The notes beneath the pieces are model-generated. The model did no database searches. It worked only from the letters and a program-made list of their open reading frames with translations, and was not told where the DNA came from. From Solirubrobacterales bacterium (GTDB taxonomy: Bacteria > Actinomycetota > Thermoleophilia > Solirubrobacterales > Solirubrobacteraceae): a stretch of DNA of 64,000 nt. Below, one piece after another: positions 1 to 64,000 of the stretch. How positions within the stretch are numbered: the first letter of the stretch is position 1; each line of letters opens with the position of its first letter. The DNA lies in contig DAIDME010000034.1 of the NCBI GenBank assembly GCA_027449125.1, forward strand, positions 28,380 through 92,379. The letters are read 5' to 3'. Made by a program: the position numbers and the translations under genes.

Positions 1-270
1 CTCGCTCGGACGGTGCATCTCCGCGACCAGCAGCATCGCCCGGTTGCCGCCGACCTGGATGTAGCCCTCAGACTGGGCAAAGCGCAGCGGCTCCCCCTCA
101 CCGACGTAGAGCCGCAGCTCGGTGGGCTCGAGCATCGCCAGCAGCGGGGCGTGGTTGGCGAGCACGCCGATCTCACCCACGGTGGTGCGGGTCGAGACCA
201 TCTCCACGGCGTCGTCGAAGACCGAACCGTCCGGGGTTAGGATCTCGACCTGAAAGGGTGTGTGCGCCAT
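1..270 (-). CDS. atpC: F1Fo ATP synthase subunit epsilon (3' end cut by window edge)
   Basis: Own translation from ATG (cat 268-270) gives MAHTPFQVEILTPDGSVFDDAVEMVSTRTTVGEIGVLANHAPLLAMLEPTELRL..., a typical epsilon N-terminal domain. It starts 8 nt after the atpD stop. It is absent from the ORF track because it is open at the window edge. Confidence 0.85.
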   Translation of the reverse strand, partial: MAHTPFQVEILTPDGSVFDDAVEMVSTRTTVGEIGVLANHAPLLAMLEPTELRLYVGEGEPLRFAQSEGYIQVGGNRAMLLVAEMHRPSE

Positions 271-278
271 CGGGTCCC

Positions 279-2674
<2,396 letters not shown>

Positions 2675-2704
2675 GGGGTTTGGCTTCCTGGGGTGGCGCG
2701 GAGC

Positions 2705-4258
<1,554 letters not shown>

Positions 4259-4275
4259 CTGTTCGTAAGGCTCCT

Positions 4276-4806
4276 TTAGGCCTGTGCGACTTCTCTGCGA
4301 AGTTGTTCGAGGCGCGTGCGGATCGACGCGTCCATGATGAAGTTCCCGACCCGGAGCACGATCCCGCCGAGGATCTCCGGGTCGACATTGCTCGAGAGCT
4401 CGATCTCATTGCCGGTCTGCTCGCCGATGCGCCGGCCGAGGTCGGCGACGATCTCCGGATCGAGCTCGATGGCACTGGTCACCTGCACCGGCAGGCGGCG
4501 GTTGTGCTCCGCGTAAAGCGCCTCGAAGGCAGCCCTGATCCTGAAGATCACAGGCAGCCGGTGACGTTCGGCAAGTGCCTCGAGGAAGTTCAGGAAGGCG
4601 GGCTCGGCGCCGACGACCACACGGTGCAGGCCGTCCTTCTTCTCCTGCACCGTGAAGTACGGCGAGAAGCAGAAGACCGCGAGCTCGCGGTTGTCGTGGA
4701 GCGCCTCCGCGAACTGCTGAAGCTGCTGAGCGAGCGGCTCGAGCGTACCCTGCTCGGAGCCGACCTCGAACAGCGCGCGGGCGTATACCTGGGCGATCTC
4801 TTCCAT
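4276..4806 (-). CDS. atpH: F1Fo ATP synthase subunit delta (OSCP)
   Basis: 176-aa ORF between atpF and atpA. The N-terminus ([12 protein letters not shown]...) and C-terminus ([23 protein letters not shown]) are OSCP-like. Confidence 0.9.
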
Positions 4807-4863
4807 GGTCTCTTCGTATGCGAGCGCGGCTCGTCTCTGCCTGGCGGCCAGCGGGCCGCCAGG

Positions 4864-5415
4864 CTAGTTGCCGCCTCCGGTGAGCACGCTGAAGTCCAGG
4901 TCGGCGAGCGCCTCCTCGACCAGGCGGCGCTGGTCGTCTCCGGTCAGCACCTTGCCGGTGACCTTCTCGGTGGCGAGCACCGTCAGGTCGGCCACCTCGC
5001 GACGGATCTCGTCGATCGCGCGACGGGTCTCCGCCTCCACGTCGCGGCGGGTCTGCTCGAGCAGGCGCTCGCGCTCGGCGCGAGCGGTCTCGATCGCCTC
5101 CTTCTGGTGAGCCTCGCCGGCCTGGCGGGCACGGGTGACGATCTCATCCGCCTGTGCGCGCGCCTCGGCCAGGCGCTGGCGGTACTCGGCCAGCACCTCG
5201 TCGGCCTGGCGGCGCAGGTCGGCCGCGGAGTCGATCTCACCCGCGATCGCCTCCGCACGCCGGTCGAGCGCCTGGCCGATCACCGGGAAGACATACCGGC
5301 GCAGTACCCAGAGGCAGATCAGGAAGATGACCAGCACCCAGACCATCAGCCCCACGTTGGGGGTGATCAGAAACGACCCGGAGGAGGCGATCGGTAGGTG
5401 TGCAGTTGCTGGCAT
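4864..5415 (-). CDS. atpF: F1Fo ATP synthase subunit b
   Basis: 183-aa ORF with one N-terminal TM (LMVWVLVIFLICLWVL) followed by a long charged Ala/Glu/Arg helix. Its position is between atpE and atpH. Confidence 0.9.
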   Translation of the reverse strand: MPATAHLPIASSGSFLITPNVGLMVWVLVIFLICLWVLRRYVFPVIGQALDRRAEAIAGEIDSAADLRRQADEVLAEYRQRLAEARAQADEIVTRARQAGEAHQKEAIETARAERERLLEQTRRDVEAETRRAIDEIRREVADLTVLATEKVTGKVLTGDDQRRLVEEALADLDFSVLTGGGN

Positions 5416-5442
5416 TGGTCGTTTTGCTCCCGCCGCTTCGGC

Positions 5443-5727
5443 CTAGAGGAAGAAGGCGATGAAGCCGCCGACGAGGCCGTAGAAGAAGCACGCTTCGGTC
5501 AGCGCGAAGCCCAGCCACTGGTCGCGCTCGATGTCCTGGCGCAGCTCCGGCTGACGGGTCTTTGCCTGAATGGAGGCGTTGAACACGCTGCCGATGCCGG
5601 CGCCCGCGCCCGCCGCGCCACCGCCGGCGCCGACGCCGAGACCGATCGACTTACCCGCGTTCTGGGCGTAATCGGCGATCTGACCCAGCACCGGGTGGAA
5701 GATCGACAGGAAGTGGAGGAACAGCAT
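5443..5727 (-). CDS. atpE: F1Fo ATP synthase subunit c
   Basis: Helical hairpin with a Gly-rich helix 1 (GLGVGAGGGAAGAGAGIG) and a carboxylate Glu in helix 2 (LTEACFFYGLVGG). I placed the start at ATG 5727 (MLFLHF...) because the longer listed ORF would run into atpB. Confidence 0.9.
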   Translation of the reverse strand: MLFLHFLSIFHPVLGQIADYAQNAGKSIGLGVGAGGGAAGAGAGIGSVFNASIQAKTRQPELRQDIERDQWLGFALTEACFFYGLVGGFIAFFL

Positions 5728-5752
5728 TTCCGGGTTGGCTCCTTGTTGATTG

Positions 5753-6748
5753 CTAGTGGCTCGTGACCGCGTCACCGAGGTAGATCGCGGTCAGGACGGA
5801 GAAGATGAAGGCCTGCAGGGCGGCGATCAGGACCGCCTCGAAGAGGTAGATCGCGATCCCGAACGGGAACAGCAGCCACTGCACCCACGGGTCGCCGACG
5901 AGCACGCCGAGCTCGCCCCCCATGAACGCGATCAGCATGTGGCCGGCCAGCAGGTTGGCCCAGAGCCGCACGGTCAGCGAGATCAGGCGCAGGAAGTACG
6001 AGAGCACCTCGATGACGAAGATCAGCGGCTTGATCGGCCCGGTGATGCCCGCCGGCATCAGGCTTCTGAGGAAGCCGGCGGGCCCGTGGTGGGCCTTCAG
6101 ACGCTCCCAGCTGAACAGCACGAACACCATCAGCGCGAGGATCAGCGGGAAGGCGACGTTCGTGTCGGCGGCGTAGATCTGGAATGACGGCAGGTGGGCG
6201 CCGAACAGCTTGAACTTGTCCAGCGAGTCGACCGGCAGCGGGATGTAGCCGATCAGATTCGAGACGAGGATGAAGATGAACAGCGTGGCGATGAGCGGGA
6301 AGTACCGGCGCGAGAGGGTCGTGTCCAGGTTCTCGCGGGTCATGCCGCTGGTCAGCCCGTAGAACATCTCGATCGCCGCCTGCAGGCGACCCGGCCGCTC
6401 TTTCAGCCGGCGCGCCACGTAGAAGAGCAGCGCGAGCGTGATCGCGGCCGCGAGCAGCACGTAGAGCACGCCCTTGTTGAAGTTCACCGGGCCGACGCTG
6501 AACCAGGTATCGAGCTTGAACTCGTTGGTCGGCGTGAACACCCCGCTGGCGACGGCGGGAGCCTTGTGGGCCTTGAAGCCGAAGACGCCGATGAAGAAGA
6601 ACAGCCCGGCGACCCACAGACCGCCGAGCGTGAGCGCGACGCGCTTGCCGCGGCTCATGCCCGCCCTGGGCTCGCTGCCTTCGCCCGGCGCGGGCGTGCC
6701 GGCTGGCGCGGGCGTGCCGCCCGGCGCGGGTGCGGTGATGGCGCTCAT
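5753..6748 (-). CDS. atpB: F1Fo ATP synthase subunit a
   Basis: 331-aa polytopic ORF with the conserved Arg helix LTVRLWANLLAGHML. Its ATG overlaps the stop of the upstream membrane-protein gene (ATGA at 6745-6748). Confidence 0.93.
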   Translation of the reverse strand: MSAITAPAPGGTPAPAGTPAPGEGSEPRAGMSRGKRVALTLGGLWVAGLFFFIGVFGFKAHKAPAVASGVFTPTNEFKLDTWFSVGPVNFNKGVLYVLLAAAITLALLFYVARRLKERPGRLQAAIEMFYGLTSGMTRENLDTTLSRRYFPLIATLFIFILVSNLIGYIPLPVDSLDKFKLFGAHLPSFQIYAADTNVAFPLILALMVFVLFSWERLKAHHGPAGFLRSLMPAGITGPIKPLIFVIEVLSYFLRLISLTVRLWANLLAGHMLIAFMGGELGVLVGDPWVQWLLFPFGIAIYLFEAVLIAALQAFIFSVLTAIYLGDAVTSH

Positions 6749-7200
6749 CGTTGCTGTGAATCCCTCTCCGGCGGCGGACCGCTCACGATCCTGACCGCGA
6801 AGCCTACCGAGTACGCGGCGAAGATCAGGACTGCCGCGGCCAGGCCGTCCTGGCGGTGGCCGGCGACGCCTGCCACAACGATCGCGCCGGCCAGCAGCCA
6901 GATGCGTCCGAACGCCTCGGTCACGTGAACGCCGACCTGCGTGCGCGGGTCACGCAGCCTGCGCGTGAAGCGCCGGTCCGCGATCTGGATGAACCGCTGC
7001 AGGAGCCAGCCCGCCCCGCCAACCAGGACGCCGAGCGACGGCGCGCCGAGCACCAGCGCGATGGCGGCGCCGAGAACGACGAAGAAGACATCTGAGTAGT
7101 GAAGCGCGTTCACGGTTACCCGCTCATGCGAATGGGCGTTTTGATACAAAGTGCTCATATCCCGTTTGGGCGGTGGCTGCCCTGAGGTCGGGCGCTGCAT
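6745..7200 (-). CDS. small integral membrane protein at the AtpI / Rv1303-like position
   Basis: 151-aa ORF with about 4 hydrophobic segments, translationally coupled to atpB. An alternative start is ATG 7158 (MSTLYQ...). The function is inferred from position only. Confidence 0.6.
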   Translation of the reverse strand: MQRPTSGQPPPKRDMSTLYQNAHSHERVTVNALHYSDVFFVVLGAAIALVLGAPSLGVLVGGAGWLLQRFIQIADRRFTRRLRDPRTQVGVHVTEAFGRIWLLAGAIVVAGVAGHRQDGLAAAVLIFAAYSVGFAVRIVSGPPPERDSQQR

Positions 7201-7379
7201 GCTAGCGATTAACCGCCGGTAAGGCGTTGCTGGCCCTGCTCGCGTGCGCTCTCACGCGCTGAACGCCCGGAACCGCGGGCCCGAGCGTCCACCGCGGCCG
7301 TGGATCACAGTGCTTACTGGCTGGTGATGCCGATCAGCAGGTCAGTGCGAGATCGCGATTCCAGCCCTGGTGGCGACCG

Positions 7380-8606
7380 ATGAACACGCCGCTGGCACGC
7401 GCGGCCGATGCTCGCTGCATCGCCGTCCGGCGACCGGTCCGCTCCGCTGCGCGGTTGGGCGCGCTGATGCTCATCGCCTGTCTGCTGGCGGGCGCGCCGG
7501 CGGGCGCCGCCCGGGCCGCCTCGGCCGGCGAGGCTGCCGCAGGCGAGCAGGTGTCCGGCCTGACCCTGACGAGCACCCAGCCGCCCGCGCCGCTGCCGCG
7601 CCGTCTGCCCGCCTCACACCCGTACCGCCCGCCCGCCGGCAAGCTCTTCCAGGGAGTCGCGAGCAAGCCGATCGGTGCCTACACGGGCGCGATCGGCAAG
7701 CATCCAGCCGTCTACCAGGAGTTCGTCGCCTGGGGCCAGTGGCTACCCGGCATCACCGCCGACGCGACAGCCAACCGCGCGCGGCTGATGATGATGGTCA
7801 CGACCGCCTACGGCTCGAGGAACGTGATCTCGCCCTACGGGATCGCGACCGGCTTGGGGGATGCGTGGCTGATCGGCCTGGCCCAGGCGATCTCCGCATC
7901 CCACAACATCACCTACCTGCGCCTGATGGCCGAGATGAACAACTGCGAGAACGCTTACGCCGCCTACAACTGCAATGGCAGCTCACGGGGAGCGCAGTAC
8001 TCGAGCGGCGCCTTCAAGCAGGCCTGGCGGCGGGTCACGCTGATCATGCGTGGCGGTCTGGTGTCGTTGATCGACCGGCGGCTCGAGGCTCTGCACATGC
8101 CGGCGCTGCGCACCTCGCTGACCTACCTGCCGACTCCGGAGGTTGCAATGGTCTGGGTGCCGATGGTCGGTGGCAACCCCGCCATCCCGGCGCTGGAGCC
8201 GGGCGCCTACTTCCCCGGCCGTGACTGGGTCGACTGGGTTGGCACGGACTTTTACAGCCGCTACCCGAACTGGTCGGGACTCAACGCCTTCTACGCGGCG
8301 TATGCGCATGTGGCGCCGTTCGTATTCGGTGAGTACGCGATCTGGGGCGGCGACGCGCCGAGCTGGGCAAGCTCGCTCTTCAGCTGGGTCTCCGCGCATC
8401 CCGCCACGCGGATGCTCGTCTACAACGACGCCTCGCCCGAGTTCTACCTGACGCATTTCCCCGCCAGCGCCGCCGTGATCAGGCGGGCCCTGGCGGCACC
8501 GAAGTTCCTCGCCTACGCGCCGGAGTGGGCACCTGGGGCGGCAGCACTGAGGCGGCCAGGTTCCGGCCGCGGCCGGCGCCGGGTCGTCACGGGCCCGTCA
8601 GGTTAG
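7380..8606 (+). CDS. secreted glycoside-hydrolase-like protein (GH26-like, tentative)
   Basis: 408-aa ORF with a signal-like N-terminus (RRPVRSAARLGALMLIACLLAGAPAGA). The motif RDWVDWVGTDFYSRYPNW resembles the GH26 motif (D-Y-V-D-W-V-G-x-D-x-Y). It is the only plus-strand gene in this block. Confidence 0.5.
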   Translation: MNTPLARAADARCIAVRRPVRSAARLGALMLIACLLAGAPAGAARAASAGEAAAGEQVSGLTLTSTQPPAPLPRRLPASHPYRPPAGKLFQGVASKPIGAYTGAIGKHPAVYQEFVAWGQWLPGITADATANRARLMMMVTTAYGSRNVISPYGIATGLGDAWLIGLAQAISASHNITYLRLMAEMNNCENAYAAYNCNGSSRGAQYSSGAFKQAWRRVTLIMRGGLVSLIDRRLEALHMPALRTSLTYLPTPEVAMVWVPMVGGNPAIPALEPGAYFPGRDWVDWVGTDFYSRYPNWSGLNAFYAAYAHVAPFVFGEYAIWGGDAPSWASSLFSWVSAHPATRMLVYNDASPEFYLTHFPASAAVIRRALAAPKFLAYAPEWAPGAAALRRPGSGRGRRRVVTGPSG

Positions 8607-9094
8607 GGACCGAGCTCGGCGAGCCGGGCGCGCACGCGCGCGGCGCGCTCGCTCAGGTCAGCTTCGAGCTTGGTGAGCTCGGCGAGCCTGCCGCGCACCA
8701 GCGCGAGCTGGTTGGCGATGTGCCCTTCCGACTGCAGCAGGAGCTCGTGCTGGCGGCGGGGATCAGCGGTGGCATGCAACTCGCGACGGATCTCCGCTCG
8801 TGCGGTCTCCGCCTCGAGCAGCTGCGAGAGCTGCTCGAGGCTCAGGCCAAGCAGCTCCTTGAGCCGTACGATCTCGTGGACGCGGTCGACATCGGCCTGC
8901 GAGTAGCAGCGGTGCTTGCCGAGGGCACGCGTGTCCCCGCCCGACAGCAGGCCGATCTCCTCGTAGTAACGGATCGTGCGCGTCGTGGTGCCGGTCAGAG
9001 CTGCGACCTCACCGATGCGCATCGCCCGGTCGGCGTCGGGCGGCGGCGCGTCCACGGCACCAGCGGGTGGTGCCACCGCTTCGGTGGCCGTCAT
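8603..9094 (-). CDS. MerR-family transcriptional regulator
   Basis: This is the last 163 aa of the listed 653-aa ORF: MTATEAV...MRIGEVAALTGTTTRTIRYYEEIGLL... (MerR HTH) plus a C-terminal coiled coil. Its ATG 9092-9094 overlaps the MFS stop at 9091-9093. Confidence 0.88.
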   Translation of the reverse strand: MTATEAVAPPAGAVDAPPPDADRAMRIGEVAALTGTTTRTIRYYEEIGLLSGGDTRALGKHRCYSQADVDRVHEIVRLKELLGLSLEQLSQLLEAETARAEIRRELHATADPRRQHELLLQSEGHIANQLALVRGRLAELTKLEADLSERAARVRARLAELGP

Positions 9095-10632
9095 GCCGCC
9101 ACCGCCTGCCCGCCCTGGGCGAGCTTGGCCGGCTCGAGACCGCTGTCGCCCGCACCGTCGACTGCCTGGCCGGTGGCGTGCCTCGGCCGTGCCAGCGCCA
9201 CCACGGCGCCCAGCACCGACAGTCCGCTCATGCACCAGAGGGCGAAGTGCATGTTCGCCAGAAACGGCGCCAGGTGGGCGGCGCTGATGCGGGTGCCGAG
9301 CCCGGAGAAGATGCTGAACAGCACCGTCGGGGAGATGCCACTCGTGACCACCGCCATCACGAATGCGATCGACAGCACGGCGCCGGTGTTCTGGACCAGC
9401 ACCCGCGCACCGGAGGCGATCCCACGACGGTGGGGAGCTACCACCCCCATCATCGCCGCCGTGTTCGGCGAGTTGAACATGCCCGAGCCGACACCGACGA
9501 CGAACTGGAAGAGCCCGGGCCACCAGTAGCTGGTGTCCTGTGAGAGCGTGGTCATCAGGCCAAGCCCGAGCGCCGTCAGCAGCATGCCCAGCGAGGCCAG
9601 CGCACGGGAGCCACGACGGTCGGCGTAGACGCCGGCCAGAGGCGAGGCGATCAGCATGCCGAGCGCCAGCGGCGCGAGCTTGAGCCCGGCGAGGATCGGC
9701 GTGTCGCCCTGCACGCCCTGAAAGTAGAAGACGAATACGAACATCAGGGCAAAGCGCGCCAGGCCGTTCAGAAACGCGGCGGCGGAGGCAGCGCTGAAGA
9801 GCCGGCTCTGGAAGATGGTCAGATCGAGCATCGGCGCGCGATGGCGGCGCTCGATCACGACGAACAGCGGCAGCAGCACCGCCGCGGCTGCGAGGCTGCC
9901 GAACACGAGCGCCCCGTGCCAGCCCTCGATGCCGCCCCTGGAGATCCCGTACACCAGGCCGGTGAGGCCGACCAGGAAGGTGCCCGTGCCGAGCGCGTCG
10001 AAGCTCGTGTCTTCGCCGCGCCCGGTGATCTCGCGCAGGACCGAGAAGGCCCAGAGGCTGCCCAGCAGCGCGAACGGCACGTTGAACCAGAACACCCAGT
10101 GCCACGATATGTCGACCAGCGCGCCGCCCAGAACCGGTCCGATCACAAGGCCTATGGCGGCGACCATCGTGTTGGTCCCCATCGCCACGCCGAGCTGCTC
10201 GCGCGGGAAGGCGTCGGTCACGATCGCGGCGGAGTTGGCAAAGAGGAAGGCGCCGCCCAGACCCTGGGCGACTCGCCAGAGGATCAGCTCGGTGCCGCCG
10301 GCCGAGAACCCGGCGCCGAGCGATGCCGCGGCGAACATCAGGAACCCGCCGATGTAGGCGTTCTTGCGGCCGAACTGGTCGGAGAGGCGACCCGCGCTCA
10401 GCACCAGCACCGTGGAGGCGATCATGTAGACGAGGATCACCCACACCAGGGTCAGCAGGCTGGTGTGCAGGTGGCGCTCCAGATCTGGCAGAGCGATGAT
10501 CAGCGTGCCCGAGTTGATCGTCGCAAGCAGCATGCCCACGCTCGTGCACGACAGTGCCCACCACTTGTAGTGGTCGTGGTCCCGATCGACGCCGATCCTG
10601 CGTCTGGAGCGCGCGGCTGTGGCTGCGGACAT
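9091..10632 (-). CDS. MFS transporter (DHA2/EmrB-QacA-like drug:H+ antiporter)
   Basis: 513-aa polytopic ORF whose length fits a 14-TMS MFS. It has MFS motif-like GRLSDQFGRKN. The ATG at 10632 is preceded by GGAGGA. Confidence 0.88.
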   Translation of the reverse strand: MSAATAARSRRRIGVDRDHDHYKWWALSCTSVGMLLATINSGTLIIALPDLERHLHTSLLTLVWVILVYMIASTVLVLSAGRLSDQFGRKNAYIGGFLMFAAASLGAGFSAGGTELILWRVAQGLGGAFLFANSAAIVTDAFPREQLGVAMGTNTMVAAIGLVIGPVLGGALVDISWHWVFWFNVPFALLGSLWAFSVLREITGRGEDTSFDALGTGTFLVGLTGLVYGISRGGIEGWHGALVFGSLAAAAVLLPLFVVIERRHRAPMLDLTIFQSRLFSAASAAAFLNGLARFALMFVFVFYFQGVQGDTPILAGLKLAPLALGMLIASPLAGVYADRRGSRALASLGMLLTALGLGLMTTLSQDTSYWWPGLFQFVVGVGSGMFNSPNTAAMMGVVAPHRRGIASGARVLVQNTGAVLSIAFVMAVVTSGISPTVLFSIFSGLGTRISAAHLAPFLANMHFALWCMSGLSVLGAVVALARPRHATGQAVDGAGDSGLEPAKLAQGGQAVAA

Positions 10633-10645
10633 ACGGTTCCTCCGG

Positions 10646-10679
10646 CTAAAACTGCTTCTTTACGTGAACGTCAGTTTAG
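10646..10679. promoter_or_regulatory. AT-rich imperfect dyad upstream of the MFS-MerR operon (candidate MerR operator/promoter)
   Basis: CTAAAACTG-N17-CAGTTTAG with inner ACGTGAACGT, in a locally AT-rich patch 14-47 nt upstream of the MFS ATG. Confidence 0.3.
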
Positions 10680-10714
10680 CAGCGAGCGTGGTGCTCGCCA
10701 ATCGGCGCCGCGCC

Positions 10715-11791
10715 CTACGCCTGGAAGGCGGACACGGTCGCCAGCACGACGTACACGGCGATCAGTGCGGCGCCCTCGAACGGAGTCGCCTCACCGTCAC
10801 CGGTTATCTGCCAGATCAGGACCGCCGTGCCGACCAGCGCCGCGGCCCATACGTCCGGCAGCTGGAAGCTCAGGCGGCTCGCCGTGGCCAGCGAGACGAG
10901 CACCATCAGGGGGTAGAGAAACGCCGCCAGTTGCGCCACCGAGTTCTTGACGACGCTGATCGCGAGGTCGTGCTTGCCCCGGTAGGCCAGGTAGATGCCG
11001 GACGCGTTCTCCACGGCGTTGCCGGCGATCGCGATGATCACGATGCCCGCAAACGACTGCGTCAGGGAGAGCTGGTGGATCGTCGGCGCAAGCGCGTGCA
11101 CGAACCAGTCCGAGACGAAGGCAGACCCGACACCGGCGCCCGCCAGCAGCACGACCGCCGCTCTCAGCGCCAGGCGCGGCCGCTCCACGCTGGCCGCCTC
11201 CCCCGGATCCGCCACGGCCCTGGTCCGGTCTGACGCGAGGTACTGGCGCATCCAGATCGAATAGACGACCAGCAGCGCCACGGCCCCGACGATGCTGATC
11301 GCCTCCACGTGGCGGCCGGCCGCGCCACCGGCGCCTGCGACCAGCGCAATCAGCACGATCGTCAGCGAGGCGATCAGCATCAGCGTGGCCGTGTCGTTCG
11401 GCAGGCCGGCGTGAAAGCGCATCACACGCGCACGCTCACGGGCCGCCCCCGTCACGAGCACCAGGCCCAGGACCAGCAGCGCATTCACCAGGATCGAGCC
11501 GATCAGCGCCGTCTGTGCAACCGTCCGCTCGTGCGCCTGCAGGGCGAACAGCACGACGAAGAACTCGGGCAGGTTGCCGACGGTGGACTGCAGCACACCC
11601 GTGACACCCGGTCCGAAGCCCAAGCCGATCTGCTCCGTCGCGAACGAGACCGTCCACGCCAGCCCGGCGAGCGCCACCGCCGCCACGGCGAACGCGAGCA
11701 GCTGTGGGGCGGGGCGCACATAGCGAGTCACACCGGCGAGACCGACGAGCAGCGGGACGCTGTAGAGCAACCGGCGTTGCAGGCGGCTCAC
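10715..11791 (-). CDS. Ca2+/H+ antiporter (CaCA family, ChaA/CAX-like)
   Basis: 358-aa polytopic ORF with two alpha-repeat motifs: GNLPEFFVVLFAL...GSILVNALLVLG and GNAVENASGIYLAYRGKHDLAISVVKNS. Its GTG start overlaps the wecA stop (GTGA at 11788-11791). Confidence 0.88.
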   Translation of the reverse strand: MSRLQRRLLYSVPLLVGLAGVTRYVRPAPQLLAFAVAAVALAGLAWTVSFATEQIGLGFGPGVTGVLQSTVGNLPEFFVVLFALQAHERTVAQTALIGSILVNALLVLGLVLVTGAARERARVMRFHAGLPNDTATLMLIASLTIVLIALVAGAGGAAGRHVEAISIVGAVALLVVYSIWMRQYLASDRTRAVADPGEAASVERPRLALRAAVVLLAGAGVGSAFVSDWFVHALAPTIHQLSLTQSFAGIVIIAIAGNAVENASGIYLAYRGKHDLAISVVKNSVAQLAAFLYPLMVLVSLATASRLSFQLPDVWAAALVGTAVLIWQITGDGEATPFEGAALIAVYVVLATVSAFQA

Positions 11792-13020
11792 TCGTCCTGC
11801 TCCGGCATCCTGATCGCGTCGAACTCGCCCGTCTCCATGTCGCGCTTCACCGCGGCGACGATGTCATGCTCGCTGGTGTCGGGGTCGACCTTGCGCAGCT
11901 GGATCGCCTTGAGCAGCTTGAACTTGAAGATCTCCAGCACGTAGACCAGGTACACGCTCGCGATCGCCGCGATCAGCAGGATCAGGCCCATGACCACGCT
12001 CCAGCCGAGGTAGTAGCGACCGTGGTGGTTGGAGTAGGGCACGAATCGCAGCGCCAGTGCCACGCCCGCGAGCATGAGCGTCCAGGCGTAGAGATAGGCG
12101 ACCGTCTTGCGCTGGCTGAAGCCGATCTTGGCCATGCGGTGGTGAAAGTGCTCCGTGTCTCGATGCCACGGCATGTGGCCGTACTTCAGGCGTTTGGCCA
12201 CCACGAAGCCGGTGTCCATGAACGGCACCGCCAGCACCAATAGCGGCACCGCGAGCGCCAGCACCGCGTTGGTCTTCAGCGAGCCGATGATCGTCACCAC
12301 GCCGAGCAGGTAGCCGAGCAGGTTCGAGCCGGTGTCGCCCATGAAGATCTTCGCCGGGTAGCGGTTGTGAAACAGGAATCCGAGCGCGGCGCCGCAGGTG
12401 ATTGCGGCCAGCACCGCGGCCGCGCTCCTGCCGCCTTCAACGCTGAAGGCGATCACCGCAAACGCCGCGCCGTCAATCGCACAGACCCCCGCGGCGAGGC
12501 CGTCGACGCCGTCCGAGAAGTTCACCACGTTCATCAGCGCCACGAGCCACAGAACGGTCAGCTCCTTGCCGCCATCGGGGAAGGCCAGGTAGCCCAGGAA
12601 CGGCAGCCTCACCCCCTTGATCAGAGCGCCTCCCAGCGCCGCCACGATCGCGGCGGCGACCTGGCCCGCCAGCTTCACGAGCGGCTTGAGCTCGAGGATG
12701 TCGTCCAGCGCGCCGATCAGCGCGATCACCACGGCCCCGGCGATCACCACCCAGGTGTGCACGACACCGGCGGTTCCCGGCTTGTAGGTGGGTGCCAGTC
12801 GCAGATGGATCGTGTCCGGCAGCCAGATGACCGCCGCCACGATCACTGCCGCCAGGATCGCCAGGCCGCCCAGCTCCGGCGTGGGCTCGCGCGCCAGCCC
12901 GCGCTCGGACGGGTAGGCGATCGCGCCGACCTTGCGCGCCAGCCGACCCGCGAGCGGCGTCAGCAACGCGGCGACGGCCGTCGCGACGAGCAGGGCGTAG
13001 ACGGCATCCAGGTAACGCAT
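11788..13020 (-). CDS. wecA: UDP-GlcNAc:undecaprenyl-phosphate GlcNAc-1-phosphate transferase (MraY/WecA family, GT4)
   Basis: Polytopic ORF with the motif NVVNFSDGVDGLAAG. I placed the start at ATG 13020 (MRYLDAVYALLVATAV...). It occupies the same position as rfe/wecA upstream of the atp operon in mycobacteria. Confidence 0.85.
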   Translation of the reverse strand: MRYLDAVYALLVATAVAALLTPLAGRLARKVGAIAYPSERGLAREPTPELGGLAILAAVIVAAVIWLPDTIHLRLAPTYKPGTAGVVHTWVVIAGAVVIALIGALDDILELKPLVKLAGQVAAAIVAALGGALIKGVRLPFLGYLAFPDGGKELTVLWLVALMNVVNFSDGVDGLAAGVCAIDGAAFAVIAFSVEGGRSAAAVLAAITCGAALGFLFHNRYPAKIFMGDTGSNLLGYLLGVVTIIGSLKTNAVLALAVPLLVLAVPFMDTGFVVAKRLKYGHMPWHRDTEHFHHRMAKIGFSQRKTVAYLYAWTLMLAGVALALRFVPYSNHHGRYYLGWSVVMGLILLIAAIASVYLVYVLEIFKFKLLKAIQLRKVDPDTSEHDIVAAVKRDMETGEFDAIRMPEQDE

Positions 13021-13066
13021 CTGGCCGTCTAAGCATGCCAGCAGCGGCGAAGCGCGGTCGGGAGCG

Positions 13067-13960
13067 TCAGGTCGCCAGCGCCGCGGCCACCCGCGCGAGC
13101 ACAGCTTCAGGTGTGCGGTCAAGCTGTCGTGCCGTGACGCGGATCACCCGGTAGCCGGCGGCCACCAGGCGCTGGTCGCGCAGCCGGTCGCGCTCGAACG
13201 ACCGCCGCGAGGAGTGGTAGCCGAAGCCGTCGAACTCGACCACGAGCCGCTCCCGCGGCCAGAGCAGATCAACCTCCATCCCGAGCAGCTGCGCGTTTAC
13301 CGCGGGCGCGGGCAGCTGCGCGCGCCGGAGCAGCGACAGCAACATGCGCTCGTATGCCGAACGGGTCAACCGCGGCGAACCATCCTGCGTCGCGAGCGCC
13401 CGGAGCCGGGCTGCGCCCTTGGCCGGCCCATTCGAGTGGAGCGCCTCGGTGACCTGCGATGGGGTCACCAGCCTGCGTCGTAACGCGATCGCATACGCGG
13501 CCTCGAGCTCCTCCGGCTCGAGCAGCCCTGCGAGATCGACCAGCGTGCGGGCTGGCGCCGTCACAGCAAGCCTGCTGTGACGGCGCACCTCCTCCCTGCG
13601 CAGACGCGCGCAGCGGTGGACGACCAGCCCGGGCCGCGAGCGCGCGTCCATGCCTACCACGGTGATCTCGACCGGTCGCTCGGCAGCTTCGTGCAGCTCC
13701 CAGAGCAGAGCCGCCGTGCGGTGGCTCAGGACACCGCGGCCAGCGAAGTGGATCACCGCCGCGGTCGCTGCGGCCAGCGGCTCGAGCCGCGGCCGCCCGA
13801 ACAGGTACACGCTCGGATAGAGCGAGTGCAGGCTGCCTGTGGCCAGCCGGTGCTTGACGGCGGCGGGCGTCAAACCGGCGCCGAGCAGCTGGCGGCGGTG
13901 CACGACCCCACGCTGAAGCTCCGCGAGTCGTGCGATCTCCAGGTCCCCTCGCCCGCGCAC
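13067..13960 (-). CDS. DUF559 (Vsr/endonuclease-like) domain protein
   Basis: The C-terminus LLWPRERLVVEFDGFGYHSSRRSFERDRLRDQRLVAAGYRVIRVT is the DUF559 signature. The listed ORF extends to 14224, but its N-terminal part is encoded by palindromes and tandem repeats with poor third-position GC. I favour GTG 13960, giving 297 aa; ATG 14089 is an alternative. Confidence 0.7.
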   Translation of the reverse strand: MRGRGDLEIARLAELQRGVVHRRQLLGAGLTPAAVKHRLATGSLHSLYPSVYLFGRPRLEPLAAATAAVIHFAGRGVLSHRTAALLWELHEAAERPVEITVVGMDARSRPGLVVHRCARLRREEVRRHSRLAVTAPARTLVDLAGLLEPEELEAAYAIALRRRLVTPSQVTEALHSNGPAKGAARLRALATQDGSPRLTRSAYERMLLSLLRRAQLPAPAVNAQLLGMEVDLLWPRERLVVEFDGFGYHSSRRSFERDRLRDQRLVAAGYRVIRVTARQLDRTPEAVLARVAAALAT

Positions 13961-13963
13961 CGG

Positions 13964-14070
13964 CTCCAGCCCCCAAACGTCGGCCGCCACCGGAGTGTTG
14001 GGGGTTTGGGGCGCCTCCAGCGCCCCAAACCCCCAACACGGCGCCGCAGCTCGAGCTTTGGGGGCTGGAG
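13964..14070. repeat. nested inverted repeats (REP-like element / strong hairpin)
   Basis: The inner perfect 19-bp arms are GTGTTGGGGGTTTGGGGCG (13995-14013) and CGCCCCAAACCCCCAACAC (14021-14039), with a 7-nt loop. The outer perfect 14-bp arms are CTCCAGCCCCCAAA (13964-13977) and TTTGGGGGCTGGAG (14057-14070). Confidence 0.9.
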
Positions 14071-14169
14071 GCGGTTCGCGTGCCGTCATCTGACCGAATA
14101 TGCCCGCCACCGGGGTCCCAACGGCCTCCAGATCGACAACTGACACAGTTTTGACCCAGTTGGTCGCGT

Positions 14170-14253
14170 CAGCCGACCGCACGCGGGACCCAGCCGACCG
14201 CACGCGGGAGCCAGCCGCGGGCACGCCGGACCCAGCCGGGGCGTGCGGGCGGG
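14170..14253. repeat. about 4 tandem copies of a 21-nt unit
   Basis: CAGCCGACCGCACGCGGGACC (14170-14190) is followed by a near-identical copy (14191-14211). Two degenerate copies follow (14212-14232 and 14233-14253). Confidence 0.85.
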
Positions 14254-14286
14254 GCGCGGATGAGCGTGCGGGCGAGCCCAGCCGCG

Positions 14287-15579
14287 TCAGACAGGGACGT
14301 TCGCTGCGAGCGTGGCGTACAGCGGGTAGCGCTCGGCTATCGCCGCCGTGCGCTCCGCCAGCTCGTCGCGGAGCGCGTCGAAGTCTCCGGGCGCGAGCGC
14401 TGCCACGATGATCTCGCCGATCTCGCTGAAGTCGGAGGCCTGAAGCCCCCGCGTGGCGAGCGCCGGCGTGCCGATCCGCAGTCCCGAGGTGACCATCGGC
14501 GGGCGTGGGTCGAACGGGATCGCGTTGCGGTTGACGGTGATCCCGATCGCGTGCAGGCGGTCCTCAGCCTGCTTGCCGTCGAGCTCGGAGGCGCGCAGGT
14601 CGACGAGCACCAGGTGGACGTCCGTGCCGCCTGTGAGCACCGAGACTCCTTGTCCCGCGCCGAGCAGCGCCGCGGCCAGCGACCTTGCCCCGGCCAGCGT
14701 CCGCTCCTGGCGCTCGCGGAAGGCTTCAGAGGCGGCGATCTTGAGCGCCACGGCCTTGGCGGCGATCACGTGCTCGAGCGGGCCGCCCTGCTGGCCGGGA
14801 AAGACCGCCGAGTCGATCTTCTTGGCGTGCTGCTCGCGACAGAGGATCATGCCCGAGCGTGGCCCGCCGAGCGTCTTGTGGATGGTGGTCGCGACCACGT
14901 CCGCGTACGGCACCGGCGAGGGATGCAGACCCGCAGCCACCAGGCCGGCGAAGTGAGCCATGTCGACAAACAGGTAGGCGCCGACCTCGTCCGCGATCTC
15001 ACGGAAGCGCACGAAGTCGAGCTGGCGCGGGTAGGCCGACCAGCCGGCGACGATCATCTTCGGCCGCTGCTCGCGCGCGATCCGCGCCACCTCGTCCATG
15101 TCGATCAGGCTCGTCTCCCGGTCAACCCCGTAGGTGACGATCTCGTACAGCCGCCCCGAGGCGTTCAGCTTCATGCCATGCGTGAGGTGCCCGCCGTGCG
15201 CGAGCTCCAGCCCCATGAGCTTGTCTCCGGGCGTCAGCAGCGCGTGGTAGACGGCGATGTTCGCCTGGGCACCGGCGTGTGGCTGCACGTTGGCGTGCTC
15301 AGCGCCGAAGAGCGACTTGGCGCGATCGATCGCAAGCTGCTCTGAGCGGTCGACAAACTCGCAGCCTCCGTAATAGCGCCGCCCCGGATAACCCTCCGCG
15401 TACTTGTTGGTCAGCACCGAGCCCTGCGCCTCGAGTACCGAGAGCGGCACGAAGTTCTCTGACGCGATCATCTCCAACGTCTGCTGCTGGCGTTCGAGTT
15501 CGCCGGCGATCAGCGAGGCGATCTCGGGATCGACCTCGGCAAGCGGCGCGTTGAAGTAGTCGGCGGGTAGGTTCGTCAT
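14287..15579 (-). CDS. glyA: serine hydroxymethyltransferase
   Basis: SHMT throughout (LEMIASENF..., [15 protein letters not shown]-Lys region). I placed the start at ATG 15579 (MTNLPADYF...). The listed GTG 15606 is an alternative. Confidence 0.96.
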
Positions 15580-15612
15580 GCTGCCGAGGCTACCAACGGC
15601 GAGCACAGCGCC

Positions 15613-16776
15613 TCACACCAGCTTTGCGACGATCACAGCGAGGTCCCGCTCAGCCCAGTGCAGCGCCGGCTCGAGGCGCGCCTCCCGCAGCCAGTCGAGT
15701 TGCTCGGCGACGCTGCTCGGCTGGTCGTAGCCGGCGGTCAGGTCGACCACAGCATCCTCGGGGCGTTCGGGCACGACGACGTCGCCCAGCACGAAGCGCC
15801 CGCCGGGCGCGAGGCGCTCACGCACCTCACGGAACAGGCGCGCCTTCTCCAGCGGGTCGAGGTGGTGCACCGCCAGGACGCTGACGACGACCTCGAAGCG
15901 GCCCGCCGGCAGGGTGTCCTGCAGCTGCCCGACGTGGCTGCCCGCCAGGCTCTCGCCCAGACGCTCCGCCGCCGCTGCGAGCATCGCCGGGCTCTCGTCC
16001 ACACCCGTGACAAGCGCCCGCGGGTTCTGCTCCAGCAGCCGCGCTGCCGCCTCCCCGGTGCCGATGCCGAGGTCGAGGATCGTCCGCGCGCCGCCGCCTG
16101 CGGCCAACGCCACCTGCGCCTGCAGCTCGTCGTAACCCGGCAGCGTGTCAGCGACCATCGCACCGTAGCTGGCCGGGTCGAAGCGGAACCGCCCGCCGAG
16201 CCTGCGGGCCAGCTCATCCTCGTCGACGGCCCCGCGCCGACGCACCGACCAGGCCCCCTCGGCCTCGTAAGCGCGCAGATCCACGATCGTCGATGCGACA
16301 CCCGGCAGCTCCCCACCGTCTATCACCAGGTCAGCGCCGGCCCGGATGGCCGGCGCCACCTCGCTCAGCCTGCGGGCGTCAGCGCCACCAGAGAGGTTCG
16401 CGCTCGATTGCAGCACCGGCACCGAGACGCCGGCAAGCTGCGGGACGCTGATGACCCGTAGCCCGAGCGTCTGTGGGTCGGCGCGAGCGCTCAGCGCGAA
16501 GCGCTCGGCCGGGTTCGGGACCAGCGCGGTGACCGCGCCGGGCATCAGCGCGCGCAACGCCTGGCGCGTGCGCGGCCCCAGCTCAGTCAGTGCCTGCAGC
16601 GCCGCCTCGAGCTCGAAGAACATGACGGCGGCAGCCTTCTCAGGTGGCCTGCGCTTGAGCGCGTAGAGCCTGTCGATCGCCGCCTGGCTCCCCGGGTCGC
16701 AGGCGAGCCCGTAGACCGTGTCGGACGGGAACAGAACGACGCCGCCGGCATCTATCACCGCCTCAAACGAGCTCAT
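15613..16776 (-). CDS. tsaC: fusion protein: L-threonylcarbamoyladenylate synthase (YrdC/TsaC domain) + class I SAM-dependent methyltransferase
   Basis: The N-terminal ~195 aa are MSSFEAVIDAGGVVLFPSDTVYGLACDP...LQSSANLSG (YrdC fold). The C-terminal ~190 aa carry MTase motif I ILDLGIGTGEAA, plus VVSVLAVHHL and LAPGGRFVLGDVV. It is a single uninterrupted ORF. Its ATG 16776 overlaps the prmC stop (ATGA). Confidence 0.85.
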   Translation of the reverse strand: MSSFEAVIDAGGVVLFPSDTVYGLACDPGSQAAIDRLYALKRRPPEKAAAVMFFELEAALQALTELGPRTRQALRALMPGAVTALVPNPAERFALSARADPQTLGLRVISVPQLAGVSVPVLQSSANLSGGADARRLSEVAPAIRAGADLVIDGGELPGVASTIVDLRAYEAEGAWSVRRRGAVDEDELARRLGGRFRFDPASYGAMVADTLPGYDELQAQVALAAGGGARTILDLGIGTGEAAARLLEQNPRALVTGVDESPAMLAAAAERLGESLAGSHVGQLQDTLPAGRFEVVVSVLAVHHLDPLEKARLFREVRERLAPGGRFVLGDVVVPERPEDAVVDLTAGYDQPSSVAEQLDWLREARLEPALHWAERDLAVIVAKLV

Positions 16777-17585
16777 CGGCGCCCCACCACGACCCGCTCG
16801 ACACCCGCCAGGTCCCGGCGCGGCTCGGTGTCGCAAAAGCCCGCCTGAGCGAGCAGCTCAGCCGCTGCCCGCGCCTGCCTGTCGCCCACCTCCAGCGCGA
16901 CCAGCTCGACCTCACTGGCGGCGCCTGCCTGCCCGACCAGCCTGCGGATCACGTCCAGGCCGTCGGGTCCGCCGAGCAGCGCCAGACGGGGCTCGTACAT
17001 GGCGATGTCGGGGGCGAGCGGCTCGTCGTCGGCCACGTAGGGAAGATTCGCGAGCACGAAGGGAGCGCTCACCTCGGCGAGCAGGTCCGAGCGCACCCAG
17101 CTGACGCTCAACCCCAGGCGCTGAGCGTTCATCCGCGCCACCGCGAGCGCACCTGCGCTCGCGTCGGCGCCGACCAGTTCCAGGTCGGGCCGCTCCTGCG
17201 CAAGCGACAGCGCCACCGCGCCGCTGCCCGTGCCGATGTCGGCGACGCGCACGCCCTGGGGCAGCTCGAGCCCGACCTCGACCAGCAGCTCGGTCTCGGG
17301 CCGCGGGATCAGCACGCGCGGGTCGACCGCGAGCGTCAGCTGGCGGAACGCGCGGCGCCCGAGGATGTAGGCGACCGGCTCGCGTTTGACACGACGGGTC
17401 AGCAGCGCCAGGTAGCGGGTGCGAACGTCTCCGCTGGCTTGCTCGTTGGCCCGCAGCACGAGCGCCGCACGGTCGACGCCGAGCACGTGCGCCAGCAGCA
17501 GCTCGGCGTCGAGCCGGGGCGTGTCACAGCCGGCCTGTGTGAGCGCCGCGCTCGCGCTCGTGAGCTCTTCGCGCAGCGTGCTCAC
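16773..17585 (-). CDS. prmC: release-factor glutamine N5-methyltransferase
   Basis: 270-aa ORF with the HemK/PrmC motifs DIGTGSGAVAL and VLANLPYV (NPPY variant). It is overlap-coupled to prfA and tsaC. Confidence 0.92.
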   Translation of the reverse strand: MSTLREELTSASAALTQAGCDTPRLDAELLLAHVLGVDRAALVLRANEQASGDVRTRYLALLTRRVKREPVAYILGRRAFRQLTLAVDPRVLIPRPETELLVEVGLELPQGVRVADIGTGSGAVALSLAQERPDLELVGADASAGALAVARMNAQRLGLSVSWVRSDLLAEVSAPFVLANLPYVADDEPLAPDIAMYEPRLALLGGPDGLDVIRRLVGQAGAASEVELVALEVGDRQARAAAELLAQAGFCDTEPRRDLAGVERVVVGRR

Positions 17586-18628
17586 GCGGCTGCGTCTTCG
17601 AGCCGCCTGCGCTTCTCGTCGTCCTGCAGCGCCTCGGTGAACTCGTCCAGCTCACCGAGCAGGATCGCGTCGAGGTTGTGCAGGAGCAGGTTGATGCGAT
17701 GGTCCTTGACGCGCCGCTCACCGTAGTTGTAGGTGCGGATCTTCTCGGCCCTGTCACCCGCACCGACCTGCGCTGAGCGCGAGGCGGCGAGCTGAGCCTG
17801 CTGCTCGGCCAGCGCGCGCTCGTAGAGGCGCGCGCGCAGGACGCGCATCGCCTTCTCACGGTTCTGCAGCTGGGACTTCTCGTCCTGCATCGAGACGACG
17901 ATCCCCGATGGCTTGTGCGTGATGCGTACGGCGGAGTCGGTCGTGTTGACCGACTGGCCGCCGGGGCCGGAGGAGCGGTAGACGTCTATCTGCAGGTCTC
18001 CAGGGTCGATCTGCACCTCCACCTCGTCGGCCTCCGGTAGCACCGCCACGGTTGCGGTCGAGGTGTGGATACGCCCCTGCGACTCGGTCTCCGGGACGCG
18101 CTGCACCCGGTGGGTGCCACCCTCGAACTTGTAGACGGAGTAGGCTCCGTCGCCCTTGACGGCGAACGTGTACGCGCCGTCACCGATGTCCAGCGGCTCG
18201 GTCTTGAAGCCCCGCCGCTCGGCGTAGCGGGTGAGCATCCTGTACACGTCGCCGGCCCACAGCGCCGCCTCGTCGCCACCGACACCGGGGCGGACCTCGA
18301 TGATCACGTTCTTATCGTCGTTGGGGTCGCGCTCGACCATCGCCAGGCGGATCTCCTCCTCCAGCTCGGCCAGGCGCTCGGCTGAGCTGCGCGCGAGCTC
18401 CCTGAGCTCGGCGTCTTCGGCGTCCTCGGCCAGCAGCTCCCGCGCGCCGGTGAGGTCGTCGGCCGTGCGGCGGTATTCGGCCGCACACCGCGCGGCCGGC
18501 TCGAGCTCGCGGTAGGCGCGTGAGGCGGCCGTGAAACGTTCACGGTCGCCGATCACGGCCGGGTCTGCGAGCTCAGCCTCGAGTTCGGCGAAGCGCGACT
18601 CGATCTGGTTTACGAGGTCGTCGAGCAT
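17582..18628 (-). CDS. prfA: peptide chain release factor 1
   Basis: 348-aa ORF with the GGQ motif (SSGPGGQSVNTTDSAVR) and the RF1-type PET/PxT region (VQRVPETESQGRIHTS). Confidence 0.97.
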   Translation of the reverse strand: MLDDLVNQIESRFAELEAELADPAVIGDRERFTAASRAYRELEPAARCAAEYRRTADDLTGARELLAEDAEDAELRELARSSAERLAELEEEIRLAMVERDPNDDKNVIIEVRPGVGGDEAALWAGDVYRMLTRYAERRGFKTEPLDIGDGAYTFAVKGDGAYSVYKFEGGTHRVQRVPETESQGRIHTSTATVAVLPEADEVEVQIDPGDLQIDVYRSSGPGGQSVNTTDSAVRITHKPSGIVVSMQDEKSQLQNREKAMRVLRARLYERALAEQQAQLAASRSAQVGAGDRAEKIRTYNYGERRVKDHRINLLLHNLDAILLGELDEFTEALQDDEKRRRLEDAAA

Positions 18629-18661
18629 CAGCGGGCGAGCGCGCGCCGGCGCCCGTGAACG

Positions 18662-18895
18662 TCAGGCGTTGGCGCCGGCCTTGGCGGCCGCCACGCGGCC
18701 CTTGGCGACGCGGCGCTGGAAGCGCTCGACGCGCCCGCCGGTGTCCACCAGCTTCTGCTTGCCGGTGTAGAACGGGTGGCACTCTGAGCAGATCTCGACG
18801 TGGATCTGCGGCTTGGTCGAGCGGGTCGTGAAGCTGTTGCCGCACGTGCAGGTGACGTGGGACTCGACGTAATTGGGGTGGATGTCGCTCTTCAT
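18662..18895 (-). CDS. rpmE: 50S ribosomal protein L31 (Zn-ribbon type)
   Basis: [62 protein letters not shown]..., starting at ATG 18895 inside the longer listed ORF. Confidence 0.95.
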
Positions 18896-18942
18896 ATCTG
18901 CATCTGAGGATAGCTGGACAGCGCCGGCGAGATCATGCCGGC

Positions 18943-19548
18943 GTGCAGCCAGAGCAGCGCGGGCCCCCGCACGCCACGCTCGCCGTCGCGCCCATGTCCC
19001 TGGCTGCCGTGGTGGTGCTGGTACTCGCACTGGCCCGGGCCGGCGGACAGCGCGGGGCGATCGTGCTGCGCCGGATCGCCCTCAGCTCATGCGAGCCGAG
19101 CCGCGTGCAACCACAACCGGCGGCGTTGGTCGAGACGGAGAGCTCCGACCTGACGCGCGGCGGCCGGCCGGAGAGCCACCGGGAGGGCGCCGAGCCCGCG
19201 CGAGCCAGGCGGCCCCGGATCTCCGGCGGCCCGCCGGAGAGCCAGGCCGGGCGCGCCGGCAGATCCACGTGGCCACCGTCAAGGCGCCCGCCGGGCCGTC
19301 GCTCGAGCAGCTGCAGCGTGCGCTGCGGGCCGGGCCTGTGGGCGCCTACAAGCTCGTGCTGCCGTCCGCGGTCGCGGACGATCTGGCCGCGGGCGCGTTG
19401 CGGCCCGGCCCGCTGGCCAGGATCGACGATCGGACCGCACGCACGCTGCCGCCGACCGGCGCCGGCGACGCTCGCCAGCCAACGCCTGCTCTCGCCGCTG
19501 GCTCTGCACCCCGATGCCCCTATCGTCGGGTCGGATCTGATCGGCTAG
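18943..19548 (+). pseudogene. possible frameshifted small gene (membrane-anchored?) in the rpmE/ETF-QO gap
   Basis: By hand tally, a coding-like codon-position GC pattern (GC3>GC1>GC2) runs in the phase of 18943 up to about 19258. It then runs in the phase of GTG 19269 up to about 19468, and then returns to the first phase until TAG 19546-19548. The N-terminal part has a hydrophobic segment, [15 protein letters not shown] recognised no homology. Confidence 0.25.
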
Positions 19549-21281
19549 GTGAGCGTGTAGAGCGGGCCGTCGCCGCCCTCGGGCGGGGTCAGGCGCCCTC
19601 CCTTGGCGGTGATCGCGCCGCACTGCACGCAGTTGGTGTAGTTGACGATCACGTCCACATCGCCGGACCTAGTCCCACCCCCCTCCCCAGCATCCGCGTC
19701 CTCGGGGATCTCGTAGACGCCGGCGGGGCACATCCAGCGCCAGGTCTCGGCGATCTCGCGCGGCACGCGGGTCTGGACCCGGATGTGGTTGGGGGCGTCG
19801 TCCCGGGTCGCGTTGCCGGAGATGTAGACCGAGGAGAGCTTGTCGAAGATGTAGCTGCCGTCGGGCTTTGGGTAGCGGCTCGAGGTCTCACCGATGAACA
19901 TCTCCTGGGTGTCGTCACGGTGCCAGTGCAGGCGCCCAGGCGGCAGCATCCCCTTGGAGACGAGCCCCAGGTTCACGGCGGGCCCGCCGCGCAGCAGCCC
20001 CTTCTGCAGCGGCTGGCGTGTGTTGCGTACGCGCCACAGCTCGCGTCCCACGGATGAGTTTGAGATCGCGGCACCGTAGTCCTCGAGTGCGGCGCCCTGC
20101 TTGAGGTGTGCGTAGATCGCCTCGGCGGCGAGCATGCCGGCGCGGATGCAGTGGTGCACGCCCTTGAGCGCCACGGTGTCGACCATGCCGCCGGCGTCAC
20201 CGACGATCAGCGCGCCCGGCATCGTGAGCTTCGGCATCGACCAGAACCCACCGCCCGGCAGCGCCTTGGCGCTCCAGCCGACCCGCTCACCGCCCGCGAG
20301 GACCTGGCGGACCAGCGGATGGGTCTTGAACAGCTGCAACAGGTCGTGCGCGGAGGTTGTGGCGTCGCGGTAGCCGAGCCCGACGACGAAGCCGATCGAG
20401 ACCAGGTCATCGCCGGTGCGCTCGTCCTTCATCGGGTAGAGCCAGCCGCCTCCGACCTGCCCGTACCGCACCCCGGCGGAGAGCGGCCACGGGCCGAGCG
20501 TGTGAATCACGCGCCCGAGCGGCTTCGGCACCTTCCAGACCTCCTTGACGCCGAGCTCCCACACCTGCGGCTCGCGGTCACGCGCGAGGTCGAACTCGCG
20601 GATCGCCGGGCCGGTGAGATGGCCCCAGTTGCCCTCAGCGAGCACGGTGACGCGGGCGCGGATGTCGCTGCCGGGCTCGAAGTTGGAGAGCGGCTCGCCG
20701 TCCTTGCCGCGGCCCTTGTCACCCGAGCGCACCCCGACCACCGCCCCGTCGGCGACGATCAGCTGGGCTGCGGCCGTCTCGGTCAGCACGTAGGCGCCCG
20801 ACTCCTCGGCGAGACGCTGCTGGTAGCGAGCGAGCGCCGCCACCGAGATCACCTCGTTGCCGTGGTTCCTGAAGTTCGGCGGCGTCGGCACCCTGAACGC
20901 ACGCTTGGCGTCGGGCATCAGGTACACACCCTCACCGGTGACCTCACCGAAAGCGAAGCGCTCACGCCGCCAGTCCTCGCGCGAGAGCGACGGAAACAGC
21001 TGCTCCAGCGGCCCCGGCACCATCACCGCGCCCGACATCAGGTGCCCGCCGCAGGTCTTCGCCTTCTCGATCACCGCCACCGGCGCCTCACCGAGCGACT
21101 CCCGCAGCTCCTGGTCGCCGTCCAGCAGTTGCAGGAGGCGGTTGGCGACCGACAGGCCGGCGGTGCCGCCACCGACGATCGCCACACCGACGTCGATCAG
21201 CTCGTCCTCAGCGTCCAGCGAGCGCTTGATGAACTCGCGCCGCGGGTCCACCGGAGGCGGAAAATCGCTCGGCGCGGACAC
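19545..21281 (-). CDS. electron-transfer flavoprotein:quinone oxidoreductase (ETF-QO, FixC-FixX-like fusion)
   Basis: 578-aa ORF with an FAD-binding N-terminus VAIVGGGTAGLSVANRL. The C-terminus has a ferredoxin-like 4Fe-4S region (CPAGVYE...NCVQCGAITAKG). It lies directly downstream of etfBA. Confidence 0.9.
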   Translation of the reverse strand: MSAPSDFPPPVDPRREFIKRSLDAEDELIDVGVAIVGGGTAGLSVANRLLQLLDGDQELRESLGEAPVAVIEKAKTCGGHLMSGAVMVPGPLEQLFPSLSREDWRRERFAFGEVTGEGVYLMPDAKRAFRVPTPPNFRNHGNEVISVAALARYQQRLAEESGAYVLTETAAAQLIVADGAVVGVRSGDKGRGKDGEPLSNFEPGSDIRARVTVLAEGNWGHLTGPAIREFDLARDREPQVWELGVKEVWKVPKPLGRVIHTLGPWPLSAGVRYGQVGGGWLYPMKDERTGDDLVSIGFVVGLGYRDATTSAHDLLQLFKTHPLVRQVLAGGERVGWSAKALPGGGFWSMPKLTMPGALIVGDAGGMVDTVALKGVHHCIRAGMLAAEAIYAHLKQGAALEDYGAAISNSSVGRELWRVRNTRQPLQKGLLRGGPAVNLGLVSKGMLPPGRLHWHRDDTQEMFIGETSSRYPKPDGSYIFDKLSSVYISGNATRDDAPNHIRVQTRVPREIAETWRWMCPAGVYEIPEDADAGEGGGTRSGDVDVIVNYTNCVQCGAITAKGGRLTPPEGGDGPLYTLT

Positions 21282-21285
21282 GCCT

Positions 21286-22278
21286 CTAAGCGCCCTTCCG
21301 CGCCCGGATGGCCTCTGTGAGCTTCGGCAGGATCTTGTTCAGGTCGCCGACGATCCCGAGGTCGGAGAACTCGAAGATCGGAGCGTTCGCGTCCTTGTTG
21401 ATCGCGACGATGTTCTCCGAGGCCTGCATGCCCACCTTGTGCTGGACGGCACCGGAGATCCCGGCCGCGAGATAGAGCTTCGGCGCCACCGTCTTGCCGG
21501 TCTGTCCGATCTGGGCGGAGTACGGGTACCAGCCCGCATCCACCACGGCCCGCGTCGCCGCCACGGCGCTGCCCGGCCCGAGCACGTCCGCCAGCGCCTC
21601 CACGAGGCCGAAGCTCTCGGCCTTACCCAGGCCACGGCCGCCGGCAACGAGCACGTCGGCACCCTCGATGTCCACCTCGGCGCCGCGCTGCTCGCCGCGC
21701 GAGAGCATCTCGATCTGCTCCGACCAGGGCGAGAGCTCGACCTGCAAGTCGACGACCTCCGCCTCACCACCGTCCCCCGCCCGCATCTCAAAGGCGTTGA
21801 TGCGGCCGATGATGATCCCGAGCTCACCCGTGTAGCGCGAAACCGAGATCTTCGAATCGCCGAGGATCGGGCGCTCCGCCATCAGCGTTCCCGCGTTATC
21901 AGGGTCGACGCGCACCGCCGTGACCTCCATCGTGACGCCCGCCCGCCGGCGCGCGGCCAGGCCCGCACCGATCTCGAACCCGAGCAGGCCACCACCGAAG
22001 ATCGCGTAGCGGTGACCGTGCGCAGCGATCACGGCGTCCATCGCGTCCACTACGGGCTGTGCGAGCCCCTCCGGCCCCCGCAGGCGGAAGACGCGGCGCG
22101 CGCCGTGCGCGCCCAGCGTCGCACAGAGCTGATCGGTCAGCTGCGCCCCGCCGACGACGACCGCGTCGCAGGCGCCACCGATCTCAGCTGCACGCGCCGA
22201 GCCCTCCGACACCGCGCCCAACGAGTTCTTGTTGAAAGCCCCATTGTGGTGGAGGGCGTACACCAGCACGTCGGACAT
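21286..22278 (-). CDS. etfA: electron transfer flavoprotein subunit alpha
   Basis: The FAD-binding C-terminal half (KLYLAAGISGAVQHKVGMQASENIVAINKDANAPIF) is the ETF-alpha signature. I placed the start at ATG 22278 (MSDVLVYALHHNG), which overlaps the etfB stop by 1 nt. Confidence 0.95.
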   Translation of the reverse strand: MSDVLVYALHHNGAFNKNSLGAVSEGSARAAEIGGACDAVVVGGAQLTDQLCATLGAHGARRVFRLRGPEGLAQPVVDAMDAVIAAHGHRYAIFGGGLLGFEIGAGLAARRRAGVTMEVTAVRVDPDNAGTLMAERPILGDSKISVSRYTGELGIIIGRINAFEMRAGDGGEAEVVDLQVELSPWSEQIEMLSRGEQRGAEVDIEGADVLVAGGRGLGKAESFGLVEALADVLGPGSAVAATRAVVDAGWYPYSAQIGQTGKTVAPKLYLAAGISGAVQHKVGMQASENIVAINKDANAPIFEFSDLGIVGDLNKILPKLTEAIRARKGA

Positions 22279-23069
22279 CAGATCAGCTTCCTTTCCTCGA
22301 GCCATGCGACGATCTGCGCCACGGTCTCATCGGTGTTCTCATCCTCGATGATCTGCCCAGCCGCCTTCGCCGGCGGGTCGTGGAACTCACCGCAACGCAC
22401 GCGCGAGCCTTCAGCGCCCACCAGCGCGGGATCAATCCCGGCGGCGGCGGCGTCGAGCGTCTCGAGCGGCTTCTTCTTGGCGCCCATGATCGCCTTCAGC
22501 GACGGATATCGCGGCTCGTTGATCGCGTCGCCGACCGAGATCACGGCGGGCAGACGCACCCGCACCGTGTCATAGCCATACTCGGCCTGGCGCTCCAGGC
22601 GCAGTGCCTCACCGTCCACCTCGAGCTTCACGACCTGCGTGAGCGACGGCATCTTCAGGTGGTCGGCCACCACCGCCCCGATCGTGTAGCACTCGCCGTC
22701 GTCTGACTGCTGGCCCAAGAGCACCAGGTCGGGCGACTCTCGCTCGAGCGCCCGCGCCAGCGCGTAGCCGGTGGCCGCCACATCCGAGCCCGCCAACGCG
22801 TCGTCACAGAGGTGCACGGAACGATCCGCACCGAGCGACACCGCCTTGTGCAGGGCCCTGACGGCGCTCTGCGGCCCCATCGTCACCGCAACGATCTCAT
22901 CGACCTCGAGCTGGCCCCCCTCCCGCAGCTGCATCGCCGTCTCGATCGCGTGCGTGTCATACGGATTCAGGTTGCGCTCGCCCGTACGATCCATACGCCC
23001 AGTCCCGGGATCGATCCGCTTGTCGACCGCAGCGTCAGGCACCTCCTTGACCAGAACACAAATCTTCAA
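22278..23069 (-). CDS. etfB: electron transfer flavoprotein subunit beta
   Basis: LKICVLVKEVPD... matches ETF-beta throughout. I placed the start at TTG 23069, which is preceded by AGGAGG (23075-23080) with a 5-nt spacer. Confidence 0.93.
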   Translation of the reverse strand: MKICVLVKEVPDAAVDKRIDPGTGRMDRTGERNLNPYDTHAIETAMQLREGGQLEVDEIVAVTMGPQSAVRALHKAVSLGADRSVHLCDDALAGSDVAATGYALARALERESPDLVLLGQQSDDGECYTIGAVVADHLKMPSLTQVVKLEVDGEALRLERQAEYGYDTVRVRLPAVISVGDAINEPRYPSLKAIMGAKKKPLETLDAAAAGIDPALVGAEGSRVRCGEFHDPPAKAAGQIIEDENTDETVAQIVAWLEERKLI

Positions 23070-23169
23070 GGTCGCCTCCTCACTGTCAGCTCTGTCGCGT
23101 CGCCGGAAAACAAGTCGTGCCAACCACTCGTGGCCCGAGCCGATACTACACGATTGACTGACGAGTCAA

Positions 23170-23577
23170 TCAAGCCCGCACGGCGCCGCGAATGAAGTCG
23201 ATCGCAGCCTCTGCCGAGGCTCCCGGCGTGAACACGGCAGCGACCCCGAGGGCCTTCAGCTCGGCCACATCCGCAGCTGGGATGGTCCCACCGACCACCA
23301 CCACCACGTCGTCGAGGCCCTGTTCGCGCATCAGCTCGACGATCCGCGGCACGAGCGTCATATGCGCGCCCGAGAGTATCGACAGGCCCACGGCGTCGGC
23401 ATCTTCCTGGATCACCGTCTCGACGATCTGCTCCGGCGTCTGGTGAAGTCCGGTGTAGATCACCTCCATGCCGGCATCGCGCAGCGCCCGCGCGATGATC
23501 TTGGCCCCACGGTCGTGCCCATCCAGGCCCGGCTTGGCGACAACCACCCTGATCCTGCGTTGCGCGAGCTCGCTCAC
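23170..23577 (-). CDS. methylmalonyl-CoA mutase-type B12-binding small subunit (stand-alone C-terminal domain)
   Basis: 135-aa ORF containing [33 protein letters not shown], the DxHxxG cobalamin-binding motif. Its GTG start overlaps the HAD gene stop (GTGA at 23574-23577). Confidence 0.9.
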
Positions 23578-24396
23578 CGGCTACCCGCCGATGGGCTCTG
23601 CAGGCGGCGCCCGCCACGCTGAAGGACCGCTGCCGTGGTGGCGCTCGCCGTGGCCGCCACGGCCAGGGCTCCGGCGAGCCTCAGCTTGAGACCGAGGCGA
23701 TCAAGTCGCAGGATCTGCCAGCCCGCGTCGCGCGCCAGGCGCTCCAGCGCCGCATCGGGGTTCACGGCCACCGGGTGACCGACGGCACTCAGCATCGGCG
23801 CATCGGAGGCCGAATCCGAGTAGGCGTAGCAGGCTCCGAGGTCGAACCCCTCACGCGCCGCCAGCCTGGTGATCGCCTCCGCCTTGGCCGCGCCATAGAG
23901 GAAGTCCCCGGCCGGCCTGCCGGTGAAGACCCCGTCCTGCACCTCTGAGAGGGTCGAGCCGAGCGCGCCGTCGAAGGTCATCACACGCGCCAGGATCTGC
24001 GCCATGTCCTGAGAGGCGGCGGTGACGATGTAAACCGGGCGCCCGGCGTCCTGGTGTTCGTAGGCCAGCTTGAGCATCGTCGGGTATAGCCGCGGCAGGA
24101 TGCGCCGCAGAGCATGCACGCCCAGACGCTCCAGGTCACGAACCCGCACACCCTCGAGCGAGCCCGCGATCCGGACACGCAGCGCCTGGGACTCATCGTC
24201 GCTGACACCACGCAGCCGGAAGCGCACATTCGCCACCGCATCACGCGCCAGCTGGCGGCGGCTGATCATCCCCGCGGCACGCACGACCCGCGCGAACTGG
24301 AAGCCCGAGGAGCCCTGCATCAGCGTCTTGTCCAGGTCGAAGAAGGCGGCGCCGCGCCCGGGCGGGCCGGCGCCATCACCTCCACGAGCCTCCGGC

Positions 24397-24404
<8 letters not shown>
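23574..24404 (-). CDS. HAD-IB family hydrolase (SerB-like)
   Basis: HAD motifs FFDLDKTL (motif I), IVTAAS (motif II) and [11 protein letters not shown] (motif IV). I placed the start at GTG 24404, which overlaps the thiolase stop. There is a hydrophobic C-terminal tail. Confidence 0.8.
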
Positions 24405-25581
<1,177 letters not shown>

Positions 25582-25648
25582 CTCGCCTGTCACTCCTTCG
25601 CTCGAGGTATCTGCCGTCTCGACGGCGTACTCATCGTATTGTGCCGAC

Positions 25649-26800
25649 ATGGACTTCGAACTCTCAGAGGATCAACAGCTGCTGCGTGAGACGGTGCGCG
25701 AGTTCGCCAGGGGCGAGATCGCGCCGGTGGCCGAGCGTTTGGACCGCGACCACGAGTTTCCCTATGAGATCGTGCGCAAGCTGGCCGCGCTCGACCTGAT
25801 GGGGATCCCCTTCCCGGAGCGCTACGGTGGCGCGGGCGGCAGCTCGCAGGACTACGCGCTCGTGGTCGAGGAGCTGACGCGGGTCGACTCGTCGGTGGCG
25901 ATCACGCTCTGCGCGCACACGTCGCTGGGCACCCAGCCGCTGTACCTGTTCGGAACCGAGGAGCAGCGAGAGCGATACCTGCCCAGGCTGTGCAGCGGCG
26001 AGATCCTCGGCGCGTTTGGCCTCACCGAGCCGGAGGCTGGGTCGGACGCCGGCAACACGCAGACCCGCGCTCGCCTCGTGGACGACGAGTGGGTGATCAA
26101 CGGCACCAAGCAGTTCATCACCAACGCCGGCACCGAGATCTCCGGGCTCGTGGTCATCACGGCGGTGACCGGGGACGGTGACGGCGATGGGCGGCGCGAG
26201 ATCTCGAACATCGTGGTTGAGAACGGGACGCCGGGGTATGAGCCTGGGCCTCCCTACCGCAAGCTCGGCTGGCACGCCTCGGACACGCGACCGCTGTCGT
26301 TTGCCGACTGTCGCGTGCCCGCCGCCAACCTGGTGGGCGAGCGCGGACGGGGGCTCCCACAGTTCCTGCAGGTGCTGGACATCGGCCGGATCGGCGTGGC
26401 GGCGATGGGTGTCGGCCTCGCCCAGGGAGCGCTCGACGAGGCGCTCGCCTACGCCAAGGAGCGGCGTGCGTTCGGCCGCTCGATCGGCAGCTTCCAGGCG
26501 ATCGGCGCCAAGCTCGCGAACCTTGCGACCGAGATCGAAGCGTGCCGCCTGCTCGTGCAGAAAGCCGCCTGGCTCAAGGACCAGGGGCGTGACTTCTCGC
26601 TGGTGGCGGCGCAGGCCAAGCTCAAGAGCGGCCGCCTGGCCGTGCACGCCGCCGACGAGGCGGTTCAGATCCACGGCGGCTACGGCTACATCGAGGAGTA
26701 CCCGGTCGCGCGCTTCTACAGAGACGCGAAGGTGCTCACGATCGGCGAGGGGACCGATGAGATCCAGGAGCTGGTGATCGCGAGGGCGCTGGGGGCGTGA
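25649..26800 (+). CDS. acyl-CoA dehydrogenase
   Basis: MDFELSEDQQLLRETVREF..., LTEPEAGSDAGN and GGYGYIEEYPVARFYRDAKVLTIGEGTDEIQ. I placed the start at ATG 25649. It is divergent from the thiolase gene across a 67-bp spacer. Confidence 0.95.
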   Translation: MDFELSEDQQLLRETVREFARGEIAPVAERLDRDHEFPYEIVRKLAALDLMGIPFPERYGGAGGSSQDYALVVEELTRVDSSVAITLCAHTSLGTQPLYLFGTEEQRERYLPRLCSGEILGAFGLTEPEAGSDAGNTQTRARLVDDEWVINGTKQFITNAGTEISGLVVITAVTGDGDGDGRREISNIVVENGTPGYEPGPPYRKLGWHASDTRPLSFADCRVPAANLVGERGRGLPQFLQVLDIGRIGVAAMGVGLAQGALDEALAYAKERRAFGRSIGSFQAIGAKLANLATEIEACRLLVQKAAWLKDQGRDFSLVAAQAKLKSGRLAVHAADEAVQIHGGYGYIEEYPVARFYRDAKVLTIGEGTDEIQELVIARALGA

Positions 26801-26866
26801 GCGGCCGCGGAGCGTGAGCGGCCCACGGAGCGTGAGCGGCCCACGGAGCCTGAGCGGCCCACGGCC
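26801..26866. repeat. about 3.5 tandem copies of a 17/18-nt unit immediately after the acd stop
   Basis: The copies are GCGGCCGCGGAGCGTGA (26801-26817), GCGGCCCACGGAGCGTGA (26818-26835), GCGGCCCACGGAGCCTGA (26836-26853) and a partial copy running to about 26866. Confidence 0.9.
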
Positions 26867-26880
26867 CGGCGGCCGCGCAG

Positions 26881-26930
26881 GATCTTTGTGAAAAACCATG
26901 CAAGATCTTGCATGGTTTTTCACAAAGATC
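26881..26930. repeat. perfect 50-bp palindrome, AT-rich (possible bidirectional terminator or protein-binding site)
   Basis: GATCTTTGTGAAAAACCATGCAAGATCTTGCATGGTTTTTCACAAAGATC equals its own reverse complement (checked base by base). It carries three GATC sites and has a far lower GC content than its surroundings. It lies between the convergent acd and meaB genes. Confidence 0.95.
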
Positions 26931-27011
26931 GCCCCGCCTTCGAGAAGATCGGCCCCACCTCGCCTCACCACCTGGCTGGCTCGCTCGCACGCACGCACCA
27001 GCTTGGCCGGC

Positions 27012-28028
27012 TCACACGCCGGCGCGCGGCGCTGAGCCAGCCGCCGGCGCGCGAGCGTCCAGGCCGGCGAGCAGCGCCGTCGCCGCGCTCGCCGGGTCGA
27101 GCCGGCGTGCGGCGACCTGCTCGAGCACGTGCTCCAGGCCCGGCTGCTCCCCGATCGCAGCCTCGAACCGGCGTCGCAGCTGCCGCGCGGCAAGCTCCAG
27201 TGCGGCGCGCCGCAGTCGCTCACGGCGCCGCGCGACGAGCGTGCCCGACGCGTCCAGGTGACGGCGGTGGGCGGTGAGCGCGGCACCCAGCTGCTCGACA
27301 CCCTCCTCCGTCGTGGCGCGGGTCCGCAGGACCGGAACCCGCCAACCCGCACGCTCCCCCCCGAGCGCGAGCGCCGCCTTCAGCTCACGCACCGTGGCGT
27401 CGGCCTGGGCGTGATCTGATTTGTTCACGACGATCAGATCCGGGATCTCCATGATGCCGGCCTTGAGCGCCTGGATCGAATCACCCGCACCGGGCATGAG
27501 CACCAGCACCACGGTGTCTGCCTGGGCGGCGACGTCCACCTCCGCCTGCCCCACCCCAACCGTTTCGAGCAGCACGGGATCGCGCCCACCGGCGTCCATC
27601 AGGAGCACCGCGTAGAACGCCGCCTCGCTGAGTCCGCCCAGCGCCCCACGGCTGGCCATCGAGCGGATGAAGACCCCCTCGTCCAGAAAGTGGTCCGCCA
27701 GACGGATCCGGTCGCCCAAAAGTGCCCCCCGCGAGACGGGGGAAGAAGGGTCGACGGAGAGGACCGCGACAGCGCGACCGGCGGCGCGCTCCAGGCGCGT
27801 GAGACCCGCCAGCAGCGTGGACTTGCCCGCGCCGGGCGGCCCCGTGAAGCCCACCACGGTGGCCGCTCCGGTGTGCGGGTAGACCTCGCGCAGCAGATCC
27901 CAGCCGGCCTGGTCGCCGCTCTCAACCAGCGTGATCGCGCGAGCGAGCGCACGGCGGTCGCCAGCGAGCAGGCGCTCGGCGAGCTGCCGGGCGGGCGGCT
28001 CCGCGTCCGCGTTTGCGGAATCGGTCAT
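27012..28028 (-). CDS. meaB: methylmalonyl-CoA mutase-associated G-protein chaperone (MeaB/ArgK)
   Basis: Walker A GPPGAGKST, the NKSD motif (VVNKSD) and LARAITLVESGD near the N-terminus. I placed the start at ATG 28028 (MTDSANAD...). Confidence 0.93.
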   Translation of the reverse strand: MTDSANADAEPPARQLAERLLAGDRRALARAITLVESGDQAGWDLLREVYPHTGAATVVGFTGPPGAGKSTLLAGLTRLERAAGRAVAVLSVDPSSPVSRGALLGDRIRLADHFLDEGVFIRSMASRGALGGLSEAAFYAVLLMDAGGRDPVLLETVGVGQAEVDVAAQADTVVLVLMPGAGDSIQALKAGIMEIPDLIVVNKSDHAQADATVRELKAALALGGERAGWRVPVLRTRATTEEGVEQLGAALTAHRRHLDASGTLVARRRERLRRAALELAARQLRRRFEAAIGEQPGLEHVLEQVAARRLDPASAATALLAGLDARAPAAGSAPRAGV

Positions 28029-28085
28029 CAGCGGGCATGATGACGCCAACCAGCGACGCACGGCGTTGACGACTAGCATTGCCGC

Positions 28086-28790
28086 GTGTCTACTCGCACC
28101 AGCGAGCAGGTCGACGGCGACAGCGAAGTTCACAGCCCCGCTTGGATTGCGGTCGCCCCGAGGGCGGCGCCGGGGCCGCTTCAGGGCGGGCCGGCCGCAT
28201 TCGTCCGCTTCGCTCGCGCAAACCACATGCTGCACTGGCGCTACGCAGTCCTGTGCTCACGCTGGCTCTGGCTCAAGCTGCGCTGGCGCGGGCGCCTCGT
28301 GACCGACGGTCTGTGCTTCGTCCGCGGGGGCGTCAAGTTCGAGATCGGACGCGACGCGAAGGTTGTCCTGGGCCGCTGGTCATGGCTGGGTGACGCCTGC
28401 AAGATCCGCGCTCACGAGGGCGTGATCGAGATCGGCGCGAAATCGGTCCTTGGCCAGGAGTGCACGCTCTCCGCCTTCCAGCACATCTCGATCGGTCGCG
28501 ACTGCGTGATCGCCGACCGCACGATGATGATCGACTTTGATCACTGCACGGCCGAGGTCGAGCGCCCGATCCGCGAGCAGGGGATCTACAAGCGTGACGT
28601 GCGGATCGGCAACAACGTCTGGATCGGCCACGGCGCCTGCGTCCTGCGCGGCGTGACGGTCGGCGACAACGCGGTGATCGGTGCCGGTGCAGTGGTGACC
28701 CGCGATGTCGAGACGGACGCGGTCGTCGGTGGCACCCCGGCCCGGGTGCTGCGCACCCGCAGGCATCCGCGGACGCTGCGCTATGAGTGA
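28086..28790 (+). CDS. hexapeptide-repeat (LbH) acetyltransferase
   Basis: Left-handed beta-helix repeats: VRIGNNVWIGHGACVLRGVTVGDNAVIGAGAVVTRDV. By eye, GTG 28086 retains high third-position GC. ATG 28227 is an alternative start. Confidence 0.8.
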   Translation: MSTRTSEQVDGDSEVHSPAWIAVAPRAAPGPLQGGPAAFVRFARANHMLHWRYAVLCSRWLWLKLRWRGRLVTDGLCFVRGGVKFEIGRDAKVVLGRWSWLGDACKIRAHEGVIEIGAKSVLGQECTLSAFQHISIGRDCVIADRTMMIDFDHCTAEVERPIREQGIYKRDVRIGNNVWIGHGACVLRGVTVGDNAVIGAGAVVTRDVETDAVVGGTPARVLRTRRHPRTLRYE

Positions 28791-30087
28791 CTCGGTCGGG
28801 CCCGCGCGGGCTTCGGCCAACCGCTTCCTACCAGCCGATCCGCTCGTCAGGCGCTTGGCGCTCCAGTCGCTGCTGTTCGCCACCGCTCAGGGAGCGTTCA
28901 ACACAGGCAGCGCCGTGTTCTTCACCGAGGTCGTCGGGCTGAGCGCCTCGCGGGTCGGGCTCGGCCTGACGATCGCGGGCGTGGTCGCCTTCCTGGTGGC
29001 CTACCCGGCGGGCAAGCTCGTCGACCGCTTCGGGCCCAAGCGTCTCTGGGCGCTCGGCACGCTCTTGACCACCGCGACCTTCGCGTTCTGGCCATGGATG
29101 CATGGCTTCGAGGACTTCGTGCTGATCGGGATCGCCTTTGAGGTGGTGCGCAACGCTGGTGGGGCCGGTCGCAACGCCTACGTCCTGGACGTGCTGCCGG
29201 GGGACAAGCGCATCGCGGCCCAAGCGCACCTGTACTCGGCGATGAACGCGGGCTTCACGCTCGGCGCCATGATCGGCGGCGCGGCCCTGGCGCTCCACAG
29301 CCTCGAGGTGATCCGCTGGGTGCCGATGCTGTCGGTCGCGGTCGGCCTAGCCAACACCGTCGCGATCACCCGCCTGCCCAAGGCGCCGCACGACGTGCGC
29401 GCAGCTTCGCGCGAGCAGCGCACAGAGGAGCGGGCCACCACACCACGACCGGTCCGCAACCGCGGCTGGATCACGATGTCGTTCTTTGAGGGGATCGTGT
29501 GGACCAACCAGGTGCTGCTCACGATCGTGATTCCGCTGTGGCTGGTCCAGCGCACCGACGCGCCGCACTGGCTGCTCGCATGGCTGTTCGGCACCAACAC
29601 CGTGCTGTGCGTGGTGCTGCCGAGATTCACCACACGCGGCGTGCGGACCGTGCGCGACGCGCTGCGCCGCGTGCGCTATTCGGCCGCCTTCTTCGTGCTC
29701 GCCTGCGTGGTCACGCTGTTCACCCACTCGACCGTGGGCCTGCTCACGGTGCTGATGGTCTGGCTCGGTCACGTCGCCGTGACCGGAGCCGAGCTGGCCG
29801 CCGGCTCCGGCGGCTGGGCCTTCCAGACGCAGCTGATGGACCCGCAACGCCGTGGCGAGTATGGCGGCCTCTCCGAGGTGGCTCGCACCGTCGGCAGCTT
29901 CTGGGCGCCGGCAGCGTTCACATTTGCCGTGATGCACTGGGGTAGCACCGGTTGGCTGGCGATCGCCGGCCTGGTCGTCGTCGCAAGCGCCGGGCTTCAC
30001 CCCTCCGCGCGGATGGCGGAGCGATTCGCCGCCGCCAATTTCACGCCGGACCCGCGCCAGGCGACGGGAGCCGCCACGGCCAGCTGA
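28783..30087 (+). CDS. MFS transporter
   Basis: Polytopic ORF of about 12 TMS. I placed the start at ATG 28783 (MSDSVGPARAS...), which overlaps the acetyltransferase stop by 8 nt. Confidence 0.8.
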   Translation: MSDSVGPARASANRFLPADPLVRRLALQSLLFATAQGAFNTGSAVFFTEVVGLSASRVGLGLTIAGVVAFLVAYPAGKLVDRFGPKRLWALGTLLTTATFAFWPWMHGFEDFVLIGIAFEVVRNAGGAGRNAYVLDVLPGDKRIAAQAHLYSAMNAGFTLGAMIGGAALALHSLEVIRWVPMLSVAVGLANTVAITRLPKAPHDVRAASREQRTEERATTPRPVRNRGWITMSFFEGIVWTNQVLLTIVIPLWLVQRTDAPHWLLAWLFGTNTVLCVVLPRFTTRGVRTVRDALRRVRYSAAFFVLACVVTLFTHSTVGLLTVLMVWLGHVAVTGAELAAGSGGWAFQTQLMDPQRRGEYGGLSEVARTVGSFWAPAAFTFAVMHWGSTGWLAIAGLVVVASAGLHPSARMAERFAAANFTPDPRQATGAATAS

Positions 30088-30107
30088 AGCCCGGCGCACA
30101 GCAGACG

Positions 30108-30608
30108 CTAGGCGGCGCGTCCGATCGCGGACACCGCCAGCTGGTCGGCCAATTCGTTGAGCGAATGACCGATGTGGCCCTTGACCCAGTGCCAGCGCAC
30201 ACGCTCATGCCCGCCGACGGCAGCCTCGAGCTCGAGCCACAGCTCCTTGTTCTTGACCGGATCACCGGACGCCGTCCGCCAGCCACGACGCTTCCATCCC
30301 GCGAGCCAGGAGGTCATGCCGTCGTGCAGGTAGCGCGAGTCAGTGACCACGCACACAAGGGAACCGCGCGGAACCGCGCGCAGCCCCTCCAGCGCCGCCG
30401 TCATCTCCATGATGTTGTTGGTCGTCAGCGGTCGCCCACCGCTGAGCTCCTGGACGACCCCGTCCTCCCACTGGATCACCGCCGCCCAGCCCCCCGGACC
30501 GGGGTTGCCCTGGCAGGCGCCGTCGGTCCAAACAAGCACCTCGCCCGGAGCCGCCGTAGGCAGCTCTCCCGCCAGACGAACGGACTGGCGTCGCCTCGTA
30601 GCGGGCAT
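30108..30608 (-). CDS. rnhA: ribonuclease HI
   Basis: 166-aa ORF with the DEDD residues in WTDGACQGNPGPGGW, TNNIMEMTAALEGL, VTDSRY and GHSLNELADQLA. Confidence 0.95.
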   Translation of the reverse strand: MPATRRRQSVRLAGELPTAAPGEVLVWTDGACQGNPGPGGWAAVIQWEDGVVQELSGGRPLTTNNIMEMTAALEGLRAVPRGSLVCVVTDSRYLHDGMTSWLAGWKRRGWRTASGDPVKNKELWLELEAAVGGHERVRWHWVKGHIGHSLNELADQLAVSAIGRAA

Positions 30609-30666
30609 GCACCGAGATTGTAGGCGCGTCTCCCGCTGTCAGTGACGCGACAGGCAGACCGCAGAT

Positions 30667-31626
30667 ATGCCAGCATGGACGTTCGTGCCCCTCTTCGGAC
30701 GGCAGAAGGGTGCGGCGCCGCCCACGGCGGAGGAGCTGCACGCAGCCGAGGTAGACCTCGAGCGGATTCGCCGTGGCGGCATCCCGCTCGGCGCAGAGCA
30801 ACGCCTCAAGCGCGTGGCTGGGGCCAGCACTCCCTTCTTCACGAGCGATCTGACGGCCAAGGAGTACGCGCTGGCCGACGCCTCCGGCCTGCAGCCGATC
30901 GCGCAGGTGATGGGCTCATCCGTTGTCCAGAAGGGCTTCATGGGCAGCCAGGGCATGTACACCGCTGGCGGCGAGCTGCGGGCGCTGGCGGAGCCGTGGA
31001 ACATGGCCCGGGACCGGGCGTTTGACAGGCTTCGCCAGGAGGCGACACTGGCCGGTGCCGACGCCGTGATCGGGATCGACATCAACGCCGGCTCGCTGGG
31101 CGATGCCGGCAACATCGAGCTGGTCGTGTTCGGCACGGCGGTGCGCGACAACACGAAGCCGGCCGGTGGGCCCGGCGGGCCGGCGATGTGCACGCTGTCC
31201 GGCCAGGACGTGGACAAACTCCGCCGCATCGGCGCCGAGATCAGGGGCGTCGTGGGCCACACGACGGTGATCTCGACGGCGCTGGGACGCAACTCGGCCT
31301 GGGCGATGAGCGGCGGCGGCATGATGGGTGGCGGCGCCCGCATGAACGTGGAGATCACTGAGATCGCCCAGGGTGTCTACGACGCCCGCAACCGGGTGAT
31401 GCTCGCTGTACGCCGTCAAGCCAACGAGGTGGAGGCCAACAACATCGTGGTCTCGACGCTACGCCACACGATCGAGCACTTTGAGTACGAGCAGCCGGGC
31501 GGCTACCGTGCCCACTTCTTCCATGTCACCATGAACATCCTCGGCACGGCGATCAGGCTCGGCGCCCGCCCGCCGCACCCGGCGCCGCTGGCCAGGCCGG
31601 TCCTGTCCGTCAACCTCGGCACTTAG
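30667..31626 (+). CDS. double YbjQ/DUF74 (UPF0145) domain protein, paralog A
   Basis: 319-aa ORF. Repeat 1 is FTSDLTAKEYALADASGLQPIAQVMGSSVV...ADAVIGIDIN...ELVVFGTAVR. A second, more divergent repeat is CTLSGQDVDKLRRIGAEIRGVVGHTTV...NNIVVSTLRH...FHVTMNILGTAIR. Confidence 0.7.
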   Translation: MPAWTFVPLFGRQKGAAPPTAEELHAAEVDLERIRRGGIPLGAEQRLKRVAGASTPFFTSDLTAKEYALADASGLQPIAQVMGSSVVQKGFMGSQGMYTAGGELRALAEPWNMARDRAFDRLRQEATLAGADAVIGIDINAGSLGDAGNIELVVFGTAVRDNTKPAGGPGGPAMCTLSGQDVDKLRRIGAEIRGVVGHTTVISTALGRNSAWAMSGGGMMGGGARMNVEITEIAQGVYDARNRVMLAVRRQANEVEANNIVVSTLRHTIEHFEYEQPGGYRAHFFHVTMNILGTAIRLGARPPHPAPLARPVLSVNLGT

Positions 31627-31640
31627 CAGAAGGAGCAGCT

Positions 31641-32465
31641 ATGTCCACCTATGATCCCCACAGCACCGAGGGCTTGGCGGCACACGCCAGCGAGCGCCTG
31701 CAGATGAACGCGCGTGGCCTGTTCACCTCGGACCTCTCCGTCAACGAGTACCTGTGCGTCGAGAAGGCCGGGTTCTCACCAGTCGGCCTGGTCGTCGGCT
31801 CGAGCATCTACCACGTCGGCTACCAGTTCGCGGGCCTGCGCCAGAGCCAGGAGCTGGACGTCCTGAGCCAGGCCATGTACAACGCCCGCGAGCTGGCGAT
31901 GACACGCATGGAGGAGGAGGCCGACCAGCTCGGCGCCGACGGTGTCGTCGGCGTGCGCCTCGACATCGGGCGCTACGAGTGGGGTGCGGACATGGCCGAG
32001 TTCATCGCCGTCGGCACCGCGATCAAGCACAAGGAGGGCAGGCTGCATCGCGCGCCCAACGGGCGGCCGTTCACGAGCGACCTCTCCGGACAGGCGTTCT
32101 GGACGCTGATGCAGACCGGCAAGCGGCCCGTGGGGATGGTGATGGGCAGCTGCGTGTACCACGTCGCGCACCGCGGCATGATGCAGTCGCTCAAGCAGAC
32201 CGGGCAGAACGTCGAGCTCGAGCAATACACCCAGGCGCTGTACGACGCACGCGAGCTGGCGATGGAGCGGATGCAGAAGGAAGCCGAGGCGATCGGCGAC
32301 GGCGTGCTCGGGATCGTCGAGGTCAAACTGCACGAGAACAGCCACGGCTGGGGCAGCCACGTGATCGAGTTCTTCGCGCTTGGCACCGCCGTGGTCACCA
32401 ACGAGCACGTCGGCGACGGCATGAGCCTGCCCGAGATCACGCCCGTCCTGGACATCAACGACTGA
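31641..32465 (+). CDS. double YbjQ/DUF74 (UPF0145) domain protein, paralog B
   Basis: 274-aa ORF with two clear repeats. They are FTSDLSVNEYLCVEKAGFSPVGLVVGSSIY...GADGVVGVRLD...FIAVGTAIK and FTSDLSGQAFWTLMQTGKRPVGMVMGSCVY...VLGIVEVKL...FFALGTAVV. A strong SD (GAAGGAG) lies 6 nt upstream of the ATG. Confidence 0.75.
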   Translation: MSTYDPHSTEGLAAHASERLQMNARGLFTSDLSVNEYLCVEKAGFSPVGLVVGSSIYHVGYQFAGLRQSQELDVLSQAMYNARELAMTRMEEEADQLGADGVVGVRLDIGRYEWGADMAEFIAVGTAIKHKEGRLHRAPNGRPFTSDLSGQAFWTLMQTGKRPVGMVMGSCVYHVAHRGMMQSLKQTGQNVELEQYTQALYDARELAMERMQKEAEAIGDGVLGIVEVKLHENSHGWGSHVIEFFALGTAVVTNEHVGDGMSLPEITPVLDIND

Positions 32466-32542
32466 CGCTCGCCGTAGGCGCCCGCCAGCCGCCCCGAGCC
32501 AGCCTCGACTCGCCCGCCGCAGCGCGCGCCCGACGGCCAGCC

Positions 32543-33178
32543 GTGCTCGTCCTCCTGCCCCCTTCGCGAAGCCAGGCAGCCCCCGCCGGCGGGCGTCCCG
32601 TCGCCCTCTCGAAGCTCGCCTACCCGAGCCTGCGCGAGCCGCGCGAGCGCCTGCTCGCGAGCGTCGATCCCGCGCTCACCCGCGCTCCGGCGGCACCTGC
32701 CGCCGACCTCTACACAGGCGTGCTCTACAGGGAGCTCGGCCTGGGCGAGCTGCCGTGGGACGGCGTGCTCATCGCCAGCGCCCTCTGGGGTGTCGTGCGT
32801 CCCGGCGACAGGATCCCGGCCTACCGGCTGGACATCGCCACCAGGCTGCCCGGCCTGGGCGGCCTCGCGGCTCACTGGCGCGAGCCGCTGCGCTGGGCGC
32901 TCCCCGACCGAGGCTTCGTCCTCGACCTGCGCTCCGGCGCCTATGCCGCCGCCTGGCGCCCCCGCCGCGCGAAGCTGCTCACGGTGCACGCGTTCCGCGA
33001 GGCACCGGACGGGAGCCGCACGGTGGTCACGCACATGGCCAAGCAGGCACGGGGCAGGGTTGCACGACTGGTGCTGCAGGCGGGCGCCGTCAGCAGACCC
33101 GAGGAGGTCGCCGAGATCGTCGCCGCCACCGGGCTCCGCGTCGAGCTCTCCGACGGCAGGCTCGACGTCATTCAGTGA
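32543..33178 (+). CDS. yaaA: YaaA-like (DUF328, peroxide-stress protein family)
   Basis: This is the last 211 aa of the listed 474-aa ORF: VLVLLPPS..., DLYTGVLYRELG, IASALWGVVRPGDRIPAYRLD and THMAKQARGRVARLV. I placed the start at GTG 32543. Confidence 0.7.
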   Translation: MLVLLPPSRSQAAPAGGRPVALSKLAYPSLREPRERLLASVDPALTRAPAAPAADLYTGVLYRELGLGELPWDGVLIASALWGVVRPGDRIPAYRLDIATRLPGLGGLAAHWREPLRWALPDRGFVLDLRSGAYAAAWRPRRAKLLTVHAFREAPDGSRTVVTHMAKQARGRVARLVLQAGAVSRPEEVAEIVAATGLRVELSDGRLDVIQ

Positions 33179-33199
33179 CGCTCAGGCTTCCGGTCGCGT

Positions 33200-33223
33200 C
33201 CGGCCAGCCCGCTGGCTGGCCGG
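33200..33223. terminator. GC-rich hairpin between convergent genes (candidate intrinsic terminator)
   Basis: CCGGCCAGCC-cgct-GGCTGGCCGG, a perfect 10-bp stem with a 4-nt loop and no U-tract. A second 9-bp stem lies at 33234-33242 / 33260-33268. Confidence 0.4.
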
Positions 33224-33294
33224 CGCACAGCAGCCCCGCGTGGGACGGGCACGCCGCTACACGCGGGGCGAGCGCCGGCGCTACGACCAGCGGA

Positions 33295-34119
33295 TCAGCC
33301 GATCGTGATCGTCAGGCCGCCGCCGCTCGAAGGCTTGCCGCGGTGGTGACGCCTGCGGCGCGGGCGCCGGTTCCGGTGACGGCGCGGAGCGGTCGCCACC
33401 GATGCGCTCGTGGACTCGAGCGCGGGGCGGACCGCAAAGAAGCGCAGCTCGTGCGCCCATGTGAAGGTGAGGCCGGCGGTGCTGTAGCCCGACAGGATCA
33501 GATACGCGAACGAGCCGCTGCCACCGGCCGCGGAGTAGCCGCCACCGGCCACCAGCGGCGCCGAGGTCTGATTCCAGAGGATGATGTCGCGGTGCCCCCA
33601 GCAGCCCGGCGACCCAGCCGATGGGCACGCGAGGTTGCTGTCGAAGCCGTTGGGGCCGTCGTCGTACATCCACAGGTAGTCGGCGGCGACGATCGAGCTC
33701 GCCCCTGCCCAGATGGCGCCACCACCGGCGAATGGCCCCGCCGGGAACGGGGGGTCGGTTTCATTGGCCGCTCCCTGGGCGGCGAGGCGGTCCAAGGACG
33801 AGCTGAGCCCCACGATCGGAGCCAGGCCACGATTGACGCGCTCCAGGTTGATCAGCACGAAGCCCTGCTGCACCGGCGTGAGCCTCTGCCAGTTCGTTGG
33901 CAGCACCAGTGAGCCCACGCCTTCACGCCCGCGACAGGCGTCGATGTTGGCGACGCTCCAGTAGCCGCTCACCGTCGCGGCGTGGTCGCAATCGGATGCC
34001 GGGTTCTGCGGTGGCAGGATCCCGGCCGTGGCCGCGTCTGCGACGGCGGTGGCGAGCAGCAGCGTCAGGGCCGTCAGGCAGAGGGCGAGCAGCGAGTGGA
34101 TCCAAGGCCGGTTGCGCAC
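33295..34119 (-). CDS. secreted protein of unknown function (weak CAP/SCP-like resemblance) with Arg-rich C-terminal tail
   Basis: 274-aa ORF with a Sec signal MRNRPWIHSLLALCLTALTLLLATAVADA. CWGHRDIIL is reminiscent of the CAP-domain GHRxNIL. The tail is PRRHRNRRPRRRRHHRGKPSSGGGLTITIG. Confidence 0.6.
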   Translation of the reverse strand: MRNRPWIHSLLALCLTALTLLLATAVADAATAGILPPQNPASDCDHAATVSGYWSVANIDACRGREGVGSLVLPTNWQRLTPVQQGFVLINLERVNRGLAPIVGLSSSLDRLAAQGAANETDPPFPAGPFAGGGAIWAGASSIVAADYLWMYDDGPNGFDSNLACPSAGSPGCWGHRDIILWNQTSAPLVAGGGYSAAGGSGSFAYLILSGYSTAGLTFTWAHELRFFAVRPALESTSASVATAPRRHRNRRPRRRRHHRGKPSSGGGLTITIG

Positions 34120-34192
34120 TGCTCGTTATATCGGCAGTCGCGCCGGGAGGCGTAGCTGTGAGTGGCAACCTACGACACCGGTCCAGTTCAGC

Positions 34193-34999
34193 TCAACGGC
34201 AGATGGCCAAGAAGTCCAGCGCGCGGTACAGCGGCCGGCGCGCCGTCAGCTGAAAGTCGCGCGAGCTGATGCTCGCCGTGAAGCGCTCGTAGAACGGTGC
34301 CGTGAGCCCCAGGCGGCGATGGATTCGGTCCCAGCCGAGCGCGAGCGCGGCGTCGTGTGCCCGAAGCTTGCCGGCGTGATAGACGCCGTAGATCTCGACG
34401 GAGGCGAAGACCGACTCGCACAGCTCCCGGAACGCGTCCGCGCGGTACTCCCTCAGGTGCCAGGGATTGTCGGACTTCTCCGCGCCAGGGGGCGCGATCG
34501 TGAGCAGGTTGGGCGTCGAGATGTACGCGGTACCCCCGGGCGCGAGAAGACCACGCAGGTGACGCAGAGCATCATCCGGGTTGTGGAGGTGCTCGATCGT
34601 CTGCAGGAGCGTGACCGCGTCGCACATCGCCGGGCGCCCGTAACGCTCGAGCATCGCGCGCTCGAATCGCAGCCCGGGCTGCGTGTAGCGCAGCCGGGCG
34701 TGCTCGTGGGCATCCGGGTTGGCATCCACGCCGATCACCGTGGCGGCGCCGCGCGACAGCGTCGCGGCACCGTAGCCCTCGCCGCAGGCGAGATCAACCA
34801 CGCGCAGGCCGCAAACCCGCGTGGCGATCCACTCGTACACGGCCAGATGCCTCCTGAACCAGTAGTTCTCGGCCGGGACGTCAGGTAGCGTCCGCTCTCC
34901 GGTCAGCGCCAGCGGCGGCACTCCAGCGGGCTGGTCGCGCTGCAGATGGAGATCGGCGACCACACGTGACACGGTAACGTCATGGTGCGATGCAGGCAC
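34193..34999 (-). CDS. class I SAM-dependent methyltransferase
   Basis: Motif I VVDLACGEGYGAA, followed by LQTIEHLHNPDDALRHLRGLLAPGGTAYIS. The start is GTG 34999; in-frame GTGs at 34972 and 34963 are alternatives. Confidence 0.8.
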   Translation of the reverse strand: MPASHHDVTVSRVVADLHLQRDQPAGVPPLALTGERTLPDVPAENYWFRRHLAVYEWIATRVCGLRVVDLACGEGYGAATLSRGAATVIGVDANPDAHEHARLRYTQPGLRFERAMLERYGRPAMCDAVTLLQTIEHLHNPDDALRHLRGLLAPGGTAYISTPNLLTIAPPGAEKSDNPWHLREYRADAFRELCESVFASVEIYGVYHAGKLRAHDAALALGWDRIHRRLGLTAPFYERFTASISSRDFQLTARRPLYRALDFLAICR

Positions 35000-35919
35000 T
35001 GCGCTCTGACGAGCAGATTCGCGAGGTCAACACGCGCTACCACGACGTCGCCGCGAGCGGCTATGACCGGAAGTGGGGCATCGACTTCGGACCGACCGGG
35101 CGCGCACAGGTGCTTGCCAAGGCACGCAAGGGGCTCGGCGCAAGGCTCGACCACGGCTTCGCCCGAGCCCTCGAGGTGGGTGCCGGCACCGGCTACTTCG
35201 GCCTTCACCTGACGCAGGCGGGCTTCATCGCAGAGCTCACCTGCACCGACATCTCCGCCGGCATGCTCGAGGCGCTGGGCGCCAACGCCGGACGGCTGGG
35301 CCTGGAGACCGTGCAGACGGTTCGGGCCGACGCCGAGCGGCTGCCGTTCGCCGATCGCAGCTTCGACCTCGTCCTCGGGCACGCCATCCTCCACCACCTC
35401 CCGGACCTGGACCGGGCGTTCGGCGAGTTTCGGCGAGTCCTGCGACCCGGAGGGCGGATCCTGTTCGCCGGCGAGCCCTCCTCGCTTGGCGACCGGATCG
35501 CGCGCCTGCCGAAGCGAGCCGCACTGCTGGCGGCACCGCTCTGGCGCCGGGCGCTGGGGGCCGCACCGATCGACACTCCGGATGACCAACAGCAACCGGC
35601 GGCCGGCGCCCACCGGCTCGAAGCGGAGGTTGACATCCATACCTTCACCCCCGGACAGCTCGAGCGTCTCGCGCGCGGCGCCGGACTGGTCGACGTGGAC
35701 GTCCGCGGCGAGGAGCTGCTCGCCAACTGGTTCGGCTGGTTCAACCGCGGGCTGGAGGCGACTGCCGCGGACACGGACGTGCCGTGGTGGTGGCGGCAGT
35801 ACGCGTTTCGCGGGTACCTGTGCCTGCAGAAGCTCGATCGTGCCGCACTCGAGCCGCACCTTCCGACCGGGCTCTTCTACAACCTGCTGCTCACCGGCGG
35901 GCGGCCAGAGGACAGCTGA
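34990..35919 (+). CDS. class I SAM-dependent methyltransferase (Methyltransf_11-like)
   Basis: Motif I ALEVGAGTGYFGLHL, followed by FDLVLGHAILHHLPDLDRAFGEFRRVLRPGGRILFAGEPS. The start is ATG 34990. Confidence 0.85.
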   Translation: MQALRSDEQIREVNTRYHDVAASGYDRKWGIDFGPTGRAQVLAKARKGLGARLDHGFARALEVGAGTGYFGLHLTQAGFIAELTCTDISAGMLEALGANAGRLGLETVQTVRADAERLPFADRSFDLVLGHAILHHLPDLDRAFGEFRRVLRPGGRILFAGEPSSLGDRIARLPKRAALLAAPLWRRALGAAPIDTPDDQQQPAAGAHRLEAEVDIHTFTPGQLERLARGAGLVDVDVRGEELLANWFGWFNRGLEATAADTDVPWWWRQYAFRGYLCLQKLDRAALEPHLPTGLFYNLLLTGGRPEDS

Positions 35920-35924
35920 GCGCC

Positions 35925-36551
35925 GTGTCCGATACGAGCGCGCGCGGGTTTCCGCTCTTTCCGCTGCAGATGGTGGTGCTGCCAACCGAGGTTGTGCCGT
36001 TACACATCTTCGAAGAGCGCTACAAGACGATGGTCGAGACATGCCTCGCATCGGAGAGCGAGTTCGGGATCGTCTGGCTGGCGGACGACGGCCTGCGTGA
36101 ATACGGCTGCGCTTGCCGGATCGAGCGGGTCACCGAGCGCTTCGACGACGGGCGCATGAACCTGCTGGTGCGTGGCACGCGGCCGCTTCGCATCCTCGAG
36201 CGCGAAGGCGACCTCGCCTACCCGGCGGGGCTCGTAGCCTTCCCCGAAGATGTCCGCGAGCCTTCTCAGCAGGCGCTGCTCACGCTCGCTCGGCGGACGT
36301 ACTCAGAGCTGGTTCAGAAGGCGACCGAGCGTGAGCTCAGCGATGCCGAGCTTGGCTCCCTTTCCGCCTACGAGATGGCGGCAACGGTTGACTTCGGCCT
36401 CGAGTCCAAGCAGACGCTGCTGGAGCTGCGCTCCGAGCAGGCGCGTCTACGCCTCGTCACACGCCTCTTTCGGGCCGCTCTCAAGCGGCTCGACTTCGTC
36501 GACCGCGCCCAGGCGCGCGCGCGCTCCAACGGCAAGGTGCGCTTCGGCTGA
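35925..36551 (+). CDS. LON N-terminal (substrate-binding) domain protein
   Basis: FPLFPLQMVVLPTEVVPLHIFEERYKTMV...GRMNLLVRGTRPLRILE. I placed the start at GTG 35925, just after the preceding stop. Confidence 0.8.
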   Translation: MSDTSARGFPLFPLQMVVLPTEVVPLHIFEERYKTMVETCLASESEFGIVWLADDGLREYGCACRIERVTERFDDGRMNLLVRGTRPLRILEREGDLAYPAGLVAFPEDVREPSQQALLTLARRTYSELVQKATERELSDAELGSLSAYEMAATVDFGLESKQTLLELRSEQARLRLVTRLFRAALKRLDFVDRAQARARSNGKVRFG

Positions 36552-36598
36552 AGGGCATCGTCGCGCCTTCGGTGGTAGCGCACCCAGAGGGGCGACGT

Positions 36599-38848
36599 TT
36601 ACGGAATGACGACGATGACCTTCGCCCGTGGCCCCGCCGCAGCCTGCGCAGCGGGATCGGCGGGAGCCACGATCGGGCTGTCGGCCTGCAGGACGTGCGC
36701 CAGCAGCTTGGCCTGCACTCGTGAGCCGACTGTGTACAGAACCTCGTAGCCCCCCGGGGCCGGGGAGTTCAGGTTGGACGCACCGAGCACGTCGATGTGC
36801 TTGGCACGGAGCGACCGGGCCAGCTTGCCCGCGGCCCCCTGCGTGGTTCCGGCGTTCAACACCACGACCGGCGCGCTCACCGGTGAAACGGAGGCCTTCG
36901 GACGCGGACGCGGACGCGCGGCACCCGTCGCGACGGCCACCACCACCCCGCCCCCGGCAAGGACGAAGGCGACGAGCGCCGCAAGCGCGAAGGTGGACAC
37001 CGAGCCACGCTGGCGGTACACCGCTCTGTCGCTCTGGCTACCGAGCACGGCTCCCGCGCCGGCGCCCGCCCCCGCCGCCGCCGGCATCGGCGCGCCACCG
37101 GCGATCCGGGTCAGCTGCCCCTCCAGCGCGATGAGGTGATCGCTGACCCTGGTGGCAGCCAGACGCATGTCTCCGACCCTGGCGTGCCGACGCCACAGCA
37201 GCAGGGTGCCGCCCACCAGCGCGAGAACCGCCATGAAGCCACCCACCTCGCCGACCGTTTGCACCGGCGACGGGGCTGCGCTGGCCACGGTGACGGTGGC
37301 AGGCGGTGCCGTCTGATGCTGGACGTCCTTACGCACCGAACCGGCGGCCGCTCCGATCACAGGTGCGGTGCGCTCCGCCACCTCGAGCATCTGCGTATTG
37401 GTCAGACCCAGCGTGAGCGTGTTCTGCACCCAGTAACCGGCACCGTTGGCAAACCACGCGACCGTCTTGATGTGAGCGCCGTCGTAGTACACGTAGTAGG
37501 TCCGGCCGGCGAACTTGAACGACTGCGTCGGGCTGTCGAAGATCGGCGCCGTCAGCCACGTGGTGCCCTGCACGTCGTAGTACTGGCCCAGCAGGCCCGT
37601 GGAGAACACGGCCACATAGATCGGGTAGTTGTGCCCGCCCGGGGCTGGAACCGTGTAGCTGCGGAAGCGCGTCGGGTAGCCGAACCCGTTGTCAATCTTC
37701 ACCGGCGGAACCTCAAGCGGGAACGAGAGGTGGCGAGCGATCGCCCTGGCGTTCGCCAACGTCGTCGCCGACACCGGCACGAGATCCGGCGTTGCCGTCT
37801 TGGAGGCCCGCACCCGCTTCGCCAGCCCCACGGTCGTGCGCTTCGCCGGTGGGATGCCGGTCCCGTAGAGGAACGAGTCGACGCTCTCGGTTATCTGCTG
37901 CGGCGAGGAGGTGACGCACGCGCAGTTGGTGGCGACGCCGAGGTTGGCCTGGAACTTCACCTGCCGCACAGGCCGGCTGGCCACCTGAATCAACGTCCCG
38001 ATCAGGTTCTGGACGCCCTGCTGCGTGTGCAGCGAGGCGTCGGTCTGCACCAGGTGGCCGAAGATGTTCTCGAACTTGGCGATGTGGTCGATCAACGTCG
38101 GCCCGTACTGCTGCTTTACCTCGAGCAGGAAGTCCTGGTCGCGAGCGTCACGCTCGAGCGAGGTGTCGTCGTGGCGGTATGTCACGAACTGGAGGGCCTG
38201 GCGCCCGCACAGCTTCTGGTAGCCCGGCTGCAGGTTCACCTGGAAGTACTGTGGCCCGCCGGGCCGGTTCACGTGGAAGTAGCGGCGGTCGATCGTGCCG
38301 TAGACGCAACCCATCTCGTTCACGGCCTTGACGAAGTTGCCGAAGTCGATCTCCACCACGTGGTTGACCGAAAGCCCCGTCACCTGCTTGATCATCGACA
38401 CCACCCGGTTGATCCCGCCGCACATCAGTGCGGCGTTCAGGCGCGTCGTCGTCAGACCGTTGCAGCTGGGGTTGAAGGTCACCTGCAGCTCGCGCGGGAT
38501 CGACATCATCGAGATCCAGGGCTTGCCCGGGTCGATCCGGACCAGCAGCATCTCGTTGGCGTGCGGCACCACCGGCGTGGTGCTCGTGTGCAGGCGCTGG
38601 TCGTTGCCGATCAGCAGCAGCGTCTGGGGACCGCCGAACGGTGCCGGTGCCAGCGTGCCGTTGCTCAGCACGAGGCTCTTGCTGGAGCCGATCGCGTGCG
38701 TGAGCTGCGCGACCTGGGCGTTGACGAACACGACCGTCGTCGCGGCCGCCGCCACCACTACCGCGAACGCGGCCACGAGGACCCTCAACGGTGCAGGCAG
38801 GCGTCGGCCGTTCGCTCGCATCATCGACGATGATATTGGCCGTCGCAT
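36599..38848 (-). CDS. LytR-CpsA-Psr (LCP) family phosphotransferase with extra domains and C-terminal LytR_C-like domain
   Basis: 749-aa ORF with an N-terminal TM. The LCP core is LLLIGNDQR...ANEMLLVRIDP...MMSIPRELQV...VNHVVEIDFGNFVKAVNEMG...CGRQALQFVTYRHDDTSLERDARDQDFL. There are two further hydrophobic segments. The C-terminus is VVVLNAGTTQGAAGKLARSL.... Confidence 0.88.
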   Translation of the reverse strand: MRRPISSSMMRANGRRLPAPLRVLVAAFAVVVAAAATTVVFVNAQVAQLTHAIGSSKSLVLSNGTLAPAPFGGPQTLLLIGNDQRLHTSTTPVVPHANEMLLVRIDPGKPWISMMSIPRELQVTFNPSCNGLTTTRLNAALMCGGINRVVSMIKQVTGLSVNHVVEIDFGNFVKAVNEMGCVYGTIDRRYFHVNRPGGPQYFQVNLQPGYQKLCGRQALQFVTYRHDDTSLERDARDQDFLLEVKQQYGPTLIDHIAKFENIFGHLVQTDASLHTQQGVQNLIGTLIQVASRPVRQVKFQANLGVATNCACVTSSPQQITESVDSFLYGTGIPPAKRTTVGLAKRVRASKTATPDLVPVSATTLANARAIARHLSFPLEVPPVKIDNGFGYPTRFRSYTVPAPGGHNYPIYVAVFSTGLLGQYYDVQGTTWLTAPIFDSPTQSFKFAGRTYYVYYDGAHIKTVAWFANGAGYWVQNTLTLGLTNTQMLEVAERTAPVIGAAAGSVRKDVQHQTAPPATVTVASAAPSPVQTVGEVGGFMAVLALVGGTLLLWRRHARVGDMRLAATRVSDHLIALEGQLTRIAGGAPMPAAAGAGAGAGAVLGSQSDRAVYRQRGSVSTFALAALVAFVLAGGGVVVAVATGAARPRPRPKASVSPVSAPVVVLNAGTTQGAAGKLARSLRAKHIDVLGASNLNSPAPGGYEVLYTVGSRVQAKLLAHVLQADSPIVAPADPAAQAAAGPRAKVIVVIP

Positions 38849-38953
38849 ACGGCGCGTCTGAAGGACACCTACCGAGAACCTAAAGCGTGTGCCGCAGGCC
38901 GGTCAGACGCCGCGCGGGTCGCTGGTCCGCGCCGGCCCGCGAACCCGCGGCGG

Positions 38954-40486
38954 TCATCCGCGCGGCATGAACTCAGGTACCTCGAGCACATCCGCCAAGC
39001 GCGGGGCGTCCTGTCCGTAGCTGCGCTCGCCGCGACGCACGCGCGGCTCGCCCGTGGGCTCGACCAACCGCGGACGCGGGCGGGGCTCGTCGTAGCCGGT
39101 CGCGACGACCGTGATCCACACCTGACCGCCCTCGATCTTCTCGTCGACCATGGCGCCGAAGATGATGTTCGCGTCAGGATGGGCCGCTTCCGCAACCGCC
39201 CTGGCCGCCTCGTTTACCTCCCAAAGCGAGATGTCGGGGCCACCGGTGATGGACAGCAGGAGCGAACGGGCGCCCTCCACGCTTGTCTCGAGCAGCGGCG
39301 AAGCCACGGCCGCCTCGGCCGCCTCGATCGCGCGACGCTCGCCGGTGCCCATGCCGATCCCGAGCAGCGCGCTGCCCGCATCCGACATGATCGTGCGCAC
39401 ATCCGCGAAGTCCAGGTTGATGAGGCCGGGGAGCGTGACCAGGTCGGAGATCCCCTGCACGCCCTGGCGCAGGACGTCGTCGGCCACACGGAACGCCTCG
39501 ACCATTGTCGTGTTGCGGTCGAGCACCGTCAGCAGACGGCTGTTCGGCACCACGATCAGCGTGTCGACCGCGTCCTTGAGCGCCTGGATGCCCGCCTCAG
39601 CCTGTTCCCGCCTGCGGCTGCCCTCGAACTGGAACGGCCGCGTGACGATCCCGACCGTGAGCGCGCCCAGCTCGCGGGCGATGTCTGCCACGACGGGCGC
39701 GGCGCCGGTGCCGGTGCCGCCACCGGCACCGGCGGCGATGAACACCATGTCAGCGCCGCGGAGCAGCGCCTTGATCTGGTCGTGCTCCTCCCGCGCCGCC
39801 TGCCTACCCAGGTCCGGGTTCGATCCGGAGCCCAGGCCGCGTGTGATGGCCTCGCCGATGTGCAGCGTGGTGCTGGCGGCCGAGGTCTGCAGCGACTGCA
39901 GGTCGGTATTGATCGCGATGAACTCGACGCCCTCGATGTCGGCTTCGATCATGCGGTTGACGGCGTTCACGCCTGCACCACCGACTCCGACCACGCGGAT
40001 CACCGGCCGCCCGACCGGACGCAGCGAGCTGAGCGCCGGCTCGAAGTGGGACTGGGGACGCGCGTACACGTCGGGTGGCGCCGCGGTGGGCTGCTTCCGG
40101 TCAGCTTCAGCCGGAGGATCCATCAGGCTCGCTGGAATGTCCGCCGCAAACGCCAGCTCCAGGCGCTCCTGCGGGGATGGAACGCCCGGGAGTCGCGGCT
40201 GACCTGTGCCGACGCCGTGCTGCGCCGGTGCGCCCAGAGGCGCGGACGGCGCCAGTGAGGGGTGCGGCAGCGCCCGCGGCGGTGCGGCCGGCTCCGGTGC
40301 GGCCGGCTCCGGTGCGGCCGGCCTTGGCGCGGCCAGCTCCGGCGCGGCCGGCCCTGGTGCGGCCGGCTCCTGGGCCCCGGCGGCCGCCTGCGCAGGCTCC
40401 GTTGGCGGCTCCGTGTCCAGTGCAGTCTTGCGGAACAGCTGCGAGAGCGGCCCTTCGCGCATACTCGCGCGCTTAGCGGTGGGCAT
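38954..40486 (-). CDS. ftsZ: cell division protein FtsZ with ~165-aa N-terminal extension
   Basis: The core is [18 protein letters not shown]..., [11 protein letters not shown] (tubulin signature) and the T7 region [12 protein letters not shown]. The C-terminal peptide is [13 protein letters not shown] 40486 is preceded by AAGGAGGT with an 8-nt spacer. Confidence 0.93.
40281..40370. repeat. six tandem 15-nt units inside the ftsZ 5' region (encode AAPEP-type Pro/Ala pentapeptides)
   Basis: GGTGCGGCCGGCTCC occurs perfectly at 40281, 40296 and 40356. Variants occur at 40311, 40326 and 40341. Confidence 0.9.
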
Positions 40487-41240
40487 TGGCCAGGACCTCC
40501 TTAGCGAGCTGACGGTAGGAGTGCGCCGCGATCCCGTCGGGATCGTATTTGAGCACGGACATGCCTTTCACCGGAGCCTCGGCGAAGCGCACGGTCTTGC
40601 GAATGCGAGACGCGAACACACGGTCGCCGAAGTTCTCCTCCAGGAGCTCGATCGCCTCCTTGGCATGCAGCGTGCGGGTGTCGACCATGGTCGGCAGGAT
40701 CCCCTGGATCTCGACGTTCGGGTTGAGGTTTTCGCGGATCATCGCCAACGTGTTCTGCAACTGGATGAGCCCTCGCATCGACAGATACTCGCACTGCACG
40801 GGGACGATAACCCGGCTGGCGGCCGTCAAGGCGTTGATCGTCAGCAGACCGAGACTCGGCGGCGTGTCGATGAAGCAGTAGTCGTAGTCCTCGGCGACCT
40901 CGCGCAGAGCCCGTTCCAGCGAGCGCTCACGTCCGATCATCGTCGACATGGCTATCTCAGCCCCGGCGAGATCGATCGAGGCGCAGGCGACATCGACCTC
41001 GCGCTTGTGGATCACCTGACGGATCGGCATCTTGTGGACGAGCACGTCGTACATCGACTCTTTCAGGTTGTCCGGGTCGATCCCCTGGGACATGGTCAGG
41101 TTGCCCTGGGGGTCCATGTCGCAGCAGAGGACCCGGTAGCCCTCCTCCGCGAAAGCCGCGGCAAGGTTGAGCGTGGTGGTGGTCTTGGCGACGCCGCCCT
41201 TCTGGTTGGCGAACGCGATCACCTCGAGGCTGGCCGTCAC
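40473..41240 (-). CDS. ParA/Soj-family (deviant Walker A) ATPase, orphan (no parB adjacent)
   Basis: [24 protein letters not shown]... matches Soj-like proteins throughout. I placed the start at GTG 41240, preceded by GGAGGAG (41246-41252). Its TAA stop (40473-40475) lies inside the ftsZ ORF. Confidence 0.9.
40495..40502 (-). promoter_or_regulatory. Shine-Dalgarno sequence for the extended ftsZ start
   Basis: The reverse complement reads AAGGAGGT, 8 nt upstream of ATG 40486. It is embedded in the last codons of the parA-like gene. Confidence 0.7.
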
Positions 41241-41379
41241 GGGCGCTCCTCCAAATGCGGGCGGGTTGCTGACAGACGCATACGCCGCCTGTATTCGCAG
41301 CCTGTCGCACGATTCCTGCATCCGTCCGGGGGGCCGTGGCGAACCGGAGCCGCCGCGGCCACTCGGCTATGTTCCAGGC

Positions 41380-42303
41380 GTGCTGGAACCCGCGCTGCTC
41401 AGCCGCCACCTGATCTTCATAACCGGCAAGGGAGGCGTCGGCAAGACGACCGTGGCCCTGGCGCTGGGCCAGGCCGCCGCGGCGTCGGGTCGCAGAACGA
41501 TCGTGGCCGACCTCCAGGGGGAAGGCGACGCGCGCGAGGAAGAGCTCGCGCCGGGCCTGATGCGCGTATCGATAGACCCGCAGTCGGCCATGGAGGAGTA
41601 TCTGACGGTCAAGGTGCCGTCGCCGGCCGCCCAGCTGCTGCGTCAGAGCCACCTCTTTGCGGCCTTTGCGATGGCGACTCCGGGCATGCGGGAGCTGCTG
41701 TCCATCGGCAAGCTCTGGGAGCTGGCCCAGCCGCAGCGCCGCACAGCGAATGCTCAGGCATACGATCTGGTGGTGGTGGACGCGCCGGCCTCCGGCCATG
41801 GCGCGGCGCTGCTCCGCGCCCCCCGGACCTTCGCCGAGATCGCCCGTGTCGGGCCGATCGCACATCAGGCGCGCACGATCGCGGATACGGTCTCGGACCC
41901 GGACTTCACAGCCGTGGTCGCCGCCACCACCGCCGAGGAGATGCCGGTCACCGAGACGCTCGAGCTGCGCGACTCCCTGCGCCGCGGCGCCGACCCCCTG
42001 GACCTCCACGCGGTGATCCTCAACGGCCGTTACCCGCGCCGCTTCAGCGACGGCGAGGCGCACGCCCTCCAAGCGCTCCGAGACCGCAGCCAGACGCCCG
42101 CTCAGCTGCGCCAGATGCTGGACGCAGGCCTCGCCGAACACGCTCGTGCGCACCTGCAGGAGCAGCAGGAGCAGCGCCTGATGTCGGCCTTCCCGGACGC
42201 AGTGATCACCCTCCCCTACCTCTTCGAGCCTGCACTGGAGCTACCGCAGCTCTCGCTGCTCGCCGCCGAGTTGCGCGCGCAGATCGCCGGAGCCGGCGCA
42301 TGA
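41380..42303 (+). CDS. ArsA/Get3-like P-loop ATPase, paralog 1
   Basis: LIFITGKGGVGKTTVALALG... and DLVVVDAPASGHG. I placed the start at GTG 41380. Its stop overlaps the ATG of paralog 2 (ATGA at 42300-42303). Confidence 0.8.
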   Translation: MLEPALLSRHLIFITGKGGVGKTTVALALGQAAAASGRRTIVADLQGEGDAREEELAPGLMRVSIDPQSAMEEYLTVKVPSPAAQLLRQSHLFAAFAMATPGMRELLSIGKLWELAQPQRRTANAQAYDLVVVDAPASGHGAALLRAPRTFAEIARVGPIAHQARTIADTVSDPDFTAVVAATTAEEMPVTETLELRDSLRRGADPLDLHAVILNGRYPRRFSDGEAHALQALRDRSQTPAQLRQMLDAGLAEHARAHLQEQQEQRLMSAFPDAVITLPYLFEPALELPQLSLLAAELRAQIAGAGA

Positions 42304-43427
42304 GCACGGCTGCTGGTCACGACCAGGGCGATGCCGCACAGCTGCTCGCCGGTCGCCGCATCTGCGTCTGCGTGGGCGCGGGCGGCGTGGGCAAGACTAC
42401 TACGGCTGCCGCGCTGGCGATCGGCATGGCGATGCGCGGCCTGAAGGTGGTCGTGGTGACGATCGACCCGGCCAGGAGGCTGGCCAACGCGCTTGGGCTG
42501 GAGAGCCTCGACAACGAGCCCCGGCGCGTGCTCGGGGGCGAGCGCAGTGATGCTCGGACCGCGGCGATGCCGGAGATCAGCGGGGAGCTGTGGGCGGTGA
42601 TGCTAGACCCCAAGCGGACTTTCGACGAGCTGATCGATCGGGTTGCGCCGACGCCGCAGCGCGCCGCAGAGATCAAGCGCAACGGCGTCTACCGGCAGCT
42701 GTCGGGCGCCGTTGCCGGTTCACAGGAGTTCACGGCCATAGAAAAGCTGTATGAGCTCGCCGAGGACGACTACGACCTGCTTGTGCTCGACACCCCCCCG
42801 GCCCACAGCGCCACCGAGTTTCTGAACGCACCCGGGCGCCTGACGGCATTCCTCGGCGGCGGCGCACTGCAGACGCTGCTGCGCCCCACCGGGCTGGGGA
42901 TGCGCCTGCTCGGCATCGGCGCATCGCCGCTGCTGGCCGCGCTGCGGCTCGTCACCGGCGTAGACCTGCTGACGGACCTGACCCGCTTCCTGACGCTGAT
43001 CGGCGGGATGACCGGCGAGTTCAGCGCGCGCGCGGCGAGAGTGGAGGCTTTGCTGCACGCGCAGACAACGGGATTCGTGCTCGTCACCACCGCCCAGACT
43101 CACCCGGTGCAGGAGGCGATCTGGTTTCGCGATACGCTGCGCGCGAGCAGCATGCCCTTCGCCGGCACGATCGTCAACCGGGTCGCACCTGTGGTGGCGC
43201 CGTCGACGCAAGCTGTCGGGGAGAGCCCTCTGCCAGCTGCCCTCGCGGATCGTCTGCTGGCCTGCGCCGAGGACCACGCGATCCTTGCCAACCGTGACCG
43301 GGCGAACGTCGCGCGCCTGCGCGAGCGGTTCGGCGACGAGCCGCTCTTGATCGTTCCCGACCTGGACGAGCGCCTGACCGATGTGGACGGGCTGGTCATG
43401 ATCCAACGCGAGCTCTTCCGTGTCTGA
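42300..43427 (+). CDS. ArsA/Get3-like P-loop ATPase, paralog 2
   Basis: This is the last 375 aa of the listed 1073-aa ORF: ICVCVGAGGVGKTTTAAALAIGMA...VVTIDPARRLANALGL...LLVLDTPPAHS. Confidence 0.85.
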   Translation: MSTAAGHDQGDAAQLLAGRRICVCVGAGGVGKTTTAAALAIGMAMRGLKVVVVTIDPARRLANALGLESLDNEPRRVLGGERSDARTAAMPEISGELWAVMLDPKRTFDELIDRVAPTPQRAAEIKRNGVYRQLSGAVAGSQEFTAIEKLYELAEDDYDLLVLDTPPAHSATEFLNAPGRLTAFLGGGALQTLLRPTGLGMRLLGIGASPLLAALRLVTGVDLLTDLTRFLTLIGGMTGEFSARAARVEALLHAQTTGFVLVTTAQTHPVQEAIWFRDTLRASSMPFAGTIVNRVAPVVAPSTQAVGESPLPAALADRLLACAEDHAILANRDRANVARLRERFGDEPLLIVPDLDERLTDVDGLVMIQRELFRV

Positions 43428-44637
43428 GGCCGGCAAAGCTGGGCTGATGGCGGTGGACGCGGCGCTGGCCGCGATCCTCGCGCAGGCGCAACCGCTCCCG
43501 GCTGAGACGGTGTCGCTGACCCACAGCCACGGCCGTTACCTCGCGGTCGACGTGGCTGCGCCGCTCGACCTGCCGCCGTTCCGGGCATCGGCGCTGGACG
43601 GCTTCGCCGTGCGGCACGCCGACACTCCCGGCCGGCTGCGCATCGTCGGCGAGTCCGCGGCCGGAGCGCCGTACGGCGAGCCGCTCGGCGCGGGCGAAGC
43701 CGTTCTGATCTCCACCGGGGCGGTGGTCCCGGACGGCGCGGATGCGGTCGTGCCAGTCGAGTGGGTTCCCGACGCCGGCGGCGAGACGCTGCTGGTGCCG
43801 GAGCGGGTGAACGATCAGAACGCCATCCGCGCGGCCGGAAGCGATGTCAGACAGGGCACCGTGACGCTCGCGCGCGGCACCCGCATGAGCGCCGTCCACA
43901 TCGGCACGGCGGCGGCACTGGGGCTCGGCCGGCTGCTCTGCGGCCGGCCCCCGAGCGTCGCGGTGCTGGCCACCGGCAGCGAGCTGCGCCAGCCTGGAGA
44001 CAGGCTCGCTCCGGGGCAGATCTACAACTCAAACGCGCCGATGCTGGCGAGCGCGCTGGCGACGGCCGGCGCCTCCGTGACGCTGCTGGCGGCGGCAGCC
44101 GACACGCAAACGGAGCACCGTGAGGCGGTGGCGCTCGCGCTCGAGCACGACGTGATGGTCAGCACCGGCGGCGTCTCGGTCGGCGGCCACGACCTGGTGC
44201 GAGAGGTGATGGCCGAGCTGGGCGTGCACGAGCTCTTCTGGCGGGTTGCCATGAAGCCGGGCAAGCCGCTCAGCTTCGGCGTCCGAACACAGCCGGACGG
44301 CCGCCGTACGCTCGTCTTCGGCGTGCCCGGCAACCCGGTGTCGGCGCTGGTCTGTTTCGAGCTCTTCGTGCGGCCGGCGGTGGCGGCGCTCCAGGGCGCG
44401 AGGGACCCGGGGCCGCACTACGCGCCCGGCACCCTGGCCTCGAGCATTCGCCGTGACCCTGGTCGCGATCAGCTGATCCGCGTCCGGCGTGCCGCGGGCG
44501 GTGCGCTCGAGCCGCTGCGGGGGCAGCAGTCACACCAGCTGGCCGAGCTGGCCGGCGCCGACGGACTCGCGCGGATCCGTGCGGGTGCCGACGAGCTGGC
44601 CGCCGGCACCGTTGTCGATTACCTGCCGCTGCGCTGA
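43420..44637 (+). CDS. moeA: molybdopterin molybdenumtransferase
   Basis: 405-aa ORF that is MoeA-like throughout (PPFRASALDGFAV, VSTGGVSVGGHDLV, VFGVPGNPVSALV). GTG 43420 overlaps the arsA-like stop. ATG 43447 is an alternative start. Confidence 0.92.
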   Translation: MSEAGKAGLMAVDAALAAILAQAQPLPAETVSLTHSHGRYLAVDVAAPLDLPPFRASALDGFAVRHADTPGRLRIVGESAAGAPYGEPLGAGEAVLISTGAVVPDGADAVVPVEWVPDAGGETLLVPERVNDQNAIRAAGSDVRQGTVTLARGTRMSAVHIGTAAALGLGRLLCGRPPSVAVLATGSELRQPGDRLAPGQIYNSNAPMLASALATAGASVTLLAAAADTQTEHREAVALALEHDVMVSTGGVSVGGHDLVREVMAELGVHELFWRVAMKPGKPLSFGVRTQPDGRRTLVFGVPGNPVSALVCFELFVRPAVAALQGARDPGPHYAPGTLASSIRRDPGRDQLIRVRRAAGGALEPLRGQQSHQLAELAGADGLARIRAGADELAAGTVVDYLPLR

Positions 44638-45176
44638 GGCCGAACCGCCGCCGCATCAGCTGAGGCGACCGGCGAGAGCTCTGCGACGCCGCTCACGAGC
44701 AGCTGCCACACCACCTGCGCAGACAGCTCCCGGCAGGCGGCCGGCGAGCCGTCGGGCAGCAGCTCGCCGGCGAGCGCCAGGATGTCGGGAGCGGCTGTTG
44801 GGCCGGCCGAGAGCCGGCCCAACAGCCGCTCCCGAAGCCGTTCACGCTGACCGCGCTCATCCCCCGCAAAGGGTGCGGCAACGCGCGCCCGCGCATGCTC
44901 GCGGGCAGCGGCAAGCACACGCGCGGTGACATCCTTCGCGGTGCGCTCGGCGTTCTGCCAGCCGCGCCCGAGCGCCAGCTGGTCGGTGCGCAGCACCGCC
45001 CCCTCGTAGACCGTGAGCTGCGTCTCGCGCGGGGCGAACTCGTGGCCCTCGACCGAGAACTCCTCACCGGCGAGCAGCGGCTCGAGGAACCCATGCCAGA
45101 GCTCGGCATCGCCGAGATTGAAGCGGCGGACCACGTGCATCCCCATCCGGAGCTCGGCGTGAAACATGCGCCGCAC
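44619..45176 (-). CDS. hypothetical protein
   Basis: 185-aa ORF with high third-position GC across my hand translation. I recognised no motif. It starts 24 nt downstream of the 432-aa gene. Its 3' end overlaps the moeA 3' end by 19 nt. Confidence 0.65.
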   Translation of the reverse strand: MRRMFHAELRMGMHVVRRFNLGDAELWHGFLEPLLAGEEFSVEGHEFAPRETQLTVYEGAVLRTDQLALGRGWQNAERTAKDVTARVLAAAREHARARVAAPFAGDERGQRERLRERLLGRLSAGPTAAPDILALAGELLPDGSPAACRELSAQVVWQLLVSGVAELSPVASADAAAVRPQRSGR

Positions 45177-45200
45177 CCTACAGCGCGGAGCCTGCGACCG

Positions 45201-46499
45201 TCACACCAGTGCAGCGTCCAGCTCCTCGACGGCTTGGCCGAGGAGCTCGTCGGCGACGGTGCACAGGTCGGCGTCCAGATGCCCGCACAGCACGTCCCGC
45301 AGGATCGCGCGCAGATTGTCGGCAAGCTCGACGGCGAGCTCCATGCCCTCGGACCCGTCCGAGACCATGCCCGTGATCACCGAGCGCTCGAGCGCGATCG
45401 CCCGAGCCGCCCGCGCGGCCGCCGCGGCCCGATCACCAGGACCGGCGCAGATCATCGCCAGTCGCTGAGCGAGACGCCCGCTCGCCGGCCCTTCCGGCTC
45501 CAGCAACGCCCGCAGCGCCAGCAGATGGTCGCTCAACGCCTGGTACGGCGTCGCGCGCTCGCAGCCCATCTCAAACCGAGCGAGCGCCCAGGACAGCTCG
45601 CCGGCTCCCGAGCTGTCGAGCCCGTGCCCGTGCGCGGAGCCCGGCAGCCGGCGGCCTATCAGGCTGCAGAAGGCGCGCAACTCGTCCTCGGCGGCCCGTG
45701 GGATCAAGGTCAGTTGCCGTGAGCGACCACCGGTGCCGATCGCGACCGGGGACCAGGCTCCGGAGTCGACCCGCGAGTAGCCGACGGCACTCAGCGCGAA
45801 GTCGCCGCGCTCGAACAGGCGCAGCGCTGTGAGCACGCGCTGGAAGCGCGCACGGGCAAAGGCGACCGACGGTCGCGCGTCGCGCTCATGCGCCACCCGC
45901 GCGACCAAGAGCAACGGCGGCTGCGCGGCATCGGCCAGCTCGGCGGGTGCGGCCGCCAGGGCGCCGGCACGCTGCAGCGAGACCCCGTCGCCCAGCGCCA
46001 GCTCATCGGTCTTGGGGTCCAGGTCGATGCCCAGCACGGCGACCACGACCTCCGTGACGTGGCGACCCTCATAGATCGCCTGCTCCAGCTCCTCGTAGGC
46101 GGCGCTGAAGCGCAGCTCGTCGACCGCGAAGTCGGTGCGCTCGCAGAACACCCGGGACAGGAATCGAAGGACAACGGCCACCGCCCGCTCGCGGGGCTGC
46201 TCCGGCACGAGGTCGCGACCCGCCATGCTGCGCAGGTACAGGTCGAGGCCGCCGACGCCCGCGAGCGTCCTGACCACCGGCAGGAAGCTGGGGAGCTCCG
46301 TCAGCAGGCCGAGACGCTCGCCGATGTAATCCCCGGTGAGCGGCCTGTAGCAGTAGAGCGCGGGGCGCCCCCGGTGTGTCTCAGCGCTGGAGATGACATC
46401 GAAGCGAACCTCGTCGCCACTTGCCACCGCGCGGTCCAGACGGATGCCCGCCGCGACCGTGAAGGCCTCGAGCAGGCCGTGAAGAGTCGGGTTTCTCAC
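45201..46499 (-). CDS. hypothetical protein (432 aa)
   Basis: Long uninterrupted ORF downstream of hxlR. It has no P-loop and no nuclease or metal motif that I can recognise. It is Ala/Leu/Arg-rich. Confidence 0.65.
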   Translation of the reverse strand: MRNPTLHGLLEAFTVAAGIRLDRAVASGDEVRFDVISSAETHRGRPALYCYRPLTGDYIGERLGLLTELPSFLPVVRTLAGVGGLDLYLRSMAGRDLVPEQPRERAVAVVLRFLSRVFCERTDFAVDELRFSAAYEELEQAIYEGRHVTEVVVAVLGIDLDPKTDELALGDGVSLQRAGALAAAPAELADAAQPPLLLVARVAHERDARPSVAFARARFQRVLTALRLFERGDFALSAVGYSRVDSGAWSPVAIGTGGRSRQLTLIPRAAEDELRAFCSLIGRRLPGSAHGHGLDSSGAGELSWALARFEMGCERATPYQALSDHLLALRALLEPEGPASGRLAQRLAMICAGPGDRAAAAARAARAIALERSVITGMVSDGSEGMELAVELADNLRAILRDVLCGHLDADLCTVADELLGQAVEELDAALV

Positions 46500-46583
46500 G
46501 CCCTGCTTGTTCGGCAGCGGCGACCCGCGTCCTGCCCGTGAGATGGTGGTTGCAGCTCAGCCGGCCGGCGGGCGGGGCGCGAG

Positions 46584-46967
46584 TCAGGACGCAGCCAGCG
46601 CGGCCAGCCGCCACCCGGAAGCCACGTCGTCTGTGTCGGGCGGCGCCTGCTCGCACTCACCACCCAGCCACCGCAAGCCGTAGGCGCGCATGTCGTCGAT
46701 CAGCGGCACGAGCGCCCTGCCCTTCTCGGTGAGCGCATACTCAACCCTCGGAGGCACCTCTGGAAAGGTCGTGCGGGCCACGATCCCCTCCTCTTCGAGC
46801 GCCCGCAGCCGCAGCGACAGCGTGCGCGGACTGATGCCCGCCAGCGCCCGCTCCAGCTCGCAGAAGCGCGAGTGACCTTCGGCCAACTCCTTGACGAGCA
46901 GCAGGGTCCACTTGCCGCAGACCACCTCGGCGGTTCGGCAGACGGGACAGGAATCTGGAGAGGACAT
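46584..46967 (-). CDS. HxlR-family transcriptional regulator
   Basis: CPVCRTAEVVCGKWTLLLVKELAEGHSRFCELERALAGISPRTLSLRLRALEEEGIV..RVEYALTEKG. I placed the start at ATG 46967; the listed ORF reaches 47018. Confidence 0.88.
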   Translation of the reverse strand: MSSPDSCPVCRTAEVVCGKWTLLLVKELAEGHSRFCELERALAGISPRTLSLRLRALEEEGIVARTTFPEVPPRVEYALTEKGRALVPLIDDMRAYGLRWLGGECEQAPPDTDDVASGWRLAALAAS

Positions 46968-47036
46968 CGCTCGAAGCCAGAGTCTAGCGCTCGCTTCAGA
47001 CTCTGAAGCGAGCGCCAACGCGTCCAGCCGGCGGCG

Positions 47037-48137
47037 CTAGGCGACGTCTCGCAGCTTCTGCGCCTCGGCGAGCGACTGCAGCTTCTTGAGCGACTGGTTC
47101 TCGATCTGGCGGATGCGCTCGCGGGTGACGTTGAACGTCCGCCCGACCTCGTCCAGGGTCCGCGGATGCTCACCGCCGAGGCCGTAACGGAGCTCGAGCA
47201 CGCGGCGTTCCCGGTAGCTCAGGTTCTCGAGCGCCTCCCGCAACGCCTCCTTGGTGAGGATCTCGGCGGCGCGCTCATACGGCGACTCGGCGCGCTCGTC
47301 GGCGATGAACTGGCCGAACTCGGACTCCTCCTCGTCGCCGACGGGCTTCTCGAGCGAGACCGGCGCCTGCGCCGAGCGCTTGATCGACTCGACCTCGTCG
47401 GGCTCGATCCCGGTCACCTCTGCGATCTCCTCGGCAGTCGGCTCACGGCCGAGCTCGGTCACGAGCTTGCGTTCGGCACGGCCGATCTTGTTGAGCTTCT
47501 CGACCACATGCACGGGGATGCGGATCGTGCGCGCCTTGTCGGCCAGCGCCCGCGCGATCGCCTGGCGGATCCACCAGGTCGCGTAGGTTGAGAACTTGAA
47601 GCCCTTGCGATAGTCGAACTTCTCGGCCGCGCGCACGAGACCGAGCGTGCCCTCCTGGATCAGATCCAGGAACGGCAGGCCCTGGTTGCGGTAGTTCTTC
47701 GCGATCGAGACCACCAGACGGAGGTTGGACTCGACCATCTTCTGCTTGGCATCGAGGTCGCCGCGCTCGATCCGCTTGGCCAGGTCGACCTCTTCCTGGG
47801 CAGTCAGCAGGCGCACTTTGCCGATGTCCTTCAAGAACAGCTGCAATGAGTCGGTCGTCATGTCCGGCTTGAGGTCGAGCGCCCCCTTGGCCCGGCGGCG
47901 GCCGCGCTTGTCGGGAGCGCGCTCCACCTCCGCCTCGGCGATCGCCGGATCGACCTCCTCGACGAGCTCGATCTCCGCGCGCTCGAGGAAGCCGTGCAGC
48001 TCCTCGATATCGGTGTCGTCGAGGTCCAGTTCGGCGACCGCGCCGCTGATCTCCGAGAACGTGAGCACGCCAAGCTGCTGGCCGCGGTTGACGAGTGCCT
48101 TGATCTCTTCGAGTTCCTGCAGTTCCGCTACTGACAT
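47037..48137 (-). CDS. sigA: principal (group 1) RNA polymerase sigma factor
   Basis: Region 2 is [36 protein letters not shown], and region 4 is [28 protein letters not shown] placed the start at ATG 48137 ([16 protein letters not shown]). Confidence 0.95.
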
Positions 48138-48398
48138 CTGGTTCCGTTTCCGTCGTGTTCCCAGCGGCCGAGCCGACCCCGACCGCTCGAAAGGCGGCGG
48201 CGCCCGCGTCGCGGCGCGCAGCTCACCCACTCAACCATGCGGCAATCTTACTTCGGCCGCACCCACTCATCCACTAAACGGCCGACAGACTGGAGACCTG
48301 TAGCCGTTCGCGGTGTGAGCAGACGCGCATCAGTCATCCTGCTGAAATATCGCAGGTCCGGCCGCGGACCGGTGCCGGCCGGTCACGGCAGCGCGGTG

Positions 48399-49076
48399 AT
48401 GCACAATCGGCTGGTGAAGACGGCCGTCACCTCACTCTGCGCGCTGGTCGCCTGGCTGCTCGTGCGTGACCACCGCCGCCGCGGCCTGCCGGGGCGCGCG
48501 TCGATCGTCTCGCCCCGCCACAGCACACGGGTGGCGGAGGACGGTTCGGTCCATTCGCTCCAGTCGGCGCACCTGGAGCTCCCCAGCGGGCGGCTCGAAC
48601 AGCTCTGGAACCCCGCTCAGCTCGAGAACCTGGGCCGCACCTACTGGCGCTTCCTGACGCGCGCCACGCTCGGCATCGTCCGCGTCATCTACGGTGAGCA
48701 CGAGCGCAGGGTCGTGCTGCTCACACGCCCGCTCACGCTGTTGCGCTTCGAGCCGCCCAGCTACGTGATCGAGCGCGACCACGCGAGCATCAACTGGGCG
48801 ATCCACGACGGCCTGCTCGTCTCTCACGCCGGCCGCGGCAGCGGCTATCTGACGATTCGCGTGACACGCGGGGCCGATGCGGGCGAGCCGGCCAGCCTCG
48901 ACGTGGACGTCGAGGTGGCGAACTTCTACCCGTCCATCGCCTCTCGGCTGGGCACGCCGGTCTACCGCGCGACCCAGGCGATCGTGCACGTGCTGGTCAC
49001 GCACGCGTTCCTGCGCTCGCTCGCCCGTCTGCAGCTTGCCCAGTCTCGAGTCGGCCGCCTCCGTGGCCACCGCTGA
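48399..49076 (+). CDS. hypothetical protein with N-terminal TM
   Basis: MHNRLVKTAVTSLCALVAWLLV..., with no recognised domain. It is divergent from sigA. Confidence 0.55.
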   Translation: MHNRLVKTAVTSLCALVAWLLVRDHRRRGLPGRASIVSPRHSTRVAEDGSVHSLQSAHLELPSGRLEQLWNPAQLENLGRTYWRFLTRATLGIVRVIYGEHERRVVLLTRPLTLLRFEPPSYVIERDHASINWAIHDGLLVSHAGRGSGYLTIRVTRGADAGEPASLDVDVEVANFYPSIASRLGTPVYRATQAIVHVLVTHAFLRSLARLQLAQSRVGRLRGHR

Positions 49077-49118
49077 GGGCACCTCGAGGGGCGCCCGGCA
49101 CGGACGGACCCGCGCGCT

Positions 49119-50120
49119 TCAGATGTCGAAGCCGACGTTCAGCTCGCGCAGCTTGGCGCGGTCGTGGCGCGCACTGATCCGGCGCACCGTGCCCGAGCGG
49201 GTGCGCATCACCAGCGACTCGGTCGTCGCTACGCCGCCGCGCCCATAGCGCACGCCCTGCAGCACGTCGCCGTCCGTGACCCCAGTCGCGGCGAAGAACA
49301 CATGGTTGCCCCTGACCAGGTCGTCCTTGGTCAGCACCCTGCCGAGCTCGTAGCCGGCCGCTGTTGCACGCGTGCGCTCGTCTTCGTCGCGCGGCCAGAG
49401 ACGCCCGAGGATCTGGCCTCCGAGACATTTGATGGCGGCCGCCGAGATCACACCCTCGGGCGTCCCACCGATCCCCCAGAGCAGATCGACCGGCGAGTTG
49501 TCGGAGGCGGCGAGCAGACAGGCAGACACGTCGCCGTCGACGATCAGACGTACGCGCGCGCCGGCCGCGCGCACCGCCTCCATCTGCCGGTGATGACGCG
49601 GGCGGTCGAGCATCACCACGGTCAGGTCGCGAATGCTCGATCCGCGCCGCTCCGCGACCAGTGCCAGCGTCTCGGTCAGCGGCCGCTCCAGGTCCAGAAG
49701 GTCCGCGATGTCAGGCCCACCGGCGAGCTTCTCCATGTACACGCAGGGCCCGGGGTCGAACATCGCGCCGCGCTCGGAGAGCGCGATCACGGTGAGCGCG
49801 CTCGGCATCCCCATGGCGGTCAACCGGGTCCCCTCGACGGGGTCGACGGCGACGTCAACGAGCGGCGGCGTGCCGTCGCCGACGCTCTCACCGTTGTAGA
49901 GCATCGGCGCCTCATCCTTCTCGCCCTCGCCGATCACGACGACACCGTCCATGGCGACCGTGTCGAGCACCTGCCGCATCGCGTCCACGGCGGCCTGGTC
50001 GGCCGCCTCCTTGTCGCCGCGTCCGATCTGACGCGCGGCGGCCAGCGCCGCCGCCTCGGTCACGCGCACCAGCTCGAGCGCGAGGTTGCGGTCCGGCTTG
50101 ATGGATTTGTCGGGTTGCAT
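49119..50120 (-). CDS. glpX: fructose-1,6-bisphosphatase class II
   Basis: DRNLALELVRVTEAAALAAARQIGRGDKEAADQAAVDAM... matches GlpX throughout. I placed the start at ATG 50120 (MQPDKSIK). Confidence 0.95.
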   Translation of the reverse strand: MQPDKSIKPDRNLALELVRVTEAAALAAARQIGRGDKEAADQAAVDAMRQVLDTVAMDGVVVIGEGEKDEAPMLYNGESVGDGTPPLVDVAVDPVEGTRLTAMGMPSALTVIALSERGAMFDPGPCVYMEKLAGGPDIADLLDLERPLTETLALVAERRGSSIRDLTVVMLDRPRHHRQMEAVRAAGARVRLIVDGDVSACLLAASDNSPVDLLWGIGGTPEGVISAAAIKCLGGQILGRLWPRDEDERTRATAAGYELGRVLTKDDLVRGNHVFFAATGVTDGDVLQGVRYGRGGVATTESLVMRTRSGTVRRISARHDRAKLRELNVGFDI

Positions 50121-50904
50121 GCACGTCAGGCTACCGTTCGCCCCCGTGGATACCACCCCCTACCGGCAGCTCGTCCCCCGGGGAGCCGGCACCGACGCCC
50201 TGGCCCACGTGCGCGCGCTCGCCTGGCCGGAGCCTGCCGGCGACAGTGAGCGCCCGTACACGCTGGTCAACTTCGTGACCAGCCTGGACGGTCACAGCAC
50301 CATCGGCTCCGACTCACGCGGGCTCTCGGGCGGCGCCGACCGGGAGCTCTTCTACGCGCTGCGTGAGCGCGCCGACGCCGTGCTGGTCGGACCGGGCACG
50401 CTCGCGGCCGAACGCTACAAACGGATGCTGCCGGCCCGCGAGCGCCGCGCGCGCAGGCTGCTGGAGGGCCGGCCGGCGGAGCCGCTGCTGGTGACCGTCA
50501 GCCGCAGCGGCCGGGTGGCGCTCGATCTGCCGCTGTTCAACGAGCCCGAGGCGCGCGTCCTGACCTTCGCGCCAGCCCCTCCGGTCGCGGCCCGCTTGGC
50601 CGCGACCGTCGCCCAAGCGCCGCCGGCGCCGCTGGACGCCGTGCTGCGGACGCTGCGCCGCGACCACGGCGTGCGGCTGCTCGTGTGCGAAGGCGGTCCG
50701 ACGCTGTTCGGCGCGCTGCTCGCAGCGGGGCTGGCCGACGAGCTCTGGCTGACGCTCGCGCCCCTGCTGGCGGGGGGAGCGTCAGGTCCGGCGGTGGTCA
50801 GCGGACCACCGCCGGAAGGACCCGCGCAGGCGACGCTGATGGGCGTGCTCGAGCACAGCGGGACCCTGTTCCTGCGCTACAGCCTGCGGGCGGCGAGGAC
50901 CTAG
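50119..50904 (+). CDS. RibD C-terminal domain / dihydrofolate-reductase-like pyrimidine reductase family protein
   Basis: YTLVNFVTSLDGHSTIG...ELFYALRERADAVLVGPGTL...LLVCEGGPTLFGALL. The start is uncertain: ATG 50119, GTG 50146 or the listed TTG 50086. The TAG stop (50902-50904) abuts the IS630 end. Confidence 0.8.
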   Translation: MHVRLPFAPVDTTPYRQLVPRGAGTDALAHVRALAWPEPAGDSERPYTLVNFVTSLDGHSTIGSDSRGLSGGADRELFYALRERADAVLVGPGTLAAERYKRMLPARERRARRLLEGRPAEPLLVTVSRSGRVALDLPLFNEPEARVLTFAPAPPVAARLAATVAQAPPAPLDAVLRTLRRDHGVRLLVCEGGPTLFGALLAAGLADELWLTLAPLLAGGASGPAVVSGPPPEGPAQATLMGVLEHSGTLFLRYSLRAART

Positions 50905-52048
50905 TGTAGTGTCTCGCAAATAGGTGGGGTTTATGGTAGGATGGTGTATGCGCTCTCCTACTGCTGCTATGCCGCTGGCCGAGGGCCAGCGAGAAGTGCT
51001 CGGCAAGCTCGCCCGGTCACAGACCGCCAAGCATCGTGACGTGCAGCGCGCCAAAGCGTTGTTGCTGGCCGCTGATGGTGTCGCGAACACACGGATCGGG
51101 GCGCAGATCGGCGTCTCGCCAACGACTGTTGTCAACTGGCGCGCCCGGTTTGCGCAGGACGGGCTGAAGGGTCTGGGGGTCGTTCGTGATGGCCGCGGCA
51201 GGCGTCCCTCGATCGCGCCTGAGAAGGTCGCGGAGATCGTTGAGTTGACGTTGCATGAGAAGCCCGTGGGTGAGACGCACTGGTCGTGCCGGTCGATGGC
51301 CAGACGGGCCGGCGTGTCACCGGCGAGCGTGCAACGGATCTGGTCGGCCCGCAACATCCAGCCGCATCGTGTGAAGACGTTCAAGCTCTCAAACGACAAG
51401 CGCTTCGAGGAGAAGCTCGTCGATGTCGTCGGTCTGTACCTGAACCCGCCTGAGAACGCAATCGTCCTGTGCATGGACGAGAAGTCCCAGATCCAGGCGT
51501 TGGACCGCACCCAGCCGTCGCTGCCGATCAAGCCGGGCAGAGCCGGAACGATGACCCACGACTACAAGCGCAACGGGACCACAACGCTGTTTGCCGCGCT
51601 GGACGTGCTAACCGGGTCGGTGATCGGGCAGTGCCTGCCCCGTCACCGCCACACCGAGTTTCTGAAGTTCCTGCGCAAGATCGACAAAGAGGTCCCCAGC
51701 GGCCTCCAGATCCACATGATCCTCGACAACTACTGCACCCACAAGCACGAGAACGTGACCAAATGGCTGGCCAAGCACCCCCGCTTCCACCTGCACTTCA
51801 CCCCGACCTCGAGCTCGTGGTGCAACATGGTCGAGCGGTTCTTCGGCAAGCTCACCGACAAAGCGATCCGCCGCGGCGCTTTCCACTCCGTACCCGACTT
51901 GATCGCAGCAATCGAGAGCTACCTCCAGGCCAACAACGACAACCCCCAACCGTTCGTGTGGACCCAAACCGCCGAGCAGATCCTGGAGAAAGTCCGACGC
52001 GGTCGCCTCACCCTCGAACAATCACCAACTAAAACCGAGACACTACAC
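50904..52048 (+). mobile_element. IS630-family insertion sequence with TA target-site duplication
   Basis: The terminal inverted repeats are GTGTAGTGTCTCG (50904-50916) and CGAGACACTACAC (52036-52048), with imperfect matching continuing to about 26 bp. It is flanked by TA (50902-50903) and TA (52049-52050). It contains a single DDE transposase ORF. By eye, its GC content is lower than that of the flanks. Confidence 0.92.
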
Positions 52049-52051
52049 TAG
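50969..52051 (+). CDS. IS630-family DDE transposase
   Basis: N-terminal HTH (ANTRIGAQIGVSPTTVVNWRARFAQDGLKGL) and a DDE region (VLCMDEKSQIQAL...MILDNYCTHKH...SSSWCNMVERFF). I placed the start at ATG 50969 (MPLAEGQREVL). The stop codon TAG spans the IR/TA junction. Confidence 0.92.
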   Translation: MPLAEGQREVLGKLARSQTAKHRDVQRAKALLLAADGVANTRIGAQIGVSPTTVVNWRARFAQDGLKGLGVVRDGRGRRPSIAPEKVAEIVELTLHEKPVGETHWSCRSMARRAGVSPASVQRIWSARNIQPHRVKTFKLSNDKRFEEKLVDVVGLYLNPPENAIVLCMDEKSQIQALDRTQPSLPIKPGRAGTMTHDYKRNGTTTLFAALDVLTGSVIGQCLPRHRHTEFLKFLRKIDKEVPSGLQIHMILDNYCTHKHENVTKWLAKHPRFHLHFTPTSSSWCNMVERFFGKLTDKAIRRGAFHSVPDLIAAIESYLQANNDNPQPFVWTQTAEQILEKVRRGRLTLEQSPTKTETLH

Positions 52052-52174
52052 CGCGCGGCGAGTGCACGCGCTTGGCCGGCCCTCTCGACGACCCAAGTCA
52101 CCGATCGGCCGGTGCAGCTGCGGCGCCGGCAGGTGGCCGGCACGCCGGCTGGCGTCGGCTCCGGGGCGCCCTGC

Positions 52175-52738
52175 TCAGTCGTACTGAATCAGCGAGTGCA
52201 CCTGGTAGCCAGCGAGTGCCCTGCGCCCCTCGAAGTGCCTGAGCTCGACCAGGAAGACACACGCGAGCACCTCACCCCCCAGCCGCCCAACCAGCTCGGC
52301 CAGCGCCCTTGCGGTCCCGCCGGTCGCCAGCAGGTCGTCGTGGATCAGCACCCGTGCTCCGCCGGCAAAGGCGTCGGCGTGCATCTCCAGCGCGTCGATG
52401 CCGTACTCGAGTGCGTATTCGGCGCTGACCGTCTCGTGGGGCAGCTTGCCGCGCTTGCGAGCAGGCACGAAGCCGGCGTGCAGGCCGCGAGCGAGCGCGC
52501 CGCCGAGAATGAAGCCGCGCGCCTCGGCGGCGACCACGAAGTCGACCTCGAGGTCGCGCGCATACCTGGTCAGCCTGGTGATCGACGCGTCGAGCGCGCG
52601 CGGGTCGAGCAGCAGCGGCGTGATGTCGCGGAAGAGGATCCCCGGTGACGGGAAGTCGGGGATGTCGCGGACGTAGCTGCGCAGGTTGACGCCGTCCTCG
52701 TGCGCGCCCGCCGAACGTGAGTTTGACTCAGGTGGCAA
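52175..52738 (-). CDS. apt: adenine phosphoribosyltransferase
   Basis: DFPSPGILFRDITPLL and the PRPP motif VLIHDDLLATGGTA. The start is TTG 52738, which overlaps the upstream MerR gene stop by 11 nt. Confidence 0.93.
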   Translation of the reverse strand: MPPESNSRSAGAHEDGVNLRSYVRDIPDFPSPGILFRDITPLLLDPRALDASITRLTRYARDLEVDFVVAAEARGFILGGALARGLHAGFVPARKRGKLPHETVSAEYALEYGIDALEMHADAFAGGARVLIHDDLLATGGTARALAELVGRLGGEVLACVFLVELRHFEGRRALAGYQVHSLIQYD

Positions 52739-53483
52739 TCTTGCGCAGGTCGCGGATCAGGAGCAGATGCTTGAGATGAGTTGTCACCGACGCCAGGTTC
52801 TCGAGCGCCTCCACGGCCTCCTTGCGCCGCTCCGGGTTGCGTGAGCGCAGGGCCGGCGCGAGGATGCTCTGCAGCAGCTGTGCCTCGCGGTCGGCTGAGG
52901 TGCGAAACACCCTCAGGTTGCGCCCGCCGACGCCGTAACGGGCGAGCTCGGAGACGGCACGCACGATCTCCCGTTCGGTGTCGTCAAAGTAGCGCGTGCC
53001 GGCCCGGACCTCTCCCTTGATCACCCCGAACTCCACCAGCTCGCCAACCAGCTTCGGGTCAGCCCCGGTCTCCTCGACGACTTCGTCGACCGAGTAGAGC
53101 GAACCGGGGTCGCGGCTCACCGACGCGCGACGCAGCGTACGCGTGTCGCTCACGGGTGTCATCTCCCGCTCGTTACGCCCGCCTGCCAGCTCCTGACGAA
53201 TCACGCGCAGCGGCAGGAACTCGTCGCGCTGCAGTCTCAGGATGGTCCGCAGCCGCGCAACGTCGTCGGGCGTGTAGAGCCGGTATCCCCCCTGGGTCCT
53301 GCGCGGCGTGAGCAGCTTCTGATCCTCCAGGTAGCGGATCTTGGAGATCGAGATGTCGGGAAACTCCAGCTCGAGCGCCTTGCAGACGGCGCCGATCGTC
53401 ACCGCCTTTGCCCGTACCGGTGCGCTGCCGGGAGGCGGGGCCTGCGCCAGGTCCAGCGGGACCTCCAGTGGTTCAGCGGCCAT
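52728..53483 (-). CDS. MerR-family regulator of the Rv1828 / FtsR type
   Basis: VTIGAVCKALELEFPDISISKIRYLEDQKLLTPRRTQGGYRLYTPDDVARLRTILRLQRDEFLPLRVI, plus a second C-terminal domain. It follows an FHA gene, as in the mycobacterial garA-Rv1828 arrangement. Confidence 0.85.
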   Translation of the reverse strand: MAAEPLEVPLDLAQAPPPGSAPVRAKAVTIGAVCKALELEFPDISISKIRYLEDQKLLTPRRTQGGYRLYTPDDVARLRTILRLQRDEFLPLRVIRQELAGGRNEREMTPVSDTRTLRRASVSRDPGSLYSVDEVVEETGADPKLVGELVEFGVIKGEVRAGTRYFDDTEREIVRAVSELARYGVGGRNLRVFRTSADREAQLLQSILAPALRSRNPERRKEAVEALENLASVTTHLKHLLLIRDLRKIAT

Positions 53484-53950
53484 CAGTGCCCCAGGAACGC
53501 GAGCTTGTATTTGCCGATCTGGAGCTCATCGCCGTCGTTCAGGCGTTGCGAGTCGATCCTCCTGCGGTTGACATAGGTTCCGTTGAGCGAGCCGCAGTCG
53601 TCCAGGTAGTAGTGCTCTCCGCGCTTGACGACGACGGCGTGGTCGCGAGAGACGGTGATGTCATCGAGGAAGATGTCGCTGTCGGGCCGTCGCCCGACGC
53701 TCAGCCGCTCGCCGGCGAGGGGAAACGCTTCGCCGGCGCGCCCGCCGCCCGCACGGATTACGAGCACCGCCGCACGCTCCCCGTCGGGCTCCGCCGGGAG
53801 CTCGCTTATCTCGCCCGTCTCGGAGATCCTGTAAGAGGCCGTGGCGTCTGCGGGCTGCGTCTCAGACGTGCGCATGAAGGCGCCGCAACGCTGGCAGTAG
53901 TTGGCTCCGTCGGCGTTCGCAAAGCCGCACTCTGGGCAGTGCAGTGCCAC
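53483..53950 (-). CDS. FHA-domain protein with N-terminal zinc ribbon (GarA/OdhI-like position)
   Basis: CPECGFANADGANYCQRCGAF followed by an FHA core: LSVGRRPDSDIFLDDITVSRDHAVVVKRGEHYYLDDCGSLNGTYVNRRRI. Confidence 0.88.
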   Translation of the reverse strand: MALHCPECGFANADGANYCQRCGAFMRTSETQPADATASYRISETGEISELPAEPDGERAAVLVIRAGGGRAGEAFPLAGERLSVGRRPDSDIFLDDITVSRDHAVVVKRGEHYYLDDCGSLNGTYVNRRRIDSQRLNDGDELQIGKYKLAFLGH

Positions 53951-53956
53951 GGGCGC

Positions 53957-54250
53957 TCAGCCGGCCTTGGGGTTCTGGTCGTCCATCAGCTCGGGCGGCA
54001 ACGCGCCGGGCGGCGGGAACGTGCCCGTGAGGATGTCGGTCAGGCGCTGGACGTCGGCGCCGCTGATCAGCAGCTCTCCGCTCTCGTCCTTGCGGCGCAG
54101 GCGGCTGACCAGCTCGGCCCGCAGGATGTCGATCTTGCCGTGCAGCAAGCGCCTGCGATAGGAGACCTCGAGCTCCTCGTTCTCCATCTCCTTGATGAGT
54201 TCCTTCAGCTCTTGGTCCGTGAGCGAGCCGAGGTCAGGGAAAGTTTCCAT
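53957..54250 (-). CDS. small coiled-coil protein, RsiG-like (one near-consensus c-di-GMP-binding helix motif)
   Basis: METFPDLGSLTDQELKELIKEMENEELEVSYRRRLLHGKIDILRAELVSRL.... ATG 54250 is preceded by GGAGGA (54260-54265). The motif is E-x3-S-x2-R-x3-H-x3-D, compared with the RsiG consensus E-x3-S-x2-R-x3-Q-x3-D. Confidence 0.45.
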   Translation of the reverse strand: METFPDLGSLTDQELKELIKEMENEELEVSYRRRLLHGKIDILRAELVSRLRRKDESGELLISGADVQRLTDILTGTFPPPGALPPELMDDQNPKAG

Positions 54251-54330
54251 AGCGACTAGTCCTCCGTGCGGCTGTGCCGGCGCCGCCGACGATCTAAAGG
54301 AAGCCGAGTATACCCGCGAAGGCCCCAGGG

Positions 54331-54957
54331 TCAATCTGAGCTTGAGAGTTTTTCGAGCTCGTGGATGCCACGCCCCACGTAGAGGCCGAGCGACACGAGG
54401 CCCAGGGCCAAGCCCACGTAGAGCAGCGTCACGGCCAGCCAGTGCGGGCCGGTCATGGCGAAGAACGGCGCACCCATCGCCGGGGCCACCCCGATCCTCC
54501 CGGCCCAGTTGATCCGGATCTCCGCCCTGCGGTGCAGGCTGTAGCGGCTGAGCACGAGGATCGTCAGCTCACGCGCGATCACGAGCGCCAGCGCCCAGCG
54601 TGGCAGCAGCCGGAAGTCCCAGGCCACAGCCATCCCGGCCACCACCAGCATCCGGTCGATGACCGGATCGAGCATTGCGCCCAGGCGGCTGAACTGCCCT
54701 GTCAGCCGCGCGGTGAAGCCATCCAGGTAGTCGCCCCAGCCGACCAACGCGAACACAGCGGCGGCGCTGACGCTGTGGCCCGCACGGCTGTTGATCGCCA
54801 GGATCACAAAGAGCGGGATCAGCGCCAGGCGGATGTAGCCGATCGCGTTTGGCAGGGTCAGCGGCCGCAGTGGCGCCCCGGCGCGGACAGCGGCCGGTGG
54901 TGGCCCCGAGCGATCGAGGCCGACGAGGCGTTTGACGGTCAGGCCGCGTGGTGCCAC
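54331..54957 (-). CDS. pgsA: CDP-diacylglycerol--glycerol-3-phosphate 3-phosphatidyltransferase (CDP-alcohol phosphatidyltransferase family)
   Basis: DGFTARLTGQFSRLGAMLDPVIDRM matches DG-x2-AR-x8-G-x3-D-x3-D. I tentatively placed the start at GTG 54957; the listed ORF reaches 55083 and would overlap proS. Confidence 0.85.
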   Translation of the reverse strand: MAPRGLTVKRLVGLDRSGPPPAAVRAGAPLRPLTLPNAIGYIRLALIPLFVILAINSRAGHSVSAAAVFALVGWGDYLDGFTARLTGQFSRLGAMLDPVIDRMLVVAGMAVAWDFRLLPRWALALVIARELTILVLSRYSLHRRAEIRINWAGRIGVAPAMGAPFFAMTGPHWLAVTLLYVGLALGLVSLGLYVGRGIHELEKLSSSD

Positions 54958-56633
54958 AGCTCGGCGATCGCTGCTGCCGCGCCCTCCAGCGGGAGGGCGC
55001 GGGCCTCCTGACCACGGCGCACCTGCACCTCGATCTCGCCGCTCTGCAACGTCCTGCGTCCGATCGTGACGCGCAGCGGGCAACCCAGCAGCTCGGCGTC
55101 GGCGAACTTCTCCCCCGGTCCGGCGTCACGATCGTCGTAGAGCGTGTCGACGCCCGCGCTCACGAGCTCGTCGTAGACGCGCTCGGCGAGCTCGCGCTCC
55201 TCGCTCCCGTCCTTGCCCAGCGTGACCAGGTGCACGGCAAACGGTGAGATCGCCCGCGGCCAGGAGATGCCGCGCTCGTCGGCGAACTGCTCGATGGCGG
55301 CCGCCGCGATGCGGGCCGGGCCGATGCCATAGCAACCCATCCACACCGGCCGGGCTGCGCCTGCCTGGTCTAGGTACGACGCGCCGAGCACGTCGCTGTA
55401 GCGGGTTCCGAGCTTGAAGATGTTGCCCACCTCGATCGCGCGCTCGATCCGCACGCGGTGCCCGGAGACCGTGTCGCCCGCCACCACTTCGCGCACGTCC
55501 CCGCGCTCGAACGCAAAGTCCCGGCCCGGCACCACGCCGCGTAGATGGCAGTCGGGACGGTTTGCGCCCACCACGTAGGCGCCGGCGCCCGCGACCACGG
55601 CGTCGTCGAGGATGATCCGCGTCTGTGCACCGACCGGCCCGATCGATCCCGGGGGGCCGAGCCGCCGCTCGATCTCCTCCGCGCTCGCCTGACGGAAGGG
55701 CGACCCGAGCGCGAGCCCCAGCTTGATGTCGTTGACCCGGTGATCGCCGCGCAGCATGACGAGCGCCAGAGACTCATCGGGGAGCACCACGGGGTAGGCC
55801 TTCAGCAACGCCCCCTCCGGCAGCCCCAGAGCCTGTGCCACCTGCGCGATCGTCGTCATCCCCGGCGTGTCGACCTGCTCCGGCGCCGCGAGGGCGGACG
55901 GCAGCTCAACCGGCTGCGGTGCGGCGGCGGCGACCTCCAGGTTTGCGGCATATCCGGGCGCCAAGACGACGTCGTTTTCCCCGGCCGGGCACGGCGCCAT
56001 GTACTCGTGCGCCCCGAATCCGCCCATCGCGCCGACATCCGCCTCGACGCTGTACCACTCGAGCCCGCAGCGGTCGAGGATCCGGTCGTAAGCGCGCGCG
56101 TGCCGCTCGTAGGAGACATCCAGCCCGTCTCGATCGCGGTCGAAGCTGTAGGAGTCCTTCATCACGAATTCACGCGAGCGCAGGACCGCGGCGCGTGGTC
56201 GAGGCTCGTCGCGCTCCTTGGTCTGGAAGTGGTAGAGCACCCTGGGCAGGTCGCGGTAGGAGCGGATCAGCGTCGCGGCGTGAGTGGTGATCACCTCTTC
56301 GCTTGTGGGCGCCAGCACCATGTCGGTGTCCTTGCGGTCTCTGAGCTTGAACAGCTCGCCGCCGAACCCGTCGTAGCGGCCGCTGCGCCTCCACAGCTCC
56401 GCCGGCTGCAGGATCGGCATCAGCATCTCCATCGCGCCGATCGCGTCCATCTCCTCACGGATGACCTGCACGATCCTCTGGTGCGTTCTCCAGCCGGCCG
56501 GCAGCCACGTCCAGAGACCCGCGCCCACCTGACGGATCAGGCCCGCGCGGACGAGCAGGCGGTGACTGATCGCCTCGGCGTCGGCCGGCGCTTCGCGCTC
56601 GGTCGGCAGCAGATACTCGGTGAGGCGCGGCAT
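54939..56633 (-). CDS. proS: proline--tRNA ligase (bacterial type with INS editing domain)
   Basis: 564-aa ORF that is ProRS-like end to end (MPRLTEYLLPTEREAPADAE..., class II motifs, an insertion domain of about 180 aa). Confidence 0.96.
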   Translation of the reverse strand: MPRLTEYLLPTEREAPADAEAISHRLLVRAGLIRQVGAGLWTWLPAGWRTHQRIVQVIREEMDAIGAMEMLMPILQPAELWRRSGRYDGFGGELFKLRDRKDTDMVLAPTSEEVITTHAATLIRSYRDLPRVLYHFQTKERDEPRPRAAVLRSREFVMKDSYSFDRDRDGLDVSYERHARAYDRILDRCGLEWYSVEADVGAMGGFGAHEYMAPCPAGENDVVLAPGYAANLEVAAAAPQPVELPSALAAPEQVDTPGMTTIAQVAQALGLPEGALLKAYPVVLPDESLALVMLRGDHRVNDIKLGLALGSPFRQASAEEIERRLGPPGSIGPVGAQTRIILDDAVVAGAGAYVVGANRPDCHLRGVVPGRDFAFERGDVREVVAGDTVSGHRVRIERAIEVGNIFKLGTRYSDVLGASYLDQAGAARPVWMGCYGIGPARIAAAAIEQFADERGISWPRAISPFAVHLVTLGKDGSEERELAERVYDELVSAGVDTLYDDRDAGPGEKFADAELLGCPLRVTIGRRTLQSGEIEVQVRRGQEARALPLEGAAAAIAELWHHAA

Positions 56634-56780
56634 CGGTTTGCAAGCGTACCCGCGAGCGTGGCCGCGCGCTGCGCCGCCACGTGCCGAGGCGGCCGCCGGC
56701 GAGCTCTGTGGCGACCCGCAGTCTGATAGAACCGAGCTTCAGGCTCTTGCAGAGAGAGACGACGAAGAACAGGAGCGAGC

Positions 56781-57386
<606 letters not shown>

Positions 57387-57395
57387 TTGCGGTCT

Positions 57396-57432
57396 GAGCG
57401 GCCTGCCGCGGATCTGCCGTGGCGGGCCGCTC
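57396..57432. terminator. hairpin between convergent sodA and ispG (candidate bidirectional terminator)
   Basis: GAGCGGCCTGCC-13 nt-GGCGGGCCGCTC, a 12-bp stem with one G:U position and no U-tract. Confidence 0.35.
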
Positions 57433-57456
57433 CGGCGCGGTGCTCAGACGCCGCGC

Positions 57457-58680
57457 TCAGACGCGCGTGAAGCGACGCCCCGTGACCGGGGATTCCGCTT
57501 CGCGCTTGGCGGCCTCCGCCTCCAGGGCCGCCATCCGCTCAGGCGTCATCGCGGACTCGTCCTCGTTCTCCGCGAGCCACTGCGCCGCTTCGGCCACGCT
57601 CGCCTGGTCGCGCAGCACCTTCTTGCCGGACGCGTAGTACCGGTCGATCTCGGCGAACAGCTCGTCCACGAGCCTGGCGGTTGGCACCTTCCGGATCAGC
57701 TCACCCTTCGCGTAGATCACGCCCATGTCCTTGGCTCCGGCGATCCCGAAGTCAGCGTGGCGTGCCTCGCCGATCCCGTTGACGCCGCAGCCCAGGACCG
57801 AGACCTCAATCGGCTCGTCGTAGTCCTCGAGCCGGCGCTCAACCTCGCTCACGACCGTGTCCATGTCGAACTGCAGGCGGCCGCAGGTCGGGCAGGCGAT
57901 CAGCACGGGGCCACGACGGCGCAGCTTGAGTGCCTTGAGGATCTCCCACGCGACCTTCACCTCCTCCTCGGCGTGGAAGGTGGACAGGGAGATCCTGATG
58001 GTGTCGCCGATGCCGTCTGCCAGGAGCGTGCCGAGCCCGACCGCCGACTTCAGCGACCCGGACCACTTGGTGCCGGCTTCCGTCACCCCGATGTGCAGCG
58101 GGTACGGTATGCGCGCGGCGAGCATCCGGTTGGACGCGATCGTGTCGGGAACGCTGGTCGACTTGATCGAAACCTTGAAGTTGGTGAACTCGAGCCGCTC
58201 CATCAGCTCCACGAACTCGACCGCCGCGGTCACGAGCGCCTCGACCGGGTTGGTGAACTCGAGCTCTCGCAGATGTTCCGGCAGCGAGCCGGAGTTGACC
58301 CCGATCCGCATCGGGGTGCCCAGCTGGGTTGCCTTCGCCGCCACCTCGGCGACCTTGTCGGGGCCGCCGATGTTCCCGGGGTTGATGCGCACGCAGTGCG
58401 CGCCGGCGTCCAGCGCCTTCAGCGCAAGGGTGTGGTTGTAGTGGATGTCGGCGACGATCGGGATCGGGGACTCGCGCACGATCGTCGCGAGCGCCTGAGC
58501 GTCCTGGTCGCGCGGGACCGCGCAGCGCACGAGGTCGGCGCCCGCCTCGGCCACGCGCTTGATCTGCGCGAGCGTCGCCGCGATGTCGGCGGTTTCCGTC
58601 TTGGTCATCGTCTGCACGGCCACGGGCGCGCCGCCACCGATCGGCACCTTGCCGACGTGGATCTGATTCTTGGAGGGCAT
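57457..58680 (-). CDS. ispG: 4-hydroxy-3-methylbut-2-enyl diphosphate synthase
   Basis: MPSKNQIHVGKVPIGGGAPVAVQTMTKT... and CPTCGR. I placed the start at ATG 58680. There is an acidic C-terminal tail of about 45 aa beyond the usual end. Confidence 0.95.
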   Translation of the reverse strand: MPSKNQIHVGKVPIGGGAPVAVQTMTKTETADIAATLAQIKRVAEAGADLVRCAVPRDQDAQALATIVRESPIPIVADIHYNHTLALKALDAGAHCVRINPGNIGGPDKVAEVAAKATQLGTPMRIGVNSGSLPEHLRELEFTNPVEALVTAAVEFVELMERLEFTNFKVSIKSTSVPDTIASNRMLAARIPYPLHIGVTEAGTKWSGSLKSAVGLGTLLADGIGDTIRISLSTFHAEEEVKVAWEILKALKLRRRGPVLIACPTCGRLQFDMDTVVSEVERRLEDYDEPIEVSVLGCGVNGIGEARHADFGIAGAKDMGVIYAKGELIRKVPTARLVDELFAEIDRYYASGKKVLRDQASVAEAAQWLAENEDESAMTPERMAALEAEAAKREAESPVTGRRFTRV

Positions 58681-58691
58681 CGCCACCCAGT

Positions 58692-60047
58692 CTAGTGACG
58701 TGCGCGCTGGCGGCCGAGCTGTGCGCGCTCGGCGACGTCTTCCCCGACGGGCTCCAGGTCGATCCCGTAGAGCGCGCGAAAAGCGGCGTCCTGGGCTTCG
58801 CGGTCGAAGACGATCTCCACCCCACCATCTGTGACGAAGCCGATGTCGGGCAGCCCCGCGTTCCACAGCGAAGCGCGCACGGCCGTGTAGGCGCCGGTGC
58901 CGAGCAGCGCGATGCCTTCCCCGGCCGCGTCGGCCGGCAGCATCGCGTCGAGGTAGAGGCGCGCCGGCGTCGGTGTCGGGTCGGCGATGTGCGTCCGCTT
59001 CCAGGCCTGCCCATCAGCGATCCGCAGCGGCAGCGCTGGGTAGGCACGATCAGAGGTTGGTGGCAGGAGGTTGCTGCCGACCTCGGCGATCTGCCAGTGC
59101 TGGCCCTCCTTGACCTTGGTGCCGAGGATGCGCGAGAGGACGACCGCGGCGTCCCCGAACACGTAACGGCCCGGCTCCAGCAGCACCCGCAGGTCGTCCT
59201 GGCCCGCGAGCCCGTCGCGGGCGGCAAGCGCGAAATCAGCGATCGTCCAGCCGGCGCGCTCCATCAGGTAGCGGGCCTCGAACCCACCGCCGAGGTCGAG
59301 CGTGCCCACGCGCACGCCCGCGCGGCCGGCCAGCTCGTCGCGCAGCTCGCCCATCCGCCGGGCGAGCTCGCCGAACCGTTCGGGGTTGGTGCAGCGGACC
59401 AGCTGGTGCGCGTGCAGGCCGTGCAGCTCCAGGTGGGACGAGCGCGCCACGCTCTCCAGCAGCTCGTAGGCCTCATCAGCGCCGACCCCGAGCTTGGAGC
59501 GCTCCGAGAAGAAGCTGTCGGGCGGCAGGGGGTTGACTCTGACCATCAGCTTCGGCCTGGCGCCCGTGCGCCGCGCGTGCCATTCGATGTGCTGGACCTC
59601 CTCGAAGCTGTCAACCGCGATCAGCAGCGCCTCGTTCGGCAGGAGCGTCTGCAGGTGATCGGCCTGACGGGACATGCCGCTGACAATCGTGCGGTCGGGG
59701 GCGAAACCGAGGCTGCGGGCGATCCGCCACTCGAGCTCGCTGGCTATTTCAGCTCCCGCGCCGGCATCACGCAACGCGGCGAGCACCGACCCCACGTAGC
59801 AGGCCTTGAGCGCGCAGTTCACCGCCACCGAGAAGTGCTGCGCAAACGCGTCCCGGATGCTGCGGTAGTTGTCGACCGCCCGGCTCGGCACGTAGAGCAG
59901 CAACGACCTCCTGCCGTCCCACAGCTGCTCACCGGAGACGCCGTCGATCGAAAGCTGGCCATCGTCGTAGGCGATGAAGGGAATCAGCCGGTCGATCTGC
60001 TCCACCTCTTCGCGCGTAAAGACCGGCGGCCCCGTCTGCCCCAGCAT
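58692..60047 (-). CDS. PLP-dependent decarboxylase-fold (Orn/DAP/Arg decarboxylase group IV-like) protein, atypical
   Basis: ALKAC (PLP Lys), GLHAH, LDLGGGF, EPGRY and GAY are present. Where DAP/Orn decarboxylases have G-P-x-C-E-S-x-D, this protein reads ADPTPTPA. I placed the start at ATG 60047 (MLGQTGPP...); the listed GTG 60212 is an alternative. Confidence 0.7.
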   Translation of the reverse strand: MLGQTGPPVFTREEVEQIDRLIPFIAYDDGQLSIDGVSGEQLWDGRRSLLLYVPSRAVDNYRSIRDAFAQHFSVAVNCALKACYVGSVLAALRDAGAGAEIASELEWRIARSLGFAPDRTIVSGMSRQADHLQTLLPNEALLIAVDSFEEVQHIEWHARRTGARPKLMVRVNPLPPDSFFSERSKLGVGADEAYELLESVARSSHLELHGLHAHQLVRCTNPERFGELARRMGELRDELAGRAGVRVGTLDLGGGFEARYLMERAGWTIADFALAARDGLAGQDDLRVLLEPGRYVFGDAAVVLSRILGTKVKEGQHWQIAEVGSNLLPPTSDRAYPALPLRIADGQAWKRTHIADPTPTPARLYLDAMLPADAAGEGIALLGTGAYTAVRASLWNAGLPDIGFVTDGGVEIVFDREAQDAAFRALYGIDLEPVGEDVAERAQLGRQRARH

Positions 60048-60336
60048 GGCCGCCAAGCGTGAATCGTCCGTGATCGCCGGTTCCACCTCGCCCGGCTCAG
60101 GCGACGGCTGTCCAATGGGCACTGATTGGGTCAAGGCTGGCTCCGCTCGGCGGTTGTACTGGCTTGTGCGATCGTCAGCGCCGTGAGCGGCGTCTGGGGA
60201 CCGAAAAGGCACGCGCCTCTTCGAGCGTCGCTTACTTGAAACCGTAGAAAGCTCGGTAATTGTCCGGTAAAGATGGCGCGCAACATAATGAAGGTCTCAG
60301 GAACAGCGGCCGCTGCGAGCGACCGTGCCAAGCAGC

Positions 60337-61443
60337 CTACTGCAGGCCGAACCCAGACCCGGTGAGCGACCGGATGTCGTTGCTCAGCCCGATCACCAGG
60401 AGCAGCGCGATCAGCGCGAAGCCGACCAGGCTCGCGCGCTCCATAACCACGAGCGACACCTTGCGCCCGCGGACCTTCTCCGCGATCGCCCAGAAGATGT
60501 GGCCGCCGTCCAAGGGCAGCAGGGGAAACAGGTTGATGATCGCCAGTGAGAGCGAGATCAGCGCGATGACCTGCACCCCATAGGTCCAGCCCGCGGCGAT
60601 CTGCTGGGCGGTGATCGCGTAGGCCCCCACGATGCTGTGCAGCTGCCGGCGCTCGCGTGCCTTGAACAGCTGGGCTATGTCGCTGACCGTGACCTCGGTG
60701 ACGTGCCACAGGCCCGTGACGCTTTTGCCTGCCGAGTAGAGGACCCCGTTGGGCGCGGTCTTGAAGGCGAAGGCGAAGCCGACCAGCATCGCGCCCACAG
60801 ACGAGTTCCAGCGCGGACGGACACGAACTGTCCGCAGAACCCCGCCTCTGCGGATGACCATAGTGACCGGCGTCGTCGCCTGGCAGCCGTTGACGTGCGC
60901 GCCGCCCGCGCAGGTGTGCGTGCGGATCGCGTCACGGATGCGCTGGGCGTCGCCGTGGACGCCGTCCACTGAGACGATCTCGTCGCCGAGCTTGAGCACA
61001 CGCTGCGCGGGGCTGCCGACCGTGATCTCACCGACCACGTTCGAGCTCACCGGGACACCCTGCGCGTTGGTGACGACGTGAACCTGTGTGCCGATGTAGA
61101 AGAGCCACGCGAGCAGGAAGGCGAGCAGCAGGTTGACCGCCGGGCCCGACGCGATCACGACCACGCGCTTCCACACCGGCTGGTTCACGTAGGCGCGCGC
61201 CTCGATCTCCGGTGTCTCGTAAACCTCGCCCGGCGCCATTCCGGTGATCTTCACGTAGCCGCCGAGCGGGATCACGCCGATGCCGTAATCCGTCTCGCCC
61301 ACCCGGCGCTTGAAGAACATCGGGCCGAAGAACAGCGAGAAGCGCTCGACGCGCATCCCCACCGCCTTGGCTGCGAGGAAATGCCCGGCCTCGTGCACCA
61401 CGATCAGCGTCACGAAGCCAAGGAAGGCGAGCACGTAGGCCAT
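60337..61443 (-). CDS. rseP: site-2 (RIP) zinc metalloprotease RseP/Rip1
   Basis: HEAGHFLAAKAVGM (HExxH), an internal PDZ-like region, and the C-terminal motif NLFPLLPLDGGHI. Confidence 0.94.
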   Translation of the reverse strand: MAYVLAFLGFVTLIVVHEAGHFLAAKAVGMRVERFSLFFGPMFFKRRVGETDYGIGVIPLGGYVKITGMAPGEVYETPEIEARAYVNQPVWKRVVVIASGPAVNLLLAFLLAWLFYIGTQVHVVTNAQGVPVSSNVVGEITVGSPAQRVLKLGDEIVSVDGVHGDAQRIRDAIRTHTCAGGAHVNGCQATTPVTMVIRRGGVLRTVRVRPRWNSSVGAMLVGFAFAFKTAPNGVLYSAGKSVTGLWHVTEVTVSDIAQLFKARERRQLHSIVGAYAITAQQIAAGWTYGVQVIALISLSLAIINLFPLLPLDGGHIFWAIAEKVRGRKVSLVVMERASLVGFALIALLLVIGLSNDIRSLTGSGFGLQ

Positions 61444-61471
61444 CAGCGCATCAAGTGTGTCAGGCCAAGCC

Positions 61472-62632
61472 TCAACGCCCGCTCAACTCTGAGGCAACTC
61501 TTCGGGCAACGGCGCGAGCCTCGGTATCGGCCGCGGCCAGCGCGTCGAACGATTCCGCGCTCTGCGGTGCCAACCGCGCCAGCGTCAGCTCGATCACCTC
61601 CGCGATCCCCAGGAACGGCAGCTCACCGTTCAGGAACGCGTGCACCGCGACCTCGTTGGCGGCGTTGAGCGTGCAGGGCGCGGTCCCCCCCGCCAGACCG
61701 GCCTCGCGTGCCAGCCGCAGGCAGGTGAAGGTCTCCAGGTCGGGCGGCTCGAACGTCAGCGCGCCAACGGCGGCGAGGTCCAGCGCCGGCAGCGGCAGCT
61801 CGCCGCGGCCCGGGTGCCGCAGTGCGTACGAGATGGCGACGCGCATGTCGGGGTAGCCCATGTGCGCGAGCGTCGCGCCGTCACAGGACTGGACCATGGC
61901 GTGCACGATCGACTGCGGATGTACGACGACGTCGATACGGTCATACGGCGTGCCGAACAGGTGATGAGCCTCGATGATCTCGAGCCCCTTGTTCATCAGG
62001 GTCGCCGAGTCGATCGTGATCTTGCCGCCCATCGACCAGGTCGGATGGGCGAGCGCCTGCGCCACGCTGACATCGGCCAGCTGGTCTCGGGACCGTCCCC
62101 GGAACGGTCCGCCCGAGGCGGTCAGCAGGAGACGCTCGATCGTGCCCGCCGGCTCGCCGCTGAGCAGCTGGTGTAGCGCCGTGTGCTCGGAATCGACCGG
62201 CAACAGCTTCGCTCCGGTTGCCTGCGCGAGCGCGGTCACCAGCGCGCCGCCGACGACCAGAGACTCCTTGTTGGCGAGCGCGAGATCGATCCCCTCGCCG
62301 AGCGCTGCGACCGTTGCAAGCAACCCCGCGGAGCCGACGATCGCGTTCAGGACGATGTCGCAGTCGGTCGTTTGCACAAGCTCGACGATGCCTTCCGGAC
62401 CGGCCAGCACGCCGCCTGCGCTCCAGGCGCTCGCGGCGGCGCTGGCCGCTCCGGGGTCGGCCAGCGCGACCCGGCGCACCCCCGCCAGCTCGGCCTGCGC
62501 CAGCAGCTGCTCCCAGTCGCGTGCGGCGCTCAGTCCGACCACCTCGAGCTCGCCGGCGCTGCGGGCGACGACGTCCAGTGCCTGCGTCCCGATCGAGCCG
62601 GTGGAGCCGAGGATCACGAGGCGGCGCGGCAT
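61472..62632 (-). CDS. dxr: 1-deoxy-D-xylulose 5-phosphate reductoisomerase
   Basis: LVILGSTGSIGTQALDV, LANKESLV and PVDSEHTA match DXR throughout. Confidence 0.97.
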   Translation of the reverse strand: MPRRLVILGSTGSIGTQALDVVARSAGELEVVGLSAARDWEQLLAQAELAGVRRVALADPGAASAAASAWSAGGVLAGPEGIVELVQTTDCDIVLNAIVGSAGLLATVAALGEGIDLALANKESLVVGGALVTALAQATGAKLLPVDSEHTALHQLLSGEPAGTIERLLLTASGGPFRGRSRDQLADVSVAQALAHPTWSMGGKITIDSATLMNKGLEIIEAHHLFGTPYDRIDVVVHPQSIVHAMVQSCDGATLAHMGYPDMRVAISYALRHPGRGELPLPALDLAAVGALTFEPPDLETFTCLRLAREAGLAGGTAPCTLNAANEVAVHAFLNGELPFLGIAEVIELTLARLAPQSAESFDALAAADTEARAVARRVASELSGR

Positions 62633-62639
62633 CGGTCCG

Positions 62640-63497
62640 TCAGTGCGGCAGTGGGATGTGGATCGCGAAGAAGTAGCCGACGACGACGGTGAAGATCACC
62701 GCGTCGAGGCGGTCGAGCGCGCCGCCGTGGGCGCCGAACAGCACGCCGGCGTCCTTGACGCCGGCGTCACGCTTGATCAGCGACTCGAACAGGTCACCGA
62801 GCGGAGCGATGATCGCCACCGCGATGCCGAGCAGCAGCGCGGTGGCGTGTGGCAGCCATGCCTGCTGGTACAGGCCGGCGACGACGATCGCGACGGTCGC
62901 CGCCAGGGCGCCGATGCCGAGCCCCTCGATCGTCTTCTTCGGCGAGATCGCGGGCGCCAGCAGGTGGCGCCCGAACAGGCGCCCGCCGATGTAGGCGGCG
63001 GTGTCGCCGACGAAGGTGCCGACGGCGATGTCGATCACGATCCCCTTCCCCACTCCGTCCGGTATCTGGCGCAGCAACACCGCCACCGCGAAGGGGAGGC
63101 CGATCCACAGCACCCCGAGCAGCGTGGCGCCGATCGTCGCGGCCGCGCCCTCGCCCTGGCCACGCCACAGCATCGCCAGGAAGACGAGCGGCAGTGAGGC
63201 CAGGGCTGCCCCCATTACGTCATTCACGCTGCCGTAGTGCGCGGCCATGCACATGCCGACGGCGACGGCGAAGCCGACCATGGGCACCGGCCGCCAAGCG
63301 GACAGCATGCGATAGAGCTCGGCCAGACACGCGCAGGCCAGGATCGCCATGAGCAGCGTCCAGCCGATGCCGCCCAGATCAACGAACGCCACCGCGACAA
63401 CCGCCGCCGGAACGGCGACCAGCAGCCGGGCGAGGAAGTCAGAGCCTGCCGGCCTCCCCGGCCGTGACGCGCTCCGCGCTCTCCTGGCGGCCGGCAT
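62640..63497 (-). CDS. cdsA: phosphatidate cytidylyltransferase
   Basis: SLIKRDAGVKDAGVLFGAHGGALDRLDAV is the CdsA signature. I placed the start at ATG 63497, which overlaps the uppS stop by 1 nt. Confidence 0.92.
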   Translation of the reverse strand: MPAARRARSASRPGRPAGSDFLARLLVAVPAAVVAVAFVDLGGIGWTLLMAILACACLAELYRMLSAWRPVPMVGFAVAVGMCMAAHYGSVNDVMGAALASLPLVFLAMLWRGQGEGAAATIGATLLGVLWIGLPFAVAVLLRQIPDGVGKGIVIDIAVGTFVGDTAAYIGGRLFGRHLLAPAISPKKTIEGLGIGALAATVAIVVAGLYQQAWLPHATALLLGIAVAIIAPLGDLFESLIKRDAGVKDAGVLFGAHGGALDRLDAVIFTVVVGYFFAIHIPLPH

Positions 63498-64000
63498 CAG
63501 CGACCGCCGAAGCGCCGCTGGCGCCGGGCGTACTGGGCGAGGCTGTCGGCAAACGCCTCGCGCGTAAAGTCGGGCCACAGCTCGTCACGGAAGACGAACT
63601 CCGCGTACGCGCCCTGCCAGGTGAGGAAGTTGGACACGCGCTGCTCGCCGCTCGTACGGATGATCAGGTCGGGGTCGTGCATCTCTGGCGCATACAGGTG
63701 GCGGCGGAACTCCTGCTCGTCGCCGCCGCTGAAGCTGCGAGCCGCATCGAGGATCTCGGCCCGGCCACCATAGTTGAAGGCGACGTAGAACGTGATCCGC
63801 TCGTTGGCGGCCGTCTCCGCCTCGGCCCACTGCATCTTCTCCACCAGGCGCGCCGAGACCGGCGCGTCTCTTCTGCCGATGAAGCGCAGGCGCACGCCTT
63901 CGGCCTTCAGCTCCGGGGTCTCGGTGTCGATGCGCCTTGCGAACATCCGCATCAGCCCGGCCACCTCGGCGCGCGAGCGGCTCCAGTTCTCGGTGGAGAA
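63497..64000 (-). CDS. uppS: isoprenyl (undecaprenyl) diphosphate synthase, 5' end outside window
   Basis: Own translation continues upstream of the listed ORF: ...FSTENWSRSRAEVAGLMRMF...RLRFIGRR...NYGGRAEI...IRTSGEQRVSNFLTWQGAYAEFVF. Confidence 0.9.
   Translation of the reverse strand, partial: FSTENWSRSRAEVAGLMRMFARRIDTETPELKAEGVRLRFIGRRDAPVSARLVEKMQWAEAETAANERITFYVAFNYGGRAEILDAARSFSGGDEQEFRRHLYAPEMHDPDLIIRTSGEQRVSNFLTWQGAYAEFVFRDELWPDFTREAFADSLAQYARRQRRFGGR

Follow-up and report, generated by a model that had tools for sequence, protein, structure and literature searches.

How Actinomycetota choose their division site is a long-standing gap, since MinCDE, Noc and SlmA are not known from these bacteria; we also know of no agreed target for the orphan ParA-like proteins PldP and Rv1708. 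In M. xanthus, Schumacher et al. are said to have found that the N-terminal peptide of PomX activates the ParA-like ATPase PomZ, and that FtsZ is brought to midcell by a cluster located on the nucleoid. The partners of ParA/MinD ATPases typically carry a charged, disordered N-terminal peptide and are usually encoded beside the ATPase (PMC10241942). As shown for ParB clamps, a ParA dimer is activated efficiently only by two juxtaposed peptides. On the side of the ATPase, residue E117 is part of the site that senses the central Arg/Lys of ParB and is reported to be invariant in 3800 ParA homologues. Among actinobacterial ParA-like proteins, an interaction of Rv1708 with ParB and ScpA has been reported (bioRxiv 10.1101/2023.03.20.533423). 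FtsZ itself can also carry an added N-terminal peptide, and for the one described in heterocyst-forming cyanobacteria a direct role in the polymerisation of FtsZ has been proposed (PMC6175996).

Here we describe a parA-like gene that overlaps ftsZ in a member of the Solirubrobacterales. The window, meaning the whole stretch of DNA that was analysed, is 64 kb long, and the following features within it are relevant to the discussion below.

36599 to 38848, minus strand: downstream LCP (LytR-CpsA-Psr) gene, from Pfam LytR_cpsA_psr and LytR_C
38954 to 40009, minus strand: canonical body of FtsZ, including the C-terminal linker, C-terminal peptide and stop codon, from TIGR00065 and Pfam
40055 to 40072, minus strand: 'DVYARP' island of FtsZ, residues 139-144, just before the globular domain, at least 90% conserved
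40127 to 40186, minus strand: motif 3 of the FtsZ extension, residues 101-120, from the alignment and AlphaFold2
40187 to 40414, minus strand: hypervariable FtsZ linker rich in Pro, Ala and Glu, residues 25-100, from the conservation profile
40415 to 40486, minus strand: FtsZ head peptide, residues 1-24, from the codon table and alignments
40473 to 40502, minus strand: coupling junction with the Shine-Dalgarno sequence (SD), ftsZ ATG and parA stop, read from the sequence
40473 to 41240, minus strand: parA-like gene, 255 aa, from Pfam AAA_31 and PDB matches
41167 to 43427, plus strand: divergent pair of BagA/BagB-like ATPases of the ArsA/Get3 family, from NCBIfam

Both parA (41240 to 40473) and ftsZ (40486 to 38954) lie on the minus strand, and they overlap by 14 nt. 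The TAA stop of parA, at 40475-40473, falls within codons 4-5 of ftsZ, whose ATG occupies 40486-40484. The SD of ftsZ, AAGGAGGT, is located at 40502-40495, inside the 3' end of parA, and is separated from the ATG by an 8-nt spacer. An earlier note on this DNA had placed the ATG, SD, spacer and parA stop at the same positions, and all of these were confirmed from the sequence. The likeliest start of parA is the GTG at 41240, which has the SD GGAGGA 6 nt upstream (41252-41247) and gives a protein of 255 aa, as in a Thermoleophilaceae contig (L081). An ATG at 41321 was considered as an alternative start and set aside in favour of this GTG with its GGAGGA, which matches the length in L081. Consensus scans for promoters and terminators between 38700 and 41500 found none, such scans being uninformative for a high-GC actinobacterium.

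The locus was compared across 80 species-representative Solirubrobacterales genomes and the one Thermoleophilaceae contig. The gene 3' of parA is ftsZ in 80/80 loci, and the ATG...TAA overlap is identical in all of these as well as in L081. Counted by sequence, ftsZ begins with ATG in 80/81, the remaining sequence being shifted by one codon; 79/81 have a perfect SD, and L054 has GGGAGGT. Retention on this scale lies well outside what chance would give. Across these loci parA and ftsZ are coupled in translation and conserved as a pair, and their adjacency, which the earlier note had proposed to check in relatives, is kept across an order-level clade. The LCP gene, which had been taken as the third member of a parA-ftsZ-LCP unit, adjoins in just four of the 80 loci (L001, L002, L006 and L063); the conserved unit is therefore parA-ftsZ without it. 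The flanks of parA-ftsZ in the 80 loci hold ArsA-like genes and a gene with a LON-N domain. The ArsA/Get3 pair, which scores 275 bits for BagB and 107 bits for BagA in NCBIfam, both under the equivalog cut-offs, adjoins parA-ftsZ in the majority of Solirubrobacterales loci, and L081 lacks it upstream of parA. Apart from ftsZ, no mur, fts or mra gene was found within the 64-kb window, in keeping with the view that this ftsZ stands outside a dcw context. A tblastn search with one Spo0J sequence as query found no parB match in the window or at the 81 loci, which agrees with the claim that none is adjacent. Neither minE nor minC was found in the window or within 6 kb on either side in the 81 loci.

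The most conserved part of the FtsZ extension is its first segment. In the 80 genomes and the Thermoleophilaceae contig the N-terminus shares a pattern that starts with M and ends with [SA]-x-LFR-[KR]-T. From K5 to T21 the residues are invariant in the 80 related genomes save for positions 15, 16 and 20 and one E11D, and at almost every one of these positions the codons turn over synonymously. For example, R10 is encoded by CGC, CGT, CGG, CGA or AGG, and G12 by all four of its codons. Because the codons vary in this way, the head is constrained as protein, and since K5-R6-A7-S8, which lie past the parA stop, are likewise invariant with synonymous changes, translation has to start at M1. Identity is 90% over head residues 5-21, compared with 25% in the linker and 62% in the canonical C-terminal peptide. 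The proposal that the long N-terminus is translated is thus borne out by residue invariance combined with synonymous turnover, a mark of strong purifying selection. Of residues 1-25, whose conservation the earlier note had proposed to check, residues 5-21 are kept as described, the extension being present in all 80 genomes.

A profile of the head was compared with 1.84 billion representatives and matched 959 representative proteins, of which the best 150 are nearly all FtsZ N-termini, fragments or frameshifted pieces of them, or likely chimeras. Two apparent carriers other than FtsZ, P0269 with a TolA-like C-terminus (1.5 kb) and P0201 with sigma-70 region 4 (0.6 kb), each come from a singleton soil contig and are most readily explained by chimeric assembly. 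Mutual information between head positions 15, 16 and 20 and columns of the ParA alignment reached top values of 0.59-0.92, against a phylogenetic background with FtsZ core columns of 0.81 at the top; this covariation is uninformative because phylogeny swamps the signal.

Beyond the head, the extension continues with the hypervariable linker and three smaller conserved islands before the canonical FtsZ begins. The linker is predicted by AlphaFold2 with pLDDT below 60 and holds a 15-bp tandem repeat in six copies at 40280-40370 (TRF); the small island 'PHPSL' lies within it at residues 74-78. In motif 3, residues R108, L109, F113, D116 and P118 are invariant, and an amphipathic helix is predicted at 105-114, with block-mean pLDDT values of 81 (residues 101-110) and 71 (residues 111-120). 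When FtsZ is modelled by itself with AlphaFold2, the head is disordered, with pLDDT of about 50. Taken with the alignments, the model describes an arm of about 160 residues that is predicted to be disordered and is tipped by a conserved basic and hydrophobic peptide.

The remainder of this 510-aa protein is a standard FtsZ, as the earlier note had described for both the core and the C-terminal tail. It matches the TIGR00065 ftsZ equivalog with 418 bits (cut-off 295), with Pfam Tubulin at residues 163-322 and FtsZ_C at 371-465. The GTPase core, residues 160-465, has a mean identity of 87% and carries the GGGTGTG signature and the T7 loop NLDFAD, and the alignment shows no variation at G256-G261 and N357-D362. 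A C-terminal peptide of the D/E-[IV]-P-x-F-[LM] type, which serves membrane-anchor proteins, is present, with at least 90% conservation at V503, P504, E505, F506 and P508.

The upstream protein is, to judge from its sequence, a Soj-type ATPase of the ParA/MinD family with an intact predicted ATPase site. Its mean identity over 76 species is 89.5%, making it as conserved as the FtsZ core. The strongest Pfam match is AAA_31 (202 bits), with CbiA and MipZ also matching, and the closest PDB entries are M. xanthus ParA 8RAY (1.8e-58), the M. smegmatis ParA-like 4PFS (1.9e-57) and T. thermophilus Soj (8.7e-52). As a probe of kinship with PldP and Rv1708, the score to 4PFS (198 bits) is nearly equal to that to canonical ParA (201 bits), a further chromosomal ParA giving 179 bits, so that on these scores it is no more than a possible orthologue of theirs. 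The deviant Walker A motif NQK14GGVAK19TT, with its signature lysine, is invariant in the alignment, as are motif 2 (CD41MD43PQGN47) and Walker B (FID125TPPSLG), both of which align with 8RAY. The catalytic residues D58, D60 and N64 of M. xanthus ParA correspond to D41, D43 and N47, and the DNA-binding R238 (PRNVRLSE) aligns with R218; the B. subtilis Soj counterpart of this arginine we take to be R189. The hydrophobic pocket V116/L150/L152/L155/L187/L192 with which M. xanthus ParA binds ParB corresponds to I96/L130/L132/I135/M167/L172, although its retention is weak evidence because residues adjacent to Walker B are kept in most ParAs for structural reasons. In the site that senses arginine, Y81/E82/D110 become Y64/D65/D90, and the position of E117 is occupied by Ala97 in all 77 ParA orthologues. 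MinD models give only 51 bits against a cut-off of 213, and the C-terminus falls at the final helix of the fold, aligning to the end of 8RAY, with no amphipathic extension beyond it. The Pfam MipZ model scores 39.3 bits (cut-off 20.7), far weaker than generic ParA models. These features support the view that this ParA would hold everything needed for a nucleoid-bound, peptide-activated ATPase.

The head had been likened in the earlier note to the ParA-activating peptide of ParB. In the ParB motif of M. xanthus (residues 11-19), hydrophobic residues occupy positions 11, 15, 18 and 19 around a central R13. The head reads M9-R10-E11-G12-P13-L14-x-x-L17-F18 and does not match the ParB motif L-G-R-G-L-x-x-L-I: the two line up over the L-x-x-L-[IF] half alone, a one-residue shift separates the Arg and the leading hydrophobic residue from their ParB counterparts, and the head contains a Pro. 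The likeness therefore stands for the design (basic residues, Gly and L-x-x-L-[IF]) and fails as a sequence match. As for the 'arginine finger' in Thermus Soj/Spo0J, Schnabel et al. (2025) have revised that reading. In its general character the head fits the class of positively charged, disordered N-terminal peptides found in partners of ParA/MinD ATPases (PMC10241942).

The gene overlap and the conserved head suggest that ParA may position the division ring through a direct action on FtsZ. We consider the odds evenly balanced that parA-ftsZ forms a two-gene positioning module of the ParA/MinD type in which FtsZ itself is the partner of the ATPase. Direct contact between the two would fit the rule that the product of the gene 3' of such an ATPase is its partner and has a charged, disordered N-terminus. 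ATP-bound ParA dimers would cover the nucleoid, and, given the need for paired peptides, effective activation would come from polymerised FtsZ, in which long tethers display many heads. These polymers would deplete ParA locally and would be placed by the ParA gradient relative to the nucleoid, either at mid-nucleoid, like the cargo of PomXYZ or McdAB, or by being kept on the nucleoid or away from it; the net effect could be to place the Z ring or to inhibit its assembly. More tentatively, FtsZ may be the cargo of the nucleoid-bound ParA, with its tag on a tether of about 130 residues, polymers that bind ParA-ATP dimers and switch them off, and a Z ring that positions itself on the gradient without MinCDE, MipZ-ParB, PomXY-type adaptors or Noc/SlmA. 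The Ala at the E117 position and a head unlike the ParB motif are as expected of a system insulated from canonical ParABS. Every genome of the clade has both features of the proposal, so a contrast of presence and absence is uninformative.

Other explanations have been weighed against this proposal. It is scarcely credible that the long FtsZ N-terminus is an annotation artefact, with the true start at or near the tubulin core. Seven database entries (P0019, P0026, P0051, P0054, P0077, P0088 and P0090) do begin at M9 or internal codons, and many gene callers take as the start an ATG at codon 9 (40462), a second in-frame candidate that corrects the earlier statement that 40123 was the only internal ATG. 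The amino acids of residues 5-21 are kept while their codons change, the initiation signals are almost universally retained, and the reading frame is also conserved through motif 3 and DVYARP; as far as sequence analysis allows, this reading is refuted. It seems unlikely, though it has several points in its favour, that the head serves as a short linear motif directed at a target other than ParA, such as a membrane helix, a docking site for the divisome or a regulator, or a phospho-regulated FHA site at T21-x-x-D24, with co-expression of parA and ftsZ only coordinating segregation with division. T21 is invariant and D24 nearly so, at least three more conserved islands in the extension must bind something, and the mismatch with the ParB consensus (the one-residue offset and the Pro) counts for this reading as it does against the proposed module. 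Furthermore, the amphipathic stretch of the head has a hydrophobic moment of 0.51, between the known membrane-targeting sequences of MinD (0.38) and FtsA (0.78), and could equally bind membrane or another partner; the value fits a ParA-binding and a membrane-targeting helix alike and does not separate them. Membrane-targeting helices, as general knowledge has it, usually keep their character and not 17 consecutive residues. The strict 14-nt overlap in every genome indicates stoichiometric partners over loose co-regulation, and ParA has no partner gene of its own adjacent.

The remaining explanations concern the ATPase. That ParA is an ordinary chromosome-segregation Soj, or a paralogue of the PldP/Rv1708 type, that uses a ParB encoded elsewhere, its gene being merely parked before ftsZ, appears rather improbable to us. 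The similar scores against chromosomal ParAs and 4PFS, the retained DNA-binding Arg and hydrophobic ParB pocket, and the reported interaction of Rv1708 with ParB and ScpA (bioRxiv 10.1101/2023.03.20.533423) are all consistent with it; the Ala at the E117 position in all orthologues and the lack of an adjacent parB in all 81 loci (0/81) argue the other way, and an invariant FtsZ peptide that starts inside parA is left unexplained. We think it quite improbable that ParA is a direct inhibitor of FtsZ polymerisation like MipZ or MinCD, the head being only a recruitment handle and DNA-bound ParA producing nucleoid occlusion in place of cargo positioning. Such a role could draw on the MipZ match above its cut-off, on the conserved DNA-binding Arg, and on a long tether that would allow nucleoid-bound ParA to catch FtsZ. 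The best family match is nevertheless generic ParA/Soj (AAA_31) and not MipZ, and MipZ gradients require ParB for dimerisation and release, for which no gene is linked. Inhibition of this kind would also be a sub-variant of the module in which FtsZ is the partner, and sequence alone cannot tell the two apart.

Literature searches found no publication that describes the parA-ftsZ arrangement with the FtsZ head, and we regard it as a strong lead, open to test, towards a new form of positioning by ParA/MinD ATPases. Gene order and sequence in Solirubrobacterales and Thermoleophilaceae point to one ATPase and one FtsZ peptide, which reduces the question to simple experiments, and cultured Conexibacter strains with complete genomes exist. 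If the proposal is true, many public FtsZ entries from this lineage would prove to carry mis-called starts, and no earlier case would be known in which a ParA/MinD ATPase is activated by FtsZ as its partner. The pair would then make up a minimal division-positioning module of two genes, which could interest synthetic biology, and would represent a third, adaptor-free logic of division-site selection in an abundant class of soil Actinomycetota.

The comparison with known systems shows both shared and distinct features. The FtsZ of heterocyst-forming cyanobacteria also has a conserved, clade-specific N-terminal extension, which is needed there for normal polymerisation and division; that peptide has another sequence, is about 50 aa long and has no coupled ParA gene (PMC6175996). 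Like PldP of Corynebacterium and Rv1708/MSMEG_3743 of mycobacteria, which are implicated in septum placement, the ParA described here is an actinobacterial protein without an adjacent parB, and the M. smegmatis structure 4PFS, one of its two best PDB matches, is also without an equivalent of E117. The PldP and Rv1708 genes adjoin xerD and scpAB rather than ftsZ, and FtsZ in those bacteria is not known to have an N-terminal extension. MipZ-ParB of Caulobacter and MinCDE likewise employ ATPases of the ParA/MinD family to govern the site of FtsZ polymerisation, and MipZ contacts FtsZ directly. MipZ requires polar ParB, and MinD requires a membrane-targeting helix together with MinC and MinE, none of which is linked to parA-ftsZ; the FtsZ of both systems, unlike the one here, has no N-terminal tag. 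As with ParAs that have ParB as their partner, the gene of the putative partner lies immediately 3', a basic and hydrophobic peptide tips a disordered N-terminus, and paired, juxtaposed peptides are expected to be necessary for activation. The partner would here be FtsZ instead of a parS-binding CTPase, with no linked parB or parS, the peptide differs from LG[RK]GLxALI, and Ala occupies the E117 position. With PomXYZ the system proposed here from sequence would share a nucleoid-bound, ParA-like ATPase that places the division site and is activated by the N-terminal peptide of its cargo. In that system the adaptors PomX and PomY recruit FtsZ, whereas here the tag would sit on FtsZ itself, in an adaptor-free arrangement.

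The ParA-like gene of the window runs into the 5' end of ftsZ, and the protein encoded by the second gene is, by its Pfam and NCBIfam assignments (TIGR00065, Tubulin, FtsZ_C), a bona fide FtsZ. The genes at this locus are as follows.

Genes at the parA-ftsZ locus
41321-40473, minus strand: ORF of the ParA-like gene; Pfam AAA_31, 202 bits; ParA/Soj-type ATPase
40486-38954, minus strand: ftsZ, 510 aa; TIGR00065 418 bits against a cut-off of 295; Tubulin 163-322; FtsZ_C 371-465
38848-36599, minus strand: LCP-family gene; LCP transferase by Pfam/NCBIfam
41167-43427, plus strand: two ArsA/Get3-family ATPases, similar to BagA and BagB of mycobacteria, divergent from parA-ftsZ; below NCBIfam equivalog cut-offs

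Reading of the sequence places the ftsZ ATG at 40486, its Shine-Dalgarno sequence AAGGAGGT at 40502-40495 with an 8-nt spacer, and the parA stop TAA at 40475-40473, giving an overlap of 14 nt; the earlier note had all of these details right. ParA most likely starts at GTG 41240, where GGAGGA lies 6 nt 5' and the 255-aa product matches the length of the orthologue call on L081, a Thermoleophilaceae contig. A Pfam scan of most GC3-supported ORFs in the 64-kb window describes an ordinary housekeeping chromosome (ATP synthase operon, glyA, prfA/prmC, ETF, primary sigma factor, glpX, proS, sodA, ispG, dxr) that also encodes an FHA-MerR pair. No dcw, min or parB genes were found among the scanned ORFs, in keeping with the earlier placing of ftsZ outside a dcw context.

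Other features of the window include the LCP protein (36599-38848, minus strand), which is unusually long at 749 aa, with an N-terminal LytR_cpsA_psr domain, a large middle without assigned domain and a C-terminal LytR_C. An IS630-like transposase with DDE_3 and HTH domains (50924-52051, plus strand) breaks up the housekeeping gene content, and a tandem gene pair at 30667-32465 (plus strand) encodes proteins in which a long N-terminal region accompanies a YbjQ_1 domain (putative heavy-metal-binding). High-GC3 ORFs at 44619-46499 (minus), 48237-49076 (plus), 7380-8606 (plus) and 32755-33912 (plus), of 193, 432, 279, 408 and 385 aa, had no Pfam match at E-values up to 1e-5.

When a single genome of each GTDB species was scanned, 80 parA-ftsZ loci were recovered, all from Solirubrobacterales sensu lato (isolates of Conexibacter, plus MAGs of Conexibacteraceae and Solirubrobacteraceae). 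In all 80, FtsZ begins M-[PA]...[SA]-x-LFR-[KR]-T and its ATG lies behind AAGGAGGT (GGGAGGT in the variant locus L054); the parA stop TAA follows 11 nt after the A of that ATG throughout, one locus having an extra codon. In 81 sequences, residues 5-14, 17-19 and 21 of the head (FtsZ residues 1-24) are invariant except for one E11D, and their codons vary synonymously: R10 is CGC, CGT, CGG, CGA or AGG, G12 uses all four codons, L14 is CTG, CTC, CTT or TTG, and S8 is AGC, AGT or TCG. Since the K5-S8 codons lie past the parA stop, their constraint cannot come from parA, and invariant residues with synonymous codons therefore point to translation from M1 and not from the ATG at codon 9. On this codon table, which we regard as decisive, FtsZ translation starts at M1, the long N-terminus is translated as first proposed, and its reading as an annotation artefact is excluded. 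The codon-9 ATG (40462), in frame and used by many gene callers, had been overlooked in the claim that the only internal ATG before the core was at 40123. Public FtsZ entries often start at M9 or at internal linker codons (P0019, P0026, P0051, P0054, P0077, P0088, P0090), presumably to avoid the parA overlap; because of these calls, annotated FtsZ lengths of 379-446 aa in the lineage often conceal the head.

Searching 1.84 billion representative proteins with a head profile gave 959 matches at E-values up to 0.001, of which the best 150 are essentially all FtsZ N-termini or pieces thereof. Among them, P0265 is a complete match from a clade labelled Thermoleophilaceae by NCBI. Its contig, L081, likewise has a 14-nt parA-ftsZ overlap. 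The ParA encoded there shares 82% identity with that of the window, and the FtsZ, whose Glu/Arg-rich linker is quite unlike the window's, shares about 66% across the core region that aligns. The ArsA/Get3 pair stands beside parA-ftsZ in most of the 80 loci and is replaced upstream of parA in L081 by a SIS-domain gene, and an LCP gene adjoins ftsZ in only 4/80, the closest relatives. The conserved unit is thus parA-ftsZ; the order parA, ftsZ, LCP noted earlier is true of the window and does not hold for the group as a whole. The earlier observation of a ParA-coupled ftsZ with an N-terminal head is borne out and greatly strengthened, with head and adjacency present in 80/80 loci and L081 and the codon table in agreement.

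No convincing non-FtsZ carrier of the head was found among the best 150 of the 959 matches. The head on a TolA-like-C-terminus protein (L082:821-1372, 1.5 kb) and on a sigma-70 region 4 protein (L083:113-442, 0.6 kb) occurs on singleton soil contigs that are most likely chimeric assemblies. In P0263, from a short singleton soil contig of chimeric look, the head is joined to the ParA C-terminus through shared 'RKT' codons. Such chimeras look as if seeded by low-complexity linker sequence and not like genuine new carriers.

Conservation was compared by region, with ParA alongside.

Mean identity to the window protein across 76-78 species
Head, FtsZ residues 5-21: 90%
Linker, residues 25-100: 25%
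Motif 3, residues 101-120: 67%
FtsZ core, residues 160-465: 87%
FtsZ C-terminal peptide: 62%
ParA: 89.5%

Conserved elements of the extension beyond the head
40253-40267: PHPSL island, FtsZ residues 74-78
40127-40186: motif 3, residues 101-120; predicted helix 105-114
40055-40072: DVYARP island, residues 139-144

The head is thus more strongly conserved than the canonical peptide at the C-terminus of FtsZ. Rich in Pro, Ala and Glu, the linker differs in length between species; in the window it holds a 15-bp tandem repeat (x6, 81% matches, 40280-40370) encoding AAPEP-type repeats, and repeat slippage may lie behind its variation in length and sequence. An AlphaFold2 model of the whole FtsZ, built with 77 orthologues, has a well-folded GTPase domain (pLDDT about 90), a disordered head and linker (40-58) and the motif 3 helix (block means 81 for 101-110 and 71 for 111-120). 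The head is thus a short linear motif, carried by a long tether. The invariant D-I-P of motif 3 is reminiscent of the D-[IV]-P-x-F core in the C-terminal peptide of FtsZ.

Against solved structures, ParA matches M. xanthus chromosomal ParA best (8RAY, E = 1.8e-58), followed by M. smegmatis ParA-like 4PFS (1.9e-57), T. thermophilus Soj (8.7e-52) and H. pylori Soj (2e-45), with MinD, plasmid ParF and McdA-type structures scoring far below. Its C-terminus is the last helix of the fold, without a MinD-like membrane helix. Residues were mapped onto M. xanthus ParA with D60A of the 8RAY chain as the anchoring marker (offset +19), with ParB-interface residues taken from Schnabel et al. 2025 (PMC12462528).

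Functional residues of the window ParA
K14, K19: signature and Walker A lysines, present
D41/D43/N47: catalytic motif 2 (M. xanthus D58/D60/N64), present
R218: DNA-binding Arg (M. xanthus R238), present
I96/L130/L132/I135/M167/L172: hydrophobic ParB pocket (V116/L150/L152/L155/L187/L192), retained
Y64, D65, D90: Arg-sensing Y81, E82, D110, retained
A97 (40950-40952, in GAEIAM): Arg-sensing E117, changed to Ala

E117 is reported not to vary among 3800 ParA homologues and belongs to the site that senses the central Arg/Lys of ParB (PMC12462528); its counterpart is Ala in the window and in 77/77 orthologues. 4PFS likewise lacks an E117 equivalent, and a Y81 equivalent too.

The earlier note proposed FtsZ as the partner of this ParA. 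A well-supported rule for ParA/MinD ATPases is that the partner is usually encoded beside the ATPase and engages it via an N-terminal peptide that is disordered and carries positive charge (PMC10241942). By this rule the partner here would be FtsZ, a reading that is plausible and partly supported; a direct partnership of ParA and the head has about an even chance. The note's likening of the head to the ParB peptide holds for the common design and not for the sequence (M9-R10-E11-G12-P13-L14-x-x-L17-F18-R19-K20 against L11-G-R13-G-L15-x-x-L18-I19), and the ParB motif is absent. This ParB-likeness in design only, together with the overlap, the equally extreme conservation of ParA and head and the altered Arg-sensing site, is consistent with ParA and FtsZ forming a dedicated pair, insulated from the canonical ParABS system; insulation between co-resident ParA systems is discussed by Schnabel et al. 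(PMC12462528). As efficient ParA activation requires two juxtaposed peptides (PMC12462528), FtsZ polymers, not monomers, would be the natural activator, acting through paired heads. FtsZ assemblies could then plausibly self-organise and be positioned on a nucleoid-bound ParA gradient, or, alternatively, be captured in a manner resembling nucleoid occlusion. In a covariation analysis of the variable head positions (15, 16, 20) against ParA columns, phylogeny dominated the signal.

Other roles can be envisaged for both proteins. The head could be a membrane-targeting motif or a motif for another partner: it is amphipathic, with a hydrophobic moment of 0.51 that fits ParA-binding and membrane helices alike, and its T21-x-x-D24 (40415-40426; T21 invariant, D24 nearly so) resembles the pT-x-x-D site preferred by FHA domains. 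A zinc-ribbon and FHA-domain protein (53483-53956, minus strand) adjoins a MerR regulator 13 kb from the head, and Ser/Thr-kinase control of the head through it is purely speculative. ParA itself might be a MipZ-like inhibitor or might work with a distal ParB. Rv1708, an orphan ParA of mycobacteria with a suggested part in septum placement, reportedly binds both ParB and ScpA (bioRxiv 10.1101/2023.03.20.533423). As for the note's statement that no parB is adjacent, tblastn with Spo0J, MinE and MinC queries gave no match in the window or the 81 loci, a negative that is only indicative.

Full-text literature searches turned up no account of such a gene arrangement, whether for Thermoleophilia, Conexibacter or other organisms. 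FtsZ of heterocystous cyanobacteria likewise carries a conserved N-terminal peptide (PMC6175996), but it differs in sequence from the head and has no coupled ParA. The parA-ftsZ module is not a member of ParABS, PomXYZ, MipZ or MinCDE as defined: unlike ParABS it has no parB or parS and its head departs from the ParB motif, unlike PomXYZ it has no PomX or PomY adaptors, and unlike MinCDE its ParA lacks the MinD membrane helix and there is no MinC or MinE. By analogy, it would resemble MipZ and MinCDE in purpose and would stand closest in its working to ParABS and PomXYZ, with a ParA on the nucleoid, an activating peptide at the N-terminus of its partner and a multivalent cargo.
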